From NCBI GenBank assembly GCA_029288775.1, contig JARIGQ010000001.1:29044-93043 (forward strand): a stretch of 64,000 nt of DNA, read 5' to 3'. Both the position numbers and the translations under genes were made by a program. Source of the stretch: Candidatus Nomurabacteria bacterium (lineage in GTDB: Bacteria; Patescibacteriota; Minisyncoccia; Phycocordibacterales; UBA5272). Under the pieces are notes generated by a model. It saw nothing but the letters and a program-made list of their open reading frames with translations. It did no database searches and was not told the origin of the DNA. Positions 1 through 64,000 of the stretch are shown here, in pieces (positions within the stretch are counted from its first letter, which is position 1; each line of letters starts with the position of its first letter).

Positions 1-560
1 AACTTTTGAAGAACGTTTTGGAAAAGCAAGGTGCTGAAAAAGTGCTTCATGTGACGACCGGAGGGGGATTTCGCGATTTTATAAGTGGAACATCGCACAC
101 GGCTATGGCTTGTCGTGAACTTGTAAATAGCGGTGGGTTGAGTCCGGAATTTCTGGCTATATGGAATTGGTCCACTATTTTTATCACTAGTCTTACCGGT
201 AAAGAAACGGTTATATTAGACGGTGCGCCGCGTCGTATTGATGAAGTCGCTCCGCTTCATGGGGCGATTGCCTTTTATGGTTATCCTAAACCCACTGTGA
301 TTCATCTTAATGTATCTGAAACATGGGCAATGGATAAACTTGCTTCTCGTGGAAGAGAAGATGATAATGAACGTGAAGAACAAGAAAGGAAAATGAAGTG
401 GTTTAATGAGGACATGCTTCCATGCATTGATGCGTATTCTCGTGATCCGCGCTATGATTTCATTCACGTTAACGGCGAACAGACTGTTGAAGAAGTGCAT
501 GCAGAAATGCTTGCAAAACTGGGTATGGCAATTCCTTCGCCAATGGAAACAACTGTATAG
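1..560 (+). CDS. adk: Adenylate kinase, 5' partial (window edge); short LID variant
   Basis: ILDGAPRR matches the Adk LLDGFPRT motif and RGREDD matches the LID. The P-loop falls off the window. map follows directly, as in secY-adk-map operons. Confidence 0.6.
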   Translation, partial: LLKNVLEKQGAEKVLHVTTGGGFRDFISGTSHTAMACRELVNSGGLSPEFLAIWNWSTIFITSLTGKETVILDGAPRRIDEVAPLHGAIAFYGYPKPTVIHLNVSETWAMDKLASRGREDDNEREEQERKMKWFNEDMLPCIDAYSRDPRYDFIHVNGEQTVEEVHAEMLAKLGMAIPSPMETTV

Positions 561-562
561 AA

Positions 563-1333
563 ATGAAATACGATATTAAATTAAAAAATGAAACGGACAT
601 CAAACATCTTCGCGAATCTGGGAAGTTGCTTGCTCGTGCGCTTAAAGCTACTGCGGAAGAAGTAAAACCCGGAGTTACCACAAAATATTTAAACGATTTT
701 TTTCATGATTTTGTAGTGAAAGGTGGGGGAGAGCCGGCATTTTTAAACTATCAACCCTTTGGTGCAGATTACCCATATCCGGGGGCGATTTGTATTTCGG
801 TAAATGACGAAGTGGTACATGGGATCGGAGGAGACTATGTGCTTAAGGAAGGCGATATTATCGGTCTTGATGGTGGGGTGAAGTTGAAAGGATTGATTAC
901 GGACTCTGCTATTACGGTGCCCGTAGGAAAGGTTAGCGATGAAGATGCTGAACTGCTTCGGGTGACCCAAGAAGCCATGATGGCAGGGATTCGTGCTGCG
1001 ATATGTGGCAACTATGTGAACGATATTTCCAAAGCTATCGAAAAAGCTATTCCAAAAAAATATGGCATCGTAAAAATTCTTTCTGGGCATGGAGTAGGAT
1101 ATAAGGTGCATGAAGAACCGTATGTGCCTAATTTTGACGACGGAGTGAAAGGCCCTAAGCTTGTTCCTGGACTTGTTCTTGCGATTGAGCCCATGGTTAA
1201 TCTTGGAACTGATGAAGTGGTGCTTACCAATGACGGGTATACGTTTGTCACCGAAGATGGCAAGAAATCGGCGCATTTTGAACATACGATTTTGATTACG
1301 GAGGATAAACCAGAAATTATTACTATACAATAG
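563..1333 (+). CDS. map: Methionine aminopeptidase type I
   Basis: GHGVGYKVHEEP and FEHTILIT metal-site motifs. Starts 2 nt after the adk stop. Confidence 0.9.
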   Translation: MKYDIKLKNETDIKHLRESGKLLARALKATAEEVKPGVTTKYLNDFFHDFVVKGGGEPAFLNYQPFGADYPYPGAICISVNDEVVHGIGGDYVLKEGDIIGLDGGVKLKGLITDSAITVPVGKVSDEDAELLRVTQEAMMAGIRAAICGNYVNDISKAIEKAIPKKYGIVKILSGHGVGYKVHEEPYVPNFDDGVKGPKLVPGLVLAIEPMVNLGTDEVVLTNDGYTFVTEDGKKSAHFEHTILITEDKPEIITIQ

Positions 1334-1419
1334 ACAATCTTTTTTAAGAGGAGTAGGCTTAAAGGTGAAGGAAGTGTCGAGGTGATACTTTCAGGGGTAA
1401 TAATGAGGAGGCTAGAGTT

Positions 1420-1827
1420 ATGTCCCGTCAGAATGAACCCGTGTACGTGATGAGCTGTCCCGATAGGCTAATTACTCCCGAGTGGAACTGGCAAATAGCC
1501 GCAGTGCGATTCGAGGAGACTCGCAATGATTTTCTGAAAAACATTCCATCTAAGGGTTTGCAGGGTTCGTGGTATTACACCTGTTTTCCTGTGCGAGGGA
1601 TGACAGGGTGTCCACTTACCGTTGAGCGGATACGTGTGATTCGCAAGATTGTGCAGGAATTTCGGGATGTGGAGCATCCCAAACGCTATGAGCGTGCTGC
1701 GCGCGTGCAGAGTTTGTTTGAGAAATATCTTGAACACCCTCCATGTTCTCTTCTTGATAACTGGGATGGCAAAGCGCCTGAGCGGCTTCAACACGCTCAG
1801 CGTATGTTCGGTCATCTCGGGTACTGA
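1420..1827 (+). CDS. Hypothetical Cys-containing protein (135 aa)
   Basis: AGGAGG Shine-Dalgarno 8 nt upstream of the ATG. An intrinsic terminator follows. The antisense ORF has no RBS. Confidence 0.5.
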   Translation: MSRQNEPVYVMSCPDRLITPEWNWQIAAVRFEETRNDFLKNIPSKGLQGSWYYTCFPVRGMTGCPLTVERIRVIRKIVQEFRDVEHPKRYERAARVQSLFEKYLEHPPCSLLDNWDGKAPERLQHAQRMFGHLGY

Positions 1828-1830
1828 GCA

Positions 1831-1858
1831 AACGGCGCATCGCGCCGTTTTCTTTTTT
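1831..1858 (+). terminator. Rho-independent terminator
   Basis: AACGGCGC-atc-GCGCCGTT hairpin followed by TTTTCTTTTTT. Confidence 0.7.
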
Positions 1859-1899
1859 ATGCACTAGGTTCACCTACCTCTGCACGATATACTTTCTTC

Positions 1900-4608
1900 A
1901 TGGATCAGACTCTAAAAACTCCTGAGGAAGAGATTGCTTATTTGCGTTCGCAAATTCAAAACAAAGTGGAAGCATCCAAAGGGTTCGAAGATCGTTTTAC
2001 CTCAGAAGATCATGCTCATGAAGTAGTTCGTGAGTATAAGCAAGTACCCCTTGAAAAAGCAGTTGCTCCGCAGCAGATGGTTACTGCCGGGGAAAAGCAG
2101 CGGCTTTTGGAATGGCTGACACCCAGAGAAACGGATGAACAGGTAAAAATGCTTGCGCAGGTTATGGCAGAAAAGGGCCTTAAAAATGCTTTTAGTATGA
2201 TGGAGTCGCTTAATTATCCGGAAGTTGAGGACGATTTCGAGCGTTACTTGGTGCAATACCTCATTTCTGGTCATGAAGTTAAAAACAATCTTTCCAAGGA
2301 AGAATGGAAGGCGCTCCATATGAAGCTTTTTGAAGTGGTATTACCCGACGTTCAGGATCAAGGAAAGGGAGCCAAGGAAATGATGGCGCTTATGGAGCAA
2401 TGGTATGCCTCTATGCAGGCACTTGCTCCAGAGCCCACCAACAAGGACAAGAATTACTATTCATTGGAACTTGCAGTGGCTAATGGTACAACCACGGCGG
2501 TTTTTTATTGTGCGGTACATATTGACTATGCTTCGCTTTTTGAAAAAGTGGTGCTTGGTATTTTCCCAACCGCTCAAGTTCGCGAGCAAAAGGAGGATTA
2601 TAATATTTTTACCAAGCACGCTATTACTACGTGTGCGTACGCCTCCGCAAGCACGCATCCAACACTCCCACTTAAAACCTATACCAACATGGAGGGGGAT
2701 CCGATGTCGCTTATTATTGCTTCTTTCACTAAGATAGCGCGGGAAAATGAAGGCCTTGCGCTCCAGCTTCTTATTCGTCCTTCGGGGGATATGTTTGCTA
2801 AGAGGTATGGAGAAATGTTGGAGGATTTGCGAAAAGGGGAGACGCTCAAGCGGGTTATTGAAAAGCAGGATAACTTGAAAGAGTCATTCCGTATTCTCGG
2901 ATCAATGTTTAGTAGTAAATCTGCTGAACAATTAGCTAAAGAAAAAGAGAAGAAACAAACGTTTGTGGACGAAACAGCAATGAAGCATGTACAGGACAAA
3001 CTTTCACGTACTATTGTAGAAACCAATATTCGTATTATTGCTTCGGCAGAAACATTACCTCGTGCACAAGCTATTCGTTCGGAACTTGAGGCTTCATTTG
3101 CCCAATTTGCAGAAGTAAATGGAAACAGCGTTAAATGGGTAGAAGTAGAAGGGCGTAAGCAGAAAGCCATGCTTCACCGTTATTCGTATCGCTTGTGGAA
3201 TGATGATGAAAGTTATCCGCTTAATATAGCCGAGCTTGCATCGCTATTTCATTTTCCAACCCAAACCAAAGATACGGCAAATGTACGCGAACAAACGGCG
3301 ACTCAAGCAGCTGCTCCATTGGACATGCCTTCAGAAGGGGTGGTATTGGGAGTAAATAGATTCCGCGGTCAAGAAACTATGATTCACATGTCGCGAGAGG
3401 ATCGGATGCGTCATTTGTATGTGATAGGGCAGACAGGTACAGGTAAGACCTCCATTTTGAAGAATCTTATTATTCAGGATATTAAAAATGGTGATGGGTG
3501 CTGTTTCATTGATCCGCACGGGTCCGATATTATGGATATTTTGGCGTCCATTCCTCCGGAGCGCTCGCAAGATGTTATATATTTTGATCCAGGGAATACC
3601 GCTCGTCCCATGGGTCTTAATATGCTCGAATATGATCGGAATTATCCTGAACAGAAAACATTCGTTGTAAATGAGCTTTTGGGTATTTTCAATAAGCTCT
3701 TCGATATGAAGACATCCGGAGGTCCAGGGTTTGAACAGTACTTTAGAAACGCAACTATGCTCGTTATGGAGCATCCGGAGTCGGGGAATACGCTTCTTGA
3801 AATTGCTCGTATCTTTTCTGATAAGGACTTTAGAGATTATAAGCTTTCGAAGACCAAGAATCCGCTCCTGCTTCAATTTTGGCAAAATGCGGAAAAGACT
3901 ACAGGAGAACAGGGGCTTCAGAACTGGACCCAGTATGTTAATTCCAAATTCGATGTCTTTCTTTCAAATGACATTATGCGTCCGATTATTGCCCAGGAGA
4001 AGAGTGCGTTTAATATCCGTGACATTATGGATGGACGCAAGATTTTCCTTGTGAATCTTTCCAAAGGACGCCTAGGAGACATCAATGCTTCACTTATCGG
4101 TCTTATTTTGGTCGGTAAGTTCTTACAAGCCGCCCTTTCTCGCGTGGACACCACGGAACGCCCTGATTTCTATCTGTATATCGACGAATTTCAAAACATT
4201 ACCACGCCATCCATTTCAGCTATTCTCTCTGAAGCACGCAAGTATCGTCTTAGTCTTAACTTGGCTCATCAATTCATCGCTCAGCTTCCTGAAGACACCA
4301 AGGGAGCGGTATTTGGCAACGTTGGTTCAATGGCATTCTTTCGTGTCGGACCTGATGATGCTCAATACTTGGAGCCGCAGCTTTCACCAACATTTACTGC
4401 AAGTGACCTTATGAAAATCCAGAATTATCATGCCTATCTTAAAGTACTGGTGAATGGTGAACCGAAAAAGCCATTTGACATTGTAACGCTTCCACCAGAA
4501 AAGGGTGATGCAACACGTATCGAGCCGCTTAAGGAATTAAGCTATCTTACCTATGGTCGACCAAAAGAAGAAGTAGAAGCTGAGATTTTGAAGAAGTATC
4601 AACTTTAA
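1900..4608 (+). CDS. TraD/VirD4 (type IV coupling protein)-like P-loop ATPase with a large uncharacterised N-terminal domain; no TM anchor
   Basis: Walker A GQTGTGKTS, DPHG, Walker B YLYIDEFQN, and an ARKYRLSLNLAHQF TraG-D_C-like motif in the C-terminal half. The N-terminal ~450 aa are soluble and unrecognised. Confidence 0.8.
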   Translation: MDQTLKTPEEEIAYLRSQIQNKVEASKGFEDRFTSEDHAHEVVREYKQVPLEKAVAPQQMVTAGEKQRLLEWLTPRETDEQVKMLAQVMAEKGLKNAFSMMESLNYPEVEDDFERYLVQYLISGHEVKNNLSKEEWKALHMKLFEVVLPDVQDQGKGAKEMMALMEQWYASMQALAPEPTNKDKNYYSLELAVANGTTTAVFYCAVHIDYASLFEKVVLGIFPTAQVREQKEDYNIFTKHAITTCAYASASTHPTLPLKTYTNMEGDPMSLIIASFTKIARENEGLALQLLIRPSGDMFAKRYGEMLEDLRKGETLKRVIEKQDNLKESFRILGSMFSSKSAEQLAKEKEKKQTFVDETAMKHVQDKLSRTIVETNIRIIASAETLPRAQAIRSELEASFAQFAEVNGNSVKWVEVEGRKQKAMLHRYSYRLWNDDESYPLNIAELASLFHFPTQTKDTANVREQTATQAAAPLDMPSEGVVLGVNRFRGQETMIHMSREDRMRHLYVIGQTGTGKTSILKNLIIQDIKNGDGCCFIDPHGSDIMDILASIPPERSQDVIYFDPGNTARPMGLNMLEYDRNYPEQKTFVVNELLGIFNKLFDMKTSGGPGFEQYFRNATMLVMEHPESGNTLLEIARIFSDKDFRDYKLSKTKNPLLLQFWQNAEKTTGEQGLQNWTQYVNSKFDVFLSNDIMRPIIAQEKSAFNIRDIMDGRKIFLVNLSKGRLGDINASLIGLILVGKFLQAALSRVDTTERPDFYLYIDEFQNITTPSISAILSEARKYRLSLNLAHQFIAQLPEDTKGAVFGNVGSMAFFRVGPDDAQYLEPQLSPTFTASDLMKIQNYHAYLKVLVNGEPKKPFDIVTLPPEKGDATRIEPLKELSYLTYGRPKEEVEAEILKKYQL

Positions 4609-4610
4609 GT

Positions 4611-4784
4611 ATGGACGCACCTCTTATTATTTTTGCCCTGACTCTTCTTGCGTACATTCCGCTTGCATGCGTTCTTTTGTATGTGTGGTGGAAATATGGA
4701 AAAGGGGAGGTTGGGGTATCGTTGGCCCGAGTCATTTTCCTTGCCGGTTCGGTAGGGTTGCTTTTCCTTATGATTACCGTATGA
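4611..4784 (+). CDS. Small hydrophobic 2-TM peptide (57 aa); below the ORF-track cutoff
   Basis: Translates as MDAPLIIFALTLLAYIPLACVLLYVWWKYGKGEVGVSLARVIFLAGSVGLLFLMITV. The ATG lies 3 nt after the ATPase stop. Its TGA overlaps the ATG of the next gene (ATGA). Confidence 0.4.
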   Translation: MDAPLIIFALTLLAYIPLACVLLYVWWKYGKGEVGVSLARVIFLAGSVGLLFLMITV

Positions 4785-5335
4785 ATACGTTTACACCAGA
4801 ACATCTTTTAGAAGAAGGAGAAATAATCACAGAACGTATTCGCAAGCACTGGATTGTGTATGTGCAAGCTTTCTTCTTGCATGCTTTCGGCTGCGTTATA
4901 TTTCTCATATGTGCCTATTATCTTGCTTCTAAAGGTGATTTCTCGGCCCTTCTCGGGGAAGGGTCTATATACGGTTCTATGACACTCATTACCTTTGTGC
5001 TCATTTTTTGGACAAGCTTTTTTTATGCATGGACCAAAGAATATTTTGATGTGTGGTATGTGACCACCATGCATATTATTGCCATCAATCAAAAGGAGAT
5101 TTTTACTCGCGATGAGTCGTTTATGGAACTTAATCGTATTCAGGATGTTTTCTTTGAAAAGGAGGGATTTCTCGCTCATGTACTTGGGTATGGAACCTTG
5201 CGAGTGCAGACAGCTGGAACGCTCCAAGAATTCGTAATTGAAAATGTAAAAGACGTGGAGTCTGTTGCTCATCGTCTGATGGAGATTCGAGACCATCTAC
5301 AAGAACGAAAAGATCCCATTAATCCATCTCCCTAA
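4781..5335 (+). CDS. Membrane-flanked bacterial PH domain protein (bPH_2 / YdbS-like)
   Basis: Short N-terminus, two TM helices, then a PH-like domain. The start was chosen at the ATGA overlap, not the 4667 track start, whose N-terminus is non-hydrophobic. Confidence 0.6.
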   Translation: MNTFTPEHLLEEGEIITERIRKHWIVYVQAFFLHAFGCVIFLICAYYLASKGDFSALLGEGSIYGSMTLITFVLIFWTSFFYAWTKEYFDVWYVTTMHIIAINQKEIFTRDESFMELNRIQDVFFEKEGFLAHVLGYGTLRVQTAGTLQEFVIENVKDVESVAHRLMEIRDHLQERKDPINPSP

Positions 5336-6137
5336 GCGCGAGAATATTTTCGTATTTTACTGTAGGGATGTAGTGTTCATCAATTGGAAAGCGTATATTG
5401 TTTTCATCAAAAGCGTAGAGGGAGAATTTTTGGTCTAAAAGAAAGCGAAGAATGTCATGCACAGTATAATCATAGCGTGCAAAATTTCTTGGAGCCGCTT
5501 CAAAGTATACGGCTTGCACCTTGGCAAGCATACGATGCGCTCCACGTAACGCGTGGAATTCATATCCTTCAATGTCGAGTTTAAGAAGGTTAACGTGAGA
5601 AAAATGACCAGCTAGATCATCAAGTGTGAGCATAGGAACAGTAAGTACTCCATCATCATTGATATGGTTTATATCGCTCACATATTCATCTGTTGCTTTC
5701 ATGGTGCCTGTCTTGTCACCCACTGCCACATTAAGCGCTTTTACATTAACACAGCCGTTTGCGCGCAGATTGGCCGTGAGATACCGGTAGGTGCGAGGAT
5801 GCATTTCACACGCCAGTACGTGTCCATCTTTCCCAACAAGCTTTGAGGCGGTGATAGCAAGGGTTCCCAGATGGGCGCCGCAGTCAATAACAATATCGCC
5901 AGGTTTGAGAAATGTTTCATAAAAGAGTTCGTCACTTTTATTTTTTTCCGTACGAGTCCATAACCAAAATGCCAAAGGGGCATACCACACTCGCATGCGA
6001 TACCATTTTCGACGCACCCAAAAGAGAGGGGAAAGTCCCATTCTATACAGAATATATTTAATTAGAGGAATAGGGTTACCACGAAAGAGAGCGCGTCGGG
6101 TAAATTCTTTTTCTCGAAGCGTGTGGAAAAATTTCAT
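5319..6137 (-). CDS. FkbM-family methyltransferase
   Basis: VIDCGAHLGT SAM-binding motif and LKLDIEGYE, both typical of the FkbM family. Confidence 0.8.
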   Translation of the reverse strand: MKFFHTLREKEFTRRALFRGNPIPLIKYILYRMGLSPLFWVRRKWYRMRVWYAPLAFWLWTRTEKNKSDELFYETFLKPGDIVIDCGAHLGTLAITASKLVGKDGHVLACEMHPRTYRYLTANLRANGCVNVKALNVAVGDKTGTMKATDEYVSDINHINDDGVLTVPMLTLDDLAGHFSHVNLLKLDIEGYEFHALRGAHRMLAKVQAVYFEAAPRNFARYDYTVHDILRFLLDQKFSLYAFDENNIRFPIDEHYIPTVKYENILALREMD

Positions 6138-6142
6138 AGTAA

Positions 6143-6170
6143 AGCAAAAACGGCTCTTGCGAGCCGTTTC
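6143..6170 (-). terminator. Intrinsic terminator downstream of efp
   Basis: AAACGGCTC-ttgc-GAGCCGTTT hairpin with a T-run on the minus strand. Confidence 0.6.
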
Positions 6171-6172
6171 GA

Positions 6173-6757
6173 CTAGTTCTTAAGGCGTTCTACGTATTCA
6201 CCGGTATCAGTATTTACCACAATGGTTTCACCTGCTTCGATAAAAAGCGGTGTAGCAATTTGGGCACCGGTTTCAATGGTTACGAGTTTGTTTCCTCCTG
6301 AGGAAGTATTTCCCTTAATGGAAGGAGGAGCGTCTTTGACGAAGAAGTTCATTTTGATCGGAAGTGAAATTCCAATAACACGTTCTTCGTCTTCGTATTC
6401 AAAAACTTTAATGTCAACGAGGGTGTTATCCTTAAGAAAGCGAGCTTGGTCCCCAATTACCTCTCCTGAAATTTGGAAGCGCTTAGCTCTATCTTTTGGA
6501 TCGCAGAACCAAAATTCTCCACGATTTGCATACAGGAAGAGCGCTTCACCTCGACGAATTTCTGCTTCTTCAGCGGTGTCGGAAGCATGAAATGTACCAG
6601 GAACAACTTTACCGTTCAAAAGATTTCTCATTTTTACTTGATTTTGTGGTTTTCTTTTTTGGGTCCGTGCCACATGAGATTCGAGGATTTCGAATGGTTC
6701 GCCATCCACAAGGATGAATTTTCGCGGCTTAATTTCGTCGTAATCAAGAGTTGCCAT
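6173..6757 (-). CDS. efp: Elongation factor P (divergent modification loop)
   Basis: Aligns with EF-P (GEFWF, TGEYVER C-terminus). The start was set at MATLDYDE. The track ORF is extended upstream. Confidence 0.8.
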   Translation of the reverse strand: MATLDYDEIKPRKFILVDGEPFEILESHVARTQKRKPQNQVKMRNLLNGKVVPGTFHASDTAEEAEIRRGEALFLYANRGEFWFCDPKDRAKRFQISGEVIGDQARFLKDNTLVDIKVFEYEDEERVIGISLPIKMNFFVKDAPPSIKGNTSSGGNKLVTIETGAQIATPLFIEAGETIVVNTDTGEYVERLKN

Positions 6758-6876
6758 AGTTTTTTCTATTAAAGATAATGTCGGAATTCTATCACGAAAT
6801 GAAGTAGTTTGACAAAAAGTTTCCTCAGGGGCAGACTGTTTATGTAAGTCCTTACACAGATACACAGGAGACAAAG

Positions 6877-7335
6877 ATGCAAATCCTTGGAGTGTTCGGG
6901 TTGGCTGTGTGCGTATATACCTTTTTTTACCTTCCGTGGCGAGCGCAAGAGCTCGTCCGGTTGGCCGAGAAGGGTGACAATAAAGCCCTTGTAAAGCTGA
7001 TTCTCTTGGACGCATGTCACGGGCACGGCATTCTTCTTGTCATGCGGGAAAATCGCCATCGCGTATATCGCGCTGACGGAACGATAAGGTATTGGGTAAG
7101 CAGTCCTTCTCCCGAGCTTTTGCGGCGGTATCGCAATGCTGTTCTCTATGGGGTTAGGGTATGCGAAGACTGCAAACAGGCCATGGAGCAGATGGTGGCT
7201 ACCTTGTGGTGCTGTGCTGCGGTGCGTTTTGTGGAATCGGAAATCGATGACGCAAACCAAAAAAGATGGATAGTCCAAATTCAGCAGGATCAATTCCGAC
7301 GGGTTTTGAAACAGCTGGATAGGTTATGCATCTGA
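6877..7335 (+). CDS. Hypothetical protein (152 aa)
   Basis: AGGAGA Shine-Dalgarno 6 nt upstream. Ends at a bidirectional terminator. A competing antisense ORF exists. Confidence 0.35.
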   Translation: MQILGVFGLAVCVYTFFYLPWRAQELVRLAEKGDNKALVKLILLDACHGHGILLVMRENRHRVYRADGTIRYWVSSPSPELLRRYRNAVLYGVRVCEDCKQAMEQMVATLWCCAAVRFVESEIDDANQKRWIVQIQQDQFRRVLKQLDRLCI

Positions 7336-7355
7336 AACCCATATGTGAAACACAC

Positions 7356-7393
7356 AAGCGCACTTCTGATAGTGCGCTTGTTTCCTTTTTCTT
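7356..7393. terminator. Bidirectional intrinsic terminator (recA / hypothetical)
   Basis: AAGCGCAC-ttctgatag-TGCGCTT hairpin followed by a T-rich run. Confidence 0.65.
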
Positions 7394-7400
7394 TAAGGGT

Positions 7401-8489
7401 TTATTCCGGTTGTTCGTTTTCTTCAGGATCTACCGAACCTGAATAGGAGAGACCGCCTTCATCCAAATGTTTTCTAATTTGCTTTGCAAGAGCATCTCCA
7501 ACTTTTTTATTTTCACGCAAATAGGTACGTGCCGCGTCATAGCCGCGACCAAGTTTTTCATCGCCATATACGTACACCGAGCCTGAGGATTTGCCGACAA
7601 GCTTGAATTTTTCACCCAAAGCAAGAAGCTCTCCTTCGCGCGAAATACCTTCGTTATAGATGATGTCGAATTCGGTTGTTTTAAACGGAGCGGCAACTTT
7701 GTTCTTCACCACTTTTACTTTTGTGCGAGCGCCGACAACTTCTTCACCCTTTTTAATCTGGGCAATCTTACGAATATCGATACGAACAGAGGAGTAGAAC
7801 TTGAGCGCTTTTCCTCCTGGAGTTGTCTCCGGATTGCCAAACATCACTCCGATTTGCATGCGGATTTGATTGATGAAAATAATAACCGTTTTAGATTTCG
7901 CGGCAATTGCGGTTAACTTGCGAAGGGCTTGGGACATGAGGCGCGCTTGCTTGCCGACATGCTGCGCACCCATATCACCTTCGATTTCATCTTTTGGAGT
8001 AAGCGCCGCGACAGAGTCGATGACAAGGACGTCTACTTTACCACTTCGCACAATTGATTCGGCAATTTCTAGTGCCTGCTCGCCATTATCAGGTTGAGAA
8101 ATGAGAAGTTCATTGATGTTAACACCAAGCTTCTTTGCATATTCAGGGTCCATGGCATGTTCTGCATCAATGAAGGCACATAATCCGCCCATTTTCTGAG
8201 CTTCTGCTACCACATGTAAGGTAAGCGTTGTCTTACCAGAAGATTCAGGGCCATAGATTTCGATAATACGTCCGCGCGGAAGTCCGCCGACACCGAGTGC
8301 CGCATCCAAACCAAGTGAGCCTGTAGGAACAACACCAACATCAACTTTAGGTGCAGAGCCGAGTTTCATCATGGCTCCTTCACCGAATTTATTTTGTATT
8401 TCTCGGAGGAGGGCATCGGAGGAAACTTTTTCGTTTACCTCCTTGCTCCCAACCGTTTTTGCTTGTTTTGCAACTTTCTTTTTTATCAT
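7401..8489 (-). CDS. recA: Recombinase RecA
   Basis: GPESSGKTT Walker A and high overall RecA similarity. Confidence 0.95.
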
Positions 8490-8498
8490 ATGTTTAGC

Positions 8499-8852
8499 TT
8501 ACTGCGGAATAACTCGTAATGTTTTCGTTACGGATGCGCCATAGGCGTCCGTGGCTTCTATTACCAGTATAGTATAGGGGAATTGCGCCACCAATGTTTC
8601 CTTAAAATGGCCATCTGTATCAACGGTGATTGGTCGTCCTTGAAGCGTAATGGACGCCGAGCGCTTTACAAGACCCGATACTTCAAAGGTGGAACTTGCA
8701 ACAAAATCGCCATTATGGGGATTATAGAGAGTAATTGAAGGGCCTGCGATAAGCGGGTAGGCCCGGAAAATGCCGTAGCCCACGCTAACAAGGCACAAGA
8801 GAACAATGAAGGTTCGTTCGATTCTGCGTCTCAGGTCGTAATAGGTGAGCAT
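8499..8852 (-). CDS. Small membrane-anchored Ig-like protein, between ftsK and recA
   Basis: N-terminal TM helix followed by a beta-rich domain. Tightly packed in the ftsK-recA operon. Confidence 0.5.
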   Translation of the reverse strand: MLTYYDLRRRIERTFIVLLCLVSVGYGIFRAYPLIAGPSITLYNPHNGDFVASSTFEVSGLVKRSASITLQGRPITVDTDGHFKETLVAQFPYTILVIEATDAYGASVTKTLRVIPQ

Positions 8853-8854
8853 GT

Positions 8855-11116
8855 CTAGCGGAAGATATCATCGGCGCTTGCATCATGATTTTCCGCGGGT
8901 TCTTCGCTTGCAACATTTCCCACAAGTACTTCGCGATAGCGTTCTCCTTGCCGTGCGGGACCGATGACACCGAAGCGCTCAAGATCATTGATGATACGGG
9001 CAGCTTTGTTGTAGCCCCAACGAAAGGCTGTCTGCAGCGAAGAGGTTGAGGCTTTGCCGGTAGAAATGACGTAGTCCTTAGCCGAGAGGTAATCCTCATC
9101 ATCCTGAGGTTCACTGCCACTATCGGCATCTTCTGTGCTTCCACTTGCTGTGCCCACTTTAACCTTTGATATATCGATATGATCCGGAATGAAATCTAAG
9201 TTAGCCTGCTTGATGTAAGAGACAACTGCACGAATTTCTTCTGTGGAAATAAAAGGAGCTTGAAGGCGAACCAGGCGAGGGTTATCTGACGCCATGTAGA
9301 GCATGTCACCGTTTCCGAGCAAGTCTTCAGCACCGGAAGAATCCAAAATAGTGCGAGAGTCAATTTGAGAAGTAGTTTTAAGGGCGATACGCGCAGGGAT
9401 GTTGGCTTTAATGGTACCCGTAATTACTTTCACATCTGGTCGTTGAGTAGCAAGGATAAGGTGAATGCCTGCGGCACGACCTTTTTGGGTAAGCGCAGTG
9501 ATTAAAGGAGAGATTTCTTTCGGATAGGAGAGCATGAAGTCATTGTATTCATCAAAGATAATCACGATATAGGGCATCTTTGGTGGCAACCCTGTGACCT
9601 CGCTTCCTTCCTTGTTTTTCTTGCGAGCTTTCTCCAAAGCAGGGAATAGAACCTTTTTATTGTAATCTGAAACGTTTACTTGCCCGTTTTCTGCGAGCAC
9701 TTCATACCGGCGTTCCATTTCTTGAATAGCCCAATTGAGCGCCTTGATCGCCCCTTTTGGCTCTTTAATGATTGGAGTGTAGAGGTGGGGGAGATTATTG
9801 TAGGCAGTAAATTCTACGCGCTTAGGGTCCAAAATGATGAGCTTAAGATCGTAGGGTGAATTTTTATAGAGAAGTGAAACGAGAAGATTCTGAAGCGTAA
9901 CTGATTTCCCTGTACGCGTTGCACCAGCCACGAGCAAGTGAGGCATCTTTTCAAGGTCTCCAAAGAGAGGCTTGCCGATAATTGATTTACCTATTGCAAG
10001 CTGAAGCGGACCGCTGGTTTGGAATTCAGGAAGTTCAAGCATTGAACGTAGTCCCAGTTGCGCTTTGCGTTCATTTGGAATTTCAATACCCACCAATGTC
10101 TTACCCGGAATAGGTGCTTCAATGCGCAGGAATTCACTACCGAGTTCCATGGCTAAGTTGTCGTGAAGTGCAACAACTTTGGAAAGGTTTACTCCTTGTG
10201 CAGGCTTGAGCGTAAATTGGGTAACAGTTGGGCCAACAGTTACTTCACCCATGTCCACATGAATCTTAAAATGCTCAAGCGTTTTCTGAATCGTAAGCAT
10301 TTTGGATTTGGAATCTCCCGCACCAGATTTGCCAGAATCACCATTCAAAAGTTCAAGCGGTGGCGGAATGAATTCAGGTGTAAGGATGACAGGCTTTGCT
10401 TTGAGCTCTTTAAGCGCAGCATTTGCCTCTTCTTCTGGAGGAGCAAGTTCACCGAAGATCTGACGACGCAGATTATTTGTGCTTACCTCTTCAGGTTCAT
10501 CAATTTCTTTTTCTTCTATAACCTCTTCTTCGACAGGCGTATCTAATAGTTCTGGCTCATCATCAAACGCTCTGTCTTTACGTGATTGGAACAGGTAACG
10601 CACGTGCGTATAGGGGTAAGAAAGAAGAAGCAAAAATGGAGTGAGTGAAGGCTTGCGTTCAAGGACAATAATTCCTCCAATTGCGGTTAAGCCCGCAAGG
10701 AAAGCGACCGTCGGATAAATAGCAAAATTCTTAATGAGAGGCGTAGCTACAATCGCCCCCAGAAGTCCGCCAAAGTTAGGAGAGAAAATGGTACCCAAGC
10801 CTGCTATACCAATAATAAGAAATATGCTTCCAAGTGCGGGTAAAAATCTAAGATTCGGTAGTTCCTCTTTCCAGAGGTAATAAGCTACATATCCGCATAC
10901 AAGTGGAGTAAGGTAAGCAAACACTCCTATGATTGAAGTAATACCAGTGAATAGTATTTCACCACCTTCTCCACCTGCGTGAACCATGGAAAAAATGAGC
11001 AGTACTCCGATCATGACGAAGATTACCGCCAGTACTCCTAAGATGGTTTCGGTAATAACAGGGTCTTTGGTTCTGCGGCGGCGTGTTCGTGCCGGTTCTT
11101 CGTCTCGTAAGGCCAT
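8855..11116 (-). CDS. ftsK: DNA translocase FtsK/SpoIIIE
   Basis: N-terminal TM helices, GATRTGKS Walker A, and a C-terminal gamma winged-helix (LQTAFRWGYNKAARIIN). Confidence 0.9.
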   Translation of the reverse strand: MALRDEEPARTRRRRTKDPVITETILGVLAVIFVMIGVLLIFSMVHAGGEGGEILFTGITSIIGVFAYLTPLVCGYVAYYLWKEELPNLRFLPALGSIFLIIGIAGLGTIFSPNFGGLLGAIVATPLIKNFAIYPTVAFLAGLTAIGGIIVLERKPSLTPFLLLLSYPYTHVRYLFQSRKDRAFDDEPELLDTPVEEEVIEEKEIDEPEEVSTNNLRRQIFGELAPPEEEANAALKELKAKPVILTPEFIPPPLELLNGDSGKSGAGDSKSKMLTIQKTLEHFKIHVDMGEVTVGPTVTQFTLKPAQGVNLSKVVALHDNLAMELGSEFLRIEAPIPGKTLVGIEIPNERKAQLGLRSMLELPEFQTSGPLQLAIGKSIIGKPLFGDLEKMPHLLVAGATRTGKSVTLQNLLVSLLYKNSPYDLKLIILDPKRVEFTAYNNLPHLYTPIIKEPKGAIKALNWAIQEMERRYEVLAENGQVNVSDYNKKVLFPALEKARKKNKEGSEVTGLPPKMPYIVIIFDEYNDFMLSYPKEISPLITALTQKGRAAGIHLILATQRPDVKVITGTIKANIPARIALKTTSQIDSRTILDSSGAEDLLGNGDMLYMASDNPRLVRLQAPFISTEEIRAVVSYIKQANLDFIPDHIDISKVKVGTASGSTEDADSGSEPQDDEDYLSAKDYVISTGKASTSSLQTAFRWGYNKAARIINDLERFGVIGPARQGERYREVLVGNVASEEPAENHDASADDIFR

Positions 11117-11415
11117 AATATGCTGAGGAAATTTGTCCTTTCAGTGTACCAAATTAGGATAGGGGATATAAGGGATAACTCATCCATTTTCTCTACGAGG
11201 AACATACGTTTTGCACACGATATAAAGCTAAGAGGAAAGTAGTACAAGGACATAAAAAATGTATTAGACAAGTCTTTACAGTTACAGTAAAAGGCATAGA
11301 ATGGACACGTATAAAGAAAGCGTTTGGAAAGGACAACAATAGGGGAGGTTAAGCTTTATTTTTAAAGAGACATAGAGGACATTTACTTTTAACAAATAAG
11401 ACAAATAAAAGACAT

Positions 11416-12291
11416 ATGAACGAGGAAGGTAAGCATGACTACGGCACGCTGGTTGCCAAAAAATCGGAACGATTGGTTACTGCTCTTTATCTTGTGACTG
11501 ATCTCATTAGCGATAACGAACCAATCAAGCATGGATTGAGAAAGAATGCGGTTGCCCTTTTGTCGTCCATGAATGCTTTGTCTCAAATGGAAGTAAAAGA
11601 CAGAATTGCTGAGTTGAAGGTGTCACTCAAGTCGGTCACTGAAATAATTTCCCTCCTCCATGTCTCAGTCACTACTGGTATTGTGTCCAATATGAATGGT
11701 GACCTTTTAATGGAAGGGTTTCGTTCCCTTCAGCTTGTCCTAGAAAAGAAACAACCTATCCTTACCCGGGATATGCTCACCATTGAGCATGAAGATGCTT
11801 TACAAGCAGATACTCAGTTTTCTTCTGCTATTACTTCGACCTCATATGATGTCCTCACTCCACTTTCCCTTGCTCGTCTTCATGGAAGTGATGAGGATTT
11901 ACGTAAGACTCAAGCCGAACTAAAATCTTCTCAGATTCTTGCTAAGTTGGAATCAAAAGGACGAAATGATGCAGTTGAAATGTCTGATAAAAATGATGAG
12001 CGTCAAGGGGTTATTAAAAAAGACATAACTTCCGTTCATGCTGTCCTTATGAAGCATGCGGCACCCACTGCTTCGCCACTACCATCTTCATTCCAAATGA
12101 GAAAGCAATCCCGAAGAGACCAGATACTAGCCCTTTTTGTAAAAGGGGTAGATGTGAGCATAAAGGACATTGCTTCCCGTATTAAGGGATGCAGTGAAAA
12201 AACCATTCAGCGTGAATTAAACGCTCTGCTCTATGACAATGTAATCGAGCGAATTGGAGAAAAACGCTGGAGTAGATATATTCTTCGATAG
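11416..12291 (+). CDS. Hypothetical regulator with C-terminal winged HTH
   Basis: C-terminus reads SIKDIASRIKGCSEKTIQRELNALLYDNVIERIGEKRWSRYIL. Sits upstream of the large surface protein. Confidence 0.55.
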   Translation: MNEEGKHDYGTLVAKKSERLVTALYLVTDLISDNEPIKHGLRKNAVALLSSMNALSQMEVKDRIAELKVSLKSVTEIISLLHVSVTTGIVSNMNGDLLMEGFRSLQLVLEKKQPILTRDMLTIEHEDALQADTQFSSAITSTSYDVLTPLSLARLHGSDEDLRKTQAELKSSQILAKLESKGRNDAVEMSDKNDERQGVIKKDITSVHAVLMKHAAPTASPLPSSFQMRKQSRRDQILALFVKGVDVSIKDIASRIKGCSEKTIQRELNALLYDNVIERIGEKRWSRYILR

Positions 12292-12671
12292 ACATAGAAG
12301 GCGCCTTCCAAAATCTCCCCCACCTTAATCAAAAAGTGGGGGAGATTTTGGTATAAGCAACTTCTCCTCGGATTATTCAGAGAACCCTTGCCAATATTGA
12401 CTTTTCTTGCAAAAAGTGAGAGAATTGCGCTTAAGTACAGGAATTGTACTTCAAGCAGTATTATCCACATATAAATGCAGTATTTTATTGCATTTGCATG
12501 GGGAACCACTATACTGCTTGTAGACGTCTCTGTTTGAGAGCGTCCTCTGGTATTTGAGATACATTTATAAGGTATCTTGAAGACAGGTAAGATCGTTGAC
12601 AACAGAATAGTGACGCAGATTAGAAAATCGAAATCACAGTTCGGTCGTTTACGATCATTCTGTCAAAAAAA

Positions 12672-12715
12672 GCATTGCGTTTAGTTAAGTCGAAACTAAT
12701 ATAAACGCATTGCGT
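12672..12715. promoter_or_regulatory. Two GCATTGCGT operator-like repeats; the second is an 11-bp perfect palindrome (ACGCATTGCGT)
   Basis: Direct reading. The copies are 33 bp apart, in the 470-bp leader of the surface-protein gene. Confidence 0.35.
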
Positions 12716-12762
12716 GAGTCGAGTAATCGACTCTTAAAACAAATCTTATAAACATAACGTTT

Positions 12763-15700
12763 ATGTCTAATTTCTCAATGAAGATTGTTGCAGCTGCAAC
12801 AATCGTCGGAGGTGCGATCGCCGGTGCAGTTTCTGCATCAGCTGCTCTCAACCTTCCAACACAGAACTGTTCTTACATGTTCAATACGAACATGAAGCTC
12901 GGTTCTCGTGGTACAGATGTTATGAATCTTCAAAAGATGCTTAACATGTGGCCTCAGACACAGGTTGCCGCTTCAGGTGCAGGTTCTCCAGGAATGGAAA
13001 CTTCTACCTTCGGTCCAGCAACTCGTGCTGCGGTAAATAAGTTCCAAGCTCTTCACCTTGTTGAGCTCGGAATTACTGCTCCTACAGGAAACGTATTCGC
13101 AGGAACACGTGCATTGCTCAACGCAGCATGTAACGGTACTGTAAGTACTAACCCAGGAACTCCAGGTACACCTGGAAACACTACTGGTCCAGTTTCAGCT
13201 ATGCTCTCGGCTTCACAGCCGTCAGGTATGATTGTTCAGGGTCAGTCAGGTGCTCGTCTTGCTGACATGACTTTCACTGGAAACGGTACAGTTACATCTG
13301 TACAGCTTCAGCGTACTGGTGTGTCAACAGACTCATCACTTACTAACGTATACCTTTACGACGGAAACACTCGCATCACTGATGCAGCTTCTGTAGTAAC
13401 AGGCGGATACATCAACTTCAACAATCCTAACGGTCTCTTTACAGTATCAGGATCACGTACAATCACTGTACGTGCTGACATTGCAAGCAACACGAATGGG
13501 CAGTCAGTTGGTGTAAAGCTTAACAGTGTTACAGCTGGTGGTGCAGTCTCTACATTTTCTAATGTAATGGGCAACACTCTCCAAATTGCTAACGTAACAA
13601 CTGCATCAGTAAACATTGCAGCGATGGATACATCATCTCGTACTGTTGATGCAGGTACAGTTAACTACACACTTTGGTCAGGTTCTGCAACTGTATCTAC
13701 ACGCGATGTAAATATGCGTGCAGCTACATTTAAGTTCGTAGGTTCAGCTCCAGCTGACTTCGCAACTAACCTTAACCTCTTCGTTGATGGTGTTAAGATT
13801 GCAGGTCCTTCAATGGTTAACGCGGCTAACAATAACAAGGTTACTTTTGACCTTGGTTCAATGCCATATCTTCTAAAGACTGGCTCACACACAATTGAAC
13901 TCCGTGGTGACATTGTTAAGGGTTCAAACCGTACAGCTACTTTCTCAGTTGAGAATCCAGCTGACCTTATGTTCGAAGATACTAACCTTATGGGTGTAAA
14001 CGTATCTCCAACTGTAGCAAGCGCAACTCTTACTCAGTCAAACTCAGCTTACGGTACTATTACTGTAAACAAGGGTTCAGTAACTGTTAACGTTGATCCA
14101 TCATTCAACGGTACTAAGGTAACAGGTGGTGCTACTAACGTTCCAGTTGGTCAGTTCACACTTAAGGCGTATGGCGAAGACGTGAAGGTAAATAGCCTTC
14201 AGGTTAACTTCAACAACACGACTGCTACATCAATGAACAACGTATCGCTCTATGTAAATGGAGGTCAGATTGGTACGTCACAGAACTACCGCAACGCGGC
14301 TCTTACGTACAACCTTGGTTCATCACTTATCATCCCTGCTGGCCAGACTGTAACTCTTACAGTTAAGGCTGACGTGGTTGATGCAAACAACTCAGCTTGG
14401 TCATCGGGTACGGTACAGGCTCAGATTGGTGGTGTAGCAAATAACGCTCAGGGTCAGTCATCTAATGAACTTACTTCAGTTGCGTCTTCACCAGTATCTG
14501 GCAATAGTCTCACCGTTTCATCTGGTGCAGGAACATTTGCTCGTACTGCAGGTTTCTCAACTGTAACAGTTTCACCTAATACTTCAGGTGTTAAGATTGG
14601 ATCATTCACGATTCAGGCTAACTCATCAGAAGCTATTAATGTGACTTCTATTGGTGTTAATCCAACTGTAGCAACATACGGTATCACGAATATTTCAAAC
14701 CTTCGTGTTATGTCAAATGGTGCAACTGTAGGAACTCCAATTGGAAACCCTTCAACAGGAACTTCAACGTTCTCGTTCCCTCAGATCACTATCCCTGCTA
14801 ACGGTACACAGACATTTGATGTGTTCGCTGACATTGGTCCAGCAACATCAGGTTCTGTAACTACAGGCATGGATATTACATACCGTGGTGCGATCTCTAA
14901 TACAACGACAACTTCAACAGCTGCCGGTGTAGCGATCACATCTGCAAACTCATCACTTACAGCTTCAACGCTTGCGGCTTCATCACCGGTTGCGCAGTTC
15001 GTAGTGGGAGGTTCAACATTCGGTATTGCAACTTACACGCTTAAGACTTCTGCAGCAGGTACGTTAGCTAACGTTCGCGAACTTCGCTTCAACGTTAACA
15101 ATGGTTCGGGTTCAACCCTTACTAACGCTATCCAGTCTGTAACAGTTGGCGGTGTAACAGCTCCAGTAGTTAACGGTACGTCTACTGTTACTGGCCTCAA
15201 TATCCCAGTTAACTCAACTGGTACAGATGTTCCAGTAACTGTTACGTTCTCTAACTACCAGAACGCTTCTGTTAATCCTGGTTCACTTTCTACAACTGTA
15301 GGTAACGTAGCACTTATCCTTACATACGTAGAAGCAACATCAGGAACAGGAAACGTGATCTTCAACACTGTTACTGCAACTTCAAGTACAATGATCGGTG
15401 TAGCTTCTAAGCCTACGGTAACTACCGGTGCAGGCAACGTAGATACACTCGTACTTGGTTCTGAAAACAAGGTTGGTGAATTCACAGTAACCGCAGATGC
15501 TAACGGTAAGATTGCTGTAGGTACAACTTCAGTTGACCTCTCAGCTATCGGTGTTACGAACCCTCAGTTCTCTGCAGGACGTATCGCTGATGGAAACACT
15601 ACGATTGCTAACACAAGCGTAACTGGTTCCTCAACAATGACCGTTACCTTCACAACTCCTTACCAGATCAGTGCAGGTCAGTCAAAGACCTTCTCACTTT

Positions 15701-15873
15701 ACGCAACTGTAAACGGTGCTGCTCAGTCAGGAATCACTCCTTACGTAGCTTCACGCTTCACGACAGGATCGTCTACAGCGTTCATGTGGTATGACGTTGC
15801 AGGTGGAAACACTAGCGAAACTGGTGCTTCAATCTACGGCTTCCCAACATCAAGCTTTACAACAAAGCGCTAA
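12763..15873 (+). CDS. Large secreted surface protein (S-layer-like candidate): signal peptide, PG_binding_1 domain, about 900 aa of Thr/Ser/Gly/Asn/Val-rich repeats
   Basis: Signal peptide at the N-terminus. Peptidoglycan-binding motif (GSRGTDVMNLQKML...AVNKFQA). Almost no charged residues afterwards. Distinct codon usage (GGT/ACT/TCA/GTA/GCA). Confidence 0.85.
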   Translation: MSNFSMKIVAAATIVGGAIAGAVSASAALNLPTQNCSYMFNTNMKLGSRGTDVMNLQKMLNMWPQTQVAASGAGSPGMETSTFGPATRAAVNKFQALHLVELGITAPTGNVFAGTRALLNAACNGTVSTNPGTPGTPGNTTGPVSAMLSASQPSGMIVQGQSGARLADMTFTGNGTVTSVQLQRTGVSTDSSLTNVYLYDGNTRITDAASVVTGGYINFNNPNGLFTVSGSRTITVRADIASNTNGQSVGVKLNSVTAGGAVSTFSNVMGNTLQIANVTTASVNIAAMDTSSRTVDAGTVNYTLWSGSATVSTRDVNMRAATFKFVGSAPADFATNLNLFVDGVKIAGPSMVNAANNNKVTFDLGSMPYLLKTGSHTIELRGDIVKGSNRTATFSVENPADLMFEDTNLMGVNVSPTVASATLTQSNSAYGTITVNKGSVTVNVDPSFNGTKVTGGATNVPVGQFTLKAYGEDVKVNSLQVNFNNTTATSMNNVSLYVNGGQIGTSQNYRNAALTYNLGSSLIIPAGQTVTLTVKADVVDANNSAWSSGTVQAQIGGVANNAQGQSSNELTSVASSPVSGNSLTVSSGAGTFARTAGFSTVTVSPNTSGVKIGSFTIQANSSEAINVTSIGVNPTVATYGITNISNLRVMSNGATVGTPIGNPSTGTSTFSFPQITIPANGTQTFDVFADIGPATSGSVTTGMDITYRGAISNTTTTSTAAGVAITSANSSLTASTLAASSPVAQFVVGGSTFGIATYTLKTSAAGTLANVRELRFNVNNGSGSTLTNAIQSVTVGGVTAPVVNGTSTVTGLNIPVNSTGTDVPVTVTFSNYQNASVNPGSLSTTVGNVALILTYVEATSGTGNVIFNTVTATSSTMIGVASKPTVTTGAGNVDTLVLGSENKVGEFTVTADANGKIAVGTTSVDLSAIGVTNPQFSAGRIADGNTTIANTSVTGSSTMTVTFTTPYQISAGQSKTFSLYATVNGAAQSGITPYVASRFTTGSSTAFMWYDVAGGNTSETGASIYGFPTSSFTTKR

Positions 15874-15924
15874 TCTGCAAACTATTCTGCAAAGAATATC
15901 TAGCTTAGGTTAGGTGTTTGGAAC

Positions 15925-15956
15925 GCAAAAGCCCCCGCAAGGGGCTTTTGCTATTT
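15925..15956 (+). terminator. Strong intrinsic terminator
   Basis: GCAAAAGCCCC-gcaa-GGGGCTTTTGC hairpin followed by TATTT. Confidence 0.8.
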
Positions 15957-15959
15957 ATG

Positions 15960-16161
15960 GCCCACGCTAGCCTAAAAGTATGTAGTGTGGTAGTATTGCT
16001 CTCATAAGCCAAAGAAGTAGGCGTCCTCAAGGAAACAAGAGGACATAAGTCCTGCGGAGGTACTGCTGACACGCACGTGAAAGCGCTACTCTATTCATAG
16101 GTTTATCTTCCCGAATGCCTCAAGCAGGAAGGATGTTCATTACACACTAATCAATAAGTTC
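15960..16161 (+). promoter_or_regulatory. rplJ 5' leader (possible L10 autoregulatory leader)
   Basis: A 200-nt non-coding stretch sits directly upstream of rplJ. The L10 leader is a conserved autoregulatory RNA in many bacteria. Its structure was not verified here. Confidence 0.3.
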
Positions 16162-16650
16162 ATGGCCCTTAAAAAAGCTAAGAAAGCAGAACTTATCGAA
16201 AGCTATACAGATGCGCTCAAGAACTCCAAGACAGCTGTCTATGTGAAGTTCAAGGGACTCCCAGTAGGAGAAACTATGCAGCTTCGTGATTCTCTCTTCG
16301 GAGAAAATCTTCATTACACCGTGGTGAAGAAGACCCTCTGGACTCGTGCAACACAGGCCGTAGGCATCCGTGGCGAAGCACCGCTTGTAGGCGAAGAAAT
16401 GGCAGTGGTATGGGGAGCAGATCTCCTTGCACCTGCGCGTATCGCGTATGAATTCCAGAAATCTCACAAGGATCAGTTTGGAATTCTTGGTGGCATCTTC
16501 GATGGAGAGTACAAGGACGCAAAGGAAATGTTGGCAATCGCTACCATTCCTCCGCGCGAAGTACTTCTCTCCCAGCTTGCTTACCTTCTCAAGTCACCTA
16601 TGCAGCGTCTCGCGGTAGGTCTTGGACAGGTTGCAGCCAAGAAGGCGTAA
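16162..16650 (+). CDS. rplJ: 50S ribosomal protein L10
   Basis: Clear similarity to the L10 family. Confidence 0.9.
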   Translation: MALKKAKKAELIESYTDALKNSKTAVYVKFKGLPVGETMQLRDSLFGENLHYTVVKKTLWTRATQAVGIRGEAPLVGEEMAVVWGADLLAPARIAYEFQKSHKDQFGILGGIFDGEYKDAKEMLAIATIPPREVLLSQLAYLLKSPMQRLAVGLGQVAAKKA

Positions 16651-16686
16651 TCTCATTAGCTATTCGATATTTAAATTACAATTACT

Positions 16687-17055
16687 ATGGAAAAATTCGC
16701 AGATATTCTCGATAAGGTAGAGAACATGTCAGTGATCGAGCTTAACGAGCTCGTTCGCGCAATTGAAGAAAAGTTCGGTGTGTCAGCAGCAGCTGTTGCT
16801 GCCGCTCCAGCAGCTGGAGCTCAAGCAGGTGGAGATGAAGGAAAGGATTCATTCACAGTACACCTTGCTTCAGCAGGTGAAGGAAAGATTGCCGTTATGA
16901 AGGTGGTTAAGGAAGTCCTCGGACTTGGTCTTAAGGAAGCGAAGGACCTCGTTGACGGTGCTCCTGTTGACCTTAAGAAGGACGTTAAGAAGGCAGAAGC
17001 TGAAGAGCTTAAGAAGAAGCTTGAAGAAGCCGGAGCGACAGTGGAACTTAAGTAA
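16687..17055 (+). CDS. rplL: 50S ribosomal protein L7/L12
   Basis: N-terminal dimerisation region, Ala/Gly hinge, and a C-terminal domain ending ...[13 protein letters not shown]. Confidence 0.9.
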
Positions 17056-17070
17056 GATTGTTCCAATAAC

Positions 17071-17099
17071 AAAAAGCACCCGTTTGGGTGCTTTTTGTT
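17071..17099 (+). terminator. Intrinsic terminator after rplL
   Basis: AAAAAGCACCC-gttt-GGGTGCTTTTT hairpin. Confidence 0.8.
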
Positions 17100-17132
17100 A
17101 TACTCCTTTTAGAACTGCACAAGGAGATTGAC

Positions 17133-17345
17133 ATGCCCACAATTGATGATTTGCTGAGCGTGGCCAAAAGTTCGTACCAGAACCATGGCGCGTGTTTTGG
17201 GGTCACTGACCCCAGCCTCCTCCGTTCGCAAACTGTGGTACCTCTGATGTCTCAGGAAACGGAAGGCCGGACTTGCCGCATCGTGATGGTGGAGGACGGC
17301 AACGGGAATTTCGTTCCCGATGATGTCATCCCCACAGGGAAATGA
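17133..17345 (+). CDS. Hypothetical small protein (70 aa)
   Basis: AAGGAG Shine-Dalgarno 6 nt upstream of the ATG at 17133. The track ORF starts earlier, inside the terminator. Confidence 0.35.
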   Translation: MPTIDDLLSVAKSSYQNHGACFGVTDPSLLRSQTVVPLMSQETEGRTCRIVMVEDGNGNFVPDDVIPTGK

Positions 17346-17445
17346 CTTTGCCCGCAAGAAGCCCTTGCGGGCTTCGGTTTTGACACATTTCTCTAACTTT
17401 TCAAGACTGGCGGGAAGGAGAGCATTTGAGTACACTACGGAAACT

Positions 17446-18078
17446 ATGGAGCTACTGTCACGACTGCTCGGCGGACAAGAACGAGTGAAAATTATGCGCT
17501 ACTTTCTCTTTCATGATAAAGCAGTAGTAAGTGCGAGCACGGTAGCAGAAAAGACTAAGTCAAAAGCTACGACGGTGCGCAAGGAATTGAATGCACTCAC
17601 GGGTATTGGTTTTTTGGAGAAGCGTCGCGGAAAAGAATTTGTGACCGGAAAAGGGAAGAGTGTGACTAAAGTTAAGGAGATTACCGGATATACCTTAAAC
17701 GGAGAGTTCCCACATAATCAGGCGCTCAAGGATCTCTTGTTTGATTTTGAATTGCTCGATAAGCGCGAGCTTGCTGCGCGTTTTAAGCCGGTAGGGCGTA
17801 TTAAACTCTTCATTGTATCTGGCGTGTTCTTGGGAGAAGAGGATTCGCGAGTAGATATACTCCTGGTAGGAGAAGCTATCAAGCGTCCTAAGGCTGATAA
17901 GGTGTTGGAAGTATTATCTGCTGAGCTTGGTCGTGAGGTGGTGTATTCGATTATGGATGTAGAGGAATATGCATATCGTTACAAAATGTATGATAAGTTT
18001 GTTCGGGACATTTTAGATATGCCACACGAGAAAGTGATCGATAAGCTTAGTGAGAAGACGGCTCCTGCTCAAGCGTAA
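17446..18078 (+). CDS. Winged-HTH fused to a minimal nucleotidyltransferase (Pol-beta superfamily)-like protein
   Basis: N-terminal wHTH. NTase-like motif VSGVFLGEEDSRVDILLVGE (GS..G..D.D signature). The start codon is uncertain (track start 17320). Confidence 0.5.
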   Translation: MELLSRLLGGQERVKIMRYFLFHDKAVVSASTVAEKTKSKATTVRKELNALTGIGFLEKRRGKEFVTGKGKSVTKVKEITGYTLNGEFPHNQALKDLLFDFELLDKRELAARFKPVGRIKLFIVSGVFLGEEDSRVDILLVGEAIKRPKADKVLEVLSAELGREVVYSIMDVEEYAYRYKMYDKFVRDILDMPHEKVIDKLSEKTAPAQA

Positions 18079-18967
18079 GTAGATACGTTTTGTAAGTAGT
18101 GATATACGCTTGGAAACGCTTCTCATCTTCCATTCCTGTAGTTGCGGGGGTATCGATTGCAGAAAAGGTAGTATTGGTAAGCCCTAAAGATTTTGCCTTT
18201 TGATTCATGTATCCAAGGAATGTAGCATCACCGCGAGAGAGGGCAAGTGTTTTGATAACTGCTGTATCTTTTTGATTGATAAGACGAGGGAGCAGCTTGC
18301 GTCTGGTTGTATAGGTTCCTGAAGAAGGGTCATAGATTTGATCATCTTGGGTGAGTACTTCAAGGGATACAACGGCAGCCATATACCGTGTCATGTCCAT
18401 CGAAGAAATTGATGCAGTCGTTGTAGCGGTCGGGAAAAAATCGTATTCTGTACCGCTTGTCACAATAATAGGGGTACCTTGAGTAATGAATGTATACACT
18501 TTTTCTGCATCTTCGTCGGACAATCGAATACATCCCCCGCTATAGGTGCTTGATACTTTGGTGCCGTTTTCATAATATGGAATGCCATGAATGAAAAAGT
18601 TACCAAAGACGTGCACGCTCCATGGCATGTAGACGTGACCGATTGAGCTGAAATGATTTCTTATTTTGTAGTCGTTTTCATACGCTCCGCCAAGGGTTTC
18701 ATAATAGCTGTCTGGTTTGCCGATAGAGATAATGGGTATATTTTCCAAGGTGCTTGTTCCGTCCTTAAGGGACACCGTGCGCGTTTGGAGATTGACGATG
18801 ACATACTTACCTTCGTACAAAGGGGTGGATGTAGCGTAAGAAGTATTTGAAGTAGAAGGTAAGGCGGAAGGCATTAAAGCAGGGTGTATTTTCCAGCCCA
18901 CAAAAAGGCCAACTGCAGTTGCAAGGAGTCCAAGGGAAATAAAGCCGGAAGTTCGGGAGATATGCAT
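18047..18967 (-). CDS. L,D-transpeptidase (YkuD) family protein, membrane-anchored
   Basis: Catalytic motif HGIPYYENGTKVSSTYSGGCIRL (His...Cys). N-terminal TM helix. Confidence 0.8.
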   Translation of the reverse strand: MHISRTSGFISLGLLATAVGLFVGWKIHPALMPSALPSTSNTSYATSTPLYEGKYVIVNLQTRTVSLKDGTSTLENIPIISIGKPDSYYETLGGAYENDYKIRNHFSSIGHVYMPWSVHVFGNFFIHGIPYYENGTKVSSTYSGGCIRLSDEDAEKVYTFITQGTPIIVTSGTEYDFFPTATTTASISSMDMTRYMAAVVSLEVLTQDDQIYDPSSGTYTTRRKLLPRLINQKDTAVIKTLALSRGDATFLGYMNQKAKSLGLTNTTFSAIDTPATTGMEDEKRFQAYITTYKTYLLTLEQEPSSH

Positions 18968-19181
18968 GAATCGTAAAAACTATAAAACTATATCATATGA
19001 GTGGATAATTTGGATAAAAGACGCCCCGAAGGGCTTATACTATACGTACCTTTATATGTCGAATATAAAGGTACCCCGGAGAAAGTGTTTGGCATACACA
19101 AATCTTTATATGGGAACTGGTGCACGGTTCCGATACCTATACTTTTAGGGGTACACACTTTATAAATTAGTAGTACATAGT

Positions 19182-19847
19182 ATGTTAAATCCAGTTGATG
19201 TTTTGGGACAAGCGCTTGTCGATACCGGCATGACTCTCGTGGCTTTCCTTCCAAATGTCATAATCGCAATTGTTTTGTTCGCATTAGGGTGGGCTTTTGG
19301 TCTTATCCTTGAACGTGCAGTAGGGCATCTTATTTCTGCGCTTCGCATTGACAGTGCGCTCCATCGTGCCGGCTTTGATAAGCTAAGTCAGCGTGCAGGG
19401 GTTCGCATCTCGCTTGCGGGATTCTTCGGAGCAGTTGTAAAGTGGTTCGTGGTGGTTGCGTTTACGGTTGCCGCTGCTGAAATCCTTGGTCTTAATCAAG
19501 TGACTCAGCTCCTCCGTGACATTCTTCTTTACATTCCACAGGTAATTGTTGCTGCGGTGATTCTTGTCATCGCAATGCTTCTTGGAGATTTTGTTGCACG
19601 TCTTATAGACCACTCTACTCGCAGTATGGGTATGCGTGGAAGTTTTGCAGCGCAAGTTGCGAAGTGGTCTATTATTATAGTCGGTGGTATCTTCCCAGCT
19701 CTTACACAGCTTCGTATTGCGCAGGGGTTGGTGGAAGTGCTTTTCACAGGTATTGTGTTTTCAGTTTCGCTCGCACTTGGCCTTGCATACGGCCTTGGGG
19801 GACGTGATGCAGCAGCTCGCTCCATCGAAAAGATGAAGGAACTCTAA
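19182..19847 (+). CDS. Polytopic membrane protein (conserved TM-helix repeat family-like)
   Basis: Repeated amphipathic/TM segments. No catalytic motifs. Confidence 0.55.
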   Translation: MLNPVDVLGQALVDTGMTLVAFLPNVIIAIVLFALGWAFGLILERAVGHLISALRIDSALHRAGFDKLSQRAGVRISLAGFFGAVVKWFVVVAFTVAAAEILGLNQVTQLLRDILLYIPQVIVAAVILVIAMLLGDFVARLIDHSTRSMGMRGSFAAQVAKWSIIIVGGIFPALTQLRIAQGLVEVLFTGIVFSVSLALGLAYGLGGRDAAARSIEKMKEL

Positions 19848-19871
19848 TCATCAGAAAAACCAGGAGATCAT

Positions 19872-19905
19872 AAAAAGCAAGGGTACACCCTTGCTTTTTC
19901 CTTTC
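19872..19905 (+). terminator. Intrinsic terminator
   Basis: AAAAAGCAAGGG-taca-CCCTTGCTTTTT hairpin. Confidence 0.8.
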
Positions 19906-19960
19906 TTTTAGGCCTTTTTCTTTGGCGAAACAGGTAAAGGGGAAAAGGTGAGAAAAGTGC

Positions 19961-19989
19961 TTGACTTCAAAAGGTTCTTCTGATAAGAT
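19961..19989 (+). promoter_or_regulatory. rRNA operon promoter (TTGACT-17-TAAGAT)
   Basis: -35 TTGACT at 19961-19966, 17-nt spacer, -10 TAAGAT at 19984-19989, about 330 nt upstream of 23S. Confidence 0.55.
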
Positions 19990-20630
19990 TATGAGCACTG
20001 TTAATGATGAAGAACACGAAAATTACTAGCTAAAAACCGCAGGCAAGTGACGTTTCGTTACGCGCCCGCCGGTAAGGCGGATTTTCTTTTCTAAAAATTG
20101 TTACAGGGGAGGTTCGTTGACAATAGAATCCCGTGCACAACACGCGCAACAATACTGTTATCCAGTAGTAGTAATATTCACTGGGGTCTAGCGGAGTTTG
20201 TAGTACGGGGAACATGAAAGATAATCAATGCACAAGTAGCTTGTAAACCTGCTTGTGCAGCACGCACATAACAATGGAGCGGTCCGGAGTTATGTGGTAG
20301 TTATGTTTCCTAATAGGAACATAAGAGCATACGGTGGATGCCTAGGCTCTAACAAGCGATGAAAGACGTGATCAGGCGGCGATACGCTTCGGGGAGGTGC
20401 CTAATAACCTTCGATCCGGAGATTTCTGAATGGGGAAACCTCATACGAGTAATGTTGTATGGTCTTAGAGAGCATTCTCAAGACGCGCACCCAGGGAAGT
20501 GAAACATCTCAGTACCTGGAGGAAAAGAAAACAAAAGTTATTCTGCAAGTAGCGGCGAGCGAAAACAGAGAAGCCCAAACCAGCACACCACTTTGCTTTC
20601 AATTGATATCGTTCATGTATGTTTATAAGG

Positions 20631-20987
20631 GGAAAAAAGTTCTTTGCCCGCCTACCAAGGCGTGCACATATCCGATTCATCGGATATGGCGGGTCTCAAT
20701 TAGGGAAGCAGCCATGAGGTGAGCCTCTGTGAGACCGAATGAGATACCAGAGGTTGACGTACGCTTGTTGGTGACGTTGACCGGAGCGCCCGAAAGCGCA
20801 AGCTAACGGGAACAACGCACACGAAATCTCTCGTGTGCGTTGACAATGCCGTAAGGCTTCAAGGTGCTGACAAAAATGCCTTACGGAAGCTGGCCAGGCT
20901 GTGAACGATCGCATCGGCTTGGTTGGAAGGTGAGAGGCCGCAGGAACCCCCGCTCTTTAAAGTTTTGCCGATTATAAATCGGCTCTC
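20631..20987 (+). other. Structured insertion of about 357 nt in 23S domain I, closed by a roughly 50-bp imperfect inverted repeat (20581-20630 with 20988-21048); IVS-like
   Basis: Flanks CAGCACACCACTTTGC...ATGTATGTTTATAAGG and CCTTATAAACATACAT...GCAAAGTGGTGTGCTGG are reverse complements. No counterpart in E. coli 23S helices 9-10. Confidence 0.6.
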
Positions 20988-21251
20988 CTTATAAACATAC
21001 ATGAACGAATACGATATCAATTGAATTGAAGGCAAAGTGGTGTGCTGGGGTAGTAAGACAGAAACGTAGATTTCTAGAAGAGTTACAAAAGGTAAATATA
21101 GACTAAGTTGTTGGAAAGCAACGCCACAGAAAGTGATAGCCTTGTAGTCGAAATATTTATCTCTCTTTTGTTTCTGATCTTGAGTAGTTCGAGACACGAA
21201 TAGCTCGGATGAATCAGCCGGAACTAACCGGTAAGGCTAAATATTGTTAGA

Positions 21252-21297
<46 letters not shown>

Positions 21298-22772
21298 GGA
21301 AGGGGAGTGAAATAGAACTGAAACCGTATGTTTACAAAGAGTAGAAGAGGTATTTATACCTCGACTGCGTGCCTATTGAAGAATGAGCCAACGAGTTGTA
21401 GGTTACTGCAGGCTAAGTGGTATAAAGTCACGGAGCCATAGCGAAAGCAAGTGTTAATAGCGCGAACCAATTGTAGTAGCTTACAGACCCGAAGCCGGAT
21501 GAGCTTACCATGAGCAGGGTGAAGCAGTGCGAAAGCACTGTGGAGGCCCGAACCAGTAGGTTGTACGACTCCTTTGGATGACTTGTGGTAAGGAGTGAAA
21601 AGCTAATCGAATTCGGTAATAGCTGGTTCTCTCCGAAATAGTTTTTGGACTAGCGTCATGTGTTCCCTTTGGGGGTAGAGCACTGGAAGGTTTTGACTAG
21701 TAGAAATACGGCAACACCTATCAAACTCCGAATACCAAAGGTTAAAAACATGGCAGTAAGACCACGGGGGCGAAGCTCCGTCGGTCAAAAGGGAAACAGC
21801 CCAGATCTCAAGTTAAGGTCCCTAAGTATAGATTAAGTGTATAGCGAGGAGGTGGAGTTTCATTGACAATGAGGATGTTGGCTTAGAAGCAGCCATCATT
21901 GAAAGAAAGCGTAACAGCTCACCCATCGAGAGACTCTGCGCCGTAAATGATCGGGACTAAAATCTATCACCGAAACTGAGGGCTTCCTATTTATAGGGAG
22001 CGGTAGGAGAGTGTTCCACTCTGCGCTGAAGCGGAAGGGGTAACCCACCGTGGAGCGTGTGGAAGTACGAATGTTGGCACAAGTAACCGCAAGGAAGGTG
22101 AGATCCCTTCCCGCCGAAAGAATAAGGTTTCCTTTGCAATGATTGTCAGCGAAGGGTTAGTCGGGCCTAAGGAGATGGCAAACGCCGGATCCGATGGACA
22201 TAAGGTTAATATTCCTTAACTTGGTAGTAATGTGATGGGATGACGGGGTGTAGTATGTAAAGCGTCTTATTGGATTGACGTTTATTGTGTAAGTGGCTTG
22301 TGTAGGGAAATCCGCACGAGTATACCGCAAGCACCGTATGAAGGTGAGGGGCAACCCGAGCCAATTTTACAAAGCACGCCTCCGAGAAAAGTCTCTACAT
22401 TCTGTGAATACAGAACGTCTTCTTGTGCCTTTTACTAGGTACGAGCTTGCTTGTATCTAGATCATCTAGGTACAAGAAGATGCTTAAGTTACTATTAATC
22501 CGTACCGCAAACCGACACAGGTATTCGAGTCGAGTAGACTAAGGCGAACGAGTGATATCTCCCTAAGGAACTAGGCAAAAAAGCGATCGTAAGTTAGCGA
22601 TAAGATCTGCCCATAGCAATATGGGCCGCAGCGAAAGTTTCCCTAGCGACTGTTTACCAAAAACACAGCTTCCTGCGAACACGTAAGTGGATGTATAGGA
22701 GGTGACGCCTGACCAATGCGGGAAGGTCAAATATCGGCGGTGCTTCGGTGCTGGATGATATAAGCCCCCGTC

Positions 22773-22804
<32 letters not shown>

Positions 22805-23018
22805 TCTGATCATATCTATGATGTGGTCAGAACGGACTAGGACGGTTATAGGGAATTTGGTTTAAATAAAGTAAAAACAGTCTAATTGTGTACGCTTCAT
22901 AAAGCTACCTGTTGCATCGAAATATGCATTCAGTCCAATGTGATTAACGAGAGACCAACGTCACACATCTGACCATTAGGTTGAAGATGAAGATAGAGTC
23001 CAACTTGAGGAATAGTTG
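22805..23018 (+). other. Group-I-type intron in 23S at the E. coli U1917 site (214 nt)
   Basis: Interrupts the universal GGUCCUAAGGU|AGCGAAAUUCC. 5' exon ends in U and the insert ends in G. P7-like R/S elements GGACUAG and AAGAUAGAGUCC. P9 hairpin CAACU-tgaggaau-AGUUG before the terminal G. P1/IGS pairing was not found. Confidence 0.55.
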
Positions 23019-23588
23019 AGCGAAATTCCTTGTCTGGTAAGTTCAGACGTGCACGAATGGCGTAACGACTGGGGAACTGTCTCAGGGAGTAGCTCGGTGA
23101 AAATACAGTGGGGGTGAAGATGCCCCCTAGCTGCAGATAGACGAAAAGACCCCGTGAGCTTTACTCTAGCTTGGTATTGCAAGTGTTCAATTACTGCGTA
23201 GTGTAGTGGTGAGAGGTTGAAGGTATGATTTCGGTTGTACTGGACTCGTCGATGAAACAGCCATCTGTAATTGGGCACTTGCTAACGTGAACGGAAAAAA
23301 CGTTCGCAGACAGTATCTGGTGGGGAGTTTAACTGGGGCGGTTTCCTCCCAAAAGGTAACGGAGGAGTATATTAAGGTCATCTAGGCGCGAATGGAAACC
23401 GTGCCGATAGCGCAAGGGCATAAGATGGCTTGACTGTGAGACGGGCATGTCGAGCAGACGCGAAAGCGGGTCCTAGTGAACCTACTCTTGGCTTTAGACG
23501 CCGGAGCAGATTAACGGATAGAAGCTACCACGGGGATAACAGGCTAGTTGTGCCTAAGAGTTCATATCGACGGCACAGTTCGGCACCT

Positions 23589-23942
23589 TAACTTTAATCG
23601 GGGTGCGTCAGGAGCAATCCTGTAGCAACACATGTACAATCGTCAAATAAATAATATGTACACAAGAAATCTTGGCTTATAACGGTGAAACCCTTATGCA
23701 TGAACACCATAAGGGCAATACCGTGGGAAGTTTATATGTAAGAAAGCGATCACTCCAATTGTATTGGAGAGCTGCACACCTCAAAATGTGATTACATGTA
23801 TAACCTCGTAGAGACTTGTCACGCATGTGACGGAGTTGTGGTTCAAAGAAGATAAACCATAGCTAATACGCCAACGCCGCCTTTGATCGGGCGGATGAAG
23901 ATATAGTCCGATCCTTCCAGTAATGGAAGACAAATACGACAG
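23589..23942 (+). other. Group I intron in the 23S peptidyl-transferase region near E. coli 2500 (354 nt)
   Basis: Interrupts GGCACCU|CGAUGUCGG. IGS GGGUGC (23601-23606) pairs with exon GCACCU, with U.G at the splice site. S element AAGAUAUAGUCC is an exact consensus match. R-like AGAGACUUG. P9 hairpin CUUCCA-guaa-UGGAAG. Terminal G. Confidence 0.7.
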
Positions 23943-24088
23943 CGATGTCGGCTCATCTTATCCTGGTGGTGGAGAAGCTACCAAGGGTTTGGCTGTTCGC
24001 CAATTAAAAAGATACGTGAGCTGGGTTCAAACCGTCGTGAGACAGGTTGGTTTCCTATCTTCTGCAGCCGTTCGAATATTGAGAAGAT

Positions 24089-24119
<31 letters not shown>

Positions 24120-24474
24120 TGACCTCTGGTGTGTGGGCTCTAGCGCCAGCTGGACCGCCCAGTAGCTATGTCGGGAATGGATAACCTCTGAAAGCATCTA
24201 AGAGGGAAGCCAACTTCAAGATAAGTATTCGTTGAGGGTCGTAAGAGATGATTACGTTGATAGGATCTAAGTGTACGCACAGTAATGTGTTTAGCTGAGG
24301 ATTACTAATTACCCGAATCCTATTAGGAAACATGATTATCACAAATAATCATCGTGCATCTTTCATGTGGTGAGAGGAGGTTGAAGAGTCTGATACCAGC
24401 AATGGTCGCTTACAATTTGGCTTCCTCTCACCACGTGAAGATTTGGTTCTTTCATGTTGTGAACGATATATGAT

Positions 24475-24650
24475 GGGGATGTAGCTCAGTTGGTAGAGCG
24501 TTTCCCTGGGGGTTGGGTGTCAACGCCCGACTTGTCTCCCAGCTAGTTGCCGAGTACAAAAGGCTTAGGCAAAAGGACTGCCGCCGACGAGGTGGAGGAA
24601 GGGGGAGAGCAGGGGGAAGGTCGCAGGTTCAAATCCTGCCATCTCCACCA
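24475..24650 (+). tRNA. tRNA-like gene (probable tRNA-Pro, anticodon GGG) interrupted by a roughly 100-nt insert in the anticodon loop; CCA encoded
   Basis: Acceptor GGGGATG pairs with CATCTCC. Canonical D-arm GCTC-AGTTGGTA-GAGC. T-arm GCAGG-TTCAAAT-CCTGC. Anticodon stem TTTCC pairs with GGGAA only across about 101 nt (about 24512-24612). Confidence 0.45.
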
Positions 24651-24682
24651 TCTCATATATCGACGAAACGTTTGAGTTTTTT

Positions 24683-24794
24683 GTTCTGGTGGTTTAACCT
24701 AAGGGTCACACCTCTTCCCATTTCGAACAGAGAAGTTAAGCCTTAACGTGGCGATGATACTGACATTGTCGGGAAAGTAGCTGCCGCCAGAACA
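24683..24794 (+). rRNA. rrf: 5S rRNA
   Basis: Helix I GTTCTGGTGG pairs with CCGCCAGAAC. Internal CCATTTCGAACAGAGAAGTTAAGCC and GTGGCGATGATACTG match 5S conserved blocks. Confidence 0.8.
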
Positions 24795-24810
24795 AAGGAC
24801 TCAAAACAAC

Positions 24811-24846
24811 AAAAACGCGAAGCGAAAGCTTCGTGTTTTTGTTTGC
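24811..24846 (+). terminator. rRNA operon terminator
   Basis: ACGCGAAGC-gaaa-GCTTCGTGT hairpin followed by TTTTTGTTTG. Confidence 0.7.
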
Positions 24847-24859
24847 TATACTGGAAGAT

Positions 24860-25633
24860 ATGGAGTCCACGTGGTCAGCACGACGCAAACTTATATACGG
24901 CTTAGGGGTGCTTATTGTTATTATTCTTATAGCAGTTTTTTCGCTCCGTAACGTTCTCTTTCCCACCCCTACCTGCTTTGATGGTAAGCAAAATGGATAT
25001 GAAGCAGGAGTGGATTGCGGAGGATCCTGCAGTCTTAGGTGCTCTTCCCAAATTATTCCACTTTCTGTTTCTTGGGCTCGAGCCATTCGCACTTCTTCAA
25101 CGACATATGATTTAGCTGGTCTTATAGGTAATAGGAATGTGGATAGTTCAACGCAAGCTATTACGTACACCTTCTCGATATACGGCCCGGATGGCACGCT
25201 TATGGCACAAATGAATGGCATGACACCGGTTCCGGTAGATGGTGATTTTCCTGTAGTGGTAAACAAGGTATTCCTTCCGGCTCCTCCTTCTTCGGTAAGT
25301 CTCACAGTTCCCGGCAATGCTCTGTTTTATCACGTTACGGAAAGTGCTACCAATCCTACTCTTCGGGTGACATCTACTCGATTTGAAGAAGGGGCTATTC
25401 CTCGAGTCTATGCCACCATTGTAAATACCAAGCGTTTGCGCCTTAAGAATGTTCCGGTGCGTGCCGTGCTGTATGATGAGCAAGGAAACGCTTTTGCCGT
25501 GGGGCAAACGATTATCGACTCTCTCGATAAAGAAGGTGTTGCAAATGTTGTGTTTACGTGGAATACTGCTTTCTCTTTTCCTCCGACAAAAATTCGCATT
25601 TACCCAATCTTGGATCCGTTTGTAGTCTCTTAG
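24860..25633 (+). CDS. Hypothetical membrane-anchored protein with a CxDGxxNxxExxxDCGGxC motif
   Basis: N-terminal TM helix. Cys-rich motif CFDGKQNGYEAGVDCGGSC. The start was set at 24860 because the track start lies inside the terminator. Confidence 0.55.
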   Translation: MESTWSARRKLIYGLGVLIVIILIAVFSLRNVLFPTPTCFDGKQNGYEAGVDCGGSCSLRCSSQIIPLSVSWARAIRTSSTTYDLAGLIGNRNVDSSTQAITYTFSIYGPDGTLMAQMNGMTPVPVDGDFPVVVNKVFLPAPPSSVSLTVPGNALFYHVTESATNPTLRVTSTRFEEGAIPRVYATIVNTKRLRLKNVPVRAVLYDEQGNAFAVGQTIIDSLDKEGVANVVFTWNTAFSFPPTKIRIYPILDPFVVS

Positions 25634-25638
25634 CTTTC

Positions 25639-26769
25639 ATGAAATACATTTCCCAACTCCTGTCCCGCGTCGAAGCATTTTTGTTCATGCCGGTTTTTTT
25701 TATTCTCATTGCGGGGTTGCTCACCATGAGTTCTTTTGAAGTGGGAGATACGTATTTTTGGAAGCAGGGCCTTTTTATCATTATCTGTCTCAGTGCCTTT
25801 TTCTTTGCAGCCAGTTTTGAATATAGATTTTTAAAGCAGACAAGAGTAGTAATTGCTGTGTACACTTTTTTGCTCTCTGTGCTCGGGCTTCTTTTTGTGC
25901 TGGGTAAAGTTTCCAAAGGGGCACAATCCTGGTTTCATCTGGGTGGTTTTTCGTTTCAGCCAACGGACTATATGAAGCTTGGGCTCATTATCGTATTGGC
26001 TAAGTATTTTTCTCGACGCCATATAGAAATTGCCAATATACGTCATATTATCGTTTCCGGTATCTATGCTTTCATTCCATTTGTGCTAGTGGCGCTTCAG
26101 CCGGATTTTGGTTCCGCAATGGTTATTTTTGCCATATGGCTGGGCATGGTGCTTGTCTCGGGAATTTCCAAGAAGCATCTTCTTTTGGTATTTGGCATAG
26201 GAACGGTAGCCTTTTTCTTGGCGTGGCATTTTGCTTTCAAACCATATCAAAAGGCGCGTATTATCAATTTCGTGGATCCTCTCCATGATATTCGAGGAAC
26301 AGGGTACAACGCATATCAGTCTACGATTGCCGTAGGGTCAGGAGGGGTATTTGGGAAGGGTATTGGCTACGGTACTCAATCGCGCCTTAACTTTTTGCCA
26401 GAATACAAGACTGACTTTATCTTTGCGGCATACGCAGAAGAGTGGGGATTTGTAGGCGCAGTGCTTCTTCTTCTTTTTTATCTTCTCATTATGTACAAGC
26501 TTGCAAGTTATGCGCTTGTAGCGGATTCGACTTTTGAAGCCTTATTTACCTATGGCGTGATGATTTGGTTTTTGACGCACATTGTCATTAATATCGGCAT
26601 GAATATTGGTATTATGCCCGTAACAGGTATTCCGCTTCCGCTTATGAGTTATGGCGGCTCGCATTTACTTTCTGAATGCTTGGCACTGGGTATGGCGGTA
26701 GGAATGCATGCCTATGCCAGGGCGGGACACAAGTACCACATGAAAAACGAGTTTTTAGGTTTAGAGTAA
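25639..26769 (+). CDS. SEDS-family peptidoglycan glycosyltransferase (FtsW/RodA)
   Basis: Ten-TM profile. Motifs SDFIFAAYAEEWGF and GIPLPLMSYGGS. Confidence 0.85.
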   Translation: MKYISQLLSRVEAFLFMPVFFILIAGLLTMSSFEVGDTYFWKQGLFIIICLSAFFFAASFEYRFLKQTRVVIAVYTFLLSVLGLLFVLGKVSKGAQSWFHLGGFSFQPTDYMKLGLIIVLAKYFSRRHIEIANIRHIIVSGIYAFIPFVLVALQPDFGSAMVIFAIWLGMVLVSGISKKHLLLVFGIGTVAFFLAWHFAFKPYQKARIINFVDPLHDIRGTGYNAYQSTIAVGSGGVFGKGIGYGTQSRLNFLPEYKTDFIFAAYAEEWGFVGAVLLLLFYLLIMYKLASYALVADSTFEALFTYGVMIWFLTHIVINIGMNIGIMPVTGIPLPLMSYGGSHLLSECLALGMAVGMHAYARAGHKYHMKNEFLGLE

Positions 26770-26785
26770 ACTACTAAAGTTAACT

Positions 26786-27904
26786 TTATTCCTCGTAAAT
26801 CTTAATCGTTTTTTCAATCATTAGCTCCAAGGAAAATTCTTTACGGAGTTCGTTACGACCAGATGTGATTTTTCTAATTGGCGAAGAAAGAATTTCGCGT
26901 AATGTTTCTATAGATGACGCATTTCGTATATCAATGAGTGTAGACCCTGGATCATGAGCAAGCACTTCTGGTATCCCTCCTACATTGCTTGCAATGATAG
27001 GCAAAGTAGATTGTAGCGCTTCAATTGCCACATACGCCAAAGCTTCCGTGCGTGAAGGGAGAAAGAAAAGGTCGAAGCTTTCCAGATACTGAGCTGCGTC
27101 TTTAGTGTGCCCAAGAAGATGAACGCGAGAAGTGAGGTTGTGTTTTTTGATAAGGATTTCGATTTGTGTACGATAGTATCCTTCGCCTAAGATAAACCAT
27201 TCCCACGACAGGTCACGAAGCTGTGAAAGGTAGGTAAGCGCAATGTGGAATCCTTTGCTTGGGTGGAGCTCGCCAATGGATACCATCGCAATTCGTTCGC
27301 GTCGTATTTGCCGAAAATCTTCATAAAAAGCAGTAGGGGATTTGAACGAAATTGGTCCGATACCGTTATGAATAATTACACACTTTGGATATAGCATACT
27401 TCCCGCTCGAAGATCGATTTTAGTTTTATTTGAAACGCAAATGGTTTTATGAGAGGCAAGTACCGCCATTTTCATTAAACCTCGAAGGATAATCTTTTGC
27501 CACAGTGGTCGTTCCTCATTGAATGGCCATCCATGCGCCGTAAATATAATATGGGGCACATTTGCCAAGCGTCCGGCAAGTGTGCCAAAAAGACCTGCCT
27601 TTGAACTATTGATATGAACCACTTCAGGTTGTTCACGCCTAAAAAGAGACACCAACTCCATAAAGGCTCGGAAGGATCCTATGGGATTCATATTGTTCTT
27701 CATATGAAGAAGAGGTAGGACGCGAACTCCTCTTTCTTGTAATCTATGCGTCATTTCTCCTGTTCCGCCGGTAGCTACTTGTACATCAAATCCGCGAGCG
27801 TGGAGCCCTGTTGCGATATCGTAGACATATTTCTGAGCCCCGCCCCAGTTGGACTTTGTAATGACAAGGATAACTTTTTGTCGTTTCGTGGAGCTTTTGT
27901 ACAT
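26786..27904 (-). CDS. Glycosyltransferase family 4 (GT-B)
   Basis: C-terminal EALAYVAIEALQSTLPIIASNVGGIPE. Confidence 0.85.
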   Translation of the reverse strand: MYKSSTKRQKVILVITKSNWGGAQKYVYDIATGLHARGFDVQVATGGTGEMTHRLQERGVRVLPLLHMKNNMNPIGSFRAFMELVSLFRREQPEVVHINSSKAGLFGTLAGRLANVPHIIFTAHGWPFNEERPLWQKIILRGLMKMAVLASHKTICVSNKTKIDLRAGSMLYPKCVIIHNGIGPISFKSPTAFYEDFRQIRRERIAMVSIGELHPSKGFHIALTYLSQLRDLSWEWFILGEGYYRTQIEILIKKHNLTSRVHLLGHTKDAAQYLESFDLFFLPSRTEALAYVAIEALQSTLPIIASNVGGIPEVLAHDPGSTLIDIRNASSIETLREILSSPIRKITSGRNELRKEFSLELMIEKTIKIYEE

Positions 27905-27929
27905 ATGGTATAGTTAGTGTACCAAAGGC

Positions 27930-29282
27930 ATGCTTAAACTTAAATCAAAGCAGATCGCGCTCCTTATCGGCGACATGGCAATAGCGGGCTTATCCCTATT
28001 TGTCGCCCTCACTATACGTTTCTTGGCTGTTCCTCCTGAAGATCGTTTTGTGGTGCATGTGGATCTTTTCCTCCCGGTATTTATTCTGTCCATTATTTTT
28101 TACTACAGTTTTGACTTCTATGAATTTAGTCTATTCCAATCAAAACTTCGTCAATTTTCCAAAATCATTAATCTTAATCTTTTGGCCGGATTAATTGGAT
28201 TAGGATACTTTTATATCATTGCTCCGGCTACCGGCCTTACTCCAAAGACAGTATTGGTACTTTATACAGTTTTAACTATTTTATTTTCAAGCATCTGGAG
28301 GCTTTGGATTGTTCAAAAGTCTTTTCCTGCTTCGGCTCGTTCTCGCACGCTGCTTATTGCTCAAGCAGAGGAATACAGTGAATTACGCGAAATGGTCAAT
28401 GGTCATAGTTTTTATCCATACTATATTACCGACCACTTAGATCTTGAACTGGAAAGCTTGGAAGGTTTGGACACCCTCTCCCAGCTTAAAACGATTTTGG
28501 AGCAGAATAACATAGAGCAAGTGATTGTAGATATTCGTGACGAAAGAACGGTGGAACTTTTGCCGTATCTTTATAACTTAGCTGCACAGAGAAAAATTCA
28601 TGTTTTTGATGCTGCACTTGTTTATCAAGACGTATTAAAAAAAATGCCTATGCGAGGAATTGGACATTTTTGGTTTTTTGAATCTGTTCATTTGAACATC
28701 CAAGCATATGAGGCTGCAAAACGATTTATAGATACACTTATCGCTTTACCTGTGTTGTTGGTATATCTTCCTTTGCTCCCTTTTATTTATATTGCTATTA
28801 AGCTTGATGATGGAGGTCCGCTTTTAAGTATTCAAAAGCGGTATGGACGAGGAGGAAAAATACTTAGTTTGTATAAAATCCGCACTATGAACTTTACAGA
28901 TGAAGGAGCATGGGTAAAGCATAATGTCGAAAATAAGGTGACGCGAGTGGGTCAATTTTTCCGTAAGACGCGCTTGGACGAGTTCCCTCAACTCTGGAAT
29001 GTTATTAAAGGAGATATTTCGCTTGTGGGGCCGCGTCCCGATATTTTGGCCCTTGGTGGTCAGCTTTCAGCACAAATTCCATTTTATATGATGCGCTACA
29101 CTGTGGTGCCTGGTCTTTCGGGGTGGGCTCAGATCAATCAAGTGTATCCTCCCAATTCTCTTGAAGAAACCAAGGAGCGGCTTCAGTATGACTTGTACTA
29201 TATTAAGAACAGATCCCTTGTTTTAGACTTCATTGTTATGGTGAAAACATTTCGGGTGCTGGTTCAACGTACGGGTATTTAG
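27930..29282 (+). CDS. Polyprenyl-phosphate sugar phosphotransferase (WbaP/WcaJ-like bacterial sugar transferase)
   Basis: N-terminal TM helices. C-terminal KRFIDTLIAL...DEFPQLWNVIKGDISLVGPRP. Confidence 0.85.
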   Translation: MLKLKSKQIALLIGDMAIAGLSLFVALTIRFLAVPPEDRFVVHVDLFLPVFILSIIFYYSFDFYEFSLFQSKLRQFSKIINLNLLAGLIGLGYFYIIAPATGLTPKTVLVLYTVLTILFSSIWRLWIVQKSFPASARSRTLLIAQAEEYSELREMVNGHSFYPYYITDHLDLELESLEGLDTLSQLKTILEQNNIEQVIVDIRDERTVELLPYLYNLAAQRKIHVFDAALVYQDVLKKMPMRGIGHFWFFESVHLNIQAYEAAKRFIDTLIALPVLLVYLPLLPFIYIAIKLDDGGPLLSIQKRYGRGGKILSLYKIRTMNFTDEGAWVKHNVENKVTRVGQFFRKTRLDEFPQLWNVIKGDISLVGPRPDILALGGQLSAQIPFYMMRYTVVPGLSGWAQINQVYPPNSLEETKERLQYDLYYIKNRSLVLDFIVMVKTFRVLVQRTGI

Positions 29283-29300
29283 ATGTGATAGTATAGGATT

Positions 29301-30374
29301 ATGAAGCAGAGACTTTTTATAACTGGGGGAGCGGGATATATAGGTGCCATGTTAGCGGATCAGCTTTCTAAGCGCGAAGATGTGGACGCTATTCTCCTTA
29401 TTGATAAGGAGAAAGAAACTGAGCTCACAAAGCACACTGAATATAAGGAAAAGATTACGTTTATTCACGATAACCTTGGCAACGATGAAAAGGAAAGTAA
29501 TTGGATGCAAAAGGTTCGCGAGTTTGCGCCCACGGTTATCATTCATACCGCATGGCAAATTCGGGATCTATATGGCAATCTTCCACTTCAACGTAAGTGG
29601 AATGTGATGGGCTCGGATCACGTATTTGATCTCTCCTTTACGCTTCCTTCGGTGCATCGTTTGGTTTATTTTTCGACAGTGGCATCGTATGGAGCTTTTC
29701 CAGACAATACGCTTTCCCATCGGTTTACCGAAAGTGAACCTTTTCGCAAAACAGACTATAACTACGCAGAAGAGAAGCGAATGGTGGAAGAACGTCTTGA
29801 AAAACGATATACGGAAGCTAAAAAGGATGGATGGCACGGACAAGTGTTCGTTGTGCGCCCTGCGGCTATTACTGGACCACGTGGAAGAGTTGATCGTATT
29901 CGTTTTGGTCTTCAGTCTGCACTCTCGGGGACGCTTAAAGGAAAATCTTTCATATACAGTATTATTTCCGCGCTCGTATCCTGGGTTCCAGTTACACCGA
30001 AGTGGCTCCGTCAGTATATTCATGAGGACGATGTAAATGACATTGTAGAGCTTCTTACGTTTGTTCCCGAAGTAAAGGATATGTACGAAGTGTTCAATAT
30101 TTGTCCGTCAGGGGAGGTGGTGCTTGGAAAAGATATGGCTCAGGCCGTAGGAAAGCGTATGCTCCCGATTCAACCTTGGATGGCCCGAGTAGCTTTCTTC
30201 TTTTTTTGGCATGTAACTCGCGGAAAGATTCCTACATCCCGGGGTTCATGGAAGGGATATTCGTATCCAATTGCTGTTGATGGCTCAAAGCTTACTCAGA
30301 TGTTCGGGTATCACTATAAATATCCCTCAAAAGAGGCTTTTGTGAAGTATATTGGGCGCTATGCCAAAAAGTAG
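29301..30374 (+). CDS. NAD-dependent epimerase/dehydratase (SDR) family protein
   Basis: GGAGYIG Rossmann motif at the N-terminus. Confidence 0.8.
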   Translation: MKQRLFITGGAGYIGAMLADQLSKREDVDAILLIDKEKETELTKHTEYKEKITFIHDNLGNDEKESNWMQKVREFAPTVIIHTAWQIRDLYGNLPLQRKWNVMGSDHVFDLSFTLPSVHRLVYFSTVASYGAFPDNTLSHRFTESEPFRKTDYNYAEEKRMVEERLEKRYTEAKKDGWHGQVFVVRPAAITGPRGRVDRIRFGLQSALSGTLKGKSFIYSIISALVSWVPVTPKWLRQYIHEDDVNDIVELLTFVPEVKDMYEVFNICPSGEVVLGKDMAQAVGKRMLPIQPWMARVAFFFFWHVTRGKIPTSRGSWKGYSYPIAVDGSKLTQMFGYHYKYPSKEAFVKYIGRYAKK

Positions 30375-30381
30375 AGAGGGG

Positions 30382-30410
30382 TTGATAAACGCTTCAAATT
30401 AGGGTATAAT
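30382..30410 (+). promoter_or_regulatory. Consensus promoter TTGATA-17-TATAAT giving a leaderless rplY transcript
   Basis: -10 ends at 30410 and the ATG is at 30421. Confidence 0.6.
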
Positions 30411-30420
30411 TGTACCCACT

Positions 30421-31059
30421 ATGACAACATCCAAGCTTACGATTACGGCGACGTCCCGCGCCCCTAAGGAGACCAAAAAAGAAGGTTTCATTCCAGCTGT
30501 GTACTACGGTTCTCATGCCGCATCTACACCAATTTTTATTGATGCAATTGAATTTAAGAAAGTACTTGCCGGCGCCGGTGAATCAAGTTCTATCGAACTT
30601 GTTACTGAGTCAGGGCACGAGAATGCCATGATTCAGGACGTGCAGTTTGATCCAGTAAAAGGCATGCCAATTCACGCTGACTTTTATGTCATCGAAAAGG
30701 GTCAGAAAGTACACGTAAAAACTCCTATTGAATTTGTTGGTGAATCACAAGCGGTGAAGGAAGGAGGTATTCTCGTAAAGGTAATGCATGAACTTTCTAT
30801 CGAAGGTGAACCAAACAAGCTCCCGGTTCATTTTGAAGTTGATATTTCTAAGCTTGTGACGAAAGAAGATGTCATTAAGGTTTCAGATATTGTGCTTCCT
30901 CCAGGGGTCGCGCTTTATCATATTACGGAGGATGAAATCGTTGCTTCTATTACTGAAGCTAAGGAGGAATCTGAAGAAGCGACTCCAGTAGACTTGTCTG
31001 CTATTGAAGTCGAGCAAAAGGGTAAGAAGGAAGAAGAAGGGGAAGCCGCTGCAGAATAA
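30421..31059 (+). CDS. rplY: 50S ribosomal protein L25 / general stress protein Ctc
   Basis: L25 N-terminal domain plus an acidic C-terminal extension. Confidence 0.85.
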   Translation: MTTSKLTITATSRAPKETKKEGFIPAVYYGSHAASTPIFIDAIEFKKVLAGAGESSSIELVTESGHENAMIQDVQFDPVKGMPIHADFYVIEKGQKVHVKTPIEFVGESQAVKEGGILVKVMHELSIEGEPNKLPVHFEVDISKLVTKEDVIKVSDIVLPPGVALYHITEDEIVASITEAKEESEEATPVDLSAIEVEQKGKKEEEGEAAAE

Positions 31060-31067
31060 TAATGAAA

Positions 31068-31100
31068 ACAAAATCGTCACATAAGGTGGCGATTTTTGTT
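31068..31100 (+). terminator. Intrinsic terminator after rplY
   Basis: AAAATCGTCAC-ataag-GTGGCGATTTTT hairpin. Confidence 0.6.
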
Positions 31101-31111
31101 ATACTTTATAT

Positions 31112-32479
31112 ATGAAACGTTTTATGGCTTTTGTTGTTGCCGTATTTCTGATCGGAACAACATTACTGCCTCTTTTGAATGTGCATGCTCAAACGGCGCC
31201 TACCGAATCTCGCGAACAGCTTGAGCAGGAGCTTGCCGATCTTGAAGCGCAAATCAAAGCATTGAATGGTTCCATTGCTCAAACTCAAGCACAAAAAGAC
31301 TCTTTGGCGCGCGATATTAAGCTGCTTAGTCAAAAGATTGATCAAAGCAAACTTAAAATCAAGCAGCATGATGCTGCTATTGGTCAGCTGACTAAAAATA
31401 TTACCGCAAAGAATAAGAGTATAAATGCGCTCAGTGCCAAAATGGATCGTGAAAAAGACTCTCTTGCTCAGATTATGAGAAAGACGGCATATATGGACCA
31501 ATATTCTTTGGTGGATTTTGGTTTGCAGTCGCAATCACTCTCCACGTTCTTTTCGGATGTAGATTCTTTTTCCACGTTAGATCGCGCACTTAATCAAAGC
31601 TTTGCAGACATACGCGCCACTTCCGCGGAGCTTGAAGAGGCAAAGAGTGATCTTGAACAGGCAAAAGACGATGAGACGCAACAAAAGCTTGCTCAAGAAG
31701 CAGAAAAGAAAAAAATAGAGAGCAATCAACAAGAAAAGAATACACTGCTTACTATTACCAACAATCAAGAAGCAGAATATAAGAAAACACTTGCTACTCG
31801 CCAAGCCGAAGCTGCAAAAATTCGAGCCCGACTATTTGATCTGCGTGACGCCACTGCTATTTCTTTTGGAGACGCATATGATCTTTCCGTACAAGCGTCT
31901 CAGTCCACCGGAGTTCGGCCTGCGCTTATTCTCGCTATCCTTATGCAGGAATCCTCTTTGGGACAGAACGTAGGCTCTTGTTACCTTCGTGACTATAATA
32001 CTGGAGACGGTATTTCCATTAAAACCGGTGCTTCTAAGCCACGTACCATGAGTCCTACGCGGGATGTACCAGTGTTTTTGACGCTCATGCAACAGCTTAA
32101 TCGTGATCCGCAAGGTACGCCGGTTTCATGTTGGATCGCGGCATACAGTGGAGGGCAACCATCCGGATGGGGAGGGGCTATGGGGCCAACTCAATTTATT
32201 CCTTCAACCTGGAAACTCTTTATGAATCGTATTATGGCTGTTACGGGAAAATCCTATGCAGACCCATGGAGTCCACGAGATGCTATTACGGCGACAGCTC
32301 TTTACTTGAAGGATTTAGGGGCGGTTTCGGGAAATGAAGCTTCAGAGCGCAATGCTGCGTGTAAATATTATTCGGGTAGATCGTGCGCCTCATCGTCTGC
32401 AGGGGCTGGCTATGGTAATTCCGTAATGCAAAAGATGTATAGCATGCAAAACGACATCGACAAGTTGAATCAGCAATAA
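31112..32479 (+). CDS. Secreted coiled-coil protein with C-terminal lytic transglycosylase (SLT-like) domain
   Basis: Signal peptide. Roughly 250 aa coiled coil. LILAILMQESSL and GPTQFIPSTW motifs. An extended -10 (TGTTATACT) abuts the ATG. Confidence 0.7.
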   Translation: MKRFMAFVVAVFLIGTTLLPLLNVHAQTAPTESREQLEQELADLEAQIKALNGSIAQTQAQKDSLARDIKLLSQKIDQSKLKIKQHDAAIGQLTKNITAKNKSINALSAKMDREKDSLAQIMRKTAYMDQYSLVDFGLQSQSLSTFFSDVDSFSTLDRALNQSFADIRATSAELEEAKSDLEQAKDDETQQKLAQEAEKKKIESNQQEKNTLLTITNNQEAEYKKTLATRQAEAAKIRARLFDLRDATAISFGDAYDLSVQASQSTGVRPALILAILMQESSLGQNVGSCYLRDYNTGDGISIKTGASKPRTMSPTRDVPVFLTLMQQLNRDPQGTPVSCWIAAYSGGQPSGWGGAMGPTQFIPSTWKLFMNRIMAVTGKSYADPWSPRDAITATALYLKDLGAVSGNEASERNAACKYYSGRSCASSSAGAGYGNSVMQKMYSMQNDIDKLNQQ

Positions 32480-32600
32480 AATGCGAATCTGCTTTGTCGC
32501 TACAGGATTTTCCTTAGTCACCCTAGAAATACCTAAGTTTCCTTCGTAACATCCTCAGGCTTTGCGCAGCTTCATTAATTTCCGGCTGGTTAAAATGAGG

Positions 32601-32629
32601 TTGCATTTTGGTAAAATTCGTGGTAGAAT
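32601..32629 (+). promoter_or_regulatory. Promoter TTGCAT-17-TAGAAT giving a leaderless rpmE transcript
   Basis: -10 ends 8 nt before the ATG at 32638. Confidence 0.55.
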
Positions 32630-32637
32630 CGTTAATT

Positions 32638-32850
32638 ATGAAAGCAGACATCCATCCAGAATACTTTGCTAACGCTATCGCAACATGTGCATGTGGAGCA
32701 ACATACGTTGTAGGTTCAACCAAGGAAAATATAGAGGTTGAAATCTGTTCAGCGTGCCATCCTTTCTATACAGGACAGGAAAAGGTGCTTGACTCAACAG
32801 GACGTGTGGATCGTTTCAAGAAGCGCGCCGCTTCTGCAAAGAAGGCGTAA
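32638..32850 (+). CDS. rpmE: 50S ribosomal protein L31
   Basis: MKADIHPEY N-terminus and a CxxC...C Zn-ribbon. Confidence 0.85.
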   Translation: MKADIHPEYFANAIATCACGATYVVGSTKENIEVEICSACHPFYTGQEKVLDSTGRVDRFKKRAASAKKA

Positions 32851-32855
32851 CCTTA

Positions 32856-32895
32856 AAAAGCGCGAAGAACCAGTCGGTTCTTCGCGCTTTTTCTA
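32856..32895 (+). terminator. Strong intrinsic terminator
   Basis: AAAAAGCGCGAAGAACC-agtc-GGTTCTTCGCGCTTTTT hairpin. Confidence 0.85.
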
Positions 32896-32925
32896 TGCTA
32901 CAATTTTCGCACACCTATACTTCTT

Positions 32926-33897
32926 ATGACGTTTGAAGAGTTCAAAGAAAATCCGCGCACGATGTATACCGCTCAAGAATATGAGCGTCTGTTGAAGGCA
33001 AAAGAAGAAGCGCAAGAAATGCTTGCGGATGCGTCTATGGCAGAACTTGCCCAGTCCGAAATTGATGCCTTAACACCCCAGCTTGAATCGCTATGGAAGC
33101 AAATGGAAGAAACAGCTGAGGCTGCCAAGGAGGAAGAGGCCAAGCCAAAGAGTTTGATTTTAGAAATTCAGGGCGGTGCAGGAGGAGATGAGTCGACGCT
33201 TTTTGCCGCGGAACTTGCGCGCATGTATCAAGGGTACGCGGAACAGAAAAATTGGTCTTGGACCAAGCTTGATGAATCTGTCTCCGATGTTGGTGGATAT
33301 AAGGATGTGTCGTTTGAGGTGAAAGGAAAGGATGCCTATGACGCGCTTCGCTTTGAAACGGGTGTACATCGTGTGCAGCGTATTCCTGAGACCGAGAAGA
33401 ATGGCCGCGTACACACGTCAACTGTTACGGTTGCGGTAATGCCTATACGTACAGCCAAGAAAGTAGATATAAATCCGGCGGATTTGGAATTTGAAACTTC
33501 ACGATCAGGTGGAAAAGGGGGGCAGAACGTAAACAAAGTAGAAACTGCTGTACGTGTGATTCATAAACCAACGGGCCTTGCGGTACGTTGTACGATGGAA
33601 CGATCTCAATTGAAGAACAAAGAGCGTGCACTTGAAATGCTTCAAGCCCGCCTGGATCAAATGGCTCAAGAAGAAGATGATAAAAAGCATGCTTCCGAAA
33701 AGAAAGCGCAAGTTGGTACAGGTGATCGGTCGGAAAAGATTCGTACCTATAACTTTCCGCAAGATCGGGTGACTGATCACCGCATCAGGCAATCATGGCA
33801 CGGAATACCTAAGATTTTGGAAGGGAACATCGGTCCTATTTTTGATGCACTTCAGAATTTTACAGGAGAGTTTGGAGATGTCAGCGACGAAGACTAA
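32926..33897 (+). CDS. prfA: Peptide chain release factor 1 (GGQ followed by NVNK)
   Basis: PxT-type motif RIPETEKNGR. GGQNVNK in place of the usual GGQHVNKT. Confidence 0.85.
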   Translation: MTFEEFKENPRTMYTAQEYERLLKAKEEAQEMLADASMAELAQSEIDALTPQLESLWKQMEETAEAAKEEEAKPKSLILEIQGGAGGDESTLFAAELARMYQGYAEQKNWSWTKLDESVSDVGGYKDVSFEVKGKDAYDALRFETGVHRVQRIPETEKNGRVHTSTVTVAVMPIRTAKKVDINPADLEFETSRSGGKGGQNVNKVETAVRVIHKPTGLAVRCTMERSQLKNKERALEMLQARLDQMAQEEDDKKHASEKKAQVGTGDRSEKIRTYNFPQDRVTDHRIRQSWHGIPKILEGNIGPIFDALQNFTGEFGDVSDED

Positions 33898-34161
33898 TAC
33901 TCGTATACATATTCACATCTCGTAATTGAAAAAGACTAGCGAGTTGTGGTATAGTTTACGTCCGTCTTGTACGTACAGGACGGAAAAGATAAGCTGCGCA
34001 AGCACTGGAATCGATGCTCGGGTACTGCCCACCTTTCCCATATATATGGAAAATCTGGAGAGTATCTGTTTGCAAAAAGGAAAGTGCTTGCTTTGTTTTT
34101 CTTGTATGGTGCTGTGCACGGCATCATGTGTATACACAAATCTTCTAGATGTTCTTTTACG

Positions 34162-34190
34162 AAAAACCCCTTTTAGGTGGGGTTTTTCGT
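34162..34190 (+). terminator. Intrinsic terminator about 265 nt downstream of prfA
   Basis: AAAACCCC-ttttaggt-GGGGTTTTT hairpin. Confidence 0.6.
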
Positions 34191-34215
34191 TTGAGAGGAC
34201 TGCCCCTTTGAGTGC

Positions 34216-34244
34216 TTCACAAAGCTTATTTTTCGTGCTATAAT
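34216..34244 (+). promoter_or_regulatory. Promoter TTCACA-17-TATAAT for rpsB-tsf, with a roughly 220-nt leader
   Basis: -35 at 34216-34221 and -10 at 34239-34244. The rpsB ATG is at 34470. Confidence 0.55.
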
Positions 34245-34469
34245 TGTATACATACATCCAATCGGGCACATCAGGATTTGGACACCTGAGCACTCACGCC
34301 GAAGCACATGGAAGCGTAGGAAACATCCTACTTTGAGGGCGATTGAGTTGTGGCACGAGGCAAATGTTTTATTAAAATCTAGTAAAGAAGTAGTTTCAGT
34401 AATGAATAAATGCGGTAATGCGTTTTCTAAACCACTGAAATCTACTTTTTACTTAATCTACTATGCAAC

Positions 34470-35138
34470 ATGGCAATCACTAAAGAAGCCTTGGCACAGG
34501 CGGGCCTTCAGTATGGGTATTCTCGTACACGCCGTCATCCATCAGTAAAGCCTTTCATCGAAAGCAACCACAATGGTGTTGACTTTATCAACCTCGAGAA
34601 GACTGCAGAGCAGCTTGAACAGGCAACAGTATTTCTTAAGTCTGTACAAGGAGCAGGGAAGACTATCCTCTTTGTAGGAGTTAAGCCTGAAATCCGCCAA
34701 ATCATCAAGGAAGTGGCGCTTTCACTTGGCGCTCCATATATCGCTGAGCGATTCATCGGAGGTACACTTACTAACTTCCCACAAATGAAGAAGCGTATCG
34801 AGAAGCTTCATGATCTTTTGAAGAAGAAGGAAACAGGAGAACTTGCCGTGTACACTAAGAAGGAACAGCTTCTTATTCAGCGAGATATCGATCGTCTTGA
34901 TCGTGACTTTGGTGGTATCTCAGCACTTACTAATCTTCCGGCTGCAATCGTTATCGTTGATCCACGTCATGAAGATATGTGCGTGAAGGAAGCAAAGCGT
35001 CTTCATATTCCTGTGGTTGCGCTTGCAAACACAGACTGTACACTGGAAGGTATCGAGTATCCAATTGTCGGCAATGATGGATCGGTAGGCGCCGTGCGCT
35101 TTGTGCTCGAAAGCTTAAAAGATGCCCTTCAGGCATAA
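34470..35138 (+). CDS. rpsB: 30S ribosomal protein S2
   Basis: Strong S2 family similarity. Confidence 0.9.
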   Translation: MAITKEALAQAGLQYGYSRTRRHPSVKPFIESNHNGVDFINLEKTAEQLEQATVFLKSVQGAGKTILFVGVKPEIRQIIKEVALSLGAPYIAERFIGGTLTNFPQMKKRIEKLHDLLKKKETGELAVYTKKEQLLIQRDIDRLDRDFGGISALTNLPAAIVIVDPRHEDMCVKEAKRLHIPVVALANTDCTLEGIEYPIVGNDGSVGAVRFVLESLKDALQA

Positions 35139-35175
35139 GTGTAGTAGTGTGTAACACTCTCTTGTAGTAATCAAT

Positions 35176-35631
35176 ATGGACACCATTAAAGAACTTCGTG
35201 AAGAAACTGGCCTCTCATTTGCGCAAATTAAAAAGGCGCTTGATGAAGCAGGTGGGGACAAAGATAAGGCGCGAGAAATCCTCTCGCAGTATTCGGCTGC
35301 TCAAGCTGAAAAGAAAAGTGACCGTGAGGTTGCGGCTGGAGTGGTTTCTGCATATGTGCATTCAACGGGCACCACAGGCGTGTTGCTCGAACTCGGTTGC
35401 GAAACTGATTTCGTGGCAAAGAACGAGGAATTCGTAGCACTTGCCAAAGATTTTGCCATGCATGTATGTGCAATGGCTCCGGAGACAGTAGAAGGAGAAG
35501 ACGAAACCGCGCTTCTTAAGCAGACCTTTATTAAGGATGGTTCAATGACCGTAGAAGGTCGTCTTCAGGCAGCAATTCAAAAGTTCGGCGAGAATATCAA
35601 GATCATTAAATTTATCCGCTACAGCATATAA
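35176..35631 (+). CDS. tsf: Elongation factor Ts (short form)
   Basis: N-terminal UBA-like domain (ELREETGLSFAQIKKALDEAGGD) followed by a dimerisation core. Confidence 0.85.
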   Translation: MDTIKELREETGLSFAQIKKALDEAGGDKDKAREILSQYSAAQAEKKSDREVAAGVVSAYVHSTGTTGVLLELGCETDFVAKNEEFVALAKDFAMHVCAMAPETVEGEDETALLKQTFIKDGSMTVEGRLQAAIQKFGENIKIIKFIRYSI

Positions 35632-35644
35632 GCGGACAATTACC

Positions 35645-36040
35645 ATGCTAGTACTCCTCTTAGTAATATGTGGACTGCTAGCCGCACTGCTTGCGGGTTC
35701 TATTCTCGTCTATCAGCGCTATCGTATTACGAGAGGCATGATTGAGTATAACCCTCACTACAATGGTCCAGGGGATGTATCGCTTACGCTTCTAGCTATC
35801 ATTCGGTACGGACTTAAGCGAAGCGTGCAAATGCGAAGATTTCTTCTGCAGTATCTCGCTCATATTGCGGTTCGTGTGATGTACTATACCGATAAGTTCA
35901 CAGCTTATATGTATTCCAAATCACGCAATTGGTTTGTGAAAAACGCCGTGCGCAATCGAGGAACAGTGCCCCATTTCTGGGAACATTTAAAAGTATATAA
36001 ACAGGAAATGGACAGGGAACGAGCCGAAGAAGAAATGTAA
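35645..36040 (+). CDS. Hypothetical membrane protein (131 aa)
   Basis: N-terminal TM helix. A terminator follows. Sits where pyrH/frr are usually found. Confidence 0.45.
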   Translation: MLVLLLVICGLLAALLAGSILVYQRYRITRGMIEYNPHYNGPGDVSLTLLAIIRYGLKRSVQMRRFLLQYLAHIAVRVMYYTDKFTAYMYSKSRNWFVKNAVRNRGTVPHFWEHLKVYKQEMDRERAEEEM

Positions 36041-36049
36041 CAGTAAAGT

Positions 36050-36080
36050 AAAAACCGCCTTGGCAATGAGGCGGTTTTTA
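36050..36080 (+). terminator. Intrinsic terminator
   Basis: AAAACCGCC-ttggcaatga-GGCGGTTTTT hairpin. Confidence 0.7.
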
Positions 36081-36144
36081 CTTGCAGTGTCTAATGACAA
36101 ACAGAGGTTAATATGGTAGGATAATACCTACGCTATAAATAAAA

Positions 36145-36220
36145 GCCAGAATAGCTCAGTTGGTAGAGCAACGGTTTTGTAAACCGTAGGTCCTCGGTTC
36201 GAGCCCGAGTTCTGGCTCCA
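36145..36220 (+). tRNA. tRNA-Thr (anticodon TGT), CCA encoded
   Basis: 76-nt cloverleaf. Acceptor GCCAGAA/TTCTGGC. Anticodon loop TTTGTAA. T-arm CTCGG-TTCGAGC-CCGAG. Confidence 0.9.
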
Positions 36221-36227
36221 GAAACGT

Positions 36228-36923
36228 ATGATAGATACTCGAAAATACATCTTTACGTTTGTACTTACTGTGGCTATCTTTGCTACTGCATTTTTCGCCT
36301 CTTCCTTTTTCTCAGAAAAGAAAGTACAAACCGTTAAACAAATTCAAGACAATATCGCTATCGACATCACTTCTTCTGAAACGCAGTTTGATCTCTTGAA
36401 AGAGGTGCCGTGCTCGGACATTAATGAAAGCATGCTCTCTCCTCAACTTTCAGAAATCGGGGACAGATTATCTCGAACGGAGACTGATCGTGGAGCAAAG
36501 GATGCAGATGTGGTGTATTTAAAGAAATACTACTCTCTTCTTGAGGTGAAGGATTATTTGCTTTCCAGGCAGTTTGTAGCGAAGTGTGGCCAAACCAAGA
36601 AGCCGGTTTCTATTATTTATTTCTATTCTAATACGGGAGATTGTCCAGATTGTGAACGTGAAGGATATGTATTAACTCGCCTCAAGCAAGAGTATCCAGA
36701 TCTCCATGTATATTCTTTTGATTATAATCTTGATCTCTCGGTGGTAGATTCGATGAAGCAGATTTACAATATTCCTTCTGCTTTGCCTGCTCTTGTTATC
36801 AATGACAAAGCAACTACCGGTTTCAAATCTCTTGAGGAGCTTGACGCGCTTCTCCCTGATAGTCTCAAAGCGGCAACTTCTACATCTGTTACGGACGCAA
36901 CAACTACCAAAAAGACTAAATAG
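36228..36923 (+). CDS. Hypothetical membrane-anchored protein with a CPDC (thioredoxin-like CxxC) motif
   Basis: N-terminal TM helix. YFYSNTGDCPDCEREG motif. Confidence 0.5.
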   Translation: MIDTRKYIFTFVLTVAIFATAFFASSFFSEKKVQTVKQIQDNIAIDITSSETQFDLLKEVPCSDINESMLSPQLSEIGDRLSRTETDRGAKDADVVYLKKYYSLLEVKDYLLSRQFVAKCGQTKKPVSIIYFYSNTGDCPDCEREGYVLTRLKQEYPDLHVYSFDYNLDLSVVDSMKQIYNIPSALPALVINDKATTGFKSLEELDALLPDSLKAATSTSVTDATTTKKTK

Positions 36924-36938
36924 TCTTTCTTACAATCT

Positions 36939-38204
36939 ATGATAGAGCAAATTCTTTCAGCGCTCATGTATCCATTCCTTTTTCTTTCGATTTTTTTCGA
37001 AGTGCTTTTATTGGTTTCTTTTTTTGAAAACAAAAAGAAGATCGATGAGGAAGAGGAGGAATACCCGCTTACTCATTTTCCTACAGTAACCGTTGCGGTA
37101 CCGTGTTGGAATGAAGAAAGAACGCTTGCTGCCACACTCGATTCTTTGCTTGCATTGGAGTATCCAAAAGACAAGCTTTCCATTCTTGTAGTAGATGATG
37201 GCAGTCGTGATGCTACCCTTGCCATTGCTCAGAAATATGAAGCTCAGTATCCGGGCATTGTGTATGCACTTCATAAAGAAAATGGAGGAAAACATACTGC
37301 GGTAAATATGGCGCTTGATCGTTCCACTTCTGATCTTTTTGGTTGCTTGGATGCTGATTCATTTGTAGCTTCGCATACCCTTAAGAATATAGTTACGTAC
37401 TTTGAACGAGATCCGACGATTATGGCTGTAACTCCTTGTATACATATTAAGCATCCGACAACTTTTATCCAGCGCATGCAGGCCATTGAATACCTTGTCG
37501 GAGTATTCACTCGCAAAATGTTCGGCTCGCTTGATGCGATACAAGTAACACCTGGTCCATTTTCTATTTTTCGCAAAGAAGTGTTTCAGAAAATTGGTAA
37601 GTATCATAAGGCACATAATACGGAAGACTTTGAAATTACCTTGCGCATGCATAAGGCTCATTTGAGAATCGCTAACTCTCATAAGGCGCTTGTATATACG
37701 GTTGGTCCTGCAACAGCGAAAGGCTTTTTCTACCAGCGACTTAGGTGGGCTCGAGGATTCCTTGAAAATGCAATCGATTACCGTGAACTTTTTTTCAAAA
37801 AGGAATATGGTAACTTCGGCATGTTTACGCTCCCTATGGCATTTATGTTCGTCTTTTATGGTTTGTATGCTTCTATTTTTGCCATCTATTCGGGAATGAG
37901 GGCGTGGGGAAACACTTTTGATCGGTGGGCAACTGTTGGAATTCATCCCCGCATGCCACAATTTGATCTTTTTTATGTAAATACAAATTTTATGTCATTT
38001 ATTGTGATGTTTATGTTTACCATGCTCCTGCTGGTAATTTATATCTCCAATACCCTTACCGATGATCGGCAGCAGTTTTATCGTAACTTTCCCATATTTT
38101 TTATTCTTTATCCTTTTTTTGTTCCCATCTTTTTGGGTAAGGCTGTATTTGATACGCTGTTCAAACAGAAAAACCTGTGGGTGCTTCAGGACACCAAGAA
38201 ATAG
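36939..38204 (+). CDS. Processive family-2 glycosyltransferase (cellulose/chitin/PNAG-synthase-like)
   Basis: DDGS and DAD motifs, QRLRWARG (QxxRW), and C-terminal TM helices. Confidence 0.8.
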   Translation: MIEQILSALMYPFLFLSIFFEVLLLVSFFENKKKIDEEEEEYPLTHFPTVTVAVPCWNEERTLAATLDSLLALEYPKDKLSILVVDDGSRDATLAIAQKYEAQYPGIVYALHKENGGKHTAVNMALDRSTSDLFGCLDADSFVASHTLKNIVTYFERDPTIMAVTPCIHIKHPTTFIQRMQAIEYLVGVFTRKMFGSLDAIQVTPGPFSIFRKEVFQKIGKYHKAHNTEDFEITLRMHKAHLRIANSHKALVYTVGPATAKGFFYQRLRWARGFLENAIDYRELFFKKEYGNFGMFTLPMAFMFVFYGLYASIFAIYSGMRAWGNTFDRWATVGIHPRMPQFDLFYVNTNFMSFIVMFMFTMLLLVIYISNTLTDDRQQFYRNFPIFFILYPFFVPIFLGKAVFDTLFKQKNLWVLQDTKK

Positions 38205-38235
38205 TAAGCGGAACCTCCTGTGATAGAATGATGGT

Positions 38236-39045
38236 ATGAACGGGCATTTTCACCCCATAACTAAGGCTATCGACAAGGTTGCGCGTATTTTTACCGAGAT
38301 TGGATTTGATGTTGTTGACGGCCCAGAAATTGAAAGCGAGTGGTACTGTTTTGATGCGCTTAATTTTCCTCGCAATCACCCAGCGCGAGACATGCAAGAT
38401 ACTTTTCATATCAAAGCAGAAACATTTGATCGCCCAAAAACAGAAAGCGAACAAAAATCTATGGAACGATTTGGAACTTTTAACTACGTGTTGCGAACAC
38501 ATACTTCTGGTGTCCAAGTTCGTACCATCGAAAAATGGATTAAAGAAAGGAGAGAATTTCCAATTGCAGTGGTGGTGCCTGGCCAAGTGTTTCGTAACGA
38601 AGCAACGGATGCTCGCCATGAAGCGCAGTTTTATCAAGTAGAAGGATTGATGGTTGGAAGGGATATAACACTTGCCCACCTCAAGGGCGTACTTGAACAT
38701 TATTTCTCCAAGTTTTTGGAAAAGGATATCAGAGTACGTTTCCGATCTTCTTTCTTTCCTTTTACAGAACCATCAGTGGAAGTCGATATGGAATGTTTCA
38801 AATGTGAAGGTAAGGGAGTTGTGGAGGGTGTACAGTGTTCGGTTTGTTCAGGTTCGGGGTGGATTGAGATTATGGGTGCGGGAATGGTACATCCTAATGT
38901 CCTTCAAAATGCAGGCCTTAATCCGCGTGAGTATCAAGGCTTTGCGTTTGGGGGAGGGCTTGATCGTCTTGTGATGCTCCAAACTGGTATTGATGATATA
39001 CGCCTGCTTTATAATGGAGACCTTCGGTTGGTACATCAATTCTAA
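38236..39045 (+). CDS. pheS: Phenylalanine--tRNA ligase alpha subunit (short form)
   Basis: Class II aaRS motifs (FPFTEPS, GAGMVHPNVL, GFAFGGGLDR). Confidence 0.9.
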   Translation: MNGHFHPITKAIDKVARIFTEIGFDVVDGPEIESEWYCFDALNFPRNHPARDMQDTFHIKAETFDRPKTESEQKSMERFGTFNYVLRTHTSGVQVRTIEKWIKERREFPIAVVVPGQVFRNEATDARHEAQFYQVEGLMVGRDITLAHLKGVLEHYFSKFLEKDIRVRFRSSFFPFTEPSVEVDMECFKCEGKGVVEGVQCSVCSGSGWIEIMGAGMVHPNVLQNAGLNPREYQGFAFGGGLDRLVMLQTGIDDIRLLYNGDLRLVHQF

Positions 39046-39048
39046 GAT

Positions 39049-39840
39049 ATGAACAAAAGTTATTTAGTTATCCTGAGTCTTTCTATCCTCGCTCTTATAG
39101 CGGTTGGGGTATATGTGTATGAGGGTCGCATGATACAAACTTCTCCTGCTGTCTCGGAAGCGACAGCATCAAGTACAGCTCAAGGAGTCCGTGTACAAGA
39201 GGATACGCCTGCATATACCATCGATATTACCTACCCTGCATTTCCTCAGGAGCTACATGGTGCATCAAAAGCAAATGAAGCCATAAAGAATAATCTCGAT
39301 CTTCGACTTGAACAGTTTAAGAAGGAAGCCAAGGAAAGTTTCGAAGCCCCGACTGATTTACCCGCTAGTGTGAAAAGTACAATGGGTGGCAGTCCTACAA
39401 CCGAATATGAAACCGATAGGTATATTTCTTTGTATTTCGGGGGCAATTGGTATATGCGAGGAGCTGCTCATGGTATGAATACGATTGATACCTACGTCTT
39501 CGATAAAAAGCTGGAGAAAGTTGTTGATATTACTGACATGTTTACACCTGGAAGTGGTTATTTGCAATTTCTTTCCACCTACGCTCGCCAGGATTTAGAA
39601 GCACAATCCAAAAAGGGGGATTTAGGACTTACCTATAACGAAAACATGCTTAAAGAAGGAACTGAAGGAACATTTGATAATTTTCGTCTTGCGCTTCCCA
39701 CTAAGGATGGGCTCGTGATTTATTTTACGGAATATCAAGTCGCTCCGTATGCTGCCGGTCCGCAACAGGTTGTAATACCATATGAAAAGTTAAAGCCGTA
39801 TATTAATCCTGAGGGAGCGCTTGCTGACTATCTTAAATAA
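39049..39840 (+). CDS. Membrane-anchored DUF4163/DUF3298 (RsiV/PdaC-like) domain protein
   Basis: N-terminal TM helix. C-terminal YQVAPYAAG motif. Confidence 0.65.
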   Translation: MNKSYLVILSLSILALIAVGVYVYEGRMIQTSPAVSEATASSTAQGVRVQEDTPAYTIDITYPAFPQELHGASKANEAIKNNLDLRLEQFKKEAKESFEAPTDLPASVKSTMGGSPTTEYETDRYISLYFGGNWYMRGAAHGMNTIDTYVFDKKLEKVVDITDMFTPGSGYLQFLSTYARQDLEAQSKKGDLGLTYNENMLKEGTEGTFDNFRLALPTKDGLVIYFTEYQVAPYAAGPQQVVIPYEKLKPYINPEGALADYLK

Positions 39841-39842
39841 GT

Positions 39843-42185
39843 ATGAAATTTTCATTGAATTGGCTTCAAGAGTACAGTAAAGAACCACTTCCAAATGTGG
39901 ATAGTCTTTCGGAAATGATAACGCTTAATGCCTTCGAGATTGAAGGTATGGAAAAGCTTGCTCAGGATATGGTGCTTGATATTAAAGTATTGCCTAATCG
40001 TGCTCATGACGCTCTCGGACATCGAGGTATGGCGCGTGATATATGTGCTTTGGTAGGGAATACTTTTCACGATACTCAGGAATATTATGAAGGGGAAGGG
40101 GATACTTCTTTAGGTGAACCAAAGGTCATTGCAGCTTCTGAAGAATGTACTCGTTTTATGAGTGTACGTATTGAAGGAATAAAAGTAGAAGAATCACCGG
40201 TATGGCTTAAGGAGAAATTAAACGCCATTGGTCAGAAGAGTATTAATTCAATTGTTGATATCACCAATTTTGTTCAGTTTGCTATTAACAAGCCAATGCA
40301 TGCCTATGACGCAAGTTTGATTGCAGGTAATGCGCTCTATGCAAGGAAAGCAAAAGATGGTGAGAAGCTTATCACGCTTGATGATAAAGAACTTAGTTTG
40401 GATAGCGGTACTTTGGTAATTGCTGATGAAGAAAAGGCATTAGGGCTTGCCGGTATAAAAGGAGGCAAGTTTTCGGGGATTACCTCCGAGACGACGTCTG
40501 TGCTTTTGGAATCAGCGAATTTCAACTCCACCCTTATTAGAAAGACTTCGCAAAAGTATGGTATTCGCACGGATGCTTCCAAGCGTTTTGAAAATGAACT
40601 GGCAGATGAGTTGGTAGAAGACGGGCTCCGTCTAACAATTGCCCTTATCAAGAAACTTAACCCTGAAGCTCGCGTGAGTGCTATTGTAGACCATTGGACG
40701 CATCAAAGTTGGCCCTACGTTGTCTCTGTGTCTGTAGAGGAAATCAACAAGCATCTCGGCACTTCCTACGAAGAAAGTGACATTAAAAAAGTTTTTGAAC
40801 ATTTAGGATTTGGCGTGCGAAGTGCGACAACTCGCGAAATTATTGAAGAACAAGTAAAGAAAACAGAAGGAGCTCTCTACCAAAATCCTTCCAGCATGAG
40901 AACTGATGCGCCACATCTTTTTTCCTGTTCTTCGCTTATAAGTTTTCTTTTTGCTGGAGTATGGCAACCAAGTCTCTCTATTGATAAATATGTGTATGCT
41001 TCTCCTCTTAATAAGATTGATGCAAAGTGGGGGGATTTGGTATTTTCCAACACAGGGGAGGGAAAGATCCGCTATGAATCAGTGCAGTTTTTGCCTGGCA
41101 CTACCGTGGAGCAAGGTGTTGACCATGTGGGATTATATTTAGGGGACAACAAAGTGCTTCACATTTCCCATAACACAAATAAGGTTGTCACCCAAACCTT
41201 TGATGAAGCCGCAGACTTCACTGATAAACTTTTGTTTGCGCGACTTGTAGATGTTGAAGCTCCAAGATTATTTGTGAACGTTCCTCCAGAACGTCTGGAT
41301 ATTCGCATCAAGGAAGATCTTATTGAGGAAGTAGCTCGTATGAAAGGATTGTCTTCTATTCCTTCAGTGCTTCCGAATATTGCTCGCACGGGTATTCCTC
41401 ATAAGCGTTTATATTATGAGACCAAAATAAAAAATATTCTTTCTAAGGGGGGCTTTTCGGAAATCATGACGTACTCCTTTGGGGATGAAGGTGAGGTAGA
41501 AATCATGAAAGGCTCTGCTATGGACAAAGAAAAACTTCGCACCAAGCTTGCGCCTGGCCTCTGGAAGGCATTTCAGATGAATATGCTTAATGCGCCGCTT
41601 CTTCAGATTGATACGGTGAAGATGTACGAATTCGGAAACATCTTCACTCCTACTAATGAGCGTCGTCATTTTGCACTTATCATCGATGACGGTAAAAAGA
41701 AATCATCTTTTTCTGAAGAGGTTGATCTTGTGCTTTCTGAAATTAAACGCGAGCTTGGCGTGTCCCAGCTTGAATGCCAAACAGCAAGCACCAAGCCATA
41801 CTGTGTCGAGCTTGATTTTGATACACTGATCGAATCACTTCCTGAGCCTACGACGTATGAACCGCTTGCACAAGATCTATCACCTATTGCTTACAAACCA
41901 GTCTCTCCTTATCCGTTTATTGTTCGTGATATTGCTGTATGGGTACCTGCTTCTATCACATGGGAAACTATCCGTACTCTCGCTTTACAAATCAGTTCTC
42001 CTCTTATTGCTCGCTTGTATTGTTTTGATACCTTCGAAAAAGAGATAGAGGGGGTTCGGAAAACATCCTTTGCTTTCCGTTTTGTACTCCAATCGCATGA
42101 GCGCACGCTTACGGATGCTGAGGCCAATGAAGTGGCGGATAAGATGTACGCACTCCTTAAGGAAAAAGGGTATGAGATTCGCTAA
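39843..42185 (+). CDS. pheT: Phenylalanine--tRNA ligase beta subunit with an NlpC/P60-like domain inserted in the B5 domain
   Basis: B3/4 domain (LDIKVLPNRAHDALGHRGMARDI). B5 domain (EEINKHLG...EHLGFGV ... VNVPPERLDIRIKEDLIEEVAR) split by about 140 aa carrying SCSS, GDLVF and HVGLYLGDNKVLH (Cys/His/His, 12 residues between the two His). Confidence 0.85.
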   Translation: MKFSLNWLQEYSKEPLPNVDSLSEMITLNAFEIEGMEKLAQDMVLDIKVLPNRAHDALGHRGMARDICALVGNTFHDTQEYYEGEGDTSLGEPKVIAASEECTRFMSVRIEGIKVEESPVWLKEKLNAIGQKSINSIVDITNFVQFAINKPMHAYDASLIAGNALYARKAKDGEKLITLDDKELSLDSGTLVIADEEKALGLAGIKGGKFSGITSETTSVLLESANFNSTLIRKTSQKYGIRTDASKRFENELADELVEDGLRLTIALIKKLNPEARVSAIVDHWTHQSWPYVVSVSVEEINKHLGTSYEESDIKKVFEHLGFGVRSATTREIIEEQVKKTEGALYQNPSSMRTDAPHLFSCSSLISFLFAGVWQPSLSIDKYVYASPLNKIDAKWGDLVFSNTGEGKIRYESVQFLPGTTVEQGVDHVGLYLGDNKVLHISHNTNKVVTQTFDEAADFTDKLLFARLVDVEAPRLFVNVPPERLDIRIKEDLIEEVARMKGLSSIPSVLPNIARTGIPHKRLYYETKIKNILSKGGFSEIMTYSFGDEGEVEIMKGSAMDKEKLRTKLAPGLWKAFQMNMLNAPLLQIDTVKMYEFGNIFTPTNERRHFALIIDDGKKKSSFSEEVDLVLSEIKRELGVSQLECQTASTKPYCVELDFDTLIESLPEPTTYEPLAQDLSPIAYKPVSPYPFIVRDIAVWVPASITWETIRTLALQISSPLIARLYCFDTFEKEIEGVRKTSFAFRFVLQSHERTLTDAEANEVADKMYALLKEKGYEIR

Positions 42186-42186
42186 G

Positions 42187-42678
42187 ATGAAACTCGTCGT
42201 TCCCTATTATTCACAATTCGTAGATATTCAGGATCCTTTTTGGATGTTACGTGCTTGCGGAGCGGTATGTCTTAAGATGGTTGCGGAATTTCAGGGAAAA
42301 GAAGTTCCCGATTTAATAATTCTATGCAATGAGGCAAAAGAGCGCGGAGGATACGATATGGTAAATGGATGGGTACATGATTATTTGGTATCTAAAGCTG
42401 AAGAGTTGGGATTGAAAGCATATCGCAAGGAAGGTCTCGATACTCTTGATGAAGTTAAAGCCTTTTTAGAAAAAGGACCGGTAATTGTTTCTGTGGAGAA
42501 ACGTGTGCTTGAGCAAAAGCGCTTTCACATGATTGTGATAACGGGTATTGAAGACGATATGGTTATCTACCACGAACCGGAATCAACTGATAAAGGGAGA
42601 GGGATGAACCGCGTGTGCACTGTGCAAGCATTTATGGACTATTGGCGCGGCAAAGCTATTTTTATCGACTCACCTTAG
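42187..42678 (+). CDS. Papain-like cysteine peptidase, C39-like (Peptidase_C39_2/BtrH-like)
   Basis: VVPYYSQ...ACGAVCLKMV Cys motif and downstream His (FHMIVITG). Its ATG lies 1 nt after the pheT stop (TAAGATG). Confidence 0.6.
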   Translation: MKLVVPYYSQFVDIQDPFWMLRACGAVCLKMVAEFQGKEVPDLIILCNEAKERGGYDMVNGWVHDYLVSKAEELGLKAYRKEGLDTLDEVKAFLEKGPVIVSVEKRVLEQKRFHMIVITGIEDDMVIYHEPESTDKGRGMNRVCTVQAFMDYWRGKAIFIDSP

Positions 42679-43424
42679 AATTGTTCTAGATGCGCTTTCC
42701 AGAGATCATGACGATCATCTATGTGTCTCTCATTGTCACTGCGGCATAGAGATTTCAGTAAAGGTGTATCTTTTATCCATTCCTTGCCATTCCAAAATTC
42801 CAGTGGTTCGACATTTGTTTTATAGAGGGCTTTTTCCGCATAGCAGGTACCGAAATAAAAATAGTGTTTGCCATTTTTTGAAAGTTCTCGTATATGATCC
42901 AGTGCAAGCCACATACCCATGGAAGATTTCGCGTATTCGTGAGCGTAAAAGGAAAACCAGTAATGACTCATGACTTCATCCTCTACCAGTAAAAGGTAAG
43001 CGACAGGTATTCCATCCTTAGCGTATTCGACAATTGAATTGATAAGGTTCATCGAGAGAATAAGTTCGAGACGTTCGCGTGGCATGACGCTTCCGTGAGC
43101 AAGGTTGAAGTATGAAAGGCAGAGGTTGAAGAATGTCTCATCGTGTAGAATATCTTCTACAGTACGAAGCTTTTTTTCAAACATGCCATCAAACATGCGT
43201 AAGACCCGACGGTTTTCACTTGTAGGCTCCCATTTCCTAATATCTGCTCGGGTTCCTCGCGCCATATAAAAAATATCTCGTATTCCTTTGGATCCAGAGT
43301 AGGGAAGAAAACCTCGCTCATAGATTTCATGAAGTTTGTCTCCGTGTTCGCGCTTAAGGTACAACGTATAGGCGAAGGAATACGTTTCGTATGAGTGGCC
43401 AAATTCAGAAGCAAATAACTGCAT
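42675..43424 (-). CDS. Arginyl/leucyl-tRNA--protein transferase-like (ATE/Bpt family) protein
   Basis: C-terminal HYFYFGTCYAEKALYK resembles the ATE_C YK motif. Family-level call only. Confidence 0.45.
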   Translation of the reverse strand: MQLFASEFGHSYETYSFAYTLYLKREHGDKLHEIYERGFLPYSGSKGIRDIFYMARGTRADIRKWEPTSENRRVLRMFDGMFEKKLRTVEDILHDETFFNLCLSYFNLAHGSVMPRERLELILSMNLINSIVEYAKDGIPVAYLLLVEDEVMSHYWFSFYAHEYAKSSMGMWLALDHIRELSKNGKHYFYFGTCYAEKALYKTNVEPLEFWNGKEWIKDTPLLKSLCRSDNERHIDDRHDLWKAHLEQF

Positions 43425-43427
43425 AGA

Positions 43428-44840
43428 TTAAGCGGGAAATTTTTCTTCCAGTGCTGAAATGGTTTCTGGAATGAATCCTCCCATACCTCCTGAACTTAAA
43501 ATAAGAATAACGTCATTATCTTGTGTGTAATTAACAAGATCTATTAATCCAGTAGCAGCATGTTCAAACGGGGTTACTTCGATACCAGAGGCACGCACGC
43601 GCTCTACAATTTCTTCAAGATTTAACTGCTCATGAGTTCCGCTTCCGTGCTCAGGGGGTTTATACATAAACACATGCTCTGCTCCCTTAAATACGGTATC
43701 GTACCAATGAAGTGCTGCACGGTTGCGCCAAGAAAATGTATGAGGTTCAAACACAACAACAAGCCGTCTACTTGGAAAATGAAGTTCCATTGCTTCGATT
43801 GCAGAACGTGCCTTATCAACGGATGATCCAAATCCTTCATAGACGGGAATGGAAGTTTTTTCACTCTTCTTATCCAGTCGACGCACAATTCCTTTGAAGG
43901 TCTGTATACCTTTTGCAAGCTCTTCCGGAGTGAGTTTTTGTGTTTCTAATAGAAGAGCCGCAACTCCAATAATATTTTGTATATTGTGCTTACCTAGAAG
44001 AGTGGTAGAAAGGCGGACAATAACTTCATCATTTTTTACTAAATCAAAGGTTGATTCTCGGCCAAAAGTAATGTTTGCTGCGTGATAGGTTCCTTGTTCC
44101 AGTCCGTACGAAATACTATCGTGAGTTATTTCTCCTAGTTTAGAGTGTACAGTCATATCATCCGTACAGAGGATAAGTTTTCCCTCTTGGGGGAGACCTT
44201 GAATAAGCTTCATGAAAGGGAAAAGATAGTCCTCGTGGGTTGGAAAGACATTTACATGATCATGAGCAAGCGCAGTGACAAGGAGATGTCTTGGATGGAG
44301 GAACATAAACTTAGAAGTAGTGTCCCAATTAGAAGAAGGATATTCGTCGCCTTCCATGATGAAATCATTTCCATTGCCTAGACGCGCATTGGTGGTAGGT
44401 GTAAGGGGAATTGCACCAATGAAATAACTTGGATCTTTCCCGGCTTGCTCGAGACACCAGGAAAGAAGTGATGTGCAGGTAGATTTGCCAAATGATCCAA
44501 CTACCACAGTATTTTCTTTGTGTTCCGAAAGGTGTTCAAGTACTTGTGGAAAAGAAAGGACTGGTTTTCCTGATTCTAAAGCAGCTTTTACTTCTTCATT
44601 TTCTTCAGGAATAAGTTTTGCATGTTTGCCGATGACGATATAGTCCACATCATCTGGAATATTATTTGGAGAAAACGGAGTAGTGCACGGGATTTTATGT
44701 TCCACTAAATAATCAGAAATAGGAGGGTAGAAGCCTTCATCGCTTCCTGTTACGGTTTCTCCTTTGTCGACAAGTAACTTGGCAACCGCGCTCATGCCGG
44801 CGCCGGAGACGCCGATAAAGTGATATTTCATACTTTTCAT
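43428..44840 (-). CDS. Mur ligase family protein (MurC/Mpl-type UDP-N-acetylmuramate ligase)
   Basis: N-terminal FIGVSGAGMS and a central GSFGKSTCTS P-loop. The start codon is ambiguous (44831, 44840 or 44843). Confidence 0.8.
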   Translation of the reverse strand: MKSMKYHFIGVSGAGMSAVAKLLVDKGETVTGSDEGFYPPISDYLVEHKIPCTTPFSPNNIPDDVDYIVIGKHAKLIPEENEEVKAALESGKPVLSFPQVLEHLSEHKENTVVVGSFGKSTCTSLLSWCLEQAGKDPSYFIGAIPLTPTTNARLGNGNDFIMEGDEYPSSNWDTTSKFMFLHPRHLLVTALAHDHVNVFPTHEDYLFPFMKLIQGLPQEGKLILCTDDMTVHSKLGEITHDSISYGLEQGTYHAANITFGRESTFDLVKNDEVIVRLSTTLLGKHNIQNIIGVAALLLETQKLTPEELAKGIQTFKGIVRRLDKKSEKTSIPVYEGFGSSVDKARSAIEAMELHFPSRRLVVVFEPHTFSWRNRAALHWYDTVFKGAEHVFMYKPPEHGSGTHEQLNLEEIVERVRASGIEVTPFEHAATGLIDLVNYTQDNDVILILSSGGMGGFIPETISALEEKFPA

Positions 44841-44904
44841 CATAGCAAAAATGGACAAGAAAAAAAGCAGCGCTTGCGCGCTGCCCAAAGCACCTTTCCC
44901 GCCC

Positions 44905-45774
44905 TTAATCGTTTACGACTACCGCCACGAGATTTCTCCGCTGTACTTCTCCGGCAACCAGTTGCCGCTTATTGGAGTACCAGACAGGTTCACCGTCCTT
45001 CATCTCGCTGTAGGTGCACATCGAGTCAAGGATAATGTTTTGTTCGGGTACACCGAAGCTTGTGAATTGTCGCCGGATGAGCTCTTTAGTGTCGAGCCAC
45101 CCAAGTGTGCGACCGTGACCGTCATCCTTGAAGCATTCCCGTCCCCAGGTTTCGGAGACATAGGTGACGAGACGGGAGTTATGAGGGTTCTCTTTGTCGA
45201 ACATCGAATGCTGGAAGTGCGGTCCAGGTGAGATGGAAAACCCAACCCACACACGCACATCTTTGAGATTCTGACCTTCGAATGCACACCGGCAGATGCT
45301 GTCGACGACGCTTTGGTAGCGTCGAGGAGCTTTTCCCCGTACCCGAGCCATGTCGATGATGCTGTTGCGTCCAGCGTGGGCAGCGACGATGATGTCTCCG
45401 CACTTGGCCACGACGAGTGCGCAGTCTGCTGCCGACATGGCATAGCCGCACGAAGCATCGAGATTAGTCACGCCGTCTGCGTCTGTACCGCGGTAGATGC
45501 GGAATTCTGCGCCCGGGCTGAAACTCATACACGGGATTTCTCCCGGCCATACAATCTCGGCATTCATCTTCGATGGGGATGGTGCAGCGAAAGCTTCCAA
45601 CTCTTCGCTAGCAATGGAAGCCAAAGCTTCGAAGATCGGAGTATGCGTTTTGTGTTGCTCCTTGCTTTCGTCGAAGCCACGAAAGGAGAAATCGCAACCA
45701 TGCTCACGCCCAAAAGCATGCACCGTGATTTCGCCTCCTAAAATCGGGAGCGAAAGTGTAGGTTCGATGGACAT
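44905..45774 (-). CDS. PgeF/YfiH (DUF152, laccase-domain) peptidoglycan-editing-factor-like protein
   Basis: ADCALVVAKCGDIIVAAHAGRNS matches the HAGWRG region. The start was set at MSIEPTL, which has an AGGAAG Shine-Dalgarno. Confidence 0.65.
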   Translation of the reverse strand: MSIEPTLSLPILGGEITVHAFGREHGCDFSFRGFDESKEQHKTHTPIFEALASIASEELEAFAAPSPSKMNAEIVWPGEIPCMSFSPGAEFRIYRGTDADGVTNLDASCGYAMSAADCALVVAKCGDIIVAAHAGRNSIIDMARVRGKAPRRYQSVVDSICRCAFEGQNLKDVRVWVGFSISPGPHFQHSMFDKENPHNSRLVTYVSETWGRECFKDDGHGRTLGWLDTKELIRRQFTSFGVPEQNIILDSMCTYSEMKDGEPVWYSNKRQLVAGEVQRRNLVAVVVND

Positions 45775-45920
45775 TACTGTCTTCCTAAAAGTTGAGTGTA
45801 CCTCTTTCGGATTGAAAGGGCTTCTACTACCAACACTACAATAGTAAAATAAGCTTGTCAATTAAGGCTTTTTGGAGCGCTTTTGCACTGGTATTTAGGG
45901 GGTAAAAATGGTATAATTAA

Positions 45921-48020
<2,100 letters not shown>

Positions 48021-48085
48021 GCAGTTGACGAAAACACTATTTAATAGTAAAATAAAATAGGTAAGTTCAACCAGGAGCAGGCGTA

Positions 48086-48325
48086 ATGTTTGAAATTCTC
48101 TCAGATGGGGAGAACGGAGAAATCATTCTCTTCAACGGGAAAATGTGTCCTCCCCAACCTCCTTGTTCAACCTCGGAGACCGTTGCCGCGGCGACTCACG
48201 ATGCGCGGCGTCCTTTCACGAGCCCGCCGCCGGATTTCCGGACGGTGCGTCGGCCTGTGGTTCCCGTTCTCGTGGAACCAGGGAACATCATTCCGGCATC
48301 CAAGGACCCGAAGCACAACGAGTGA
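48086..48325 (+). CDS. Hypothetical small protein (79 aa) entering the GC-rich island
   Basis: AGGAG Shine-Dalgarno 8 nt upstream. The region is GC-rich and has long ORFs in several frames, so the frame is uncertain. Confidence 0.25.
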   Translation: MFEILSDGENGEIILFNGKMCPPQPPCSTSETVAAATHDARRPFTSPPPDFRTVRRPVVPVLVEPGNIIPASKDPKHNE

Positions 48326-48342
48326 TCGTTCGTGCCCCGGTC

Positions 48343-48372
48343 AAGTCCCGCCATGCGGGACTTTTCTTTTTA
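48343..48372 (+). terminator. Intrinsic terminator inside the GC-rich island
   Basis: AAGTCCCG-ccatg-CGGGACTT hairpin followed by TTCTTTTT. Confidence 0.55.
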
Positions 48373-48420
48373 TTAAATCCTGATAGGATAAAAAGCTGTA
48401 ATAGTTTTTTGGAGAACAAA

Positions 48421-48558
48421 GTGAATCAAGAAACGAAAGAACGGCAGCCGTACCCAGGTGACTGGGCTTTTCCCAAGAGGTACCCGCCCCAACAGCAGGC
48501 CCCTCGGCAAGACGAAAGAAAAGAGGAGCAGCAGCAAGAGCAGCAGGTGCAATTGTGA
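48421..48558 (+). CDS. Hypothetical 45-aa Gln/Pro-rich peptide (GTG start)
   Basis: GGAGA Shine-Dalgarno 5 nt upstream. Its TGA overlaps the GTG of the next ORF (GTGA). Confidence 0.2.
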   Translation: MNQETKERQPYPGDWAFPKRYPPQQQAPRQDERKEEQQQEQQVQL

Positions 48559-48836
48559 GCGCAGAGGTTATTCCGGTTCGCCCGGAAACCCGCGCCATGT
48601 TGCATCTATGCAACGAGATCAGCCAGGGCCGGGTGGGGTGGTTCAATCCCCACGTGCTTACACTTGCGCTTATCCGTGCTTTTCCTTATCTCCACCGGAA
48701 AGAGGATGAGCTCTTCGTGATCGAATTAGCTTGTGGTGTTGCTACATGGAAGATTGTACGTGCACCGCTTGAGTCTGATCCGTCGCATTACTACGTCAGG
48801 TGGCTTACGCGATATTTTCGCAAACGCTTCACCTGA
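48555..48836 (+). CDS. Hypothetical 93-aa protein (GTG start), coupled to the preceding peptide
   Basis: Ends at a strong bidirectional terminator. Arg/Tyr-rich C-terminus. GC-rich. Confidence 0.3.
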   Translation: MSAEVIPVRPETRAMLHLCNEISQGRVGWFNPHVLTLALIRAFPYLHRKEDELFVIELACGVATWKIVRAPLESDPSHYYVRWLTRYFRKRFT

Positions 48837-48880
48837 AAACCGCCCCGGAAGGGGCGGTTGTTTTTTATTTCTTTTCTTTG
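48836..48880. terminator. Bidirectional intrinsic terminator (GC island / thrS)
   Basis: AAAACCGCCCC-ggaa-GGGGCGGTT hairpin followed by TTTTTTATTTCTTTTC. Overlaps the thrS stop. Confidence 0.8.
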
Positions 48881-50628
48881 ATTTCGTTTGTAAGACGAGT
48901 AATGAGATCATCCACTTTCATTTCTCCAATTTTTCCTTCGGTGCGATGCTCCAGGGTCACTGTGCCATTTGCAACTTCTGCATCACCAATAACTGCCCAG
49001 TAGGGTGTTTTCATTTCACGTGCATTTCGTATCTTTTTTCCGAGGCCTTCCTTAGCATCATCAAGTTCTACACGAATGTCTTTTTCTGAAAGTGTGTTTT
49101 TGATGGAAACTGCATATGCTTTATGTGCGTCAGCAATCGGCAAGATAGAAATCTGAGTAGGAGAGAGCCAGAGCGGGAAGTTACCACCCGTATGCTCAAT
49201 GAAGGTAGACATGAAGCGTTCGATAGATCCCATCACCGCGCAGTGAATCATCACAGGACGCTCTCGTTTACCTTCTTCACTTACGTATTCAAGTTCGAGA
49301 TTTGTCGGTTGAACGAAATCGACTTGGATGGTTGCTACCTGCCAGGTTCGACCAATTGAATCCTTGGCCATGAAGTCAATTTTTGGTCCATAGAACGCCG
49401 CTTCACCTTCCCCGTCTATCCAATTGTCAGCGCTTTTTGCATGAATAAGATTTTTAATTGCCGTTTCTGCTTTGGTCCAACCTTCATCTCCACCCATGTA
49501 CTTTTCTGGTGCGTTCGGGTCCCGTCGTGAAAAACGCGGTGTGAGAGAAAAGCCGAATGTCCCATAAAAGGTTTCGATGATTTGCCACACACGCCCCATC
49601 TCTTCTTCAAGTTGGGATTCGCGACAGAATACATGCGCATCATCTTGGGTAATGGATAGTACACGTGCCAGACCAGAGAGTTCGCCGGATTGTTCATCGC
49701 GATAGACCATTGTAGTTTCGGAGAAGCGAAGCGGAAGTTCTTTATATGAGCGCAGTTCGCTTGCATAAATTTGTGCATGATGTGGGCAGTTCATCGGCTT
49801 CATGGCAAAGAGATGCTTGTCACGTGTTTCAATCTTGAAAAGATCTTCGGCGTATTTTGCCCAGTGCCCGCTTTTTATATAGAGATCGCTTTTTGTGATA
49901 TGTGGAATGGTAACGCGCTGATAGCCTTGTTGTTTGCGGAGTGACCATACATAATCATTGAGAGCTTCACGAATGAGTGTTCCACGTGGAGTCCAAAGCG
50001 GAAGGCCTGGGCCTACGAGCTCGCTAAATGTAAAAAGCTTGAGCTGCTTGCCTAAAATGCGATGATCTCGCTTCTTTGCCTCTTCCTGCTGTGTGATATA
50101 TGCATCTAGTTCTTCCTTTGTATCGAAGGCAAGTCCATAGATGCGAGTGAGCATGGCATTTTTTTCATCTCCACGCCAGTACGCGCCGGCGATCTTATCG
50201 AGCTTAAAACTTCCGGGAGCAATGTCTCCTGTGGTGTCAGTATGTCCACCTCCGCACAGATCAAAGAAGGTGTCTCCGGTGTAATAGATGGTGATGGTCT
50301 TACCTTCCTTTTCTAGATTATCTATAAGTTCGCGCTTATAAGGATTCATTTCAAAAAGTGCTCGTGCTTGATCAGCAGTTACTTCTTCGTGATGAAAAGG
50401 AAGTGCTTGGCTTATGATTTCATGCATGGTCGCTTCAAGTTTTGGAAAGTCTTCTGCGCTTGGCTTGCCGGCATTTCCGAAATCAATATCATAGTAGAAG
50501 CCATGCTCAATAGCCGGACCAAGCGTCGGAACAGCATGTGGATAATGGTGCTTTACCGCCATCAGTAGTACATGAGCCAGTGAGTGGCGTTTTTTAGCAA
50601 GTAATGGAAGGGAATCGCTGTGTGACAT
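48865..50628 (-). CDS. thrS: Threonine--tRNA ligase (no N-terminal TGS extension)
   Basis: Class II catalytic core and anticodon-binding domain. The -10 element abuts the ATG (leaderless). Confidence 0.9.
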   Translation of the reverse strand: MSHSDSLPLLAKKRHSLAHVLLMAVKHHYPHAVPTLGPAIEHGFYYDIDFGNAGKPSAEDFPKLEATMHEIISQALPFHHEEVTADQARALFEMNPYKRELIDNLEKEGKTITIYYTGDTFFDLCGGGHTDTTGDIAPGSFKLDKIAGAYWRGDEKNAMLTRIYGLAFDTKEELDAYITQQEEAKKRDHRILGKQLKLFTFSELVGPGLPLWTPRGTLIREALNDYVWSLRKQQGYQRVTIPHITKSDLYIKSGHWAKYAEDLFKIETRDKHLFAMKPMNCPHHAQIYASELRSYKELPLRFSETTMVYRDEQSGELSGLARVLSITQDDAHVFCRESQLEEEMGRVWQIIETFYGTFGFSLTPRFSRRDPNAPEKYMGGDEGWTKAETAIKNLIHAKSADNWIDGEGEAAFYGPKIDFMAKDSIGRTWQVATIQVDFVQPTNLELEYVSEEGKRERPVMIHCAVMGSIERFMSTFIEHTGGNFPLWLSPTQISILPIADAHKAYAVSIKNTLSEKDIRVELDDAKEGLGKKIRNAREMKTPYWAVIGDAEVANGTVTLEHRTEGKIGEMKVDDLITRLTNEIKEKK

Positions 50629-50785
50629 CTTTTAATACTAACAGAAAAAGGCTTTTCTAGTAATACTGAAACTTCATTCTCCCTGGAACATTCCCTTGAC
50701 AGGGGGTGTAGGTTTTGTACTATGAATCTACTTCTTGGACGTGAACACAGATCTTGACCGAACGCCAAGAACAGTATATTTTCAA

Positions 50786-51346
50786 ATGTCACCACTCACT
50801 ATAGGTTTGATTGTTCTCGTTGCAGTAGTGCTTATTCTTATTGGCATGTATAACGGCCTTGTTCGTACCCGTGTGCGCGTACGAGAGGCATGGTCAGATA
50901 TCGATATACAGCTCAAACGTCGTTTTGATCTTATTCCAAATCTCGTAAATACGGTAAAAGGGTCTACTAACTTTGAATCCAGCACGCTTGAAAAGGTAAT
51001 TGCTGCGCGCAGTGCCAGCATGGCGGCCAAGACACCGGGTGAGGTTAGTCAGGCGGAAGTTGGTATGCGCGGCGCCCTCAACGGATTTTTTGCGCTTGCC
51101 GAAAGCTATCCTGATCTTAAATCAAATCAAAATTTTATTGCTCTTCAAAATGAACTTTCAGACACGGAGAATAAAATCCAAGCTGCGCGCCGCTTTTACA
51201 ACAGCGTAGTCACCGACTTCAATACCAAACTACAAACGTTCCCGACTAATATCTTCGGCAGCATCCTTGGTTTTCAGGCAGAAGAATTCTTTGAGCTTGA
51301 AGAAGAGGATAAGGCAGCACGAAATCCTGTCACTGTTAGCTTTTAA
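50786..51346 (+). CDS. lemA: LemA family protein
   Basis: N-terminal TM helix and LemA core (NGLVRTRVRVREAWSDIDIQLKRRFDLIPNLV). The start was set at ATG 50786, directly after the -10 TATATT. Confidence 0.8.
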   Translation: MSPLTIGLIVLVAVVLILIGMYNGLVRTRVRVREAWSDIDIQLKRRFDLIPNLVNTVKGSTNFESSTLEKVIAARSASMAAKTPGEVSQAEVGMRGALNGFFALAESYPDLKSNQNFIALQNELSDTENKIQAARRFYNSVVTDFNTKLQTFPTNIFGSILGFQAEEFFELEEEDKAARNPVTVSF

Positions 51347-51373
51347 TTCCGCTTAGCGGTAGTACAACGGAGT

Positions 51374-52294
51374 ATGGCTTCTCTTTATTCTCATCAGTCG
51401 TCTAATGTGCGCAAGACGTGGCTGCTTATGACAGTGTTTTTCTTGCTTGTGATTGCTCTGGGGTTTGCTTTGTCCTTTATATACGGTAATCCACATATCC
51501 TTTACGGTGCAGTGATTATGAGTGTGCTCATGAATATTTCAGCCTATTGGTTTTCAGACAAGCTCGTCCTTTCGATGGCGAATGCACAGCCGGTTGCATC
51601 CAGAAATGAATATCCTGAGCTATGGAATATTGTGGAGAATCTCTCTATCACTGCCGGGCTTCCTATGCCAAAGCTGTATGTTATCGATGATCCGGCACCG
51701 AATGCATTTGCTACCGGTCGAGATAAAGACCATGCGGTGATCGCTGTCACTACAGGAATTCTCCCGCTTCTTACTAAGTCAGAACTGGAAGGAGTGATTG
51801 CTCACGAGCTTTCTCACATTGGTAATCGCGACATGCTTATTAGTACTATGGTTGTCGTTTTTGCTGGACTTATCTCTATCGTAGCCGATATCGCCCTTCG
51901 TTTTTCTTTCTATGGAAGAGGAAACGATGAAAAGAAGAACCCTCTTTTTTTGGTGCTTGGTATATTTGCGGTTATTCTTGCTCCACTTGCTGCAACTATT
52001 ATCAAGCTTGCCGTTTCGCGTCAGCGCGAGTTCTTGGCAGATGCTTCAGGCGCACTTCTTACACGGTATCCCGAAGGGCTTGCTTCTGCACTTCAGAAAA
52101 TTGCGAGTTTCCATCAGCCTATGCGTGTGCAACGTCCGGCAATTGCTCATCTATTCATTTCTGATCCATCGGGAGCTAATGATGAATCTGAAATTCGTGA
52201 GCATGAAGAAGTATCGTGGATTCAGAAACTCTTTATGACCCATCCACCGATTAGTGAACGCATTGAGCGCTTAACTGGTGGTAGGGAAGTGTAG
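51374..52294 (+). CDS. htpX: Zinc metalloprotease HtpX (M48)
   Basis: HELSHIGNRD (HExxH), TM helices, and the lemA-htpX pairing. Confidence 0.85.
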   Translation: MASLYSHQSSNVRKTWLLMTVFFLLVIALGFALSFIYGNPHILYGAVIMSVLMNISAYWFSDKLVLSMANAQPVASRNEYPELWNIVENLSITAGLPMPKLYVIDDPAPNAFATGRDKDHAVIAVTTGILPLLTKSELEGVIAHELSHIGNRDMLISTMVVVFAGLISIVADIALRFSFYGRGNDEKKNPLFLVLGIFAVILAPLAATIIKLAVSRQREFLADASGALLTRYPEGLASALQKIASFHQPMRVQRPAIAHLFISDPSGANDESEIREHEEVSWIQKLFMTHPPISERIERLTGGREV

Positions 52295-52316
52295 AAGTAA
52301 ATATGGTAGAATACAT

Positions 52317-52345
52317 TCCGCGCACGAAAGTGCGCGGAATTGTTT
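52317..52345 (+). terminator. Hairpin plus T-run immediately upstream of tRNA-Ser
   Basis: TTCCGCGCAC-gaaa-GTGCGCGGAA hairpin followed by TTGTTT. Confidence 0.65.
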
Positions 52346-52432
52346 GGAGGCGTCGCATAGCGGTCTAGTGCACTGCCTTGGAAAGGCAGCAACGGGGTAA
52401 CTCGTTCGAGAGTTCGAATCTCTCCGCCTCCG
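52346..52432 (+). tRNA. tRNA-Ser (anticodon GGA), long variable arm, CCA not encoded
   Basis: Acceptor GGAGGCG/CGCCTCC. Anticodon stem-loop CTGCC-TTGGAAA-GGCAG. T-arm GAGAG-TTCGAAT-CTCTC. Confidence 0.85.
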
Positions 52433-52440
52433 CACAAATT

Positions 52441-52479
52441 AAAACCCCCAGAGATTCTTGCTCTGGGGTTTTAATTTGC
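52441..52479 (+). terminator. Intrinsic terminator
   Basis: CCCCCAGAG-attcttg-CTCTGGGG hairpin followed by TTTTAATTT. Confidence 0.75.
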
Positions 52480-52578
52480 TAAGGAGCTTTAGAAAGCAAG
52501 CCATCTGCATGGCTTGCGGAGATTCGAATAGGGGTCGCGAAACTTTATCGACGAGCTTGCGAGGAGAAGTTTTGTGAC

Positions 52579-52600
52579 CGAATCTCTCCGCCTCCGCACA
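52579..52600 (+). repeat. 22-nt exact copy of the tRNA-Ser 3' end (att-like direct repeat)
   Basis: CGAATCTCTCCGCCTCCGCACA occurs at 52415-52436 (inside the tRNA) and again at 52579-52600. Confidence 0.7.
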
Positions 52601-52639
52601 TCTATCTGCTATACTTTACTAATTACACTTATACAACCT

Positions 52640-53164
52640 ATGGAAAAATATTCAGTACTTTTGGACATTACAAAACAGAACTTACAAGCGCTTCTTCGCA
52701 TTTTGGATAAAGCCGAGGCTCATGTGAAGGAAAAGGGGATTGAGGAAAGTGTCCTGCTTTCAGCTCGTTTGTATCCCGATATGATGGATTTTACCAAGCA
52801 GATTCAAATTTCGTCTGATTATGGTCGCAAGGACTTGGCGCTTTTGGCTGGGAAGGAGCCTGTGAAAATGGAAGATACTGAGACTACTATTGCGCAACTT
52901 AAAGAGCGTGTGCAGAAGTCGCTCGATGTTGTAAATACTTTTACGATGGAAGATTTTGCACATGCCGATACGCAACAAGTGAAGCTTTTCTGGTTCCCCG
53001 AAGGAATGCATGTCAGAGGTAAGGACTTTCTTAACCAGTTTGCAATTTCCAATTTCTTGTTCCATGTGGTGACCGCATATGACATCTTGCGCAAGGAAGG
53101 AGTAAATATTGGCAAGGCAGATTTTATTGGTGACATGACCATGGTTCCTGATACGTCAGCATAA
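52640..53164 (+). CDS. DUF1993-like hypothetical protein
   Basis: C-terminal NFLFHVVTAYDILRKEGVNIGKADFIGD. The start was set at MEKYSVL. The family call is from memory. Confidence 0.5.
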   Translation: MEKYSVLLDITKQNLQALLRILDKAEAHVKEKGIEESVLLSARLYPDMMDFTKQIQISSDYGRKDLALLAGKEPVKMEDTETTIAQLKERVQKSLDVVNTFTMEDFAHADTQQVKLFWFPEGMHVRGKDFLNQFAISNFLFHVVTAYDILRKEGVNIGKADFIGDMTMVPDTSA

Positions 53165-53174
53165 GGTAACTAGT

Positions 53175-53900
53175 ATGAAAAACGCTATAGAAATAGACAA
53201 TCTCCAGAAGGTATACAAAGGAGGCAAAGAAGTCTTGCACGGACTTACGCTTGCCGTACCAAAGGGTCAGTTTTTCGGCCTCTTAGGGCCAAACGGGGCC
53301 GGGAAGACGACTACTATAAGTTGTGTGACGGGTATTACCTCCCCAACAGGTGGGTCTATTTTGATAATGGGTAATGACGTGGTGAAGGAGTATCGAGCCG
53401 CGCGCTCCCATGTCGGTCTTTCTCCGCAAGAATTCAATATCGATATCTTCCAGACGGTCGATGAAATACTTGACTATCAAGCTGGATTTTTCGGCATTAC
53501 TGGAGAACGCATGAGAAAGCGTCGGGAAGAGATGCTTGAGAAATTCGATCTTTTGGCGCATCGCGAAAAGAAATTTCAATTCCTTTCAGGAGGGCTCAAG
53601 CGTCGCGCAATGCTTGCAAAAGCAATGATGCATGATCCTGACGTGCTCATTTTAGATGAGCCGACCGCCGGAGTGGACGTGGAGACACGACATGCACTGT
53701 GGAAGTTCTTGCGAGAGCTTCATGCAAGCGGTAAGACTATCGTACTTACTTCCCACTATTTGGAAGAGGTAGAAGCACTTTGCGAGCGAGTAGCAATTAT
53801 TAAAGACGGGGCTATTCTTATAGATGATACGGTGAAAAATCTTACCCAAGGAAAGAGTTTGGAAAGTGTGTATTTAGAAGTTGTCGACCACGTTGCTTAA
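53175..53900 (+). CDS. ABC transporter ATP-binding protein
   Basis: Walker A GPNGAGKTT, LSGG signature (LSGGLKRR), and Walker B ILDEPT. Confidence 0.9.
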   Translation: MKNAIEIDNLQKVYKGGKEVLHGLTLAVPKGQFFGLLGPNGAGKTTTISCVTGITSPTGGSILIMGNDVVKEYRAARSHVGLSPQEFNIDIFQTVDEILDYQAGFFGITGERMRKRREEMLEKFDLLAHREKKFQFLSGGLKRRAMLAKAMMHDPDVLILDEPTAGVDVETRHALWKFLRELHASGKTIVLTSHYLEEVEALCERVAIIKDGAILIDDTVKNLTQGKSLESVYLEVVDHVA

Positions 53901-53906
53901 ATTCCT

Positions 53907-54695
53907 ATGAAAACAACAAACATTCAAACGTTTAATTGGGCAGGATTCCTTACCCTTGTTCGTCGAGAAGTGGGACGTACTAAGCGTGTGATTGGGCAGG
54001 CAATAGTTACGCCGCTTGTAACTGCATCGCTTTATATTTTCGTGTTTGGCTATGTACTTGGAAGTAAGATAGCCACTATTCAAGGTGTTCCCTACCTAAG
54101 CTTCGTATTTCCTGGCGTGTTTACTATGAACCTTGTTATGGCGGTATTTAGTGCCACATCCTTTTCTATCTTCTTCATGAAGTTTCAAAAGACTATAGAA
54201 GATATGCTTACGCTACCTCTTTCGTATTTGGAACTGGTAATATCGCTTATCATTTCTGGTATTGTGCGCGCGCTTGGTATTTCTCTTGCATTATCCATTG
54301 TAGCTGTATTCTTTGGTGTCAACTCTTTGCCGCATCCTTTTATTCTTATAGGGTATGTGCTTTTAGCAAGTATTCTTTTTGGGCTCTTTGGTGTGGTAGC
54401 GGGTATTTGGGCGGATAACAACTTTGAGAAATTCGGTTTTGTAACCAACTTCTTGCTAACCCCACTTTCCTTTTTGGGTGGCGCGTTTTATTCAGCAAGC
54501 ATGCTACCTCAGAAGTGGCAGTTCGTTGTGCACTGGAATCCGATTTTCTACATTGTGGATGGTATTCGTTATTCACTTACGGGATATCATGAAGCCGGTC
54601 TTCTTTTTGGTACGGGAGTACTTACCGCGCTTTCTTTGGTCATGCTCGGTATCTGTATTTGGATATTCACCACAGGTTGGAAATTGCGCGCATAA
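53907..54695 (+). CDS. ABC-2 type transporter permease
   Basis: Six-TM profile. Adjacent to the ATPase. Confidence 0.8.
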   Translation: MKTTNIQTFNWAGFLTLVRREVGRTKRVIGQAIVTPLVTASLYIFVFGYVLGSKIATIQGVPYLSFVFPGVFTMNLVMAVFSATSFSIFFMKFQKTIEDMLTLPLSYLELVISLIISGIVRALGISLALSIVAVFFGVNSLPHPFILIGYVLLASILFGLFGVVAGIWADNNFEKFGFVTNFLLTPLSFLGGAFYSASMLPQKWQFVVHWNPIFYIVDGIRYSLTGYHEAGLLFGTGVLTALSLVMLGICIWIFTTGWKLRA

Positions 54696-54712
54696 GCTGA
54701 TAGAGTGGGGGC

Positions 54713-55183
54713 ATGAAAGTCGCGGTACTCGATAACCTAAGAAGCGTGTACAACGTGGGCTCTATTTTCCGCACGGCGAATGCTGCGGGGATTGAGAAGC
54801 TCTATTTGTGCGGCATAACTCCCACGCCTCTTGATAAGAAGGGGAGACGACGCAGTGATTTTGCCAAAGTTGCTTTAGGGGCGGAGGATAATTTACTTTG
54901 GGAATATTGGGAAACTACCGAAGGTGCTCTGGAAGATCTTCGTGCAAAGGAGCATCATATTATTGCACTTGAGCAGGATACGCGCGCTATAGACTATAAA
55001 GCTATTGTTATACGAGATAAAGCGAATGTGGCTTTTGTTATTGGCCCTGAAGTCGATGGGATGAAACCTGAAACCCTTGCCCTATGCGATCAGATTGCCG
55101 AAATCCCTATGCTAGGAAGCAAAGAATCTTTGAATGTGACTATTGCCTTCGGTATTGGGGTGTACAGGATGTTGGGTCTTTAA
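54713..55183 (+). CDS. SpoU/TrmH-family RNA 2'-O-methyltransferase
   Basis: SPOUT motifs NVGSIFRTA, IALEQD and VIGPEVDG. Confidence 0.8.
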   Translation: MKVAVLDNLRSVYNVGSIFRTANAAGIEKLYLCGITPTPLDKKGRRRSDFAKVALGAEDNLLWEYWETTEGALEDLRAKEHHIIALEQDTRAIDYKAIVIRDKANVAFVIGPEVDGMKPETLALCDQIAEIPMLGSKESLNVTIAFGIGVYRMLGL

Positions 55184-55203
55184 AAAAGGTATATACTGAG
55201 GCT

Positions 55204-55605
55204 ATGGAACCCACCTCTCCCTCTTTGCCTTCGCCAGAAAAGCCTGATATCAATTTAAATGAAAAGCTCAAGCCGGCAACCCTTGATGTAAATCTAGAGG
55301 AGGTAGAAAATGAGGCACGTGTAAAGGAATGTACAAGCTGGATACAACTGTATGGGGCTTTGGATGCTTTTCATTTTATCCCTATGGGATCCGTTCTTGT
55401 TCCTTCTCCGCAATTTCAAGGTATTGTGGAAGAGGTACGAAAAGAAATTGAAAGCATTAAGCATATGCCCGGCTTTGACCCGCTTCAGGAAAAATACAGG
55501 AAGGGGTTGAAAGAAGTATTGAGAAAAATGCCCAGAAAGTGGAAAATTCGGGAAACTGTTGCTCGATTATCCGGAGTCGAGTATGTTACTGAATCTGATA
55601 ACTAG
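55204..55605 (+). CDS. Hypothetical protein (133 aa)
   Basis: The start was set at MEPTSP. The track start overlaps the previous gene by about 100 nt. Confidence 0.4.
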   Translation: MEPTSPSLPSPEKPDINLNEKLKPATLDVNLEEVENEARVKECTSWIQLYGALDAFHFIPMGSVLVPSPQFQGIVEEVRKEIESIKHMPGFDPLQEKYRKGLKEVLRKMPRKWKIRETVARLSGVEYVTESDN

Positions 55606-55606
55606 T

Positions 55607-55957
55607 ATGGATATTGTTTTTATTGAAAATTGCACTGTCCTAGCCAAGCATGGATATTATAAAGAAGAACATGCAAAAGAGCAGCGCTTTGTCGTGAGTA
55701 TTTACGCCTATACTGATACAGCAAAGGCAGGAGAAGCAGATGATCTCAAGCAGACGCTTAATTATGAACATCTGCGGATGTATATTTATGAAATTCTCTC
55801 CAAATCACCTCACGATCTCATTGAATCTCTAGCCGAAGAAATTGCTAGACGAGTGCTGGTAGAGCATGACGTGCATAAGGTTGAAGTAGAAATTAAGAAA
55901 CCGGACGTATGGAAGGATTCTTCTCCTGGAGTAAGGATTACAAGGAACGCTTCATAG
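55607..55957 (+). CDS. Dihydroneopterin aldolase (FolB)-like protein
   Basis: MDIVFIEN... N-terminus is typical of FolB. Its ATG lies 1 nt after the previous stop. Confidence 0.6.
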   Translation: MDIVFIENCTVLAKHGYYKEEHAKEQRFVVSIYAYTDTAKAGEADDLKQTLNYEHLRMYIYEILSKSPHDLIESLAEEIARRVLVEHDVHKVEVEIKKPDVWKDSSPGVRITRNAS

Positions 55958-56000
55958 CTTCCCCAGGGTCTTGAGCGATTTTTCTGTATACTAGAAACAC

Positions 56001-56336
56001 ATGAAAGGTTTTCGTTTTTTTTCACTCTTTTTCGTCCTCTTTTGCCTTTTCTTACTAGGAGGGTGGGCGGTGTACCATAGTGGGAAAACGATCTTATACC
56101 AGAATAGGATTTCTTCGGACACACAAATAAATACACAAGATTTTCAGATAGTCGATGTCGACGCTCCCGATACTCCTTCTCCACAAAAGAATATAGTCTT
56201 TGCAAGAAACGGTGACTTCCCAGTTCGATTTATTTTCTTGGAAATAGTAAGTATTTTGTACGTATATACGTTCTATGTCCGTGGAAGAAAAATCTCTCCT
56301 CATTCTTTGTGGCAGCAAGCAATCACCTCGCGTTAA
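56001..56336 (+). CDS. Hypothetical small membrane protein
   Basis: N-terminal TM helix. No motifs. Confidence 0.3.
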   Translation: MKGFRFFSLFFVLFCLFLLGGWAVYHSGKTILYQNRISSDTQINTQDFQIVDVDAPDTPSPQKNIVFARNGDFPVRFIFLEIVSILYVYTFYVRGRKISPHSLWQQAITSR

Positions 56337-56340
56337 TTTC

Positions 56341-56370
56341 TTGCTTCTTATTATTTATTACCTCTATAAT
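56341..56370 (+). promoter_or_regulatory. Promoter TTGCTT-18-TATAAT giving a leaderless transcript
   Basis: -10 ends at 56370 and the ATG is at 56378. Confidence 0.5.
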
Positions 56371-56377
56371 CAAATCT

Positions 56378-56698
56378 ATGAACATCAAAACTATTCTTAC
56401 TATCAGTTCACTAGCGCTTACTCTTGGAGTAATGTCAGCTTCAGCAGAAACTATGACGGCTACCACTACAGCAGCTCCTACTAAAAAGATGGAAATGCAT
56501 CAGATGATGAAGCAAGCGCAAGCCGATAAGAAGGCTGCCATGGAAAAGGCTCAGGCAGAGAAGAAAGCTGCAATGGAGAAGGCAAAGGCAGACAAGAAAG
56601 CAGCTATGGAAAAAGCAAAGGCAGACAAGAAAGCAGCAGCTCAGAAATATATGGAGACCAAAAAGGCTCTCAAAATGGCTACGACTACCGCACAGTAA
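56378..56698 (+). CDS. Small secreted Lys/Ala-rich repeat protein
   Basis: Signal peptide followed by four copies of an 11-aa repeat (EKAKADKKAAM) encoded by 33-bp tandem DNA repeats. Confidence 0.5.
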   Translation: MNIKTILTISSLALTLGVMSASAETMTATTTAAPTKKMEMHQMMKQAQADKKAAMEKAQAEKKAAMEKAKADKKAAMEKAKADKKAAAQKYMETKKALKMATTTAQ

Positions 56699-56781
56699 GC
56701 AACGATGCAAACAAAAAACCAGGGACTTCCATCCGTGGTTTTTTGTTTGCAAACTTTTTGTACTACACTGAATCAACTTAT

Positions 56782-57315
56782 ATGCATCCGTATTGCGCTT
56801 ACGTTGCGACACTCAAAGATAAGAAAGACGTTGATAAGGTGTATCATGACCGCTACTATGGTGTGGCTATTAAGGATGATAATGAATTATTTGGAAGGTT
56901 GGTTATGGAAATCAATCAGGCTGGCCTTTCGTGGCGGACAATTCTTTTGAAAGAAGAAGGTTTTAGAAAGGCATATCATAACTTTGCTATTGCAAAAGTA
57001 GCGCAGTATACAGAAAAGGACAGAGAAAGGCTTTTACATGATGCAGCCATTATTCGTAATCGATTGAAAATAGAAGCAGCGATTCATAATGCTCAAGCTA
57101 TTGCGAAGTTACAGAAAGAATATGGAAGTTTTTATGCGTGGTTAAAATTGCTTTCAGAAGAGTTCAAAGATGATAAGGTGGCGTGGCTCAAGGAGTTCAA
57201 GAAGCGTTTTAAGTTCGTCGGAGGAGAAATTATAGGGGAATTTTTGATGAGTATTAATCTCTTGCCTGGAGCTCATGATAGAAAATGTCATCGTTTTCGG
57301 AATGTGATAGGATAA
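56782..57315 (+). CDS. tag: DNA-3-methyladenine glycosylase I
   Basis: CxW...YHDxEWG-like N-terminus and QAGLSWRTIL. Confidence 0.8.
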   Translation: MHPYCAYVATLKDKKDVDKVYHDRYYGVAIKDDNELFGRLVMEINQAGLSWRTILLKEEGFRKAYHNFAIAKVAQYTEKDRERLLHDAAIIRNRLKIEAAIHNAQAIAKLQKEYGSFYAWLKLLSEEFKDDKVAWLKEFKKRFKFVGGEIIGEFLMSINLLPGAHDRKCHRFRNVIG

Positions 57316-57321
57316 GAATAT

Positions 57322-59310
57322 ATGAAAAAACTCCCGCTTACTGAAAAAGATTTTATATGGTCCAAGCTTACTCCAAAGCACATCGAAAAGATCGGCCAAG
57401 AAGCAATTGAATATAAAAGGGAAAGTTACAAAAAAATTAAAGCCATTCTTCCCGAAGATCGTACCTATATAAATACAATGTATGCGCTGGAGCAGGCTGA
57501 TGGCCCTTCAGGCGATATGCTTAAAAAGGTTGCGCTTCTTGGAGAAGTTTCGCCAAAGGAAGAAGTTCGCAACACTGCATCACGCGTTTTAATAGAAGTG
57601 TCTTCCAAAATGGTTGATGTGGAATACGATCGCGGTATCTATACGTCGCTACTTGAATACTACGAAGGCAATTTCCGTGATGAAAAGAAGAAGCTTAGCA
57701 AGGAGGACATAAAGCTCTTGGAAGATATCATCCGTGAATATAGGCGCATGGGATTTGATCTTCAAGAAAAAGATCAGAAGCAGCTTAAGACGTGGCTGAA
57801 GCGTGCGTCTAAACTTGGCGAAGAATTTAGAAAGAATATCAATGACTACCAAGACTATATTCTCTGCACACGCGAAGAGTTAGATGGCCTTGCTGATCGC
57901 GTGATTGACTCACTTCCTAAAGATAAGTCGGGTAAGTATATGGTTACCCTTCAGTATCCGCATATCGGGCCTTTCATGCAGTTTGCCAAGAATAGGAAGA
58001 AGCGCGAAGAACTTGCAGTTAAAAATCTTCGTAAAGGTGGTGCTAAGAATTTAAAGCTCATTAAGGAACTAGTCGAAATTCGCAAGCAGTTCTCTTCACT
58101 TTTAGGATATGCGACCTACGCCCATTTCAAGACTGAAAATCGTATGGCCAAGAAAGGGGAGATCGCTGAAAAGTTTCAAAATGATCTCTTGAAAAAGCTT
58201 ATCTTGCCTGCCAAGAAAGATACGGACATGCTCCGCGCGCACGCGAAGACACTTGGTATAGATACGCTTGAGCACTATGACCTAGCATTTGTGGCAAATG
58301 ACCTGCAGCAAAAGCTCTATGGGGTAGACCCAGAAGCAATCCGTGCTTATTTCCCGCTTGAGCATGTTATGAAGCAGATGTTCACTCTTTTCGGAAAGAT
58401 GTTTGGAATAACGTTTGAACAAAAAGAATGGAAAACCTGGCACAAGGATGTCCGTGTCTATGAAGTAAAGAATAAGGATAAGTCGCTGGTGGGGTATATG
58501 CTTTTTGATCTTTTTCCGCGTCCAGGAAAATATGGCCATGCATGTTGTATAGATATTGTGATCAGCCGAGAAACAGCTTGGAATGCAGATACGATGATTG
58601 CGCCAGTAACGACAATGGTGTGTAATTTCCCTTATCCGACTAAGAAACTGCCGTCACTTATTTCTATCGGTGAAGTAGAAACGTTATTCCATGAGTTTGG
58701 TCATGGGCTTCATATGACGCTTTCACAGACGCGCTATGAATCACAAAGCAGCGCGCATGTGGCATGGGATTTTATCGAGACGCCGTCCCAGATGATGGAG
58801 AATTGGGTGTGGAATGATGAAATGTTGAAGAAGCTCTCCAAGCACTACGCGACAGGAAAATCTCTTCCTCGCGATATGAGGCAAAGAATCATTTCCAGTA
58901 AGAAGTTTTTAAGTGGTTACTATACTATGCGCCAGCTCATTATGGGAAAGCTCGATATGGATTATCATCTTGGGAAAATCGAGAATCCTCAGGAAGCATA
59001 TCGGCAGATGGTGAAATTATATTCAGGAATAGAACTCCCCCACAAGGATTCACTTTTTCCTGCAAGCTTCGGGCATATTGGAGGCGGGTATGATGCCGGA
59101 TACTACTCTTATCTCTGGGCACTTGTATACGCACAGGACGCTTTCTCCTTATTTGAAAAGGATGGAATTACTAATCCGGAAGTTGGCATGCATTGGCGCA
59201 GGGAAGTGTTAGAAAAAGGTTCATCAATAGACGAGCTTGAGCTTATGAAAAAATTCCTTGGTCGTAAGCCGTCTAATGCTGCGTTCTTGAAAGAGCTAGG
59301 AGTGAAATAA
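57322..59310 (+). CDS. M3-family oligoendopeptidase (thimet/oligopeptidase A-like)
   Basis: HEFGHGLH zinc motif with a downstream E. Confidence 0.85.
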   Translation: MKKLPLTEKDFIWSKLTPKHIEKIGQEAIEYKRESYKKIKAILPEDRTYINTMYALEQADGPSGDMLKKVALLGEVSPKEEVRNTASRVLIEVSSKMVDVEYDRGIYTSLLEYYEGNFRDEKKKLSKEDIKLLEDIIREYRRMGFDLQEKDQKQLKTWLKRASKLGEEFRKNINDYQDYILCTREELDGLADRVIDSLPKDKSGKYMVTLQYPHIGPFMQFAKNRKKREELAVKNLRKGGAKNLKLIKELVEIRKQFSSLLGYATYAHFKTENRMAKKGEIAEKFQNDLLKKLILPAKKDTDMLRAHAKTLGIDTLEHYDLAFVANDLQQKLYGVDPEAIRAYFPLEHVMKQMFTLFGKMFGITFEQKEWKTWHKDVRVYEVKNKDKSLVGYMLFDLFPRPGKYGHACCIDIVISRETAWNADTMIAPVTTMVCNFPYPTKKLPSLISIGEVETLFHEFGHGLHMTLSQTRYESQSSAHVAWDFIETPSQMMENWVWNDEMLKKLSKHYATGKSLPRDMRQRIISSKKFLSGYYTMRQLIMGKLDMDYHLGKIENPQEAYRQMVKLYSGIELPHKDSLFPASFGHIGGGYDAGYYSYLWALVYAQDAFSLFEKDGITNPEVGMHWRREVLEKGSSIDELELMKKFLGRKPSNAAFLKELGVK

Positions 59311-59608
59311 GGAGAATCATAAAAAAGAGCGGCCGGAAGGCCGCTCTGAAGGGTTCGGTTCCCCTTGAAGAAACTTGCAAGAAACTTCGGGATTGCCAAA
59401 CCACCTGAAATGGTCTCCAACCTTGGTTGATGCAACTTTGTTAGGCCGGTAAGCTGTACAAGATATGCAGGGAGGGAGTGGGTTGCGTCCACGTCTCCAG
59501 GAGCCAAGGTCAGAGAACCATATTCTACTCTTCTTTTAAAACTAGCGCAATTGGAAAAAATATGGTACTATGCTAGGCACCTAAACGGCAATGCCGTTTT
59601 CTTATTTT

Positions 59609-61402
59609 ATGCAGCAAGAAATTCGAAATATCGCTATTATCGCCCACGTAGACCATGGAAAGACCACGCTTACCGATGCGCTTATGCAGCAGTGTGGAGT
59701 GGGAGTAGAAGGTCAGACTATGGATTCCAATCCTATGGAAAAGGAGCGCGGCATTACTATTACCGCCAAGAATACTTCTGTTCCGTACAAGGGAGTAAAA
59801 ATTAACATTCTCGATACGCCAGGTCACGCGGACTTTGGTTCGGAAGTGGAGCGCGTGTTGCGTTCAATCGACTGTGTGCTTCTTGTGGTGGATGCTCAAG
59901 AAGGGCCAATGCCACAGACTCGTTTCGTACTTAAGAAGTCTCTTGAACTTGGCCTTAAGCCGATTGTGGTTATTAACAAAATTGATAAGCCAGCCTCTGA
60001 TCCTACGCGTGTACATGATGAAGTCTTCGAACTTTTTATGGAGCTTGGGGCAAATGACGAGCAGTTGGATTTTACCACTGTCTACGCCATTGGACGTCAG
60101 GGAGTCGCAATGAGAAAGCTTGATGACGAGCGTAAGGATCTCACGCCGCTTCTTGATATTATTTTGGAAAAAGTTCCTCGCGCTACGGGAGATATGACAA
60201 AGCCAGTTGTTGCCCAGGCCTTCAATCTTGCGTATGACAACTTCCTTGGCCGCATGGCTGTGGTCCGTGTGTACGATGGAACCTTGAAAGTGGGTGAAGA
60301 GTTTATTGTAAAAAAGTCCGATGGAAGTTCTTCCAAGTCTAAGGTAACGAAAATTTTCACCTTTAATGGTATTAATCGTATGGATGTACCTGAGGTTATT
60401 GCGGGTGACATTGCGATGATTGCCGGTTTTCCAGATATTTATATTGGAGATACCTTCGTGAAGAATGCTGAGCAGGAAGCCATGGAGGCGATTCATATTG
60501 ATGAACCAACTATTGCGCTAAATTTCTTGGTAAACGATTCTCCATTTGCCGGGAAGGAAGGTAAATTCGTAACCGGACGTCAAATTCGTGACCGTCTCGA
60601 AAAGGAACTTGAAATTAACGTAGGGCTTAAGGTTGATTTTGATACCGATAAGTATTTGGTATATGGGCGTGGCGAGCTTCACATTGGTGTGCTTTTGGAA
60701 ACTATGCGCCGCGAGGGATATGAACTTCAAGTGTCGCAGCCACAAGTTATTTTCCATGAACATGATGGCGTGAAGGAAGAGCCGTACGAGGAACTTGTTA
60801 TCGATGTGCCGGTAGAATCAGCTGGAGCTGTTATGGAAAAGCTTGGACGTCGCAAGGCAACCATTCTTGATATGAGCGAGAAGCATGGAGTTAATCGCAT
60901 CAAGGCAGAAATCCCTATGCGCGGACTCCTTGGCTATAGAGGGGAATTTGTTATCGATACAAAAGGGCTCGGTATTCTTTCGGCTCGTTACTTGAAGTTT
61001 GGTCCCTATGCAGGCCCAATTCAGCGCCGTTTAGTAGGTTCTATGACTTCTATGGCAACAGGGAAGGCGCTTGCGTTTTCACTTTGGAATTTGCAGGATC
61101 GTGGAACTATTTATATTCAGCCAACCACGGAAGTGTATGAAGGTATGGTGATTGGAAACACATCCAAAGGCGAAGAAATGATTGTGAATCCCACAAAAGG
61201 CAAGCAGCTTTCAAACATGCGTTCATCAGGAGCTGATGAAGCAATCGTTCTTACTCCTCCATGGGAAATTACCATTGAACGTGGACTGGAAATCATGAAT
61301 GCCGATGAGTATTTGGAGGTGACTCCAAAATCCGTTCGACTTCGCAAACAGCTTTTGACCGAAACCGATCGCGCGAAAGCGGGACGTAAGGTCAATCTCT
61401 AA
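59609..61402 (+). CDS. typA: Ribosome-associated GTPase TypA/BipA
   Basis: [15 protein letters not shown]1 motif and EF-G-like domains. An alternative in-frame ATG at 59591 lies inside a hairpin. Confidence 0.9.
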
Positions 61403-61403
61403 C

Positions 61404-61922
61404 ATGAACTCAATTATTCATACTGCTCGCCAGAGAAAGGTGGTAACCATTATAGTGGTAGGGCTTCTTGTATGTGTGGTTGCATACGGATATCGCTGTG
61501 TGGGAAGAAAGATATGCGGAGCAACGATTCTTGATCAGACAGTAAGAAGCGAGGCAAGTATTGTAGCTCCAAATGGAGTTAAACTTTCTTTGGAAATTGC
61601 AGATACGCCGGAGTCTCGCGAGCAGGGTTTATCAGATCGCAACGGTATCCATGACAATGATGGCATGCTCTTTGTATTTGATGAGCCGGGAAAGTATGCA
61701 TTTTGGATGAAAGACATGTATTTCCCTATTGATATGGTATGGGTGAATGAAGATGGTGTCGTGGTACATGTAGAAAATAATGTAAGTCCTGATACCTATT
61801 TTCTTTCAAAGCCTCCGCGGGTATTTGTAAATGGCCCTCAGGCAAGCTATGTATTGGAATTAAAAGCAGGGGAAGCTGAAAAGGATGGCATGTATTTGGG
61901 TACCCATCTTATATTTGAATAA
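61404..61922 (+). CDS. DUF192 domain protein
   Basis: ESREQGLSDRNG...GMLFVF...FWMKDMYFPIDMVWV. Confidence 0.65.
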   Translation: MNSIIHTARQRKVVTIIVVGLLVCVVAYGYRCVGRKICGATILDQTVRSEASIVAPNGVKLSLEIADTPESREQGLSDRNGIHDNDGMLFVFDEPGKYAFWMKDMYFPIDMVWVNEDGVVVHVENNVSPDTYFLSKPPRVFVNGPQASYVLELKAGEAEKDGMYLGTHLIFE

Positions 61923-61924
61923 TG

Positions 61925-61954
61925 AAAAAGCTCTCCGGTAGGAGGGCTTTTTCA
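61925..61954 (+). terminator. Intrinsic terminator
   Basis: AAAAAGCTCTCC-ggta-GGAGGGCTTTTT hairpin. Confidence 0.8.
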
Positions 61955-62252
61955 TATATGTCTTTGTCTGTAAGCCGAATTCTGTTTTTGTGTAGACATG
62001 TATCTTGTCCCGCCATTGCTGTCGAGATCTAGCGACACTCCTTAGTATTGCTAATAAGGCACGGTCTTGCACACGCGTATGTATTTAGCCGTTTCAGCCG
62101 GACTGAACCGGATCGTTTCTGTTCGCAACACGGTGGTCACCCACGACGGGCGTTACCCGCTACGTTTCCACAGTGAAGTGGTGTGTGTTCGGACTTTCCT
62201 CACCGTTTCCGGCGCGTCTACCCAACAAAGAACTTTTTTAGTATACCATATA

Positions 62253-62281
62253 TTACAAAAAAATCAAGTTTGTGCTATACT
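62253..62281 (+). promoter_or_regulatory. Promoter TTACAA-17-TATACT giving a leaderless murJ transcript
   Basis: -10 at 62276-62281 and ATG at 62291. Confidence 0.5.
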
Positions 62282-62290
62282 ATGAAAACG

Positions 62291-63574
62291 ATGATTCTCA
62301 GAAACTCAGCAATTCTTGCTTTTTTTTCCATACTCTCACTTCTTCTTGGTGTTTTACGAGACCGCCTGCTTGCTACCATTGTAGGCGTAGGACCGGTGCT
62401 TGATGTGTATAATGCTGCTTTCCGTATCCCCGATCTCGTCTATGGAATTCTTCTGTCGTTTGTCTCAGCGGCAATTGTTGTGCCATTCATCACAAGTGAA
62501 GTGCATGCCTCCGATCATGATGGACTGGAGAAGAAGATGAATTCGCTTTTGTTTTTCTTTGCTGGAACGCAGATCGTTTTGCTTTCGCTTATGGCGATAG
62601 TGCTTCCGTATGTTACGCAGTATATTGTGCCTGGGTTTGATGCTTCTCAAACCACGCTCTATGTCACTGCAACGCGACTTCTTCTTATTCAGCCGCTTCT
62701 TCTTGGCATTTCCATGCTCATTTCCTGCATTGCTCAGGTCAAGCATAAGTTTGTATTGTATTCTGTTGCACCTCTTTTATATACAGCGTGCATCATCATT
62801 TCCATTCCATTTCTATATCCAACATACGGACTCCTCGGAATTATTGGAGGGGTGGTTATTGGAGCCATTATACATTTTACGGTCCAGTCATATACATGGA
62901 TCACTTCGGGTATGGTACTCAACTCTTCCAAGTTTTCCTGGAGTATTGTGCGAGAGCATCTTCACTTTGCTATTCCTCGTTCAGGTTCCCATATTACGGG
63001 GCAAGTGCGAAATCTTATTTTTGCTACGGTAGCTACCAGTATGGGGGTAGGGGTGCTCTCCATATATGTATTTGCACAACGCATTATCGATGCCTTCATT
63101 CAGGTGTTAGTGCAGAGTGTTTCAAGCGCTTCTGTTCCCATTTTAGCCAAGCACCATGCGCATAATGAAGAAAAAGAATATTCTACGGTTCTTTTGAAGG
63201 TAATTGGAGGTATCGTTGGTCTTTCCTTTGTAATGCAAATTGCGAGCCTCTTGTTCGGAAATTTCATTGTCACGACGCTCTATGGTCATAGCGCTTTTAG
63301 GGGGGATATTGAACACCTTTTTATTCTTTTGGTTTGGTCCTTGCCGCTATATGCAATCAATAGTTATTTGGCAAATGCTTTTTCCGGGAGAGATACACGA
63401 AGTCTTTTTTATGCAAATTTTATGGCAACGCTCTTCACTATTGCAGTGTTATATCTTACCGCCAAAGAGGGGATTGTTGCTTTTGCTTATGCAACGTGGA
63501 CACTCGGTATAAGCTATCTCTTGCTCATTCTGTATTTCTATAGTAGAAAGAGGAGACTTTCGAGTGCGTCTTAA
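62291..63574 (+). CDS. murJ: Lipid II flippase MurJ (MviN)
   Basis: Fourteen-TM MOP-superfamily profile. The start was set at MILRNS, because the earlier ATGs lie within or at the -10. Confidence 0.8.
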
Positions 63575-63578
63575 GAGT

Positions 63579-64000
63579 ATGAATATCCGCAATTTCTCCA
63601 TTATCGCCCATATTGACCATGGTAAATCAACGCTTGCCGACCGCATGCTTGAAATGACGCAGACGGTGGACAAGCGTCACATGAAAGAGCAAGTGCTTGA
63701 TAGCATGGAACTTGAACGTGAGCGCGGCATTACCATCAAAATGACTCCCGTGCGCATGCAGTACAAAAGTGAAGCCGGTGAGGACTTTATTTTAAACCTG
63801 ATCGACACCCCTGGACATATTGATTTTTCTTATGAAGTGTCACGTTCGCTTCGCGCGGTGGAAGGGGCGATACTCCTTGTAGATGCGACGCAGGGTGTGC
63901 AAGCACAAACGATGACCACGCTTGAAATGGCACAGGCTGCTGGACTTACTATCATTCCGGTGGTGAATAAAATTGACAGTCCGCTTGCCCGTGCAGAGGA
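63579..64000 (+). CDS. lepA: Elongation factor 4 (LepA), 3' partial at the window edge
   Basis: [23 protein letters not shown]1 motif and DTPGHIDF G3 motif. Runs off the window. Confidence 0.85.

Follow-up and report, generated by a model that had tools for sequence, protein, structure and literature searches.

Introns in bacterial tRNA genes are currently thought to be self-splicing group I elements and, rarely, group II elements. The 333 bacterial tRNA group I introns on record range from 184 to 894 nt, and those described in the Patescibacteria reside in tRNAs for Asn, Asp, Thr, Met, Phe and Tyr, not Ala(GGC) (PMC13011429). A different role for tRNA shape is outlined for the archaeon Haloferax volcanii in PMC5627344 and PMC7714728, where tRNase Z makes use of a tRNA-like structure upstream of 5S rRNA in the maturation of the 5S 5′ end.

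Here, we analyzed a 64,000-nt stretch of DNA (the window) from a Paceibacteria-like bacterium (Patescibacteria), in which an interrupted tRNA gene lies between the genes for 23S and 5S rRNA and, as judged from the sequence, is co-transcribed with both of them. The features of this locus are as follows, coordinates being those of the window.

19961 to 19989: promoter-like site, TTGACT-17-TAAGAT, with an upstream TG
20311 to 24327, plus strand: 23S rRNA gene, 4017 nt with insertions (Rfam LSU_rRNA_bacteria, 2209.6 bits), the upstream neighbor in the same transcription unit as the tRNA element
24359 to 24373 and 24448 to 24462: direct repeat, TCTTTCATGTGGTGA / TCTTTCATGTTGTGA, flanking the spacer hairpin (repeat search)
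24362 to 24439, plus strand: conserved spacer hairpin with 17-nt arms (repeat search)
24464 to 24473, plus strand: 5′ arm, CGATATATGA, of a leader-trailer helix closing around the tRNA; all of its 10 nt are complementary to 24653 to 24662
24475 to 24509, plus strand: 5′ part of the tRNA, with acceptor strand GGGGAUG, D-arm, UUUCC and loop bases C32 U33 G34 G35 (Rfam tRNA alignment)
24510 to 24609 or, equally, 24509 to 24608 (the junction G is ambiguous), plus strand: insert of 100 nt (from folds)
24610 to 24650, plus strand: 3′ part of the tRNA, with loop bases C36 A37 G38, GGGGA, variable loop AGGUC, T-arm, CAUCUCC, A73 and CCA (Rfam tRNA alignment)
24653 to 24662, plus strand: 3′ arm, TCATATATCG, of the leader-trailer helix (repeat search)
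about 24670 to 24683 with 24793 to 24806: 5S leader-trailer stem (read from the sequence)
24685 to 24792, plus strand: 5S rRNA gene, 108 nt, of the short Parcubacteria type (Rfam 5S_rRNA, 73.6 bits); this length class is described in PMC9297842
about 24815 to 24843: terminator-like hairpin and T-run after 5S (read from the sequence; the hairpin is listed on the minus strand)
61955 to 62233, minus strand: RNase P RNA gene (Rfam RNaseP_bact_a, 103.4 bits versus a gathering score of 100)

The tRNA body and its alanine identity

The Rfam tRNA model RF00005 aligned to 24475 to 24647 over model positions 1 to 71 of 71, with 52.0 bits against a gathering score of 29 (E = 2.9e-8 for the whole 64-kb window), skipping 104 nt in the anticodon loop. 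This match bears out the original prediction, made from the sequence, that a real tRNA-type gene lies between 23S and 5S and that its anticodon loop is interrupted by about 100 nt. The D-arm (GCUC-AGUUGGUA-GAGC), the T-arm (GCAGG-UUCAAAU-CCUGC), the discriminator A73 (24647) and the encoded CCA (24648 to 24650) can all be read as had been claimed, and U8, A14, G18G19, G15:C48, U54U55C56, A58 and G53:C61 are likewise present. The acceptor stem, GGGGAUG/CAUCUCC, is there as well, but it is not the "perfect" stem announced, since its pair 3:70 is G.U and not Watson-Crick. The anticodon stem is indeed split, its 5′ strand UUUCC (24501 to 24505) facing a partner some 100 nt downstream; for that partner, GGGGA (24613 to 24617) is better placed than the GGGAA (24614 to 24618) first proposed, because it keeps the standard 5-nt variable loop AGGUC, whereas GGGAA leaves a loop of 4 nt. 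A pattern of tRNA-Ala-type exons separated by a gap of 110 to 140 nt (GGGGNNNTAGCTCANNNGGNAGAGCN{110,140}GGTTCNANNCCNNNNNNCTCCA) matched the window once and none of 100 shuffles, and the leader-trailer helix around the gene appeared in the minimum-energy fold of 24455 to 24670 (z = −3.17).

The element carries G1:C72, G3:U70, A73 and the variable loop AGGUC, which together are a tRNA-Ala signature; G3:U70 is the major identity element for alanyl-tRNA synthetase (AlaRS), and G1:C72, G3:U70 and A73 make up the alanine identity set. Among the loci that we fetched, 131 distinct uninterrupted tRNAs share this acceptor signature; every one of them had an Ala anticodon, and 75 also had the variable loop AGGUC. 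Removal of 100 nt at 34/35 or at 35/36 yielded, with either choice of boundary, the loop CUGGCAG (CU-GGC-AG), which is found in 18 of the 45 natural tRNA-Ala(GGC) genes of the same set. The best full-length matches of the spliced sequence were tRNA-Ala, and a huge-phage tRNA-Ala(GGC) that is 84% identical to it has the identical loop. The element is a tRNA-Ala(GGC)-type gene whose loop, CUGG|CAG, is interrupted at 34/35 or 35/36 by a unique structured sequence of 100 nt, and on these grounds neither the proline identity nor the 37/38 intron position of the original prediction was upheld.

That prediction, of a tRNA-Pro(GGG) whose 37/38 intron would be of the archaeal (bulge-helix-bulge) type, is very improbable. 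It coincides exactly with the output of ARAGORN in intron mode (-i), which reported a tRNA-Pro(GGG) with a 101-nt intron at 37/38 where the default mode made no call at 24475 to 24650, and G37 would suit a tRNA-Pro. Nevertheless, a Pro anticodon never accompanied G3:U70, G1:C72 and A73 in the 131 natural genes, and exon-like tRNA-Pro genes have C1:G72 and G3-C70 in place of the G1:C72 and G3:U70 of this element; an annotated exon-like tRNA-Pro(UGG) of an Agathobaculum phage has the acceptor CGGGAUA...UAUCCCG. The proline reading further requires the 4-nt variable loop, and the central helix of a bulge-helix-bulge at 37/38 would form only 2 of its 4 pairs. For bacterial tRNA introns, the boundaries that ARAGORN reports are described in the literature as unreliable (PMC13011429; bioRxiv 10.1101/2020.01.27.920355). 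The practical lesson is that intron-aware tRNA finders name the wrong amino acid here (Pro for Ala) because they assume a 37/38 intron.

Fold, class and distribution of the insert

In the predicted fold, the 5-bp anticodon stem is extended by 3 bp at the base of the insert and leads into a three-way junction; the insert itself forms a 10-bp hairpin (24510 to 24533) followed by a 6-bp stem (24535 to 24540 with 24603 to 24608) that encloses two more hairpins. The z-score of the tRNA plus insert was only −1.88. With 8 bp and a junction at its base, the insert does not have the long near-perfect terminal helix typical of an intervening sequence excised by RNase III.

A covariance-model search of 24300 to 24900 returned no Rfam family for the insert at E ≤ 10, including group I introns, group II introns (domain V/VI and D1 to D4 models) and ribozymes, while the Intron_gpI model detected 23579 to 23930 in the 23S gene with 43.7 bits. 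It had been argued beforehand that the insert is not a group I intron, and this stood, both for want of an Intron_gpI match at that threshold and for its length of 100 nt against the known 184 to 894 nt (PMC13011429). The proposal of an archaeal bulge-helix-bulge-like intron fared otherwise. In the insert and its flanks, we found no such motif that would leave a 7-nt loop and preserve the anticodon stem; the complete 4-bp registers only pair the pyrimidine run of the anticodon stem with the G-run of the insert, destroying that stem and having no outer intron helix. The "unusual permutation" also offered is inapplicable, as both tRNA halves stand in normal order. A decaying tRNA gene, the third option named, may still apply. 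Among about 45 window ORFs screened against Pfam, there was no splicing endonuclease, RNA ligase or RtcB. The insert belongs to no known intron class.

An origin of the insert from a group I intron, most of whose core would have been deleted to leave an unspliceable pseudogene, is improbable. Such introns are present in the 23S gene of the window and common in Patescibacteria tRNAs (PMC13011429), and with a 33/34 boundary the insert would follow a U and finish in G. That boundary, however, produces AGC, an anticodon that bacterial tRNA-Ala does not normally have; even a local Intron_gpI match is lacking at E ≤ 10, and the insert does not resemble the window's 23S introns. In addition, an internal guide sequence sits at the 5′ end of an intron, but the purine-rich stretch of this insert that could base-pair with the 5′ exon is at the 3′ end.

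Searches for homologues gave the following results. By BLAST and nhmmer, neither the window nor the 153 loci that we fetched contained a second copy of the insert, and only the exons matched, as was also the case in the phage and plasmid collections. Two fragments of the insert had no exact match in viral contigs, and the insert-encoded part of a spurious 77-aa ORF running across it had no match of any kind in protein databases, where the ORF as a whole led to L152 and L153 (both described below). When the exon-gap pattern was run on metagenome contigs (at least 120 loci) and viral contigs (19 loci), no relative of the window element was among the pattern matches listed. Apart from one viral contig (L139, compared below), the matches examined were a tRNA with a partial duplicate or a tandem pair; three species-representative loci obtained with a longer pattern (gap of 105 to 135 nt), which does not match the window, were ordinary tRNA-Ala genes with duplicated 3′ ends. 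The absence of homologues is weakly established. In the literature on small non-group-I tRNA introns in CPR bacteria, or on tRNAs between 23S and 5S, we found no description of such an element.

The 23S-5S slot and the insertions of the rRNA operon

The placement between 23S and 5S, which had been called atypical, proved to be so: two close relatives (L001 and L003, long contigs reached by synteny via the downstream RodA gene) and a more distant one (L153) have no tRNA there, and L153 has a partial 5S duplicate instead. Two peptides (P0135 and P0136) imply empty slots as well, as far as this can be inferred from peptides only, and those contigs of closer relatives whose DNA could be read break inside the 5S gene. 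A sister lineage, L152, carries a different, uninterrupted tRNA in the same slot, inside a homologous leader-trailer helix (GATATATG/CATATATC); the L152 helix is TTGATATATG/CATATATCAA, and its outer pairs differ from those of the window helix. All 21 of 21 stem pairs of the L152 tRNA are intact, its anticodon loop is AGGUCUU, with G33 and U37, and its position 73 is G, not A. It shares 45 of 76 bases with the window tRNA, making the two as different as unrelated tRNA species; G3:U70 is kept in both, and four other acceptor pairs differ. Because the L152 loop is abnormal and the slots of L001, L003 and L153 are empty, decoding does not seem to be what maintains the slot tRNA, in a comparison that rests on one other occupied slot (L152).

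Other parts of the operon vary between lineages. The 23S gene of the window contains a 460-nt insertion (20586 to 21046, with a terminal stem of about 55 bp) that L001 and L003 do not have, L001 and L003 contain a 148-nt 23S insertion that the window does not have, and the window 23S also has group I-type introns. The spacer hairpin, which carries a 10-bp direct repeat, is kept in L001 and L152 with one arm pair changed on both sides (GAGAGG/CCTCTC to GCGAGG/CCTCGC), and it is absent from L003, which has a single CTTTCATGTG; the L152 spacer is longer by about 60 nt. The rRNA operon of the host clade carries several lineage-specific insertions.

A chimeric assembly join that placed foreign sequence inside the tRNA gene is highly unlikely. 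The window comes from a metagenome-type contig, and the assemblies of relatives do break in rRNA operons (L002, L009 and L149 to L151), yet a mis-join would not keep the two tRNA halves collinear and in phase, spaced by 100 nt that fold as a unit of their own, and the flanking helix and 5S stem are intact and homologous to those of L152.

Interpretation and comparison with known systems

Since the insert matches no known intron class and the operon often gains insertions, we favor, with a probability of about one half, a spacer tRNA-Ala(GGC) that has been disabled for decoding by an orphan structured insertion and would still be cut from the rRNA precursor as a tRNA-like RNA. A tRNA-like spacer element without a decoding role is thus its probable identity, and a bacterial tRNA intron of a new kind the less probable one. 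The insert would be one more lineage-specific structured insertion of this operon and would not be spliced out. RNase P would be expected to cut at the 5′ end; with no damage to the acceptor stem, D-arm or T-arm, this cut and 3′ trimming would still excise the element, the predicted product being a tRNA-like RNA of about 176 nt with an enlarged anticodon arm; its excision could help to separate pre-23S from pre-5S. This RNA could still be alanylated, because AlaRS needs only the G3:U70 acceptor helix, and if unspliced it would be unable to read codons. Its persistence may reflect a use in processing or as a structural module, or merely a disruption of recent date. Against this reading, all stems and conserved tertiary positions are intact, with no sign of decay, and an intact body would be expected of a working gene just as much as of one disrupted recently. 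The insert also sits exactly where real tRNA introns sit, an abundant, chargeable, non-decoding tRNA at rRNA levels should be costly, and the slot tRNA is not needed for rRNA processing, since relatives without it exist. If the gene is disabled, it would show that lineage-specific rRNA-operon insertions in Patescibacteria can turn a tRNA into a tRNA-shaped processing element.

A genuine intron of a new small class, its 100 nt precisely removed by ribozyme activity or by an endonuclease and a ligase to give a functional tRNA-Ala(GGC) in step with rRNA, is possible, though we consider it a good deal less probable. The intact tRNA body and the natural tRNA-Ala(GGC) loop restored by exact removal speak for it, as does the predicted fold, in which both junctions meet at one three-way junction beside the extended anticodon stem. 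At the 35/36 boundary, the last insert base is G, as this reading would have it, but the base before the 5′ junction is G and not U for a GGC anticodon. Patescibacteria are rich in tRNA and rRNA introns, with 35/36 favored (PMC13011429), the window 23S itself has group I-type introns, and unexplained small tRNA inserts are known from megaphages (PMC6784885) and from L139. Conversely, the insert matches no catalytic core that is known, its length amounts to about half that of the smallest known group I tRNA intron, and there is no bulge-helix-bulge motif. The searches yielded no insert homologue and hence no covariation evidence, the loop of the L152 slot tRNA is defective, and the tRNA-plus-insert fold reaches a z-score of only −1.88. 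That the insert is the first of a new small class of bacterial tRNA introns (not group I, group II or bulge-helix-bulge), possibly related in mechanism to the megaphage inserts, is on balance doubtful. Splicing, if it occurs, would point to an unrecognized splicing route in minimal-genome bacteria.

The disabled spacer tRNA of our preferred reading has a further competitor, a non-ribosomal alanine carrier, which we regard as improbable. Its bulky anticodon arm would keep it off the ribosome, AlaRS would charge it via G3:U70, and the alanine would go to a transferase (e.g., for cell-wall peptide) or to a tmRNA-like use. G3:U70 survives in both slot tRNAs despite the changes in the other acceptor pairs, but with only two slot tRNAs the common G.U may be inherited or a coincidence, and the G73 of L152 does not fit. 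A GNAT protein with weak resemblance to aminoacyl-tRNA-protein transferases (ATE_C, Acetyltransf_6) is encoded beside a murC-like ligase (42675 to 44888); this transferase-like gene, however, lies at a distance of 18 kb, and its family scores fall far short of the cut-offs. The analogous interrupted tRNA-Ala of L139 is matched by tmRNA in Rfam with 27.9 bits (E = 4e-8), which is under the gathering score of 47, whereas for the window element ARAGORN in tmRNA mode (-m) finds nothing, a convincing tag reading frame is missing, and the full D-arm and anticodon stem are unlike tmRNA.

Several described systems share features with this element. Like the tRNA group I introns of Patescibacteria (Nakagawa et al. 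2026, PMC13011429; tFind survey, bioRxiv 10.1101/2020.01.27.920355), it belongs to the same phylum, has its insert in the anticodon loop at or next to the Patescibacteria-enriched position 35/36, and is missed or mis-called by standard tRNA finders; it differs from them in its 100 nt versus 184 to 894 nt, in the lack of a core match and in the G before the 5′ junction. The protein-spliced introns of archaea and eukaryotes (bulge-helix-bulge, EndA and RtcB) are similar in size (tens to about 100 nt), in their anticodon-loop site and in a stem extended by insert pairing, whereas the window insert has no hBHBh′ motif, is not at 37/38 in the supported reading and has a bacterial host. The intervening sequences and expansions of bacterial and CPR rRNAs are likewise lineage specific, structured and non-coding and lie in a stable-RNA loop of the rRNA operon, the 460-nt 23S insertion being an example from the same operon, but here the host is a tRNA and not an rRNA helix, and the short base helix offers no obvious RNase III substrate.

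The body of tmRNA, too, accepts alanine (G3:U70, T-arm, ACCA) and has a large structured RNA where a tRNA has its anticodon loop; the window element, in contrast, has a full D-arm and anticodon stem, measures only 176 nt and is without pseudoknots or a credible tag frame. Identity with tmRNA was rejected: the ARAGORN -m run was negative, the Rfam tRNA model won the clan competition, and the short stop-ended frames were unconvincing.

The "enigmatic" small tRNA introns of megaphages (Devoto et al. 2019, PMC6784885) are, like the window insert, small structured non-group-I inserts in the anticodon loop without a known removal mechanism. In L139, a tRNA-Ala(UGC) is interrupted by 87 nt in three hairpins, so that the host is a tRNA-Ala as in the window; these inserts lie in phage genes, while that of the window lies in a chromosomal rRNA spacer. 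The similarity between the window and L139 inserts did not exceed that of shuffled controls, and a frame ending in '...VQ[KR]A-stop' that is common to both is best taken as coincidence.

The element of Haloferax volcanii (Holzle et al. 2008, as cited in PMC5627344 and PMC7714728) is, in the account given by those papers, tRNA-shaped and non-decoding, lies between 23S and 5S and recruits tRNA-processing enzymes, all of which our preferred reading of the window element would share. As described there, the archaeal element abuts the 5S 5′ end, whereas in this bacterium 34 nt and a separate 5S stem lie between the two, and the window element, unlike its archaeal counterpart, is a full cloverleaf with an encoded CCA.

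The interrupted gene and its alanine identity

Using the Rfam tRNA model, we obtained a full-length match at 24475-24647, between the 23S and 5S rRNA genes, that scores 52 bits against a gathering score of 29 (E = 2.9e-8); its alignment passes over 104 nt within the anticodon loop. ARAGORN made no call here in default mode, while its intron mode returned a tRNA-Pro(GGG) in which a 101-nt intron sits at 37/38, exactly the gene that the original prediction had described. Given the Rfam match, the intron-mode call and a matching exon pattern in 0/100 shuffles, the element is real, well beyond chance, and the claim of a tRNA-type gene split by about 100 nt in the anticodon loop is upheld. In the predicted fold the cloverleaf is preserved and the anticodon stem gains 3 bp, and the insert is predicted to fold as a self-contained unit of one 10-bp hairpin and a 6-bp stem bearing two further hairpins; stability relative to shuffled sequences was not strikingly high (z = -1.88 for tRNA plus insert, z = -3.17 including flanks). 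ARAGORN in tmRNA mode was negative on the element.

Genes flanking the element
20311-24327, plus strand: 23S rRNA gene (Rfam), 4017 nt owing to insertions
24685-24792, plus strand: 5S rRNA gene (Rfam), 108 nt, short Parcubacteria type

G3.U70 lies in the acceptor stem (GGGGAUG/CAUCUCC), and A73 is the discriminator; the two make up the alanyl-tRNA synthetase identity set. If GGGGA (24613-24617) is taken as the 3' strand of the anticodon stem, the variable loop becomes the standard AGGUC. All eight 100-nt removals leaving a 7-nt loop were enumerated: excision of 24509-24608 or 24510-24609 gave the loop CUGGCAG with anticodon GGC (Ala), the 33/34 boundary gave CUAGCAG with AGC, and GGG (Pro) arose only with boundaries 3' of position 36. 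Among 131 distinct uninterrupted tRNAs from the fetched loci that bear the GGGG...CUCCA acceptor signature, every one had an alanine anticodon (CGC, 48; GGC, 45; UGC, 38), 75 had the variable loop AGGUC, and 18 of those 45 with GGC had exactly the loop CUGGCAG. When the spliced sequence was compared with databases, its best full-length matches were tRNA-Ala without exception.

Matches to the spliced sequence
Vibrio phage D69: tRNA-Ala UGC, identical acceptor stem
Uncultured 735-kb phage: tRNA-Ala GGC, 84% identical, same loop
Bifidobacterium plasmid: tRNA-Ala CGC

Thus, judged by its identity set, both loops, the signature tRNAs and the database matches, the element is a gene of tRNA-Ala(GGC) type with its interruption at 34/35 or 35/36, two sites that the junction G makes indistinguishable. 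The predicted Pro(GGG) identity at 37/38 was not sustained, given the alanine acceptor set and the uniformly alanine signature tRNAs; among the matches, the annotated tRNA-Pro that we examined shows C1:G72 and G3-C70. A tendency of ARAGORN to misplace intron boundaries in bacterial tRNAs is documented (PMC13011429; bioRxiv 10.1101/2020.01.27.920355).

The insert and known intron classes

When 24300-24900 was scanned with all 4227 Rfam families at E<=10, none of the group I, group II or self-cleaving ribozyme families matched the insert; the group I model does detect neighbouring 23S introns at 23579-23930 (43.7 bits) and 22804-23015 (19.7 bits). Both 23S matches are under the gathering score of 50, and the former has a counterpart in the sister lineage L152 (2288-2640, 39.2 bits). 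The group I introns known from bacterial tRNAs are 184-894 nt long (PMC13011429), whereas the insert measures 100 nt, and the base 5' of the junction is G at the Ala(GGC) boundaries instead of the U usual in group I introns. The silent scan and the size agree with the earlier judgement that an insert of this size is wrong for group I; that it is the remnant of a deleted group I intron is a minor alternative. The suggestion of an archaeal bulge-helix-bulge-like intron was not borne out: a systematic search of the element found no such geometry that leaves the anticodon stem intact. The central helix had 2/4 pairs at 37/38, and other registers arose solely through the pyrimidine run UUUCCCU pairing with G-runs of the insert. 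We likewise give little weight to the combined proline and bulge-helix-bulge reading.

No copy of the insert was found in the window or in 153 fetched loci, two insert fragments were absent from viral contigs, and in phage and plasmid records the exons alone matched and the insert did not. Metagenome contigs searched with the tRNA-Ala exon pattern gave, among the matches listed, only tRNA-Ala with duplicated ends or tandem neighbours. The sole real analogue found was an interrupted tRNA-Ala(UGC) in viral contig IMGVR_UViG_3300048042_000010 (L139, 2395-2557), whose 87-nt insert forms three hairpins, follows U34 and ends in G; the two inserts are unrelated. That contig is tRNA-rich, and the best Rfam match of its interrupted tRNA is tmRNA (27.9 bits, E = 4e-8, under the gathering score of 47). 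In L006, L007, L008 and most of L010-L148, from diverse bacteria and viral contigs, many tRNA-Ala genes have a duplicated 3' or 5' piece of the same tRNA within ~60-90 nt before or after them, which is the pattern left by elements integrating into tRNA genes.

The main rival explanation, by which the insert is a true intron from a class of small introns not yet described, we consider rather unlikely. It would account for a perfect tRNA body and a position typical of introns, adjoining 35/36, a site favoured in Patescibacteria (PMC13011429); a tRNA that is plentiful and can be charged but decodes nothing would be costly, and other unexplained small tRNA inserts exist (PMC6784885; L139). However, no catalytic or protein-recognition motif is recognisable, covariation evidence is absent because no homologue of the insert was found, and the tRNA in the same spacer position of L152 has a defective loop.

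The spacer slot in relatives and insertions in the operon

The window belongs to a Patescibacteria genome of Paceibacteria/Parcubacteria type. Those relatives of the RodA encoded just downstream that carry names come from 'Candidatus Paceibacterota' and 'Nomurabacteria' bins. The short 108-nt 5S type is typical of Parcubacteria (PMC9297842). Upstream of the 23S-5S unit, a 16S gene and a tRNA are both absent in the window and in its close relative L001 (RodA 88% identical, 23S 93%), whereas in L003, also a close relative (RodA 82%), positions 1-53 read as a tRNA 3' part that includes a GAU (Ile) anticodon loop and lies ~150 nt ahead of 23S; therefore, operon linkage varies among close relatives.

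Features of the operon and spacer
Window, within 19961-20310: promoter-like site for the 23S-5S unit
Window 20586-21046: 23S domain I insertion, ~460 nt, ~55-bp near-perfect terminal stem, z = -12.5
Window 24359-24462, L001 6882-6980, L152 3135-3231: spacer hairpin, 17-20 bp, bracketed by the 10-15 nt direct repeat CTTTCATGTG
L152 3243-3318: slot tRNA, called Asp(GUC) by ARAGORN, uninterrupted

On the long contigs of L001 and L003 the 23S-5S spacer (157 nt and 77 nt) contains no tRNA, and in the more distant relative L153 a partial 5S duplicate takes its place, a degenerate copy at 245-350 (cacacctcc...cccatttcgaacagagaagttaaag) immediately upstream of the real 5S. L152, reached through a search with a spurious ORF crossing the insert, has a 5S 97% identical to that of the window and the same spacer order: conserved hairpin, repeat, leader-trailer helix, tRNA and 5S stem. 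Around an ATATAT core, the helix reads TTGATATATG/CATATATCAA in L152 versus CGATATATGA/TCATATATCG in the window, with different outer pairs. The L152 tRNA is distinct in sequence, with a tRNA-Asp-like 3' half, A1:U72, G3.U70, G73 and perfect stems; relative to the window exons, 9/21 stem pairs are altered on both sides and 0 are broken. Its encoded CCA is pulled into a 19-nt leader-trailer helix. U33 is near-universal in tRNA anticodon loops; the L152 loop, AGGUCUU, has G33, and U37 in place of a purine. Comparing the window with L152, the slot being vacant in other relatives, both known occupants combine a flawless acceptor stem, D-arm and T-arm with an unusable or interrupted anticodon loop.

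Structured insertions specific to one lineage or another are concentrated in this operon, which is a hot spot for them. The 23S domain I insertion, not present in L001/L003 and with no Rfam family or Pfam-recognisable ORF, resembles an RNase III-excised intervening sequence in its near-perfect terminal stem, and a 148-nt 23S insertion occurs in L001 and L003 only. Since L003 has a single repeat copy and no hairpin, the spacer hairpin looks like an insertion with target-site duplication; in L152 one of its arm pairs is altered on both sides, and the spacer has an extra ~60-nt stretch.

Possible roles of the element

One instance of the element is known, which may be a dead tRNA or may carry an intron of a new type. 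At roughly even odds, we favour a spacer tRNA-Ala(GGC) gene hit by a lineage-type insertion, unspliced and still cut out as a tRNA-like RNA. The gene would have taken the insertion at the sole place that the cloverleaf tolerates, and the insert would stay in the transcript; RNase P and 3' trimming would still recognise the intact acceptor, T-arm and elbow, releasing a ~176-nt tRNA-like RNA and so helping to part pre-23S from pre-5S. In this reading the cleavages, the retention of the insert and any charging with alanine are all inferred. The RNase P RNA of the window, at 279 nt against the 367-position type A model and 103.4 bits against a gathering score of 100, barely above it, has a length and score indicative of a reduced form.

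Other genes of the window
61955-62233, minus strand: RNase P RNA gene (Rfam), 279 nt
42675-44888, minus strand: GNAT-fold protein (249 aa) and murC-like ligase
42675-44888 and 44905-45861 together, minus strand: the same genes with an adjoining PF02578 protein (Cu-oxidase_4; multi-copper polyphenol oxidoreductase laccase)
39843-42185, plus strand: phenylalanyl-tRNA synthetase beta chain

A non-ribosomal alanine donor or tmRNA-like RNA is a lesser possibility, consistent with the G3:U70 common to both slot tRNAs and with the weak aminoacyl-tRNA-transferase-like gene beside the murC-like gene; mis-assembly, too, ranks low. The GNAT protein is weakly related to aminoacyl-tRNA-protein transferases (ATE_C 9.8e-7, Acetyltransf_6 1.8e-8) and far under the NCBIfam arginyltransferase cut-offs; with the murC-like ligase and PF02578 protein it may form a tRNA-dependent peptidoglycan step. 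The synthetase beta chain has a weak NlpC/P60-like match (2.8e-6) between B3_4 and B5, of which no single stretch passes alone.

Bacteria are already known to have interrupted tRNA genes, and spacer tRNAs are known as well; the literature searched did not describe a bacterial tRNA-Ala of the 23S-5S spacer with a 100-nt insert that falls outside both group I and group II. The proposed role of the tRNA-Ala(GGC)-type element as an rRNA-precursor processing module would resemble that of the tRNA-like element upstream of 5S in Haloferax, which is used by tRNase Z (as cited in PMC5627344 and PMC7714728).

Follow-up and report, generated by a model that had tools for sequence, protein, structure and literature searches.

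Aminoacyl-tRNA synthetases are known to acquire extra domains. The domain map of PheRS includes B5, a helix-turn-helix "DNA binding-like" domain, and the monomeric mitochondrial enzyme consists of the alpha catalytic module and the B8 anticodon-binding domain (PMC3275996). The B3/4 editing domain of PheRS has a stand-alone relative, CtdA (PMC12268091, PMC12449066). Our literature searches on PheRS with NlpC/P60, on synthetase insertions in CPR bacteria, on monomeric bacterial PheRS, and on the B5 domain returned nothing relevant, and in no report that we found is a peptidoglycan-type cysteine endopeptidase described inside PheRS. Here we describe PheRS, an NlpC/P60 domain and a C39-like peptidase as a module that, judged from gene content and order, is conserved across the Paceibacteria/Parcubacteria (CPR), and that is apparently undescribed.

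The window is a 64,000-nucleotide stretch of contig JARIGQ010000001.1 from a Candidatus Nomurabacteria bacterium. In it pheS, a DUF3298 gene, pheT and a C39-like gene form an uninterrupted run, separated by 3, 2 and 1 nt as read directly from the junctions (TAAGATATG between pheS and the DUF3298 gene, TAAGTATG between the DUF3298 gene and pheT, and TAAGATG between pheT and the C39-like gene); the gene order and spacers described in the initial sequence-only reading are thus borne out by both the open reading frames and the junction sequences. The features are as follows.

36228-38204, + strand: upstream co-directional genes, for a 231-aa membrane protein and then a GT2 glycosyltransferase (Pfam GT2)
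38236-39045, + strand: pheS, PheRS alpha subunit, 269 aa, a short form without the N-terminal coiled coil (Pfam tRNA-synt_2d)
39049-39840, + strand: DUF3298/PdaC-N (RsiV-fold) gene, membrane-anchored; a variable-slot occupant outside the conserved module (Pfam)
39843-42185, + strand: pheT, PheRS beta subunit, 780 aa, carrying the NlpC/P60 insert (TIGR00472, Pfam)
40812-41270, + strand: the NlpC/P60 insert, PheT aa 324-476 (indel relative to insert-less relatives)
42187-42678, + strand: C39-like (Peptidase_C39_2) cysteine peptidase gene, 163 aa, predicted cytoplasmic (Pfam)
42675-43424, - strand: ATE_C/Acetyltransf_6-like transferase (weak Pfam matches), outside the module
43428-44888, - strand: MurC/Mpl-like ligase paralog (Pfam, NCBIfam), outside the module
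44905-45861, - strand: PgeF-like protein gene (Pfam, NCBIfam), outside the module

No promoter- or terminator-like site was found on the + strand from 36616 to 44617. The pheS product matches tRNA-synt_2d at 302.7 bits (2.5e-90). The C39-like reading frame as listed begins at TTG 42070, and the conserved MKL.VPYYSQ start corresponds to ATG 42187. We compared 147 related loci; pheT is preceded by pheS in 69 of them, and a conserved Paceibacteria block, rpsB-tsf-...-GT2-pheS-pheT, is found in most of the 80 GTDB loci.

PheT qualifies as a full bacterial PheRS beta subunit (TIGR00472 pheT_bact, 405.1 bits, cut-off 402.65), with B3_4, B5 (in two separate stretches), CLM (B6/7), and FDX-ACB (B8) all above their Pfam cut-offs; the B2 (EMAP-like) domain appears to be missing, because the TIGR00472 match begins at model position 157. 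An NLPC_P60 match (PF00877, peptidase C40; 27.7 bits, cut-off 23) covers aa 358-455. The insert interrupts the B5 hairpin, with "LGF" before it and "V.VP.ERLD" after it, and is a clean indel relative to insert-less relatives, PheT being ~780 aa long in relatives with the insert and ~637 aa in those without. Its catalytic residues are Cys362 (40926-40928), His428 (41124-41126), and His440 (41160-41162), each checked at the codon, and this Cys/His/His triad shows no variation across 49 insert-bearing PheT or in an alignment of 26 sequences. An AF2 model of the insert (pLDDT 86) has the papain-like alpha+beta P60 fold: all 40 of the 40 PDB matches found by Foldseek at E<=1e-3 were NlpC/P60-fold proteins or entries containing one, with P60 D,L-endopeptidases at the top (Acd24020, RipB, MepS, CwlO, and the YkfC/DPP-VI class). 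In a search of 1.84 billion proteins the insert subfamily amounted to 217 clusters at 50% identity (E<=0.001); among the 150 of these 217 matches that were listed, nearly all were either PheT of ~770-830 aa (or fragments), aligned over about aa 330-490, or proteins of ~190-235 aa. Among the matches listed, the subfamily appears confined to PheRS contexts.

The C39-like protein matches Peptidase_C39_2 (PF13529; 35.2, cut-off 24) and Peptidase_C39 (PF03412; 24.0, cut-off 22), and it has the C39 fold, with oxyanion Gln10 (42214-42216), catalytic Cys24 (42256-42258) and His114 (42526-42528), and a third, acidic residue, Glu130/Glu132. Across 25 C39-like sequences Q10, C24, H114, and E132 never vary, while conservation of E130 is 90% or more; a homologue about 30% identical (L136) still keeps the catalytic residues. 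The closest folds are double-glycine leader peptidases, and ordinary peptidases are the best structural matches; weaker matches are CtaG, a protein with a BtrH N-terminal domain, and CcbD, and the structural neighbours include papain-like toxin/immunity pairs and CdiA-CT toxins. When the C39-like alignment was used as a sequence profile against the PDB, no match fell below E = 0.06.

Several more specific identities for the C39-like protein were tried and rejected. The BtrH_N profile, the mark of a BtrH-type acyltransferase, did not match the window protein at E<=0.01 and reached no better than E = 0.11 in the L136 homologue, and the earlier label "BtrH-like" was dropped. A bacteriocin-processing C39 peptidase of the PCAT/ComA type does not fit a stand-alone protein of 163 aa; no ABC transporter was found in the window neighbourhood or the related loci. 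A double-glycine-type site at which PheT might be cleaved was also considered, the conserved "GA" preceding "YKNPSSMR". It belongs to the "G.PY..G" motif usual at the N-terminus of NlpC/P60 domains, often reads G-K and so does not keep to a G-[GAS] pattern, and shows no correlation with C39-like presence. With neither a signal peptide nor a TM segment, the C39-like protein does not fit the term "envelope-type"; PheT lacks both too, and the description of both insert and C39-like protein as envelope-associated therefore fails. We conclude that the two are cytoplasmic and keep their catalytic residues intact, with activity predicted on that basis. PADLOC defence models matched none of the C39-like protein, the insert, the DUF3298 protein, or the ATE-like protein.

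The distribution of the C39-like gene is tied to that of the insert. The sequence-only reading had asked whether the two co-occur, and the answer is clearly positive: at species level the C39-like gene is present in 27/49 loci with the insert and 0/27 without it (raw Fisher p 2e-7, for taxa that are not independent), and when the search was seeded from the C39-like protein, every one of the 34 metagenome loci that reached 1.5 kb or more into the upstream pheT carried the insert, even where C39 identity was as low as 30-40%. Re-scanning six-frame translations with an HMM revealed no further C39-like copies in the loci. L045, among the closest insert-less relatives and with the same downstream genes, has neither insert nor C39-like gene, and a GNAT gene replaces DUF3298. 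The reverse does not hold, as the insert with an intact triad exists in loci lacking the C39-like gene: 22 of the 49 insert-bearing loci have none within 6 kb, although some have little downstream DNA and a copy may lie elsewhere. Where flanking DNA suffices, the dependence is one-way in the gene content compared, the C39-like gene depending on the insert. At the edges of this sample, L131 and L132 have a C39-like gene near a monomeric PheRS and no recognisable NlpC/P60 module (a 176-aa Cys/His ORF upstream of the L132 enzyme gave an hhalign probability of 0.1 against NlpC/P60 and no Pfam match), and L087 has no pheT in the 1.6 kb of upstream DNA available. Many loci show translational coupling to PheRS; in some, one or more genes may intervene between pheT and the C39-like gene, which is still present.

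On the PheT-backbone tree lineages with and without the insert are interleaved, requiring 9-12 parsimony changes over 100 bootstraps, and the C39-like gene is in none of the insert-less loci. The locus is a mosaic (L062, L019, L098, L140), with the insert swapped between lineages, so the count of "independent" transitions on this single-gene NJ tree is soft. Matching of insert and C39 types within mosaics found no support: in L062 both are foreign, from different sources. The mirror-tree partial Mantel correlation between C39 and insert given the backbone was r = 0.07 (p = 0.16), and matrix regression gave an insert coefficient of 0.10 (p = 0.19); divergence of the C39-like protein tracks that of the neighbouring C-terminal segment of PheT, not that of the insert. 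These null results give no sign of a co-adapted C39-insert interface. Within the crown group, identity to the window protein is 58-86% for the C39-like protein versus 52-74% for PheT.

The insert subfamily also occurs outside PheT, in 68 clusters of stand-alone proteins of 186-238 aa. Alignment of the stand-alone protein with PheT spans aa 289-499, which is B5 plus the insert (E 6e-33), and such relatives score 39-65 bits against PF00877. In L136 and L143-L147 the gene order is monomeric PheRS (tRNA-synt_2d+FDX-ACB), NlpC/P60, C39_2, and gyrB, and start and stop codons overlap along the run; the monomeric enzymes, in these loci and in L132, are 368-389 aa long with tRNA-synt_2d and FDX-ACB domains. 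By this alignment and gene order, the beta subunit is reduced in monomeric-PheRS lineages to a stand-alone B5+NlpC/P60 protein. The absence of the C39-like gene from insert-less loci, and the retention of B5+NlpC/P60 with its partner after loss of nearly all the rest of the beta subunit, argue that the module is selected for a function of its own; we think it highly probable that the NlpC/P60 and C39-like link is functional.

The DUF3298 gene has a different history. Its product matches DUF3298 (63.8 bits, cut-off 24.1) and the PdaC N-terminal domain (35.8, cut-off 29.1), an architecture of PF13739 plus PF11738 with a membrane anchor, a single N-terminal TM segment within about aa 1-29. RsiV itself was rejected (equivalog NF052658, 43.3 bits against a cut-off of 250), as was the Rv3036c equivalog (40 against 200); no sigma factor gene, as in the sigV context, adjoins it. 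About half of the loci (33/69) have nothing between pheS and pheT, and in 32/69 this slot is occupied, by DUF3298, HIT-like, four-helix-bundle, SET/AdoMetDC-like, hydrolase, GNAT, toxin-antitoxin, GIY-YIG, PAP2, or CutA genes. DUF3298 fills it in 10 GTDB loci, 3 of which lack the PheT insert (L051, L060, L065), and so is not tied to the insert. Varying neighbours at this junction, or the same neighbour without the insert, were what the sequence-only reading had named as refuting the coupling it proposed, and for the DUF3298 gene both are seen; by comparison of loci it is an interchangeable occupant with no specific relation to PheRS or the insert, very probably an incidental passenger of a variable slot. 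As a passenger in a recombination-prone slot, it is unfit as an argument for envelope coupling.

The convergent genes downstream do not belong to the module. The ATE-like/MurC-like/PgeF-like trio also follows the insert-less, C39-less pheT of L045, and the ATE-like gene with the MurC-like paralog recurs in L001, L068, and L085; the ATE-like gene stands beside an insert-less pheT in both L045 and L068. Most relatives have a canonical murC on the + strand at the downstream position (the L006 protein scores 439 bits against TIGR01082), and in the deep lineages the C39-like gene is followed directly by gyrB. Adjacency to murC was rejected as part of the module: in the crown group murC comes after pheT whether the insert is there or not, and in deep lineages it is missing from that place. 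Because of this, fold similarity is what connects the module to peptidoglycan.

The four tightly packed genes are two separate things, a DUF3298 slot passenger and the PheRS/NlpC/P60/C39-like module; we regard this explanation as a whole, together with the mechanism proposed below, as an even call. Of the three modules first described as wired into PheRS, the NlpC/P60 and C39-like pairing stands and DUF3298 falls away as a passenger; operon packing in a reduced genome, the other early suggestion, fits DUF3298 and leaves the joint absence of the C39-like gene and the insert unexplained. For the pair we tentatively propose that the NlpC/P60 and C39-like enzymes, both of papain fold, would work one after the other on a single cytoplasmic substrate, a peptide or an amide, with the C39-like protein acting on or after the NlpC/P60 step and PheRS serving as a structural scaffold (through B5) and as a vehicle for stoichiometric co-expression. 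Our best guess at the process, because the insert has the γ-D-glutamyl-diamino-acid (D,L) endopeptidase fold, would be processing or salvage of peptidoglycan-type stem peptides (γ-D-glutamyl). Confinement to PheRS is not what a generic muropeptide-salvage enzyme would be expected to show, and counts against the salvage idea. This substrate and mechanism are possible, somewhat doubtful assignments drawn from fold and gene order.

Other explanations of the pair have to be weighed against a sequential peptidase pathway. The apparent confinement to PheRS (among the matches listed), the translational coupling to PheRS in many loci, and the acyl-transfer papain-fold relatives among the weaker C39-like matches (CtaG, BtrH N-terminal, CcbD) would suit a chemistry of aminoacyl-tRNA or Phe-AMP, in which the Cys nucleophiles of the insert, the C39-like protein or both would capture phenylalanyl as a thioester and pass it on, non-ribosomally, to an acceptor in a peptide or the cell wall. 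In another form of the idea they would act in trans-editing or rescue, hydrolysing Phe-tRNA that is mis-acylated or N-blocked. The triad, moreover, outlasts the switch to a monomeric PheRS without a B3/4 editing domain, and trans-editing would explain why the pair is kept there, because that domain is lost. We consider such chemistry unlikely: ordinary peptidases are the best structural matches, many close relatives do without both modules, and the DUF3298 protein, extracytoplasmic and sporadic, cannot belong to the pathway. The four genes contain no FemAB, MprF/DUF2156, or Aat (Leu_Phe_trans) domain (Pfam, NCBIfam), and the ATE-like neighbour also accompanies insert-less pheT; the Fem/MprF-type use of aminoacyl-tRNA that the sequence-only reading had raised thus has no direct support. 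We know of no precedent for papain-fold enzymes acting on aminoacyl-tRNA. It is likewise improbable that insert and C39-like gene are unrelated passengers, gained, lost, and recombined together by proximity. The two lie only about 0.9 kb apart, both junctions tolerate many passenger genes, recombination mosaics are evident, and C39-like divergence follows the adjoining PheT C-terminal segment; against this, they are separate indels with ~0.9 kb of essential pheT between them yet are jointly absent in 27/27 insert-less loci, deletion of the rest of pheT leaves the pair in place with its codons overlapping, and genes intervene between pheT and the C39-like gene without its loss. Catalytic residues are invariant in both, and in the crown the C39-like protein is more conserved than PheT by the identities given above, which also speaks against mere hitch-hiking.

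C39 domains cleave double-glycine leaders. The C39-like protein could accordingly be a dedicated processing or regulatory protease that cleaves or activates PheT or the stand-alone B5-NlpC/P60 protein, as its nearest folds, its one-way need for the insert, and co-translation of the two would allow; we hold this to be a slim prospect, since the G-A candidate is the canonical NlpC/P60 motif, often G-K and unrelated to C39-like presence, and the co-evolution tests gave no signal. Were the pair a selfish or conflict module, of the toxin/immunity or addiction kind and residing within an essential gene, the patchy, interleaved distribution and the swapping of inserts between lineages would be explained, and papain-like toxin/immunity pairs and CdiA-CT toxins are among the C39-like structural neighbours. 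This seems very improbable, as there is no PADLOC match and no mobility gene, the pair keeps one place in a conserved block of housekeeping genes even in deep lineages, and both partners resemble active enzymes and not an enzyme with its inhibitor.

We suggest that a peptidase pair held by PheRS offers a concrete, testable case of non-canonical aminoacyl-tRNA synthetase function in CPR bacteria, where oddities of this kind are mostly dismissed as genome-reduction noise; the stand-alone B5-NlpC/P60 and C39-like proteins are two small soluble proteins that can be expressed and assayed. Each component differs from its nearest described relatives in its setting. The DUF3298 protein shares DUF4163(PdaC-N)+DUF3298 and a single N-terminal anchor with RsiV/PdaC-N/Rv3036c-type proteins, but is far under the RsiV and Rv3036c equivalog cut-offs, has no sigV nearby, and lies between pheS and pheT incidentally. 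The comparators of the C39-like protein are the C39 double-glycine leader peptidase domains of PCAT1, ComA, and LahT150, and the stand-alone C39-like proteins B. anthracis 3erv and YvpB-type Peptidase_C39_2. What sets it apart is that it is a stand-alone cytoplasmic protein of 163 aa, genomically tied to PheRS-NlpC/P60, whose locus encodes neither an ABC transporter nor a recognisable leader-peptide substrate, and that it has the conserved Glu130/Glu132 in place of the usual Asp.

The insert has the same fold as the cytoplasmic γ-D-glutamyl-L-diamino-acid endopeptidases of the YkfC/dipeptidyl-peptidase VI class and as P60 D,L-endopeptidases such as MepS/Spr, RipB, CwlO, LytE, and Acd24020 (Foldseek E about 1e-6 to 1e-3, TM about 0.6), together with their Cys-His-His triad and an N-terminal motif of the "G.PY..G...DCS" type. 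In contrast to these enzymes, it sits in the B5 hairpin of PheRS beta, or between two B5 halves when stand-alone, and has no SH3b, LysM, or signal peptide; at 15-24% identity to solved NlpC/P60 members it forms a small subfamily of its own, with predicted activity. Like the B3/4 domain and CtdA, it is a hydrolase-type catalytic unit carried on, or split from, PheRS beta, occurring in fused and free-standing forms. It differs in being papain-like, inserted in B5, and accompanied by a second dedicated enzyme, and nothing in the analysis pointed to action on aminoacyl-tRNA. The monomeric enzymes of L132, L136, and L143-L147 have the tRNA-synt_2d plus FDX-ACB architecture of mitochondrial PheRS, but they are bacterial (Parcubacteria), and in L136 and L143-L147 they are followed by the beta relic, B5+NlpC/P60, and then by the C39-like protein.

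Four open reading frames were called on the plus strand of the window, in a compact run:

38236-39045, plus strand, pheS
39049-39840, plus strand, DUF3298 gene (263 aa)
39843-42185, plus strand, pheT
42187 (conserved ATG start) to 42678, plus strand, C39-like gene (163 aa)

Read directly, the successive junctions are TAAGATATG, TAAGTATG and TAAGATG, and the resulting spacers of 3, 2 and 1 nt match the sequence-only reading exactly; its four annotations also held, each above the curated Pfam cut-off. PheS matches tRNA-synt_2d; the 263-aa protein, PdaC-N and DUF3298; PheT, B3_4, B5 in two stretches, CLM and FDX-ACB, with NLPC_P60 at aa 358-455 (the insert); and the 163-aa protein, Peptidase_C39_2 and Peptidase_C39. 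PheT scores above the equivalog cut-off of NCBIfam pheT_bact; its B2 (EMAP-like) domain is apparently missing. The DUF3298 protein has a single N-terminal TM segment and scores far beneath both the RsiV and the Rv3036c equivalog cut-offs. No TM segments were found in PheT or the C39-like protein, and thus the insert and the C39-like protein are cytoplasmic, not envelope proteins. Neither a sigma-70-like promoter nor an intrinsic-terminator-like site was found on the plus strand of 36616-44617, compatible with one long transcription unit. PheS itself is short (269 aa, without the N-terminal coiled coil), and at aa 183-208 (window 38236-39045) it carries a CxxC...CxxC knuckle, ECFKCEGKG...CSVCSGSG, a weak DnaJ_CXXCXGXG match and possibly a zinc-binding insertion.

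A PheT protein search returned many ~780-aa beta subunits with PF00877 and also close ~637-aa relatives without it. The names that its homologues bear assign the organism to Paceibacterota/Parcubacteria. We retrieved 80 species-level GTDB loci with PheT (L001-L080), and annotated them by ORF calling and by BLASTP and HMM searches using the window proteins. Common to these loci is the block rpsB-tsf-(131 aa)-(231 aa)-GT2-pheS-[slot A]-pheT-[slot B]-murC-...-gyrB, in which the insert is a clean ~150-aa indel in the B5 hairpin, flanked by 'LGF' and 'V.VP.ERLD'. Slot A, between pheS and pheT, is a hotspot for insertions: among the 69 GTDB loci having both genes, pheS and pheT are adjacent (≤45 nt) in 33 and separated by more than 300 nt in 32.

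Occupants of slot A, from clustering
DUF3298: 12 ORFs in 10 loci, at times tandem
HIT-like 143-aa protein: 7 ORFs in 7 loci
Four-helix-bundle protein (23S-IVS-protein-like): 6 ORFs in 6 loci
SET/AdoMetDC-like protein: 3 ORFs in 3 loci
One case each: alpha/beta-hydrolase, GNAT, toxin-antitoxin pair (RelE-type), GIY-YIG/T5orf172, PAP2, CutA
Further single cases: small membrane proteins

Occupancy of slot A is independent of insert state (occupied versus adjacent, 19 versus 19 with the insert and 13 versus 14 without). The DUF3298 gene had been read as wired into the PheRS operon; slot A is variable, and DUF3298 occupies it in the window and in seven GTDB loci that likewise have the insert, and also beside three insert-less pheT genes (L051, L060, L065). 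For this gene, these are outcomes that the sequence-only reading had itself named as refuting. We conclude that it is very probably an incidental gene, the commonest passenger in a promiscuous slot and no partner of PheRS. The pheT-C39 junction takes up extra genes too.

The C39-like gene behaves otherwise. It lies downstream of pheT in 26 GTDB loci and the window, all with the insert, and profile HMM searches of six-frame translations of all 80 GTDB loci gave no further copies.

C39-like gene by insert state
Insert present: C39-like present 27, absent 22
Insert absent: C39-like present 0, absent 27

Co-occurrence of the two, which the sequence-only reading had proposed checking, was thus found in 27 of 49 loci with the insert and 0 of 27 without (raw Fisher p 2e-7, for taxa that are not independent). 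On a PheT NJ tree computed with the insert columns left out, lineages with and without the insert are interleaved (window, L001 and L022 versus L045, L046, L048 and L049; L043 versus L069 and L070; L009 versus L067; L016 and L062 versus L063-L065 and L068), and the number of changes required by Fitch parsimony over 100 bootstraps is 9-12 (insert) or 8-12 (C39-like gene). The cleanest comparator is L045, which has the same downstream ATE-like, MurC-like and PgeF-like genes (minus strand) as the window and a GNAT in slot A; it has neither insert nor C39-like gene, and its pheT abuts the ATE-like gene. A metagenome scan seeded by the C39-like alignment yielded 62 loci, with identity to the C39-like protein down to ~30%. 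Of these, 34 have 1.5 kb or more of pheT ahead of the C39-like gene, and in all 34 that pheT carries the insert. The insert occurs without a C39-like gene within 6 kb in many loci, among them a deep clade (L026-L042, L054, L059) and L002, L011, L017 and L020, and its triad is intact in such loci also. The dependency is one-way, of the C39-like gene on the NlpC/P60 module and not the reverse. Nonconforming are L131 and L132, where the C39-like gene lies near a monomeric PheRS and no NlpC/P60 module is recognisable, and L087, where an S/T-rich surface protein occupies the 1.6 kb available upstream. Directly upstream of the monomeric PheRS of L132 is a 176-aa ORF (2514-3044; pattern GGTSCCGHVSW ... 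SHMGFCVSD) without a Pfam match, and no similarity between this ORF and the PheT insert could be detected; it may encode a thiol hydrolase, either unrelated or strongly diverged. In 20 measured GTDB loci the distance from pheT stop to C39-like start is at most 3 nt in eight, 64 nt in one and 0.3-0.8 kb in 11, several of the last with an intervening ORF.

The locus is mosaic. Foreign-type inserts sit within native flanks in L062 and L019, and affinity changes along pheT in L098 and L140. More generally (L062, L019, L024, L098, L140), the lineage type of the insert segment (FDCSS versus FSCSS motif) can differ from both flanks, and the nearest relatives of the N- and C-terminal halves can differ. 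This indicates frequent recombination inside a housekeeping gene; the number of independent events counted by parsimony is accordingly soft, and by the same token linkage alone is a poor explanation of the perfect one-way association. In a mirror-tree analysis of 49 non-redundant pairs, the C39-like protein and the insert showed no co-evolution beyond what their common history accounts for (partial r 0.07, p 0.16). Matrix regression ties the C39-like protein to the PheT C-terminal segment next to it (coefficient 0.81) rather than to the insert (0.10, p 0.19). We rejected murC as part of the module, as it follows crown-lineage pheT with or without the insert and in deep lineages the C39-like gene leads directly to gyrB.

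Some Parcubacteria (L136, L143-L147, L131, L132; loci from the metagenome and stand-alone-form searches) have a monomeric, mitochondrial-type PheRS of 368-389 aa replacing pheS/pheT. In L136 (3317-5558) the monomeric enzyme (tRNA-synt_2d + FDX-ACB, 368 aa) is followed by a 194-aa protein, with which its codons overlap, then by the C39-like gene and gyrB. The 194-aa protein aligns with aa 289-499 of the window PheT, that is, both B5 halves plus the insert (E 6e-33). This stand-alone form comprises 68 clusters (186-238 aa), and three members sampled across its diversity (L143-L147) all have monomeric PheRS, NlpC/P60, C39_2 and gyrB. From this order we infer that the B5+NlpC/P60 piece and the C39-like gene were kept while the rest of beta was discarded.

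Both enzymes are cytoplasmic, with intact catalytic residues. Insert residues Cys362, His428 and His440 are invariant (alignments, codons checked), and the best PDB matches of its AF2 model (pLDDT 86) are P60-type D,L-endopeptidases (Acd24020, RipB, MepS/Spr, CwlO, LytE) and the YkfC/DPP-VI class. Exhaustive phmmer against 1.84 billion cluster representatives found 217 relatives at E≤0.001; nearly all of the 150 listed are ~770-830-aa PheT (or fragments) matched at ~aa 330-490, or ~190-235-aa proteins, and the subfamily thus appears, by sequence search, to be found solely in PheRS contexts. Among these 150, P0353 (1183 aa) was the single long architecture noticed that is not a PheT; nine separate stretches of it match the PheT-type insert at 29% identity. 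The C39-like family has 291 clusters, with 58-86% identity to the window protein among 120 listed, versus 52-74% for PheT homologues among matches listed. In a 25-sequence alignment Gln10, Cys24, His114 and Glu132 are invariant and Glu130 at least 90% conserved. The C39-like protein showed no ABC transporter fusion and no evident leader-type substrate; a double-glycine-like site proposed in PheT was simply the usual NlpC/P60 'G.PY..G' motif, and PADLOC defence models gave no matches.

PheRS, NlpC/P60 and the C39-like protein form a conserved module, and we consider it likely that the two peptidases are functionally linked. Of the proposal that two envelope-type proteins are wired into the PheRS operon, the link of the C39-like protein stands, as a link to the PheT insert; the protein is cytoplasmic, and DUF3298 drops out as a passenger. 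Tentatively, the two papain-fold enzymes might work in sequence on one shared cytoplasmic peptide or amide substrate, with PheRS/B5 as their scaffold and expression vehicle; the insert fold would suggest a γ-D-glutamyl (stem-peptide-type) bond. Confinement of the subfamily to PheRS and retention of NlpC/P60 next to a monomeric PheRS that has no B3/4 would also fit a more novel reading, in which the chemistry involves Phe-AMP or Phe-tRNA or the module has a new editing role, but we think it improbable; neither the domain matches nor the structural ones lend it direct support.

Elsewhere in the window, 42675-45861 (minus strand) holds a convergent trio: an ATE_C/Acetyltransf_6-like protein (arginyltransferase/Fem-fold), a divergent MurC/Mpl-like ligase, which reaches neither equivalog cut-off, and a protein with a weak PgeF-like match. 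The trio stands where most relatives have canonical plus-strand murC after pheT or the C39-like gene, and could be a unit that modifies peptidoglycan precursors in an aa-tRNA-dependent manner. Irrespective of the PheT insert, L001, L045, L068 and L085 also have the ATE-like gene and the MurC-like paralog, and the PgeF-like protein was seen in L001, L045 and L085. The 23S rRNA match (20311-24327) spans 4017 nt versus a 2925-nt model, leaving ~1.1 kb extra (intervening sequence or intron) that contains no ORF of 120 aa or longer. The window has no 16S rRNA, which may mean that the rRNA genes are unlinked. A 173-nt Rfam tRNA match (24475-24647), where ARAGORN reports none, falls between the 23S and 5S genes and may represent a tRNA with an intron or some other interruption. 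RNase P RNA class A (61955-62233, minus strand) is a reduced form, covering the entire 367-position model in 279 nt (score 103.4, gathering threshold 100).

The component families (pheT, C40 NlpC/P60, C39/C39_2, DUF3298) are already known. The arrangement, a D,L-endopeptidase-type domain in PheRS beta B5 with an obligately associated stand-alone C39-like protein, seems undescribed, and a targeted full-text literature search found nothing on it; B5 is described merely as a helix-turn-helix 'DNA binding-like' domain (PMC3275996). The fused/free dichotomy tied to a bacterial mitochondrial-type monomeric PheRS also seems undescribed: monomeric PheRS is described for mitochondria only (PMC3275996), and the literature searched held no description of a bacterial one. 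Aminoacyl-tRNA synthetases with an accessory catalytic module are a known kind, to which this PheRS likewise belongs, with the addition of a partner protein.

Follow-up and report, generated by a model that had tools for sequence, protein, structure and literature searches.

The PheRS beta subunit encoded by a Candidatus Nomurabacteria bacterium carries a peptidase within one of its own domains. In the window analyzed here, which is the whole stretch of 64,000 nucleotides from contig JARIGQ010000001.1, an NlpC/P60 domain is nested in the hairpin loop of the PheT B5 domain, and we regard it as almost certain that this is a real domain of catalytic type. A sequence-only reading of the same DNA had claimed an in-frame NlpC/P60 insertion in B5, and our analysis confirms it; the three checks proposed with that claim all turned out in its favor.

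An NlpC/P60 domain splits the B5 domain of PheT

The pheT gene of the window (39843..42185, + strand) encodes a protein of 780 aa, identified from its ORF, from Pfam, and from NCBIfam model TIGR00472 (pheT_bact), which it passes marginally with 405.1 bits against a cut-off of 402.65. Its domains run in the order B1 fragment, B3/4, N-terminal half of B5, NlpC/P60, C-terminal half of B5, CLM (B6/7), and FDX-ACB (B8). B1 is reduced and the B2 OB-fold (tRNA_bind) domain is missing; the PDB alignment begins at residue 151 of the Thermus thermophilus (Tth) protein. Pfam matches B5 as two separate stretches, either side of NLPC_P60. The N-terminal half (aa ~291-325; 40713..40817, + strand) is a strand-helix-helix-strand unit that runs up to EHLGFGV (aa 319-325). 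The C-terminal half (aa 469-502, ...RLFVNVPPERLDIRIKEDLIEEVAR; 41247..41348, + strand; Pfam stretch 470-502) includes DLIEEVAR (aa 492-499) and aligns to the Tth beta chain from residue 435 on. Because residues 325 and 469 of the query both adjoin Tth residue 435, the ~143 aa between them (aa 326-468; 40818..41246, + strand) are extra, and they form the inserted papain-fold domain (MEROPS C40, P60-type). Relatives of 636-638 aa lack exactly this segment and join the two B5 halves directly. The interval 40926-41171 given by the sequence-only reading stands for the core from the Cys to the second His but does not cover the whole insert; its estimate that about 160 aa intervene was correct by its own definition, with 166 residues between the two B5 motifs versus ~24 in Thermus. 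The acidic residues of B5 (Asp486, Asp492, Glu495, and Glu496) are kept and are conserved in 106-109 of the 109 insert-bearing PheTs.

Perhaps the segment is a normal extension of B5 that other bacterial PheTs share? In solved PheRS structures, as in the closest relatives without the insert, one half follows directly on the other, which rules this out, and the segment is limited to one CPR lineage. We also asked whether it could be an artefact or a selfish element, namely, a chimeric assembly, an intein, or a recently inserted mobile element that serves no function. The unusual architecture speaks for such an origin and nothing else does; we consider the idea refuted, with a vanishingly small probability left to it. 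Several observations stand against it. An identical protein is on record from an independent contig of 124,731 bp, and over 100 distinct homologues, which come from many samples, have the insert in this very position. GC content runs on unbroken from the flanks into the insert. The divergence among insert homologues equals that of the host domains (mean pairwise identity, 0.61 for the NlpC core, 0.60 for CLM, and 0.64 for FDX-ACB). An intein is recognized by a Hint fold, by Cys, Ser, or Thr at its N-terminal junction, and by His-Asn followed by Cys, Ser, or Thr at its C-terminal junction. The junctions of the insert read LGFGV/RSATT and DVEAP/RLFV and thus lack splice-junction residues; no Hint, LAGLIDADG, or endonuclease domain was found, and the fold is the papain-like one of NlpC/P60. 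The earlier rejection of an intein was therefore sound.

The insert has the fold and the catalytic residues of an NlpC/P60 hydrolase

The family assignment, originally made without database searches, holds up: Pfam NLPC_P60 (PF00877) matches aa 358-455 with 27.7 bits in the context of the whole protein, above the gathering cut-off of 23, and with 33.1 bits (E value of 5.7e-8) when the insert is scanned alone. LRAT, Amidase_5, RipB, and YaeF, which belong to the same superfamily, are weaker matches. By sequence and structure comparison, the insert matches papain-like families only. Its neighbors by both comparisons are peptidoglycan DL-endopeptidases, and the closest are not LRAT-type transferases. 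The predicted structure (pLDDT, 94.8; pTM, 0.90) agrees, showing the papain-like alpha+beta fold of NlpC/P60. In this model, B5 and the peptidase together form a single compact module in which the Cys362-His428-His440 triad is intact.

The three catalytic codons named by the sequence-only reading are all in frame on the + strand and correspond to this triad. The predicted nucleophile Cys362 (TGT, 40926..40928) lies in the motif F-[SD]-C-S-S-L within LFSCSSLISFLF (aa 359-370). The predicted general base His428 (CAT, 41124..41126; motif G-[VI]-D-H-V-G) and the third triad residue His440 (CAC, 41160..41162) bound HVGLYLGDNKVLH (aa 428-440), and GDLVF occupies aa 397-401. The order of Cys, His, and third polar residue is non-permuted, as NlpC/P60 membership demands. 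Among the best 120 PheT matches, the 109 that bear the insert conserve Cys362 in 109, His428 in 108, and His440 in 109. In 73 species-level modules, embedded and free-standing, Cys362 and His428 are each present in 73/73 and His440 is present in 71/73, with Gln in one of the remaining two modules and Tyr in the other. Asp355, Ala356, Pro357, Phe360, Gly397, Asp398, and Asp427 are invariant alongside Cys362 and His428. The insert also has a conserved Y-K-N-P-S-S-M-R-x-D-A-P motif ahead of the Cys and a conserved, family-specific loop of ~20 aa (SNTGEGKIRYESVQFLPGTTVEQGVD) directly ahead of the catalytic His. The nested cysteine peptidase is complete and apparently active. Both the conservation of the triad and the mean identity of the NlpC core, which is like that of CLM and FDX-ACB, point to selection on the domain.

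P60-type hydrolases are usually extracytoplasmic, a location that is customary for NlpC/P60 but does not define it. The host of the present domain is a cytoplasmic synthetase subunit. No signal peptide was found in PheT, in the free-standing modules described below, or in the C39-like protein encoded next to pheT, and these proteins must therefore act in the cytoplasm.

The host PheRS retains its editing site

The alpha subunit gene, pheS (38236..39045, + strand), lies 0.8 kb upstream of pheT on the same strand. It encodes a short form of 269 aa (Pfam tRNA-synt_2d, 302.7 bits; TIGR00468, 293.4 bits against a cut-off of 237), in which the N-terminal coiled coil is absent and a CxxC...CxxC knuckle is inserted in the catalytic core. 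The B3/4 editing domain of PheT (aa 102-272; 40146..40658, + strand; Pfam B3_4, 187 bits) keeps the canonical editing residues Thr141, Asn142, Met152, His153, and Glu223, which were mapped by alignment to T249, N250, M260, H261, and E334 of Tth beta. These are found in 106-109 of the 109 insert-bearing PheTs and are ~100% conserved across these and 11 insert-less ones; for these residues and for the B5 acidic cluster, conservation does not differ between PheTs that have the insert and PheTs that lack it. We conclude that the insert is not a substitute for a decayed B3/4 editing site. Comparison with known editing folds (B3/4-CtdA, AlaX, YbaK/ProX, and DTD) gave no homology to the insert. This lowers the likelihood that the insert is a known editing domain, though it would not speak against an ability to deacylate.

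The insert is old in Paceibacteria and has been lost repeatedly

The insert is present in 109 of the 120 best PheT matches. It occurs in 72 Paceibacteria (CPR) species genomes, and clustering at 50% identity gives ~165 clusters that have it. The B5-nested peptidase is an old feature of Paceibacteria. In trees, the insert-less PheTs of 636-638 aa are scattered among insert-bearing ones, and Fitch parsimony gave 3 to 5 state changes for the insert in all 30 bootstrap trees (neighbor joining only). On at least three occasions, a PheT has lost the insert cleanly and remained otherwise intact. The evolution of the insert suggests that the module is an accessory enzyme in its own right, with PheRS as no more than its carrier.

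Free-standing modules accompany a single-chain PheRS

Proteins of ~200 aa that consist of the N-terminal half of B5, NlpC/P60, and the C-terminal half of B5 occur in 18 species genomes. They begin directly at the first B5 strand and match NLPC_P60 with 49 to 57 bits. They keep the triad, whereas the acidic positions Asp492, Glu495, and Glu496 of B5 have degenerated. Fifteen of the 18 lie beside a single-chain PheRS made of tRNA-synt_2d and FDX-ACB, at loci that share the gene frame of the window (RF-rpsB-tsf-GT2-...-gyrB-thrS) with the module in the slot of pheT. Were these proteins instead donors unrelated to PheT? The presence of both B5 halves and their place in the pheT slot of a conserved frame rule this out, and by their sequences the ~200-aa proteins appear to be PheT-derived remnants. 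A widespread architecture in Paceibacteria, free-standing descendants, and a C39-like partner gene all lay beyond what the sequence-only reading could see.

The single-chain proteins beside the modules are 375-414 aa long. Their best PDB match is mitochondrial PheRS (E value of 2e-56, compared with 1e-36 for bacterial alpha chains). They score 240-249 with NCBIfam pheS_mito, just below its cut-off of 258, and 248-261 with the "PheS-related mystery ligase SrmL" model, whose cut-off is 300. Because the scores fall below both cut-offs, we only infer that the single-chain protein is the PheRS of the cell. Seven free-standing modules are immediately downstream of the PheRS gene on the same strand, and at one locus (L070) the called genes overlap by 4 bp. 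The adjacency of 15 of the 18 modules to PheRS could reflect a functional tie instead of residual synteny. Among 48 informative single-chain-PheRS loci, a module is next door at 7 and none is nearby at 41, which leaves the notion of an obligate partner of the single-chain enzyme unsupported.

A C39-like peptidase is co-inherited with the module

The ATG of the gene that follows pheT in the window (42187..42678, + strand) is one base past the pheT stop codon. It encodes a cytoplasmic C39-like papain-fold cysteine peptidase of 163 aa (Pfam Peptidase_C39_2, 35.2 bits). Its AlphaFold model (pLDDT, 88.8) gave Foldseek matches to the peptidase domains of PCAT1 and ComA, to AvrRpt2, and to PeiR. PCAT1 and ComA, its closest structural relatives, are double-glycine leader peptidases, and PeiR is a pseudomurein endoisopeptidase. 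A C39-like gene lies downstream of pheT at 37 of 54 insert-bearing GTDB loci versus 0 of 5 insert-less contexts (Fisher P = 0.005); at the other 17 of the 54, none was found within 6 kb. At one insert-less locus (L079), pheT is followed by ATE-like and Mur-ligase genes, which is the downstream order of the window minus the C39-like gene. The 173-aa gene after another insert-less pheT (L077) is unrelated to it. In three cases (L047, P0291, and P0292), the C39-like peptidase is fused to the module, and at five loci (L068, L069, L072, L114, and L144), single-chain PheRS, module, and C39-like genes follow one another on the same strand, adjacent or overlapping. The C39-like peptidase is co-inherited, co-lost, and sometimes fused with the NlpC/P60 module.

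We wondered if the pair might belong to an anti-phage defense system. Searches of the PADLOC-DB models gave no family at an E value of ≤0.001 for PheT, the free module, the module-C39 fusion, the C39-like protein, or the ATE-like protein, and we rejected this candidate.

At L047 and L048, the module is detached from the PheRS locus and stands among genes for Peptidase_S11, an MraY-type transferase, CAP, VanW/PG_binding_4, and DUF218. This cell-wall gene context of a detached module is that of two related loci. Mur-ligase genes lie downstream of pheT at 9 of 54 insert-bearing GTDB loci (within 6 kb) and at 5 of 5 insert-less contexts examined. The Mur-gene neighborhood is weak evidence because it is ancestral to the locus and present without the insert too.

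A proposed function and its alternatives

We think it likely that the module is an autonomous accessory hydrolase that works with the C39-like partner. That its substrate is a cell-wall peptide, as homology and neighborhood suggest, is a tentative proposal. The best explanation of the whole, which we hold with somewhat less than even confidence, is a cytoplasmic thiol amidase carried on PheRS that acts, with its C39-like partner, probably on cell-wall-type peptides. In the proposed reaction, His428 would activate and His440 would orient the predicted nucleophile Cys362, which would attack an amide bond of a cytoplasmic peptide via a thioester intermediate. The module would act in tandem with the C39-like enzyme, and the likeliest substrates would be gamma-D-glutamyl-type peptides of the cell wall, whether as precursors or as muropeptides in recycling. 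Neither aminoacylation nor B3/4 editing, both apparently unchanged, would involve the module. Against this explanation stand the cytoplasmic location, the 17 insert-bearing loci with no C39-like gene within 6 kb, and the adjacency of most free-standing modules to a PheRS gene.

Perhaps the same hydrolase and partner act on something other than cell-wall peptides, such as imported oligopeptides whose cleavage feeds amino acids, Phe among them, to an auxotroph or a specific protein or leader peptide that the pair processes? The evidence for autonomy and for the C39-like partnership fits this equally. Both enzymes are cytoplasmic, leader peptidases are the closest relatives of the C39-like protein, and attachment to PheRS could suit a local supply of amino acids. 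However, the sequence and structure neighbors of the insert are peptidoglycan DL-endopeptidases, relocated modules stand among cell-wall genes, and no precursor-peptide or transporter gene is conserved beside the pair in the loci examined. We judge a substrate of this kind rather unlikely.

A role of the NlpC/P60 domain on the product of PheRS is distinctly less probable. The domain would then use its thiol to hydrolyze (mis)acylated tRNAPhe or aminoacyl-adenylate, serving extra or trans-editing, or it would be an acyl-transferase that passes Phe from Phe-tRNAPhe through a Cys362 thioester to an amine acceptor, for example, a cell-wall peptide. The free-standing B5-NlpC/P60 protein would be the trans-acting form beside a single-chain PheRS that lacks editing. 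Such an activity would add a chemically new class to the editing or transfer domains associated with synthetases and would connect translation with the cell wall directly, by enzymatic means. However, PheTs with the insert and PheTs without it conserve the canonical editing residues fully, so that PheT has no editing gap to fill. Against this role also stand the losses of the insert without other change, the 41 of 48 single-chain loci with no module nearby, and the decay in free modules of B5 acidic residues that are invariant in PheT. The mean pI of the module (5.5 and 6.7), acidic to neutral, is unlike that of an RNA binder, the nearest relatives are endopeptidases and not LRAT-type transferases, and the C39-like partner and its fusions are hard to accommodate. 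More doubtful still is a non-catalytic binding or regulatory module, which might sense muropeptides and adjust PheRS accordingly or give the C39-like protein a surface to dock on. Non-catalytic NlpC/P60 domains do exist (RipD is among the matches), and Gln or Tyr replaces the third triad residue in 2 of 73 modules. However, pseudo-enzymes normally lose the nucleophile, and here Cys362 and His428 are invariant or nearly so in modules and PheTs alike, together with the flanking motif residues; free-standing copies keep the triad while their B5 acidic cluster decays. An autonomous hydrolase with a C39-like partner remains our preferred reading.

Significance and comparison with known systems

In eukaryotes, aminoacyl-tRNA synthetases with appended catalytic domains are well known. 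Full-text searching gave no description of a complete second hydrolase nested in a core domain of a bacterial synthetase, and none is known to us. The sequence-only reading had called the arrangement undescribed, and the searchable full-text literature (on PheRS, NlpC, CPR synthetases, the B5 domain, and SrmL) yielded no description of NlpC/P60 inside PheRS. A Patescibacteria preprint that mentions PheRS does so only for pheS as a counter-selection marker. Databases already label some of these proteins: NCBI pipelines name some insert-bearing PheTs "C40 family peptidase" or "beta subunit-related protein" and the remnants "NlpC/P60 family protein." Such names can make PheRS seem absent, or cell-wall hydrolases present, in metabolic reconstructions of Patescibacteria.

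The proteins represent four states in a natural series: PheT carrying the insert, PheT that has lost it cleanly, a free B5-peptidase remnant next to a single-chain PheRS of mitochondrial type, and a module fused to a second cysteine peptidase. The series illustrates how a synthetase subunit can be dismantled domain by domain in streamlined CPR genomes and how B5 can act as a scaffold able to tolerate insertion. The two cytoplasmic peptidases also form a system open to experiment, in organisms about whose cell-wall and amino-acid economy little is understood.

The PheT of the window shares the order B3/4, B5, CLM, and FDX-ACB with the bacterial PheTs of T. thermophilus (1B70/2IY5), Staphylococcus haemolyticus (2RHS), and Escherichia coli (3PCO), conserves the editing-site residues and the B5 acidic cluster, and is in an operon with pheS. 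Unlike them, it lacks the B2 OB-fold, has a reduced B1, and carries 143 aa that divide B5. The P60-type C40 DL-endopeptidases compared (Bacillus subtilis CwlO and LytE, Clostridioides difficile Acd24020, E. coli MepS/Spr, Mycobacterium tuberculosis RipB, and cyanobacterial AvPCP and NpPCP) are secreted or lipoprotein modules with SH3b, LysM, or coiled-coil partners, whereas the PheT insert is nested in a domain of a cytoplasmic synthetase subunit, lacks a signal peptide, and has the extra ~20-aa loop and the Y-K-N-P-S-S-M-R-x-D-A-P motif.

CtdA, a canavanyl-tRNA deacylase, descends from the B3/B4 editing domain of PheT and is free-standing (PMC12449066). Like CtdA, the ~200-aa modules are single pieces of PheT that survive as small independent proteins; CtdA derives from B3/B4 and is a proven aminoacyl-tRNA deacylase, whereas the modules, which are putative hydrolases, derive from B5 and the insert. 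Human mitochondrial PheRS (3CMQ, 5MGH) is a single-chain chimera of the alpha core and B8 (PMC3275996). The single-chain proteins beside the modules combine tRNA-synt_2d and FDX-ACB in the same way but are bacterial (CPR). E. coli Gsp (glutathionylspermidine synthetase/amidase) and trypanothione synthetase join a ligase polypeptide to a papain-like Cys-His amidase (CHAP) of the same superfamily as the insert, and they provide a precedent for an ATP-dependent ligase and a thiol amidase in one cytoplasmic protein.

An NlpC/P60 domain lies within B5 of PheT

The pheT gene of the window (39843..42185, +) is an ORF for a 780-aa protein in which Pfam places B3_4 (aa 102-272), CLM (aa 506-647) and FDX-ACB (aa 688-780) domains, with B5 split into two pieces and NLPC_P60 (aa 358-455) between them. 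The sequence-only reading had proposed just such an NlpC/P60-like domain inside B5, and both the similarity and the insertion were borne out. NLPC_P60 scored 27.7 bits in whole PheT, above the Pfam gathering cut-off of 23 bits, and 33.1 bits (E 5.7e-8) when the insert was scanned by itself; RipB, p60 and YaeF were weak NCBIfam matches within it. When PheT was aligned to T. thermophilus PheRS beta with phmmer, query residues 325 and 469 both abutted Thermus residue 435. Hence, about 143 residues (aa 326-468; nt 40818-41246, +) are extra, and they fall in the hairpin joining the final two B5 strands. GC content shows no break across them. Every motif quoted in that reading is present in the translation, and its catalytic codons are in frame (Cys362 at 40926, His428 at 41124 and His440 at 41160). 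Its interval of 40926-41171 covered the catalytic core, the remainder of the insert lying outside.

By HMM, by triad order and conservation, and by fold, the insert is an NlpC/P60 domain, though a cytoplasmic one, which is atypical of the family. The host protein is likewise a PheT and narrowly passes NCBIfam pheT_bact (405.1 against a cut-off of 402.65). An AlphaFold model of aa 285-505, built from an alignment of 61 homologues, had a mean pLDDT of 94.8 and a pTM of 0.90, which predicts a single compact unit of B5 and insert together. The B2 OB-fold (tRNA_bind) domain is missing from aa 1-101 (39843-40145, +); the Thermus beta alignment begins at residue 151, and the beta subunit is therefore already reduced relative to model bacteria.

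The insert is conserved, widespread and repeatedly lost

A search with whole PheT found an identical protein recorded on a 124,731-bp NCBI contig. The insert was present in 109 of the 120 best matches, proteins of 731-813 aa, and in these 109 the Cys, the second His and the Gly-Asp of the GDLVF loop were invariant, while the first His was kept in 108. The NlpC core had a mean pairwise identity of 0.61, comparable to CLM (0.60) and FDX-ACB (0.64), above B1 (0.56) and below B3/4 (0.75). This parity with CLM and FDX-ACB indicates that the insert is old and under purifying selection. We conclude that the P60 domain is of catalytic type, complete and conserved, and that the B5 scaffold carrying it is intact.

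Scanning one genome per GTDB species, we found the B5N-NlpC/P60-B5C module in 72 genomes; those with a record title more specific than 'bacterium' or 'Patescibacteria group' are Nomura-, Zambryski-, Campbell-, Yonath-, Kaiser-, Wolfe-, Vogel- and Lloydbacteria and other Paceibacterota/Parcubacteria. 'Uncultured Candidatus Saccharibacteria' is the title of about 30 module-bearing TPA assemblies. When 1.84 billion cluster representatives were searched with a profile, 165 clusters matched at E <= 1e-30, most of them 730-840 aa with the module near residues 290-520. In six proteins of 478-543 aa (P0299, P0317, P0342, P0345, P0367 and P0371), CLM and FDX-ACB come after the module while B1 and B3/4 are missing; these are gene calls truncated at the N-terminus by contig ends, or else PheTs from which the editing half has been lost. 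The high rank in the profile search of P0275, a 1183-aa protein unrelated to PheT, is an artefact of summing over its nine tandem NlpC/P60 repeats.

The remaining 11 of the 120 best matches are insert-less PheTs of 636-638 aa, in which LGF(GV/SY) is followed by about 9 residues and then V.VP.ERLDIRIKEDLIEEVAR. In trees of the flanking domains only, they form several groups scattered among insert-bearing PheTs; each group is as close to insert-bearing PheTs (69-78%) as it is to the other insert-less groups (66-76%). Fitch parsimony required 3-5 state changes in 30 of 30 bootstrap NJ replicates. Could the insert substitute for a decayed editing site? Thr141, Asn142, Met152, His153 and Glu223 (Thermus beta T249, N250, M260, H261 and E334) are ~100% conserved with and without the insert, as is the B5 acidic cluster (Asp486, Asp492, Glu495 and Glu496), which, going by UniProt annotation of PheT, we take to bind the Mg2+ shared with the alpha subunit. 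The insert is thus dispensable to a normal-looking PheT and stands in for no decayed editing site.

Free-standing modules occupy the pheT slot

When the insert was searched by itself, about 27 proteins of 186-237 aa matched, and their annotation goes no further than 'NlpC/P60 family protein'. Their termini align to the two B5 halves (N-terminal pattern W.Y.(I/V)G(F/L)S..E....GF.Y; C-terminal pattern ERFVV.VP..R.DLR..E.LI.EI), with weak Pfam B5 matches at the ends. Of the modules in the 72 species genomes, 54 form part of a PheT encoded downstream of pheS, and the other 18 are free-standing. The latter keep the triad (each of the Cys, His and His in 18/18), but their B5 acidic residues have decayed: Asp492 is replaced by Asn, Ser or Lys, and Glu495 mostly by Lys. 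In an NJ tree without support values, they form two clades, each with one gene arrangement, nested among embedded modules.

Fifteen of the 18 adjoin a 375-414-aa protein with tRNA-synt_2d and FDX-ACB domains, 8 of them head-to-head and 7 immediately downstream on the same strand (with a 4-bp overlap in locus L070, where gene calls are available). Such single-chain PheRS-like proteins (scPheRS) are encoded in Paceibacteria, at L003 6821-7963 (-) and L070 4820-5968 (+), and likewise in L081-L160. Their best PDB match is human mitochondrial PheRS (E 2e-56; bacterial alpha chains ~1e-36), and they score slightly below the NCBIfam cut-offs of pheS_mito and 'PheS-related mystery ligase SrmL'. In mitochondrial PheRS, a chimeric enzyme without editing, domain B8 is joined to the alpha catalytic module (PMC3275996). 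The gene frame of L003 (RF-...-rpsB-tsf-...-GT2-scPheRS-module-gyrB-...-thrS) is the same as that of the window (RF-rpsB-tsf-...-GT2-pheS-(DUF3298)-pheT-C39-...-gyrB-...-thrS). Hence, the free-standing module sits in the pheT slot. A metagenome scan with scPheRS found 493 relatives; 48 loci extended 800 bp or more to both sides, and the module was adjacent in only 7 of them. On our reading, scPheRS would have made PheT redundant, all but B5-NlpC/P60 would have been deleted, and this remnant would often have been lost or relocated afterwards.

Two modules have left the PheRS locus. In L047 (2994-7891) and L048 (2283-9203), a cell-wall gene cluster surrounds the free-standing module, with no PheRS gene near; one flank holds a Peptidase_S11 DD-carboxypeptidase, an MraY-type transferase (Glycos_transf_4) and a CAP protein, the other VanW/PG_binding_4 and DUF218 genes. 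Another free-standing module, in L062, lies 3.5 kb from an ATE-like and MurC-like gene pair in a record labelled as an Alphaproteobacteria MAG. Despite that label, its module and Mur-ligase/ATE-like genes match the Paceibacterota/Parcubacteria group, and L062 is probably a mis-binned CPR contig.

A C39-like peptidase accompanies the insert

One base past the pheT stop codon is the ATG of a gene (42187-42678, +) for a cytoplasmic, 163-aa C39-like papain-fold peptidase (Pfam Peptidase_C39_2, 35 bits) without a signal peptide. Its AlphaFold model (pLDDT 88.8) resembles the C39 peptidase domains of PCAT1 and ComA, and also AvrRpt2 and the pseudomurein endoisopeptidase PeiR. Conservation across the family is high: among the 120 matches listed, identity to the query spans 58-86%, and Cys24 and His114 never vary.

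A homologue lies shortly downstream of pheT at 37 of 54 insert-bearing loci and downstream of the free-standing module in L068, L069, L072, L114 and L144; in L047 (400 aa), P0291 and P0292 it is fused to the module. The gene was absent from all five insert-less pheT contexts examined, and phmmer at E <= 10 gave no match in the four with DNA. Insert-less L079 has the window's downstream order minus the C39-like gene: pheT, then opposite-strand ATE-like and Mur-ligase genes. The association gave a Fisher p of 0.005, although phylogenetic independence does not hold for these observations. The insert and the C39-like peptidase are inherited together, lost together and at times fused, all of which argues that they would work as a pair. 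In its evolution, the insert goes with a second cysteine peptidase and is uncoupled from the aminoacylation/editing machinery.

Neighboring genes and PheS

Downstream on the opposite strand are an ATE_C/Acetyltransf_6 protein with an arginyl-/Fem-type aa-tRNA-transferase fold (42675-43424, -) and a MurC/Mpl-like Mur-ligase paralogue under both equivalog cut-offs (43428-44888, -). This pair, which may be an aa-tRNA-dependent peptide-building one, recurs in L006, L007, L016, L062 and L079 regardless of the insert. PheS (38236-39045, +) is short, at 269 aa, and its N-terminal coiled coil is missing. Its catalytic core contains a zinc-knuckle-like CxxC...CxxC insertion (aa ~183-210; CFKCEGKGVVEGVQCSVCSGSG) to which DnaJ_CXXCXGXG and anti-TRAP are weak matches; the PheS of L077 has a similar weak Anti-TRAP match. 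Between pheS and pheT lies a gene for a DUF3298/PdaC-domain, RsiV-like protein with an N-terminal hydrophobic segment (39049-39840, +), an arrangement shared by L005, L006, L010, L012, L021 and insert-less L080.

Predicted function of the module

We infer that the NlpC/P60 module is an autonomous cytoplasmic thiol amidase. All neighbors of the insert by homology are gamma-D-Glu-diamino-acid endopeptidases. This homology, the PeiR-like relatives of the partner and the gene context, chiefly in L047 and L048, suggest, tentatively, that the module would turn over or recycle cell-wall-type peptides. Mur-ligase genes also follow pheT at 9 of 54 insert-bearing GTDB loci, but 5 of 5 insert-less contexts share that neighborhood. 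The main rival is a peptide substrate of another kind. A purely structural insert is unlikely, since the nucleophile is invariant.

Alternatively, might the module act on Phe-tRNA or Phe-AMP, in editing or Phe transfer? B5 of PheRS is in contact with both the alpha subunit and the editing domain (PMC12449066), and free-standing modules often adjoin a mitochondrial-type scPheRS, the human mitochondrial enzyme being without editing. However, the B3/4 site is intact, the insert has been lost repeatedly, 41 of 48 single-chain loci have no module, the B5 acidic cluster is gone from free-standing forms, the pI is acidic to neutral (5.5 and 6.7), and the partner is a peptidase.

Comparison with known systems

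Full-text literature searches gave no description of NlpC/P60 nested in PheRS beta, and PADLOC gave no defence-system match for PheT, the free-standing module, the module-C39 fusion or the C39-like and ATE-like proteins. Insert-bearing proteins are already in databases, where their names are generic or misleading. Three systems are each a precedent in part, but a B5-nested hydrolase, B5-NlpC/P60 remnants and a C39-like partnership occur in none of them. Gsp, a ligase that carries a papain-like amidase, has no hydrolase nested in B5. CtdA, with no B5-NlpC/P60 remnant, is a PheT-derived domain living free-standing, and mitochondrial PheRS, without a B5-nested hydrolase or C39-like partnership, is a single chain.
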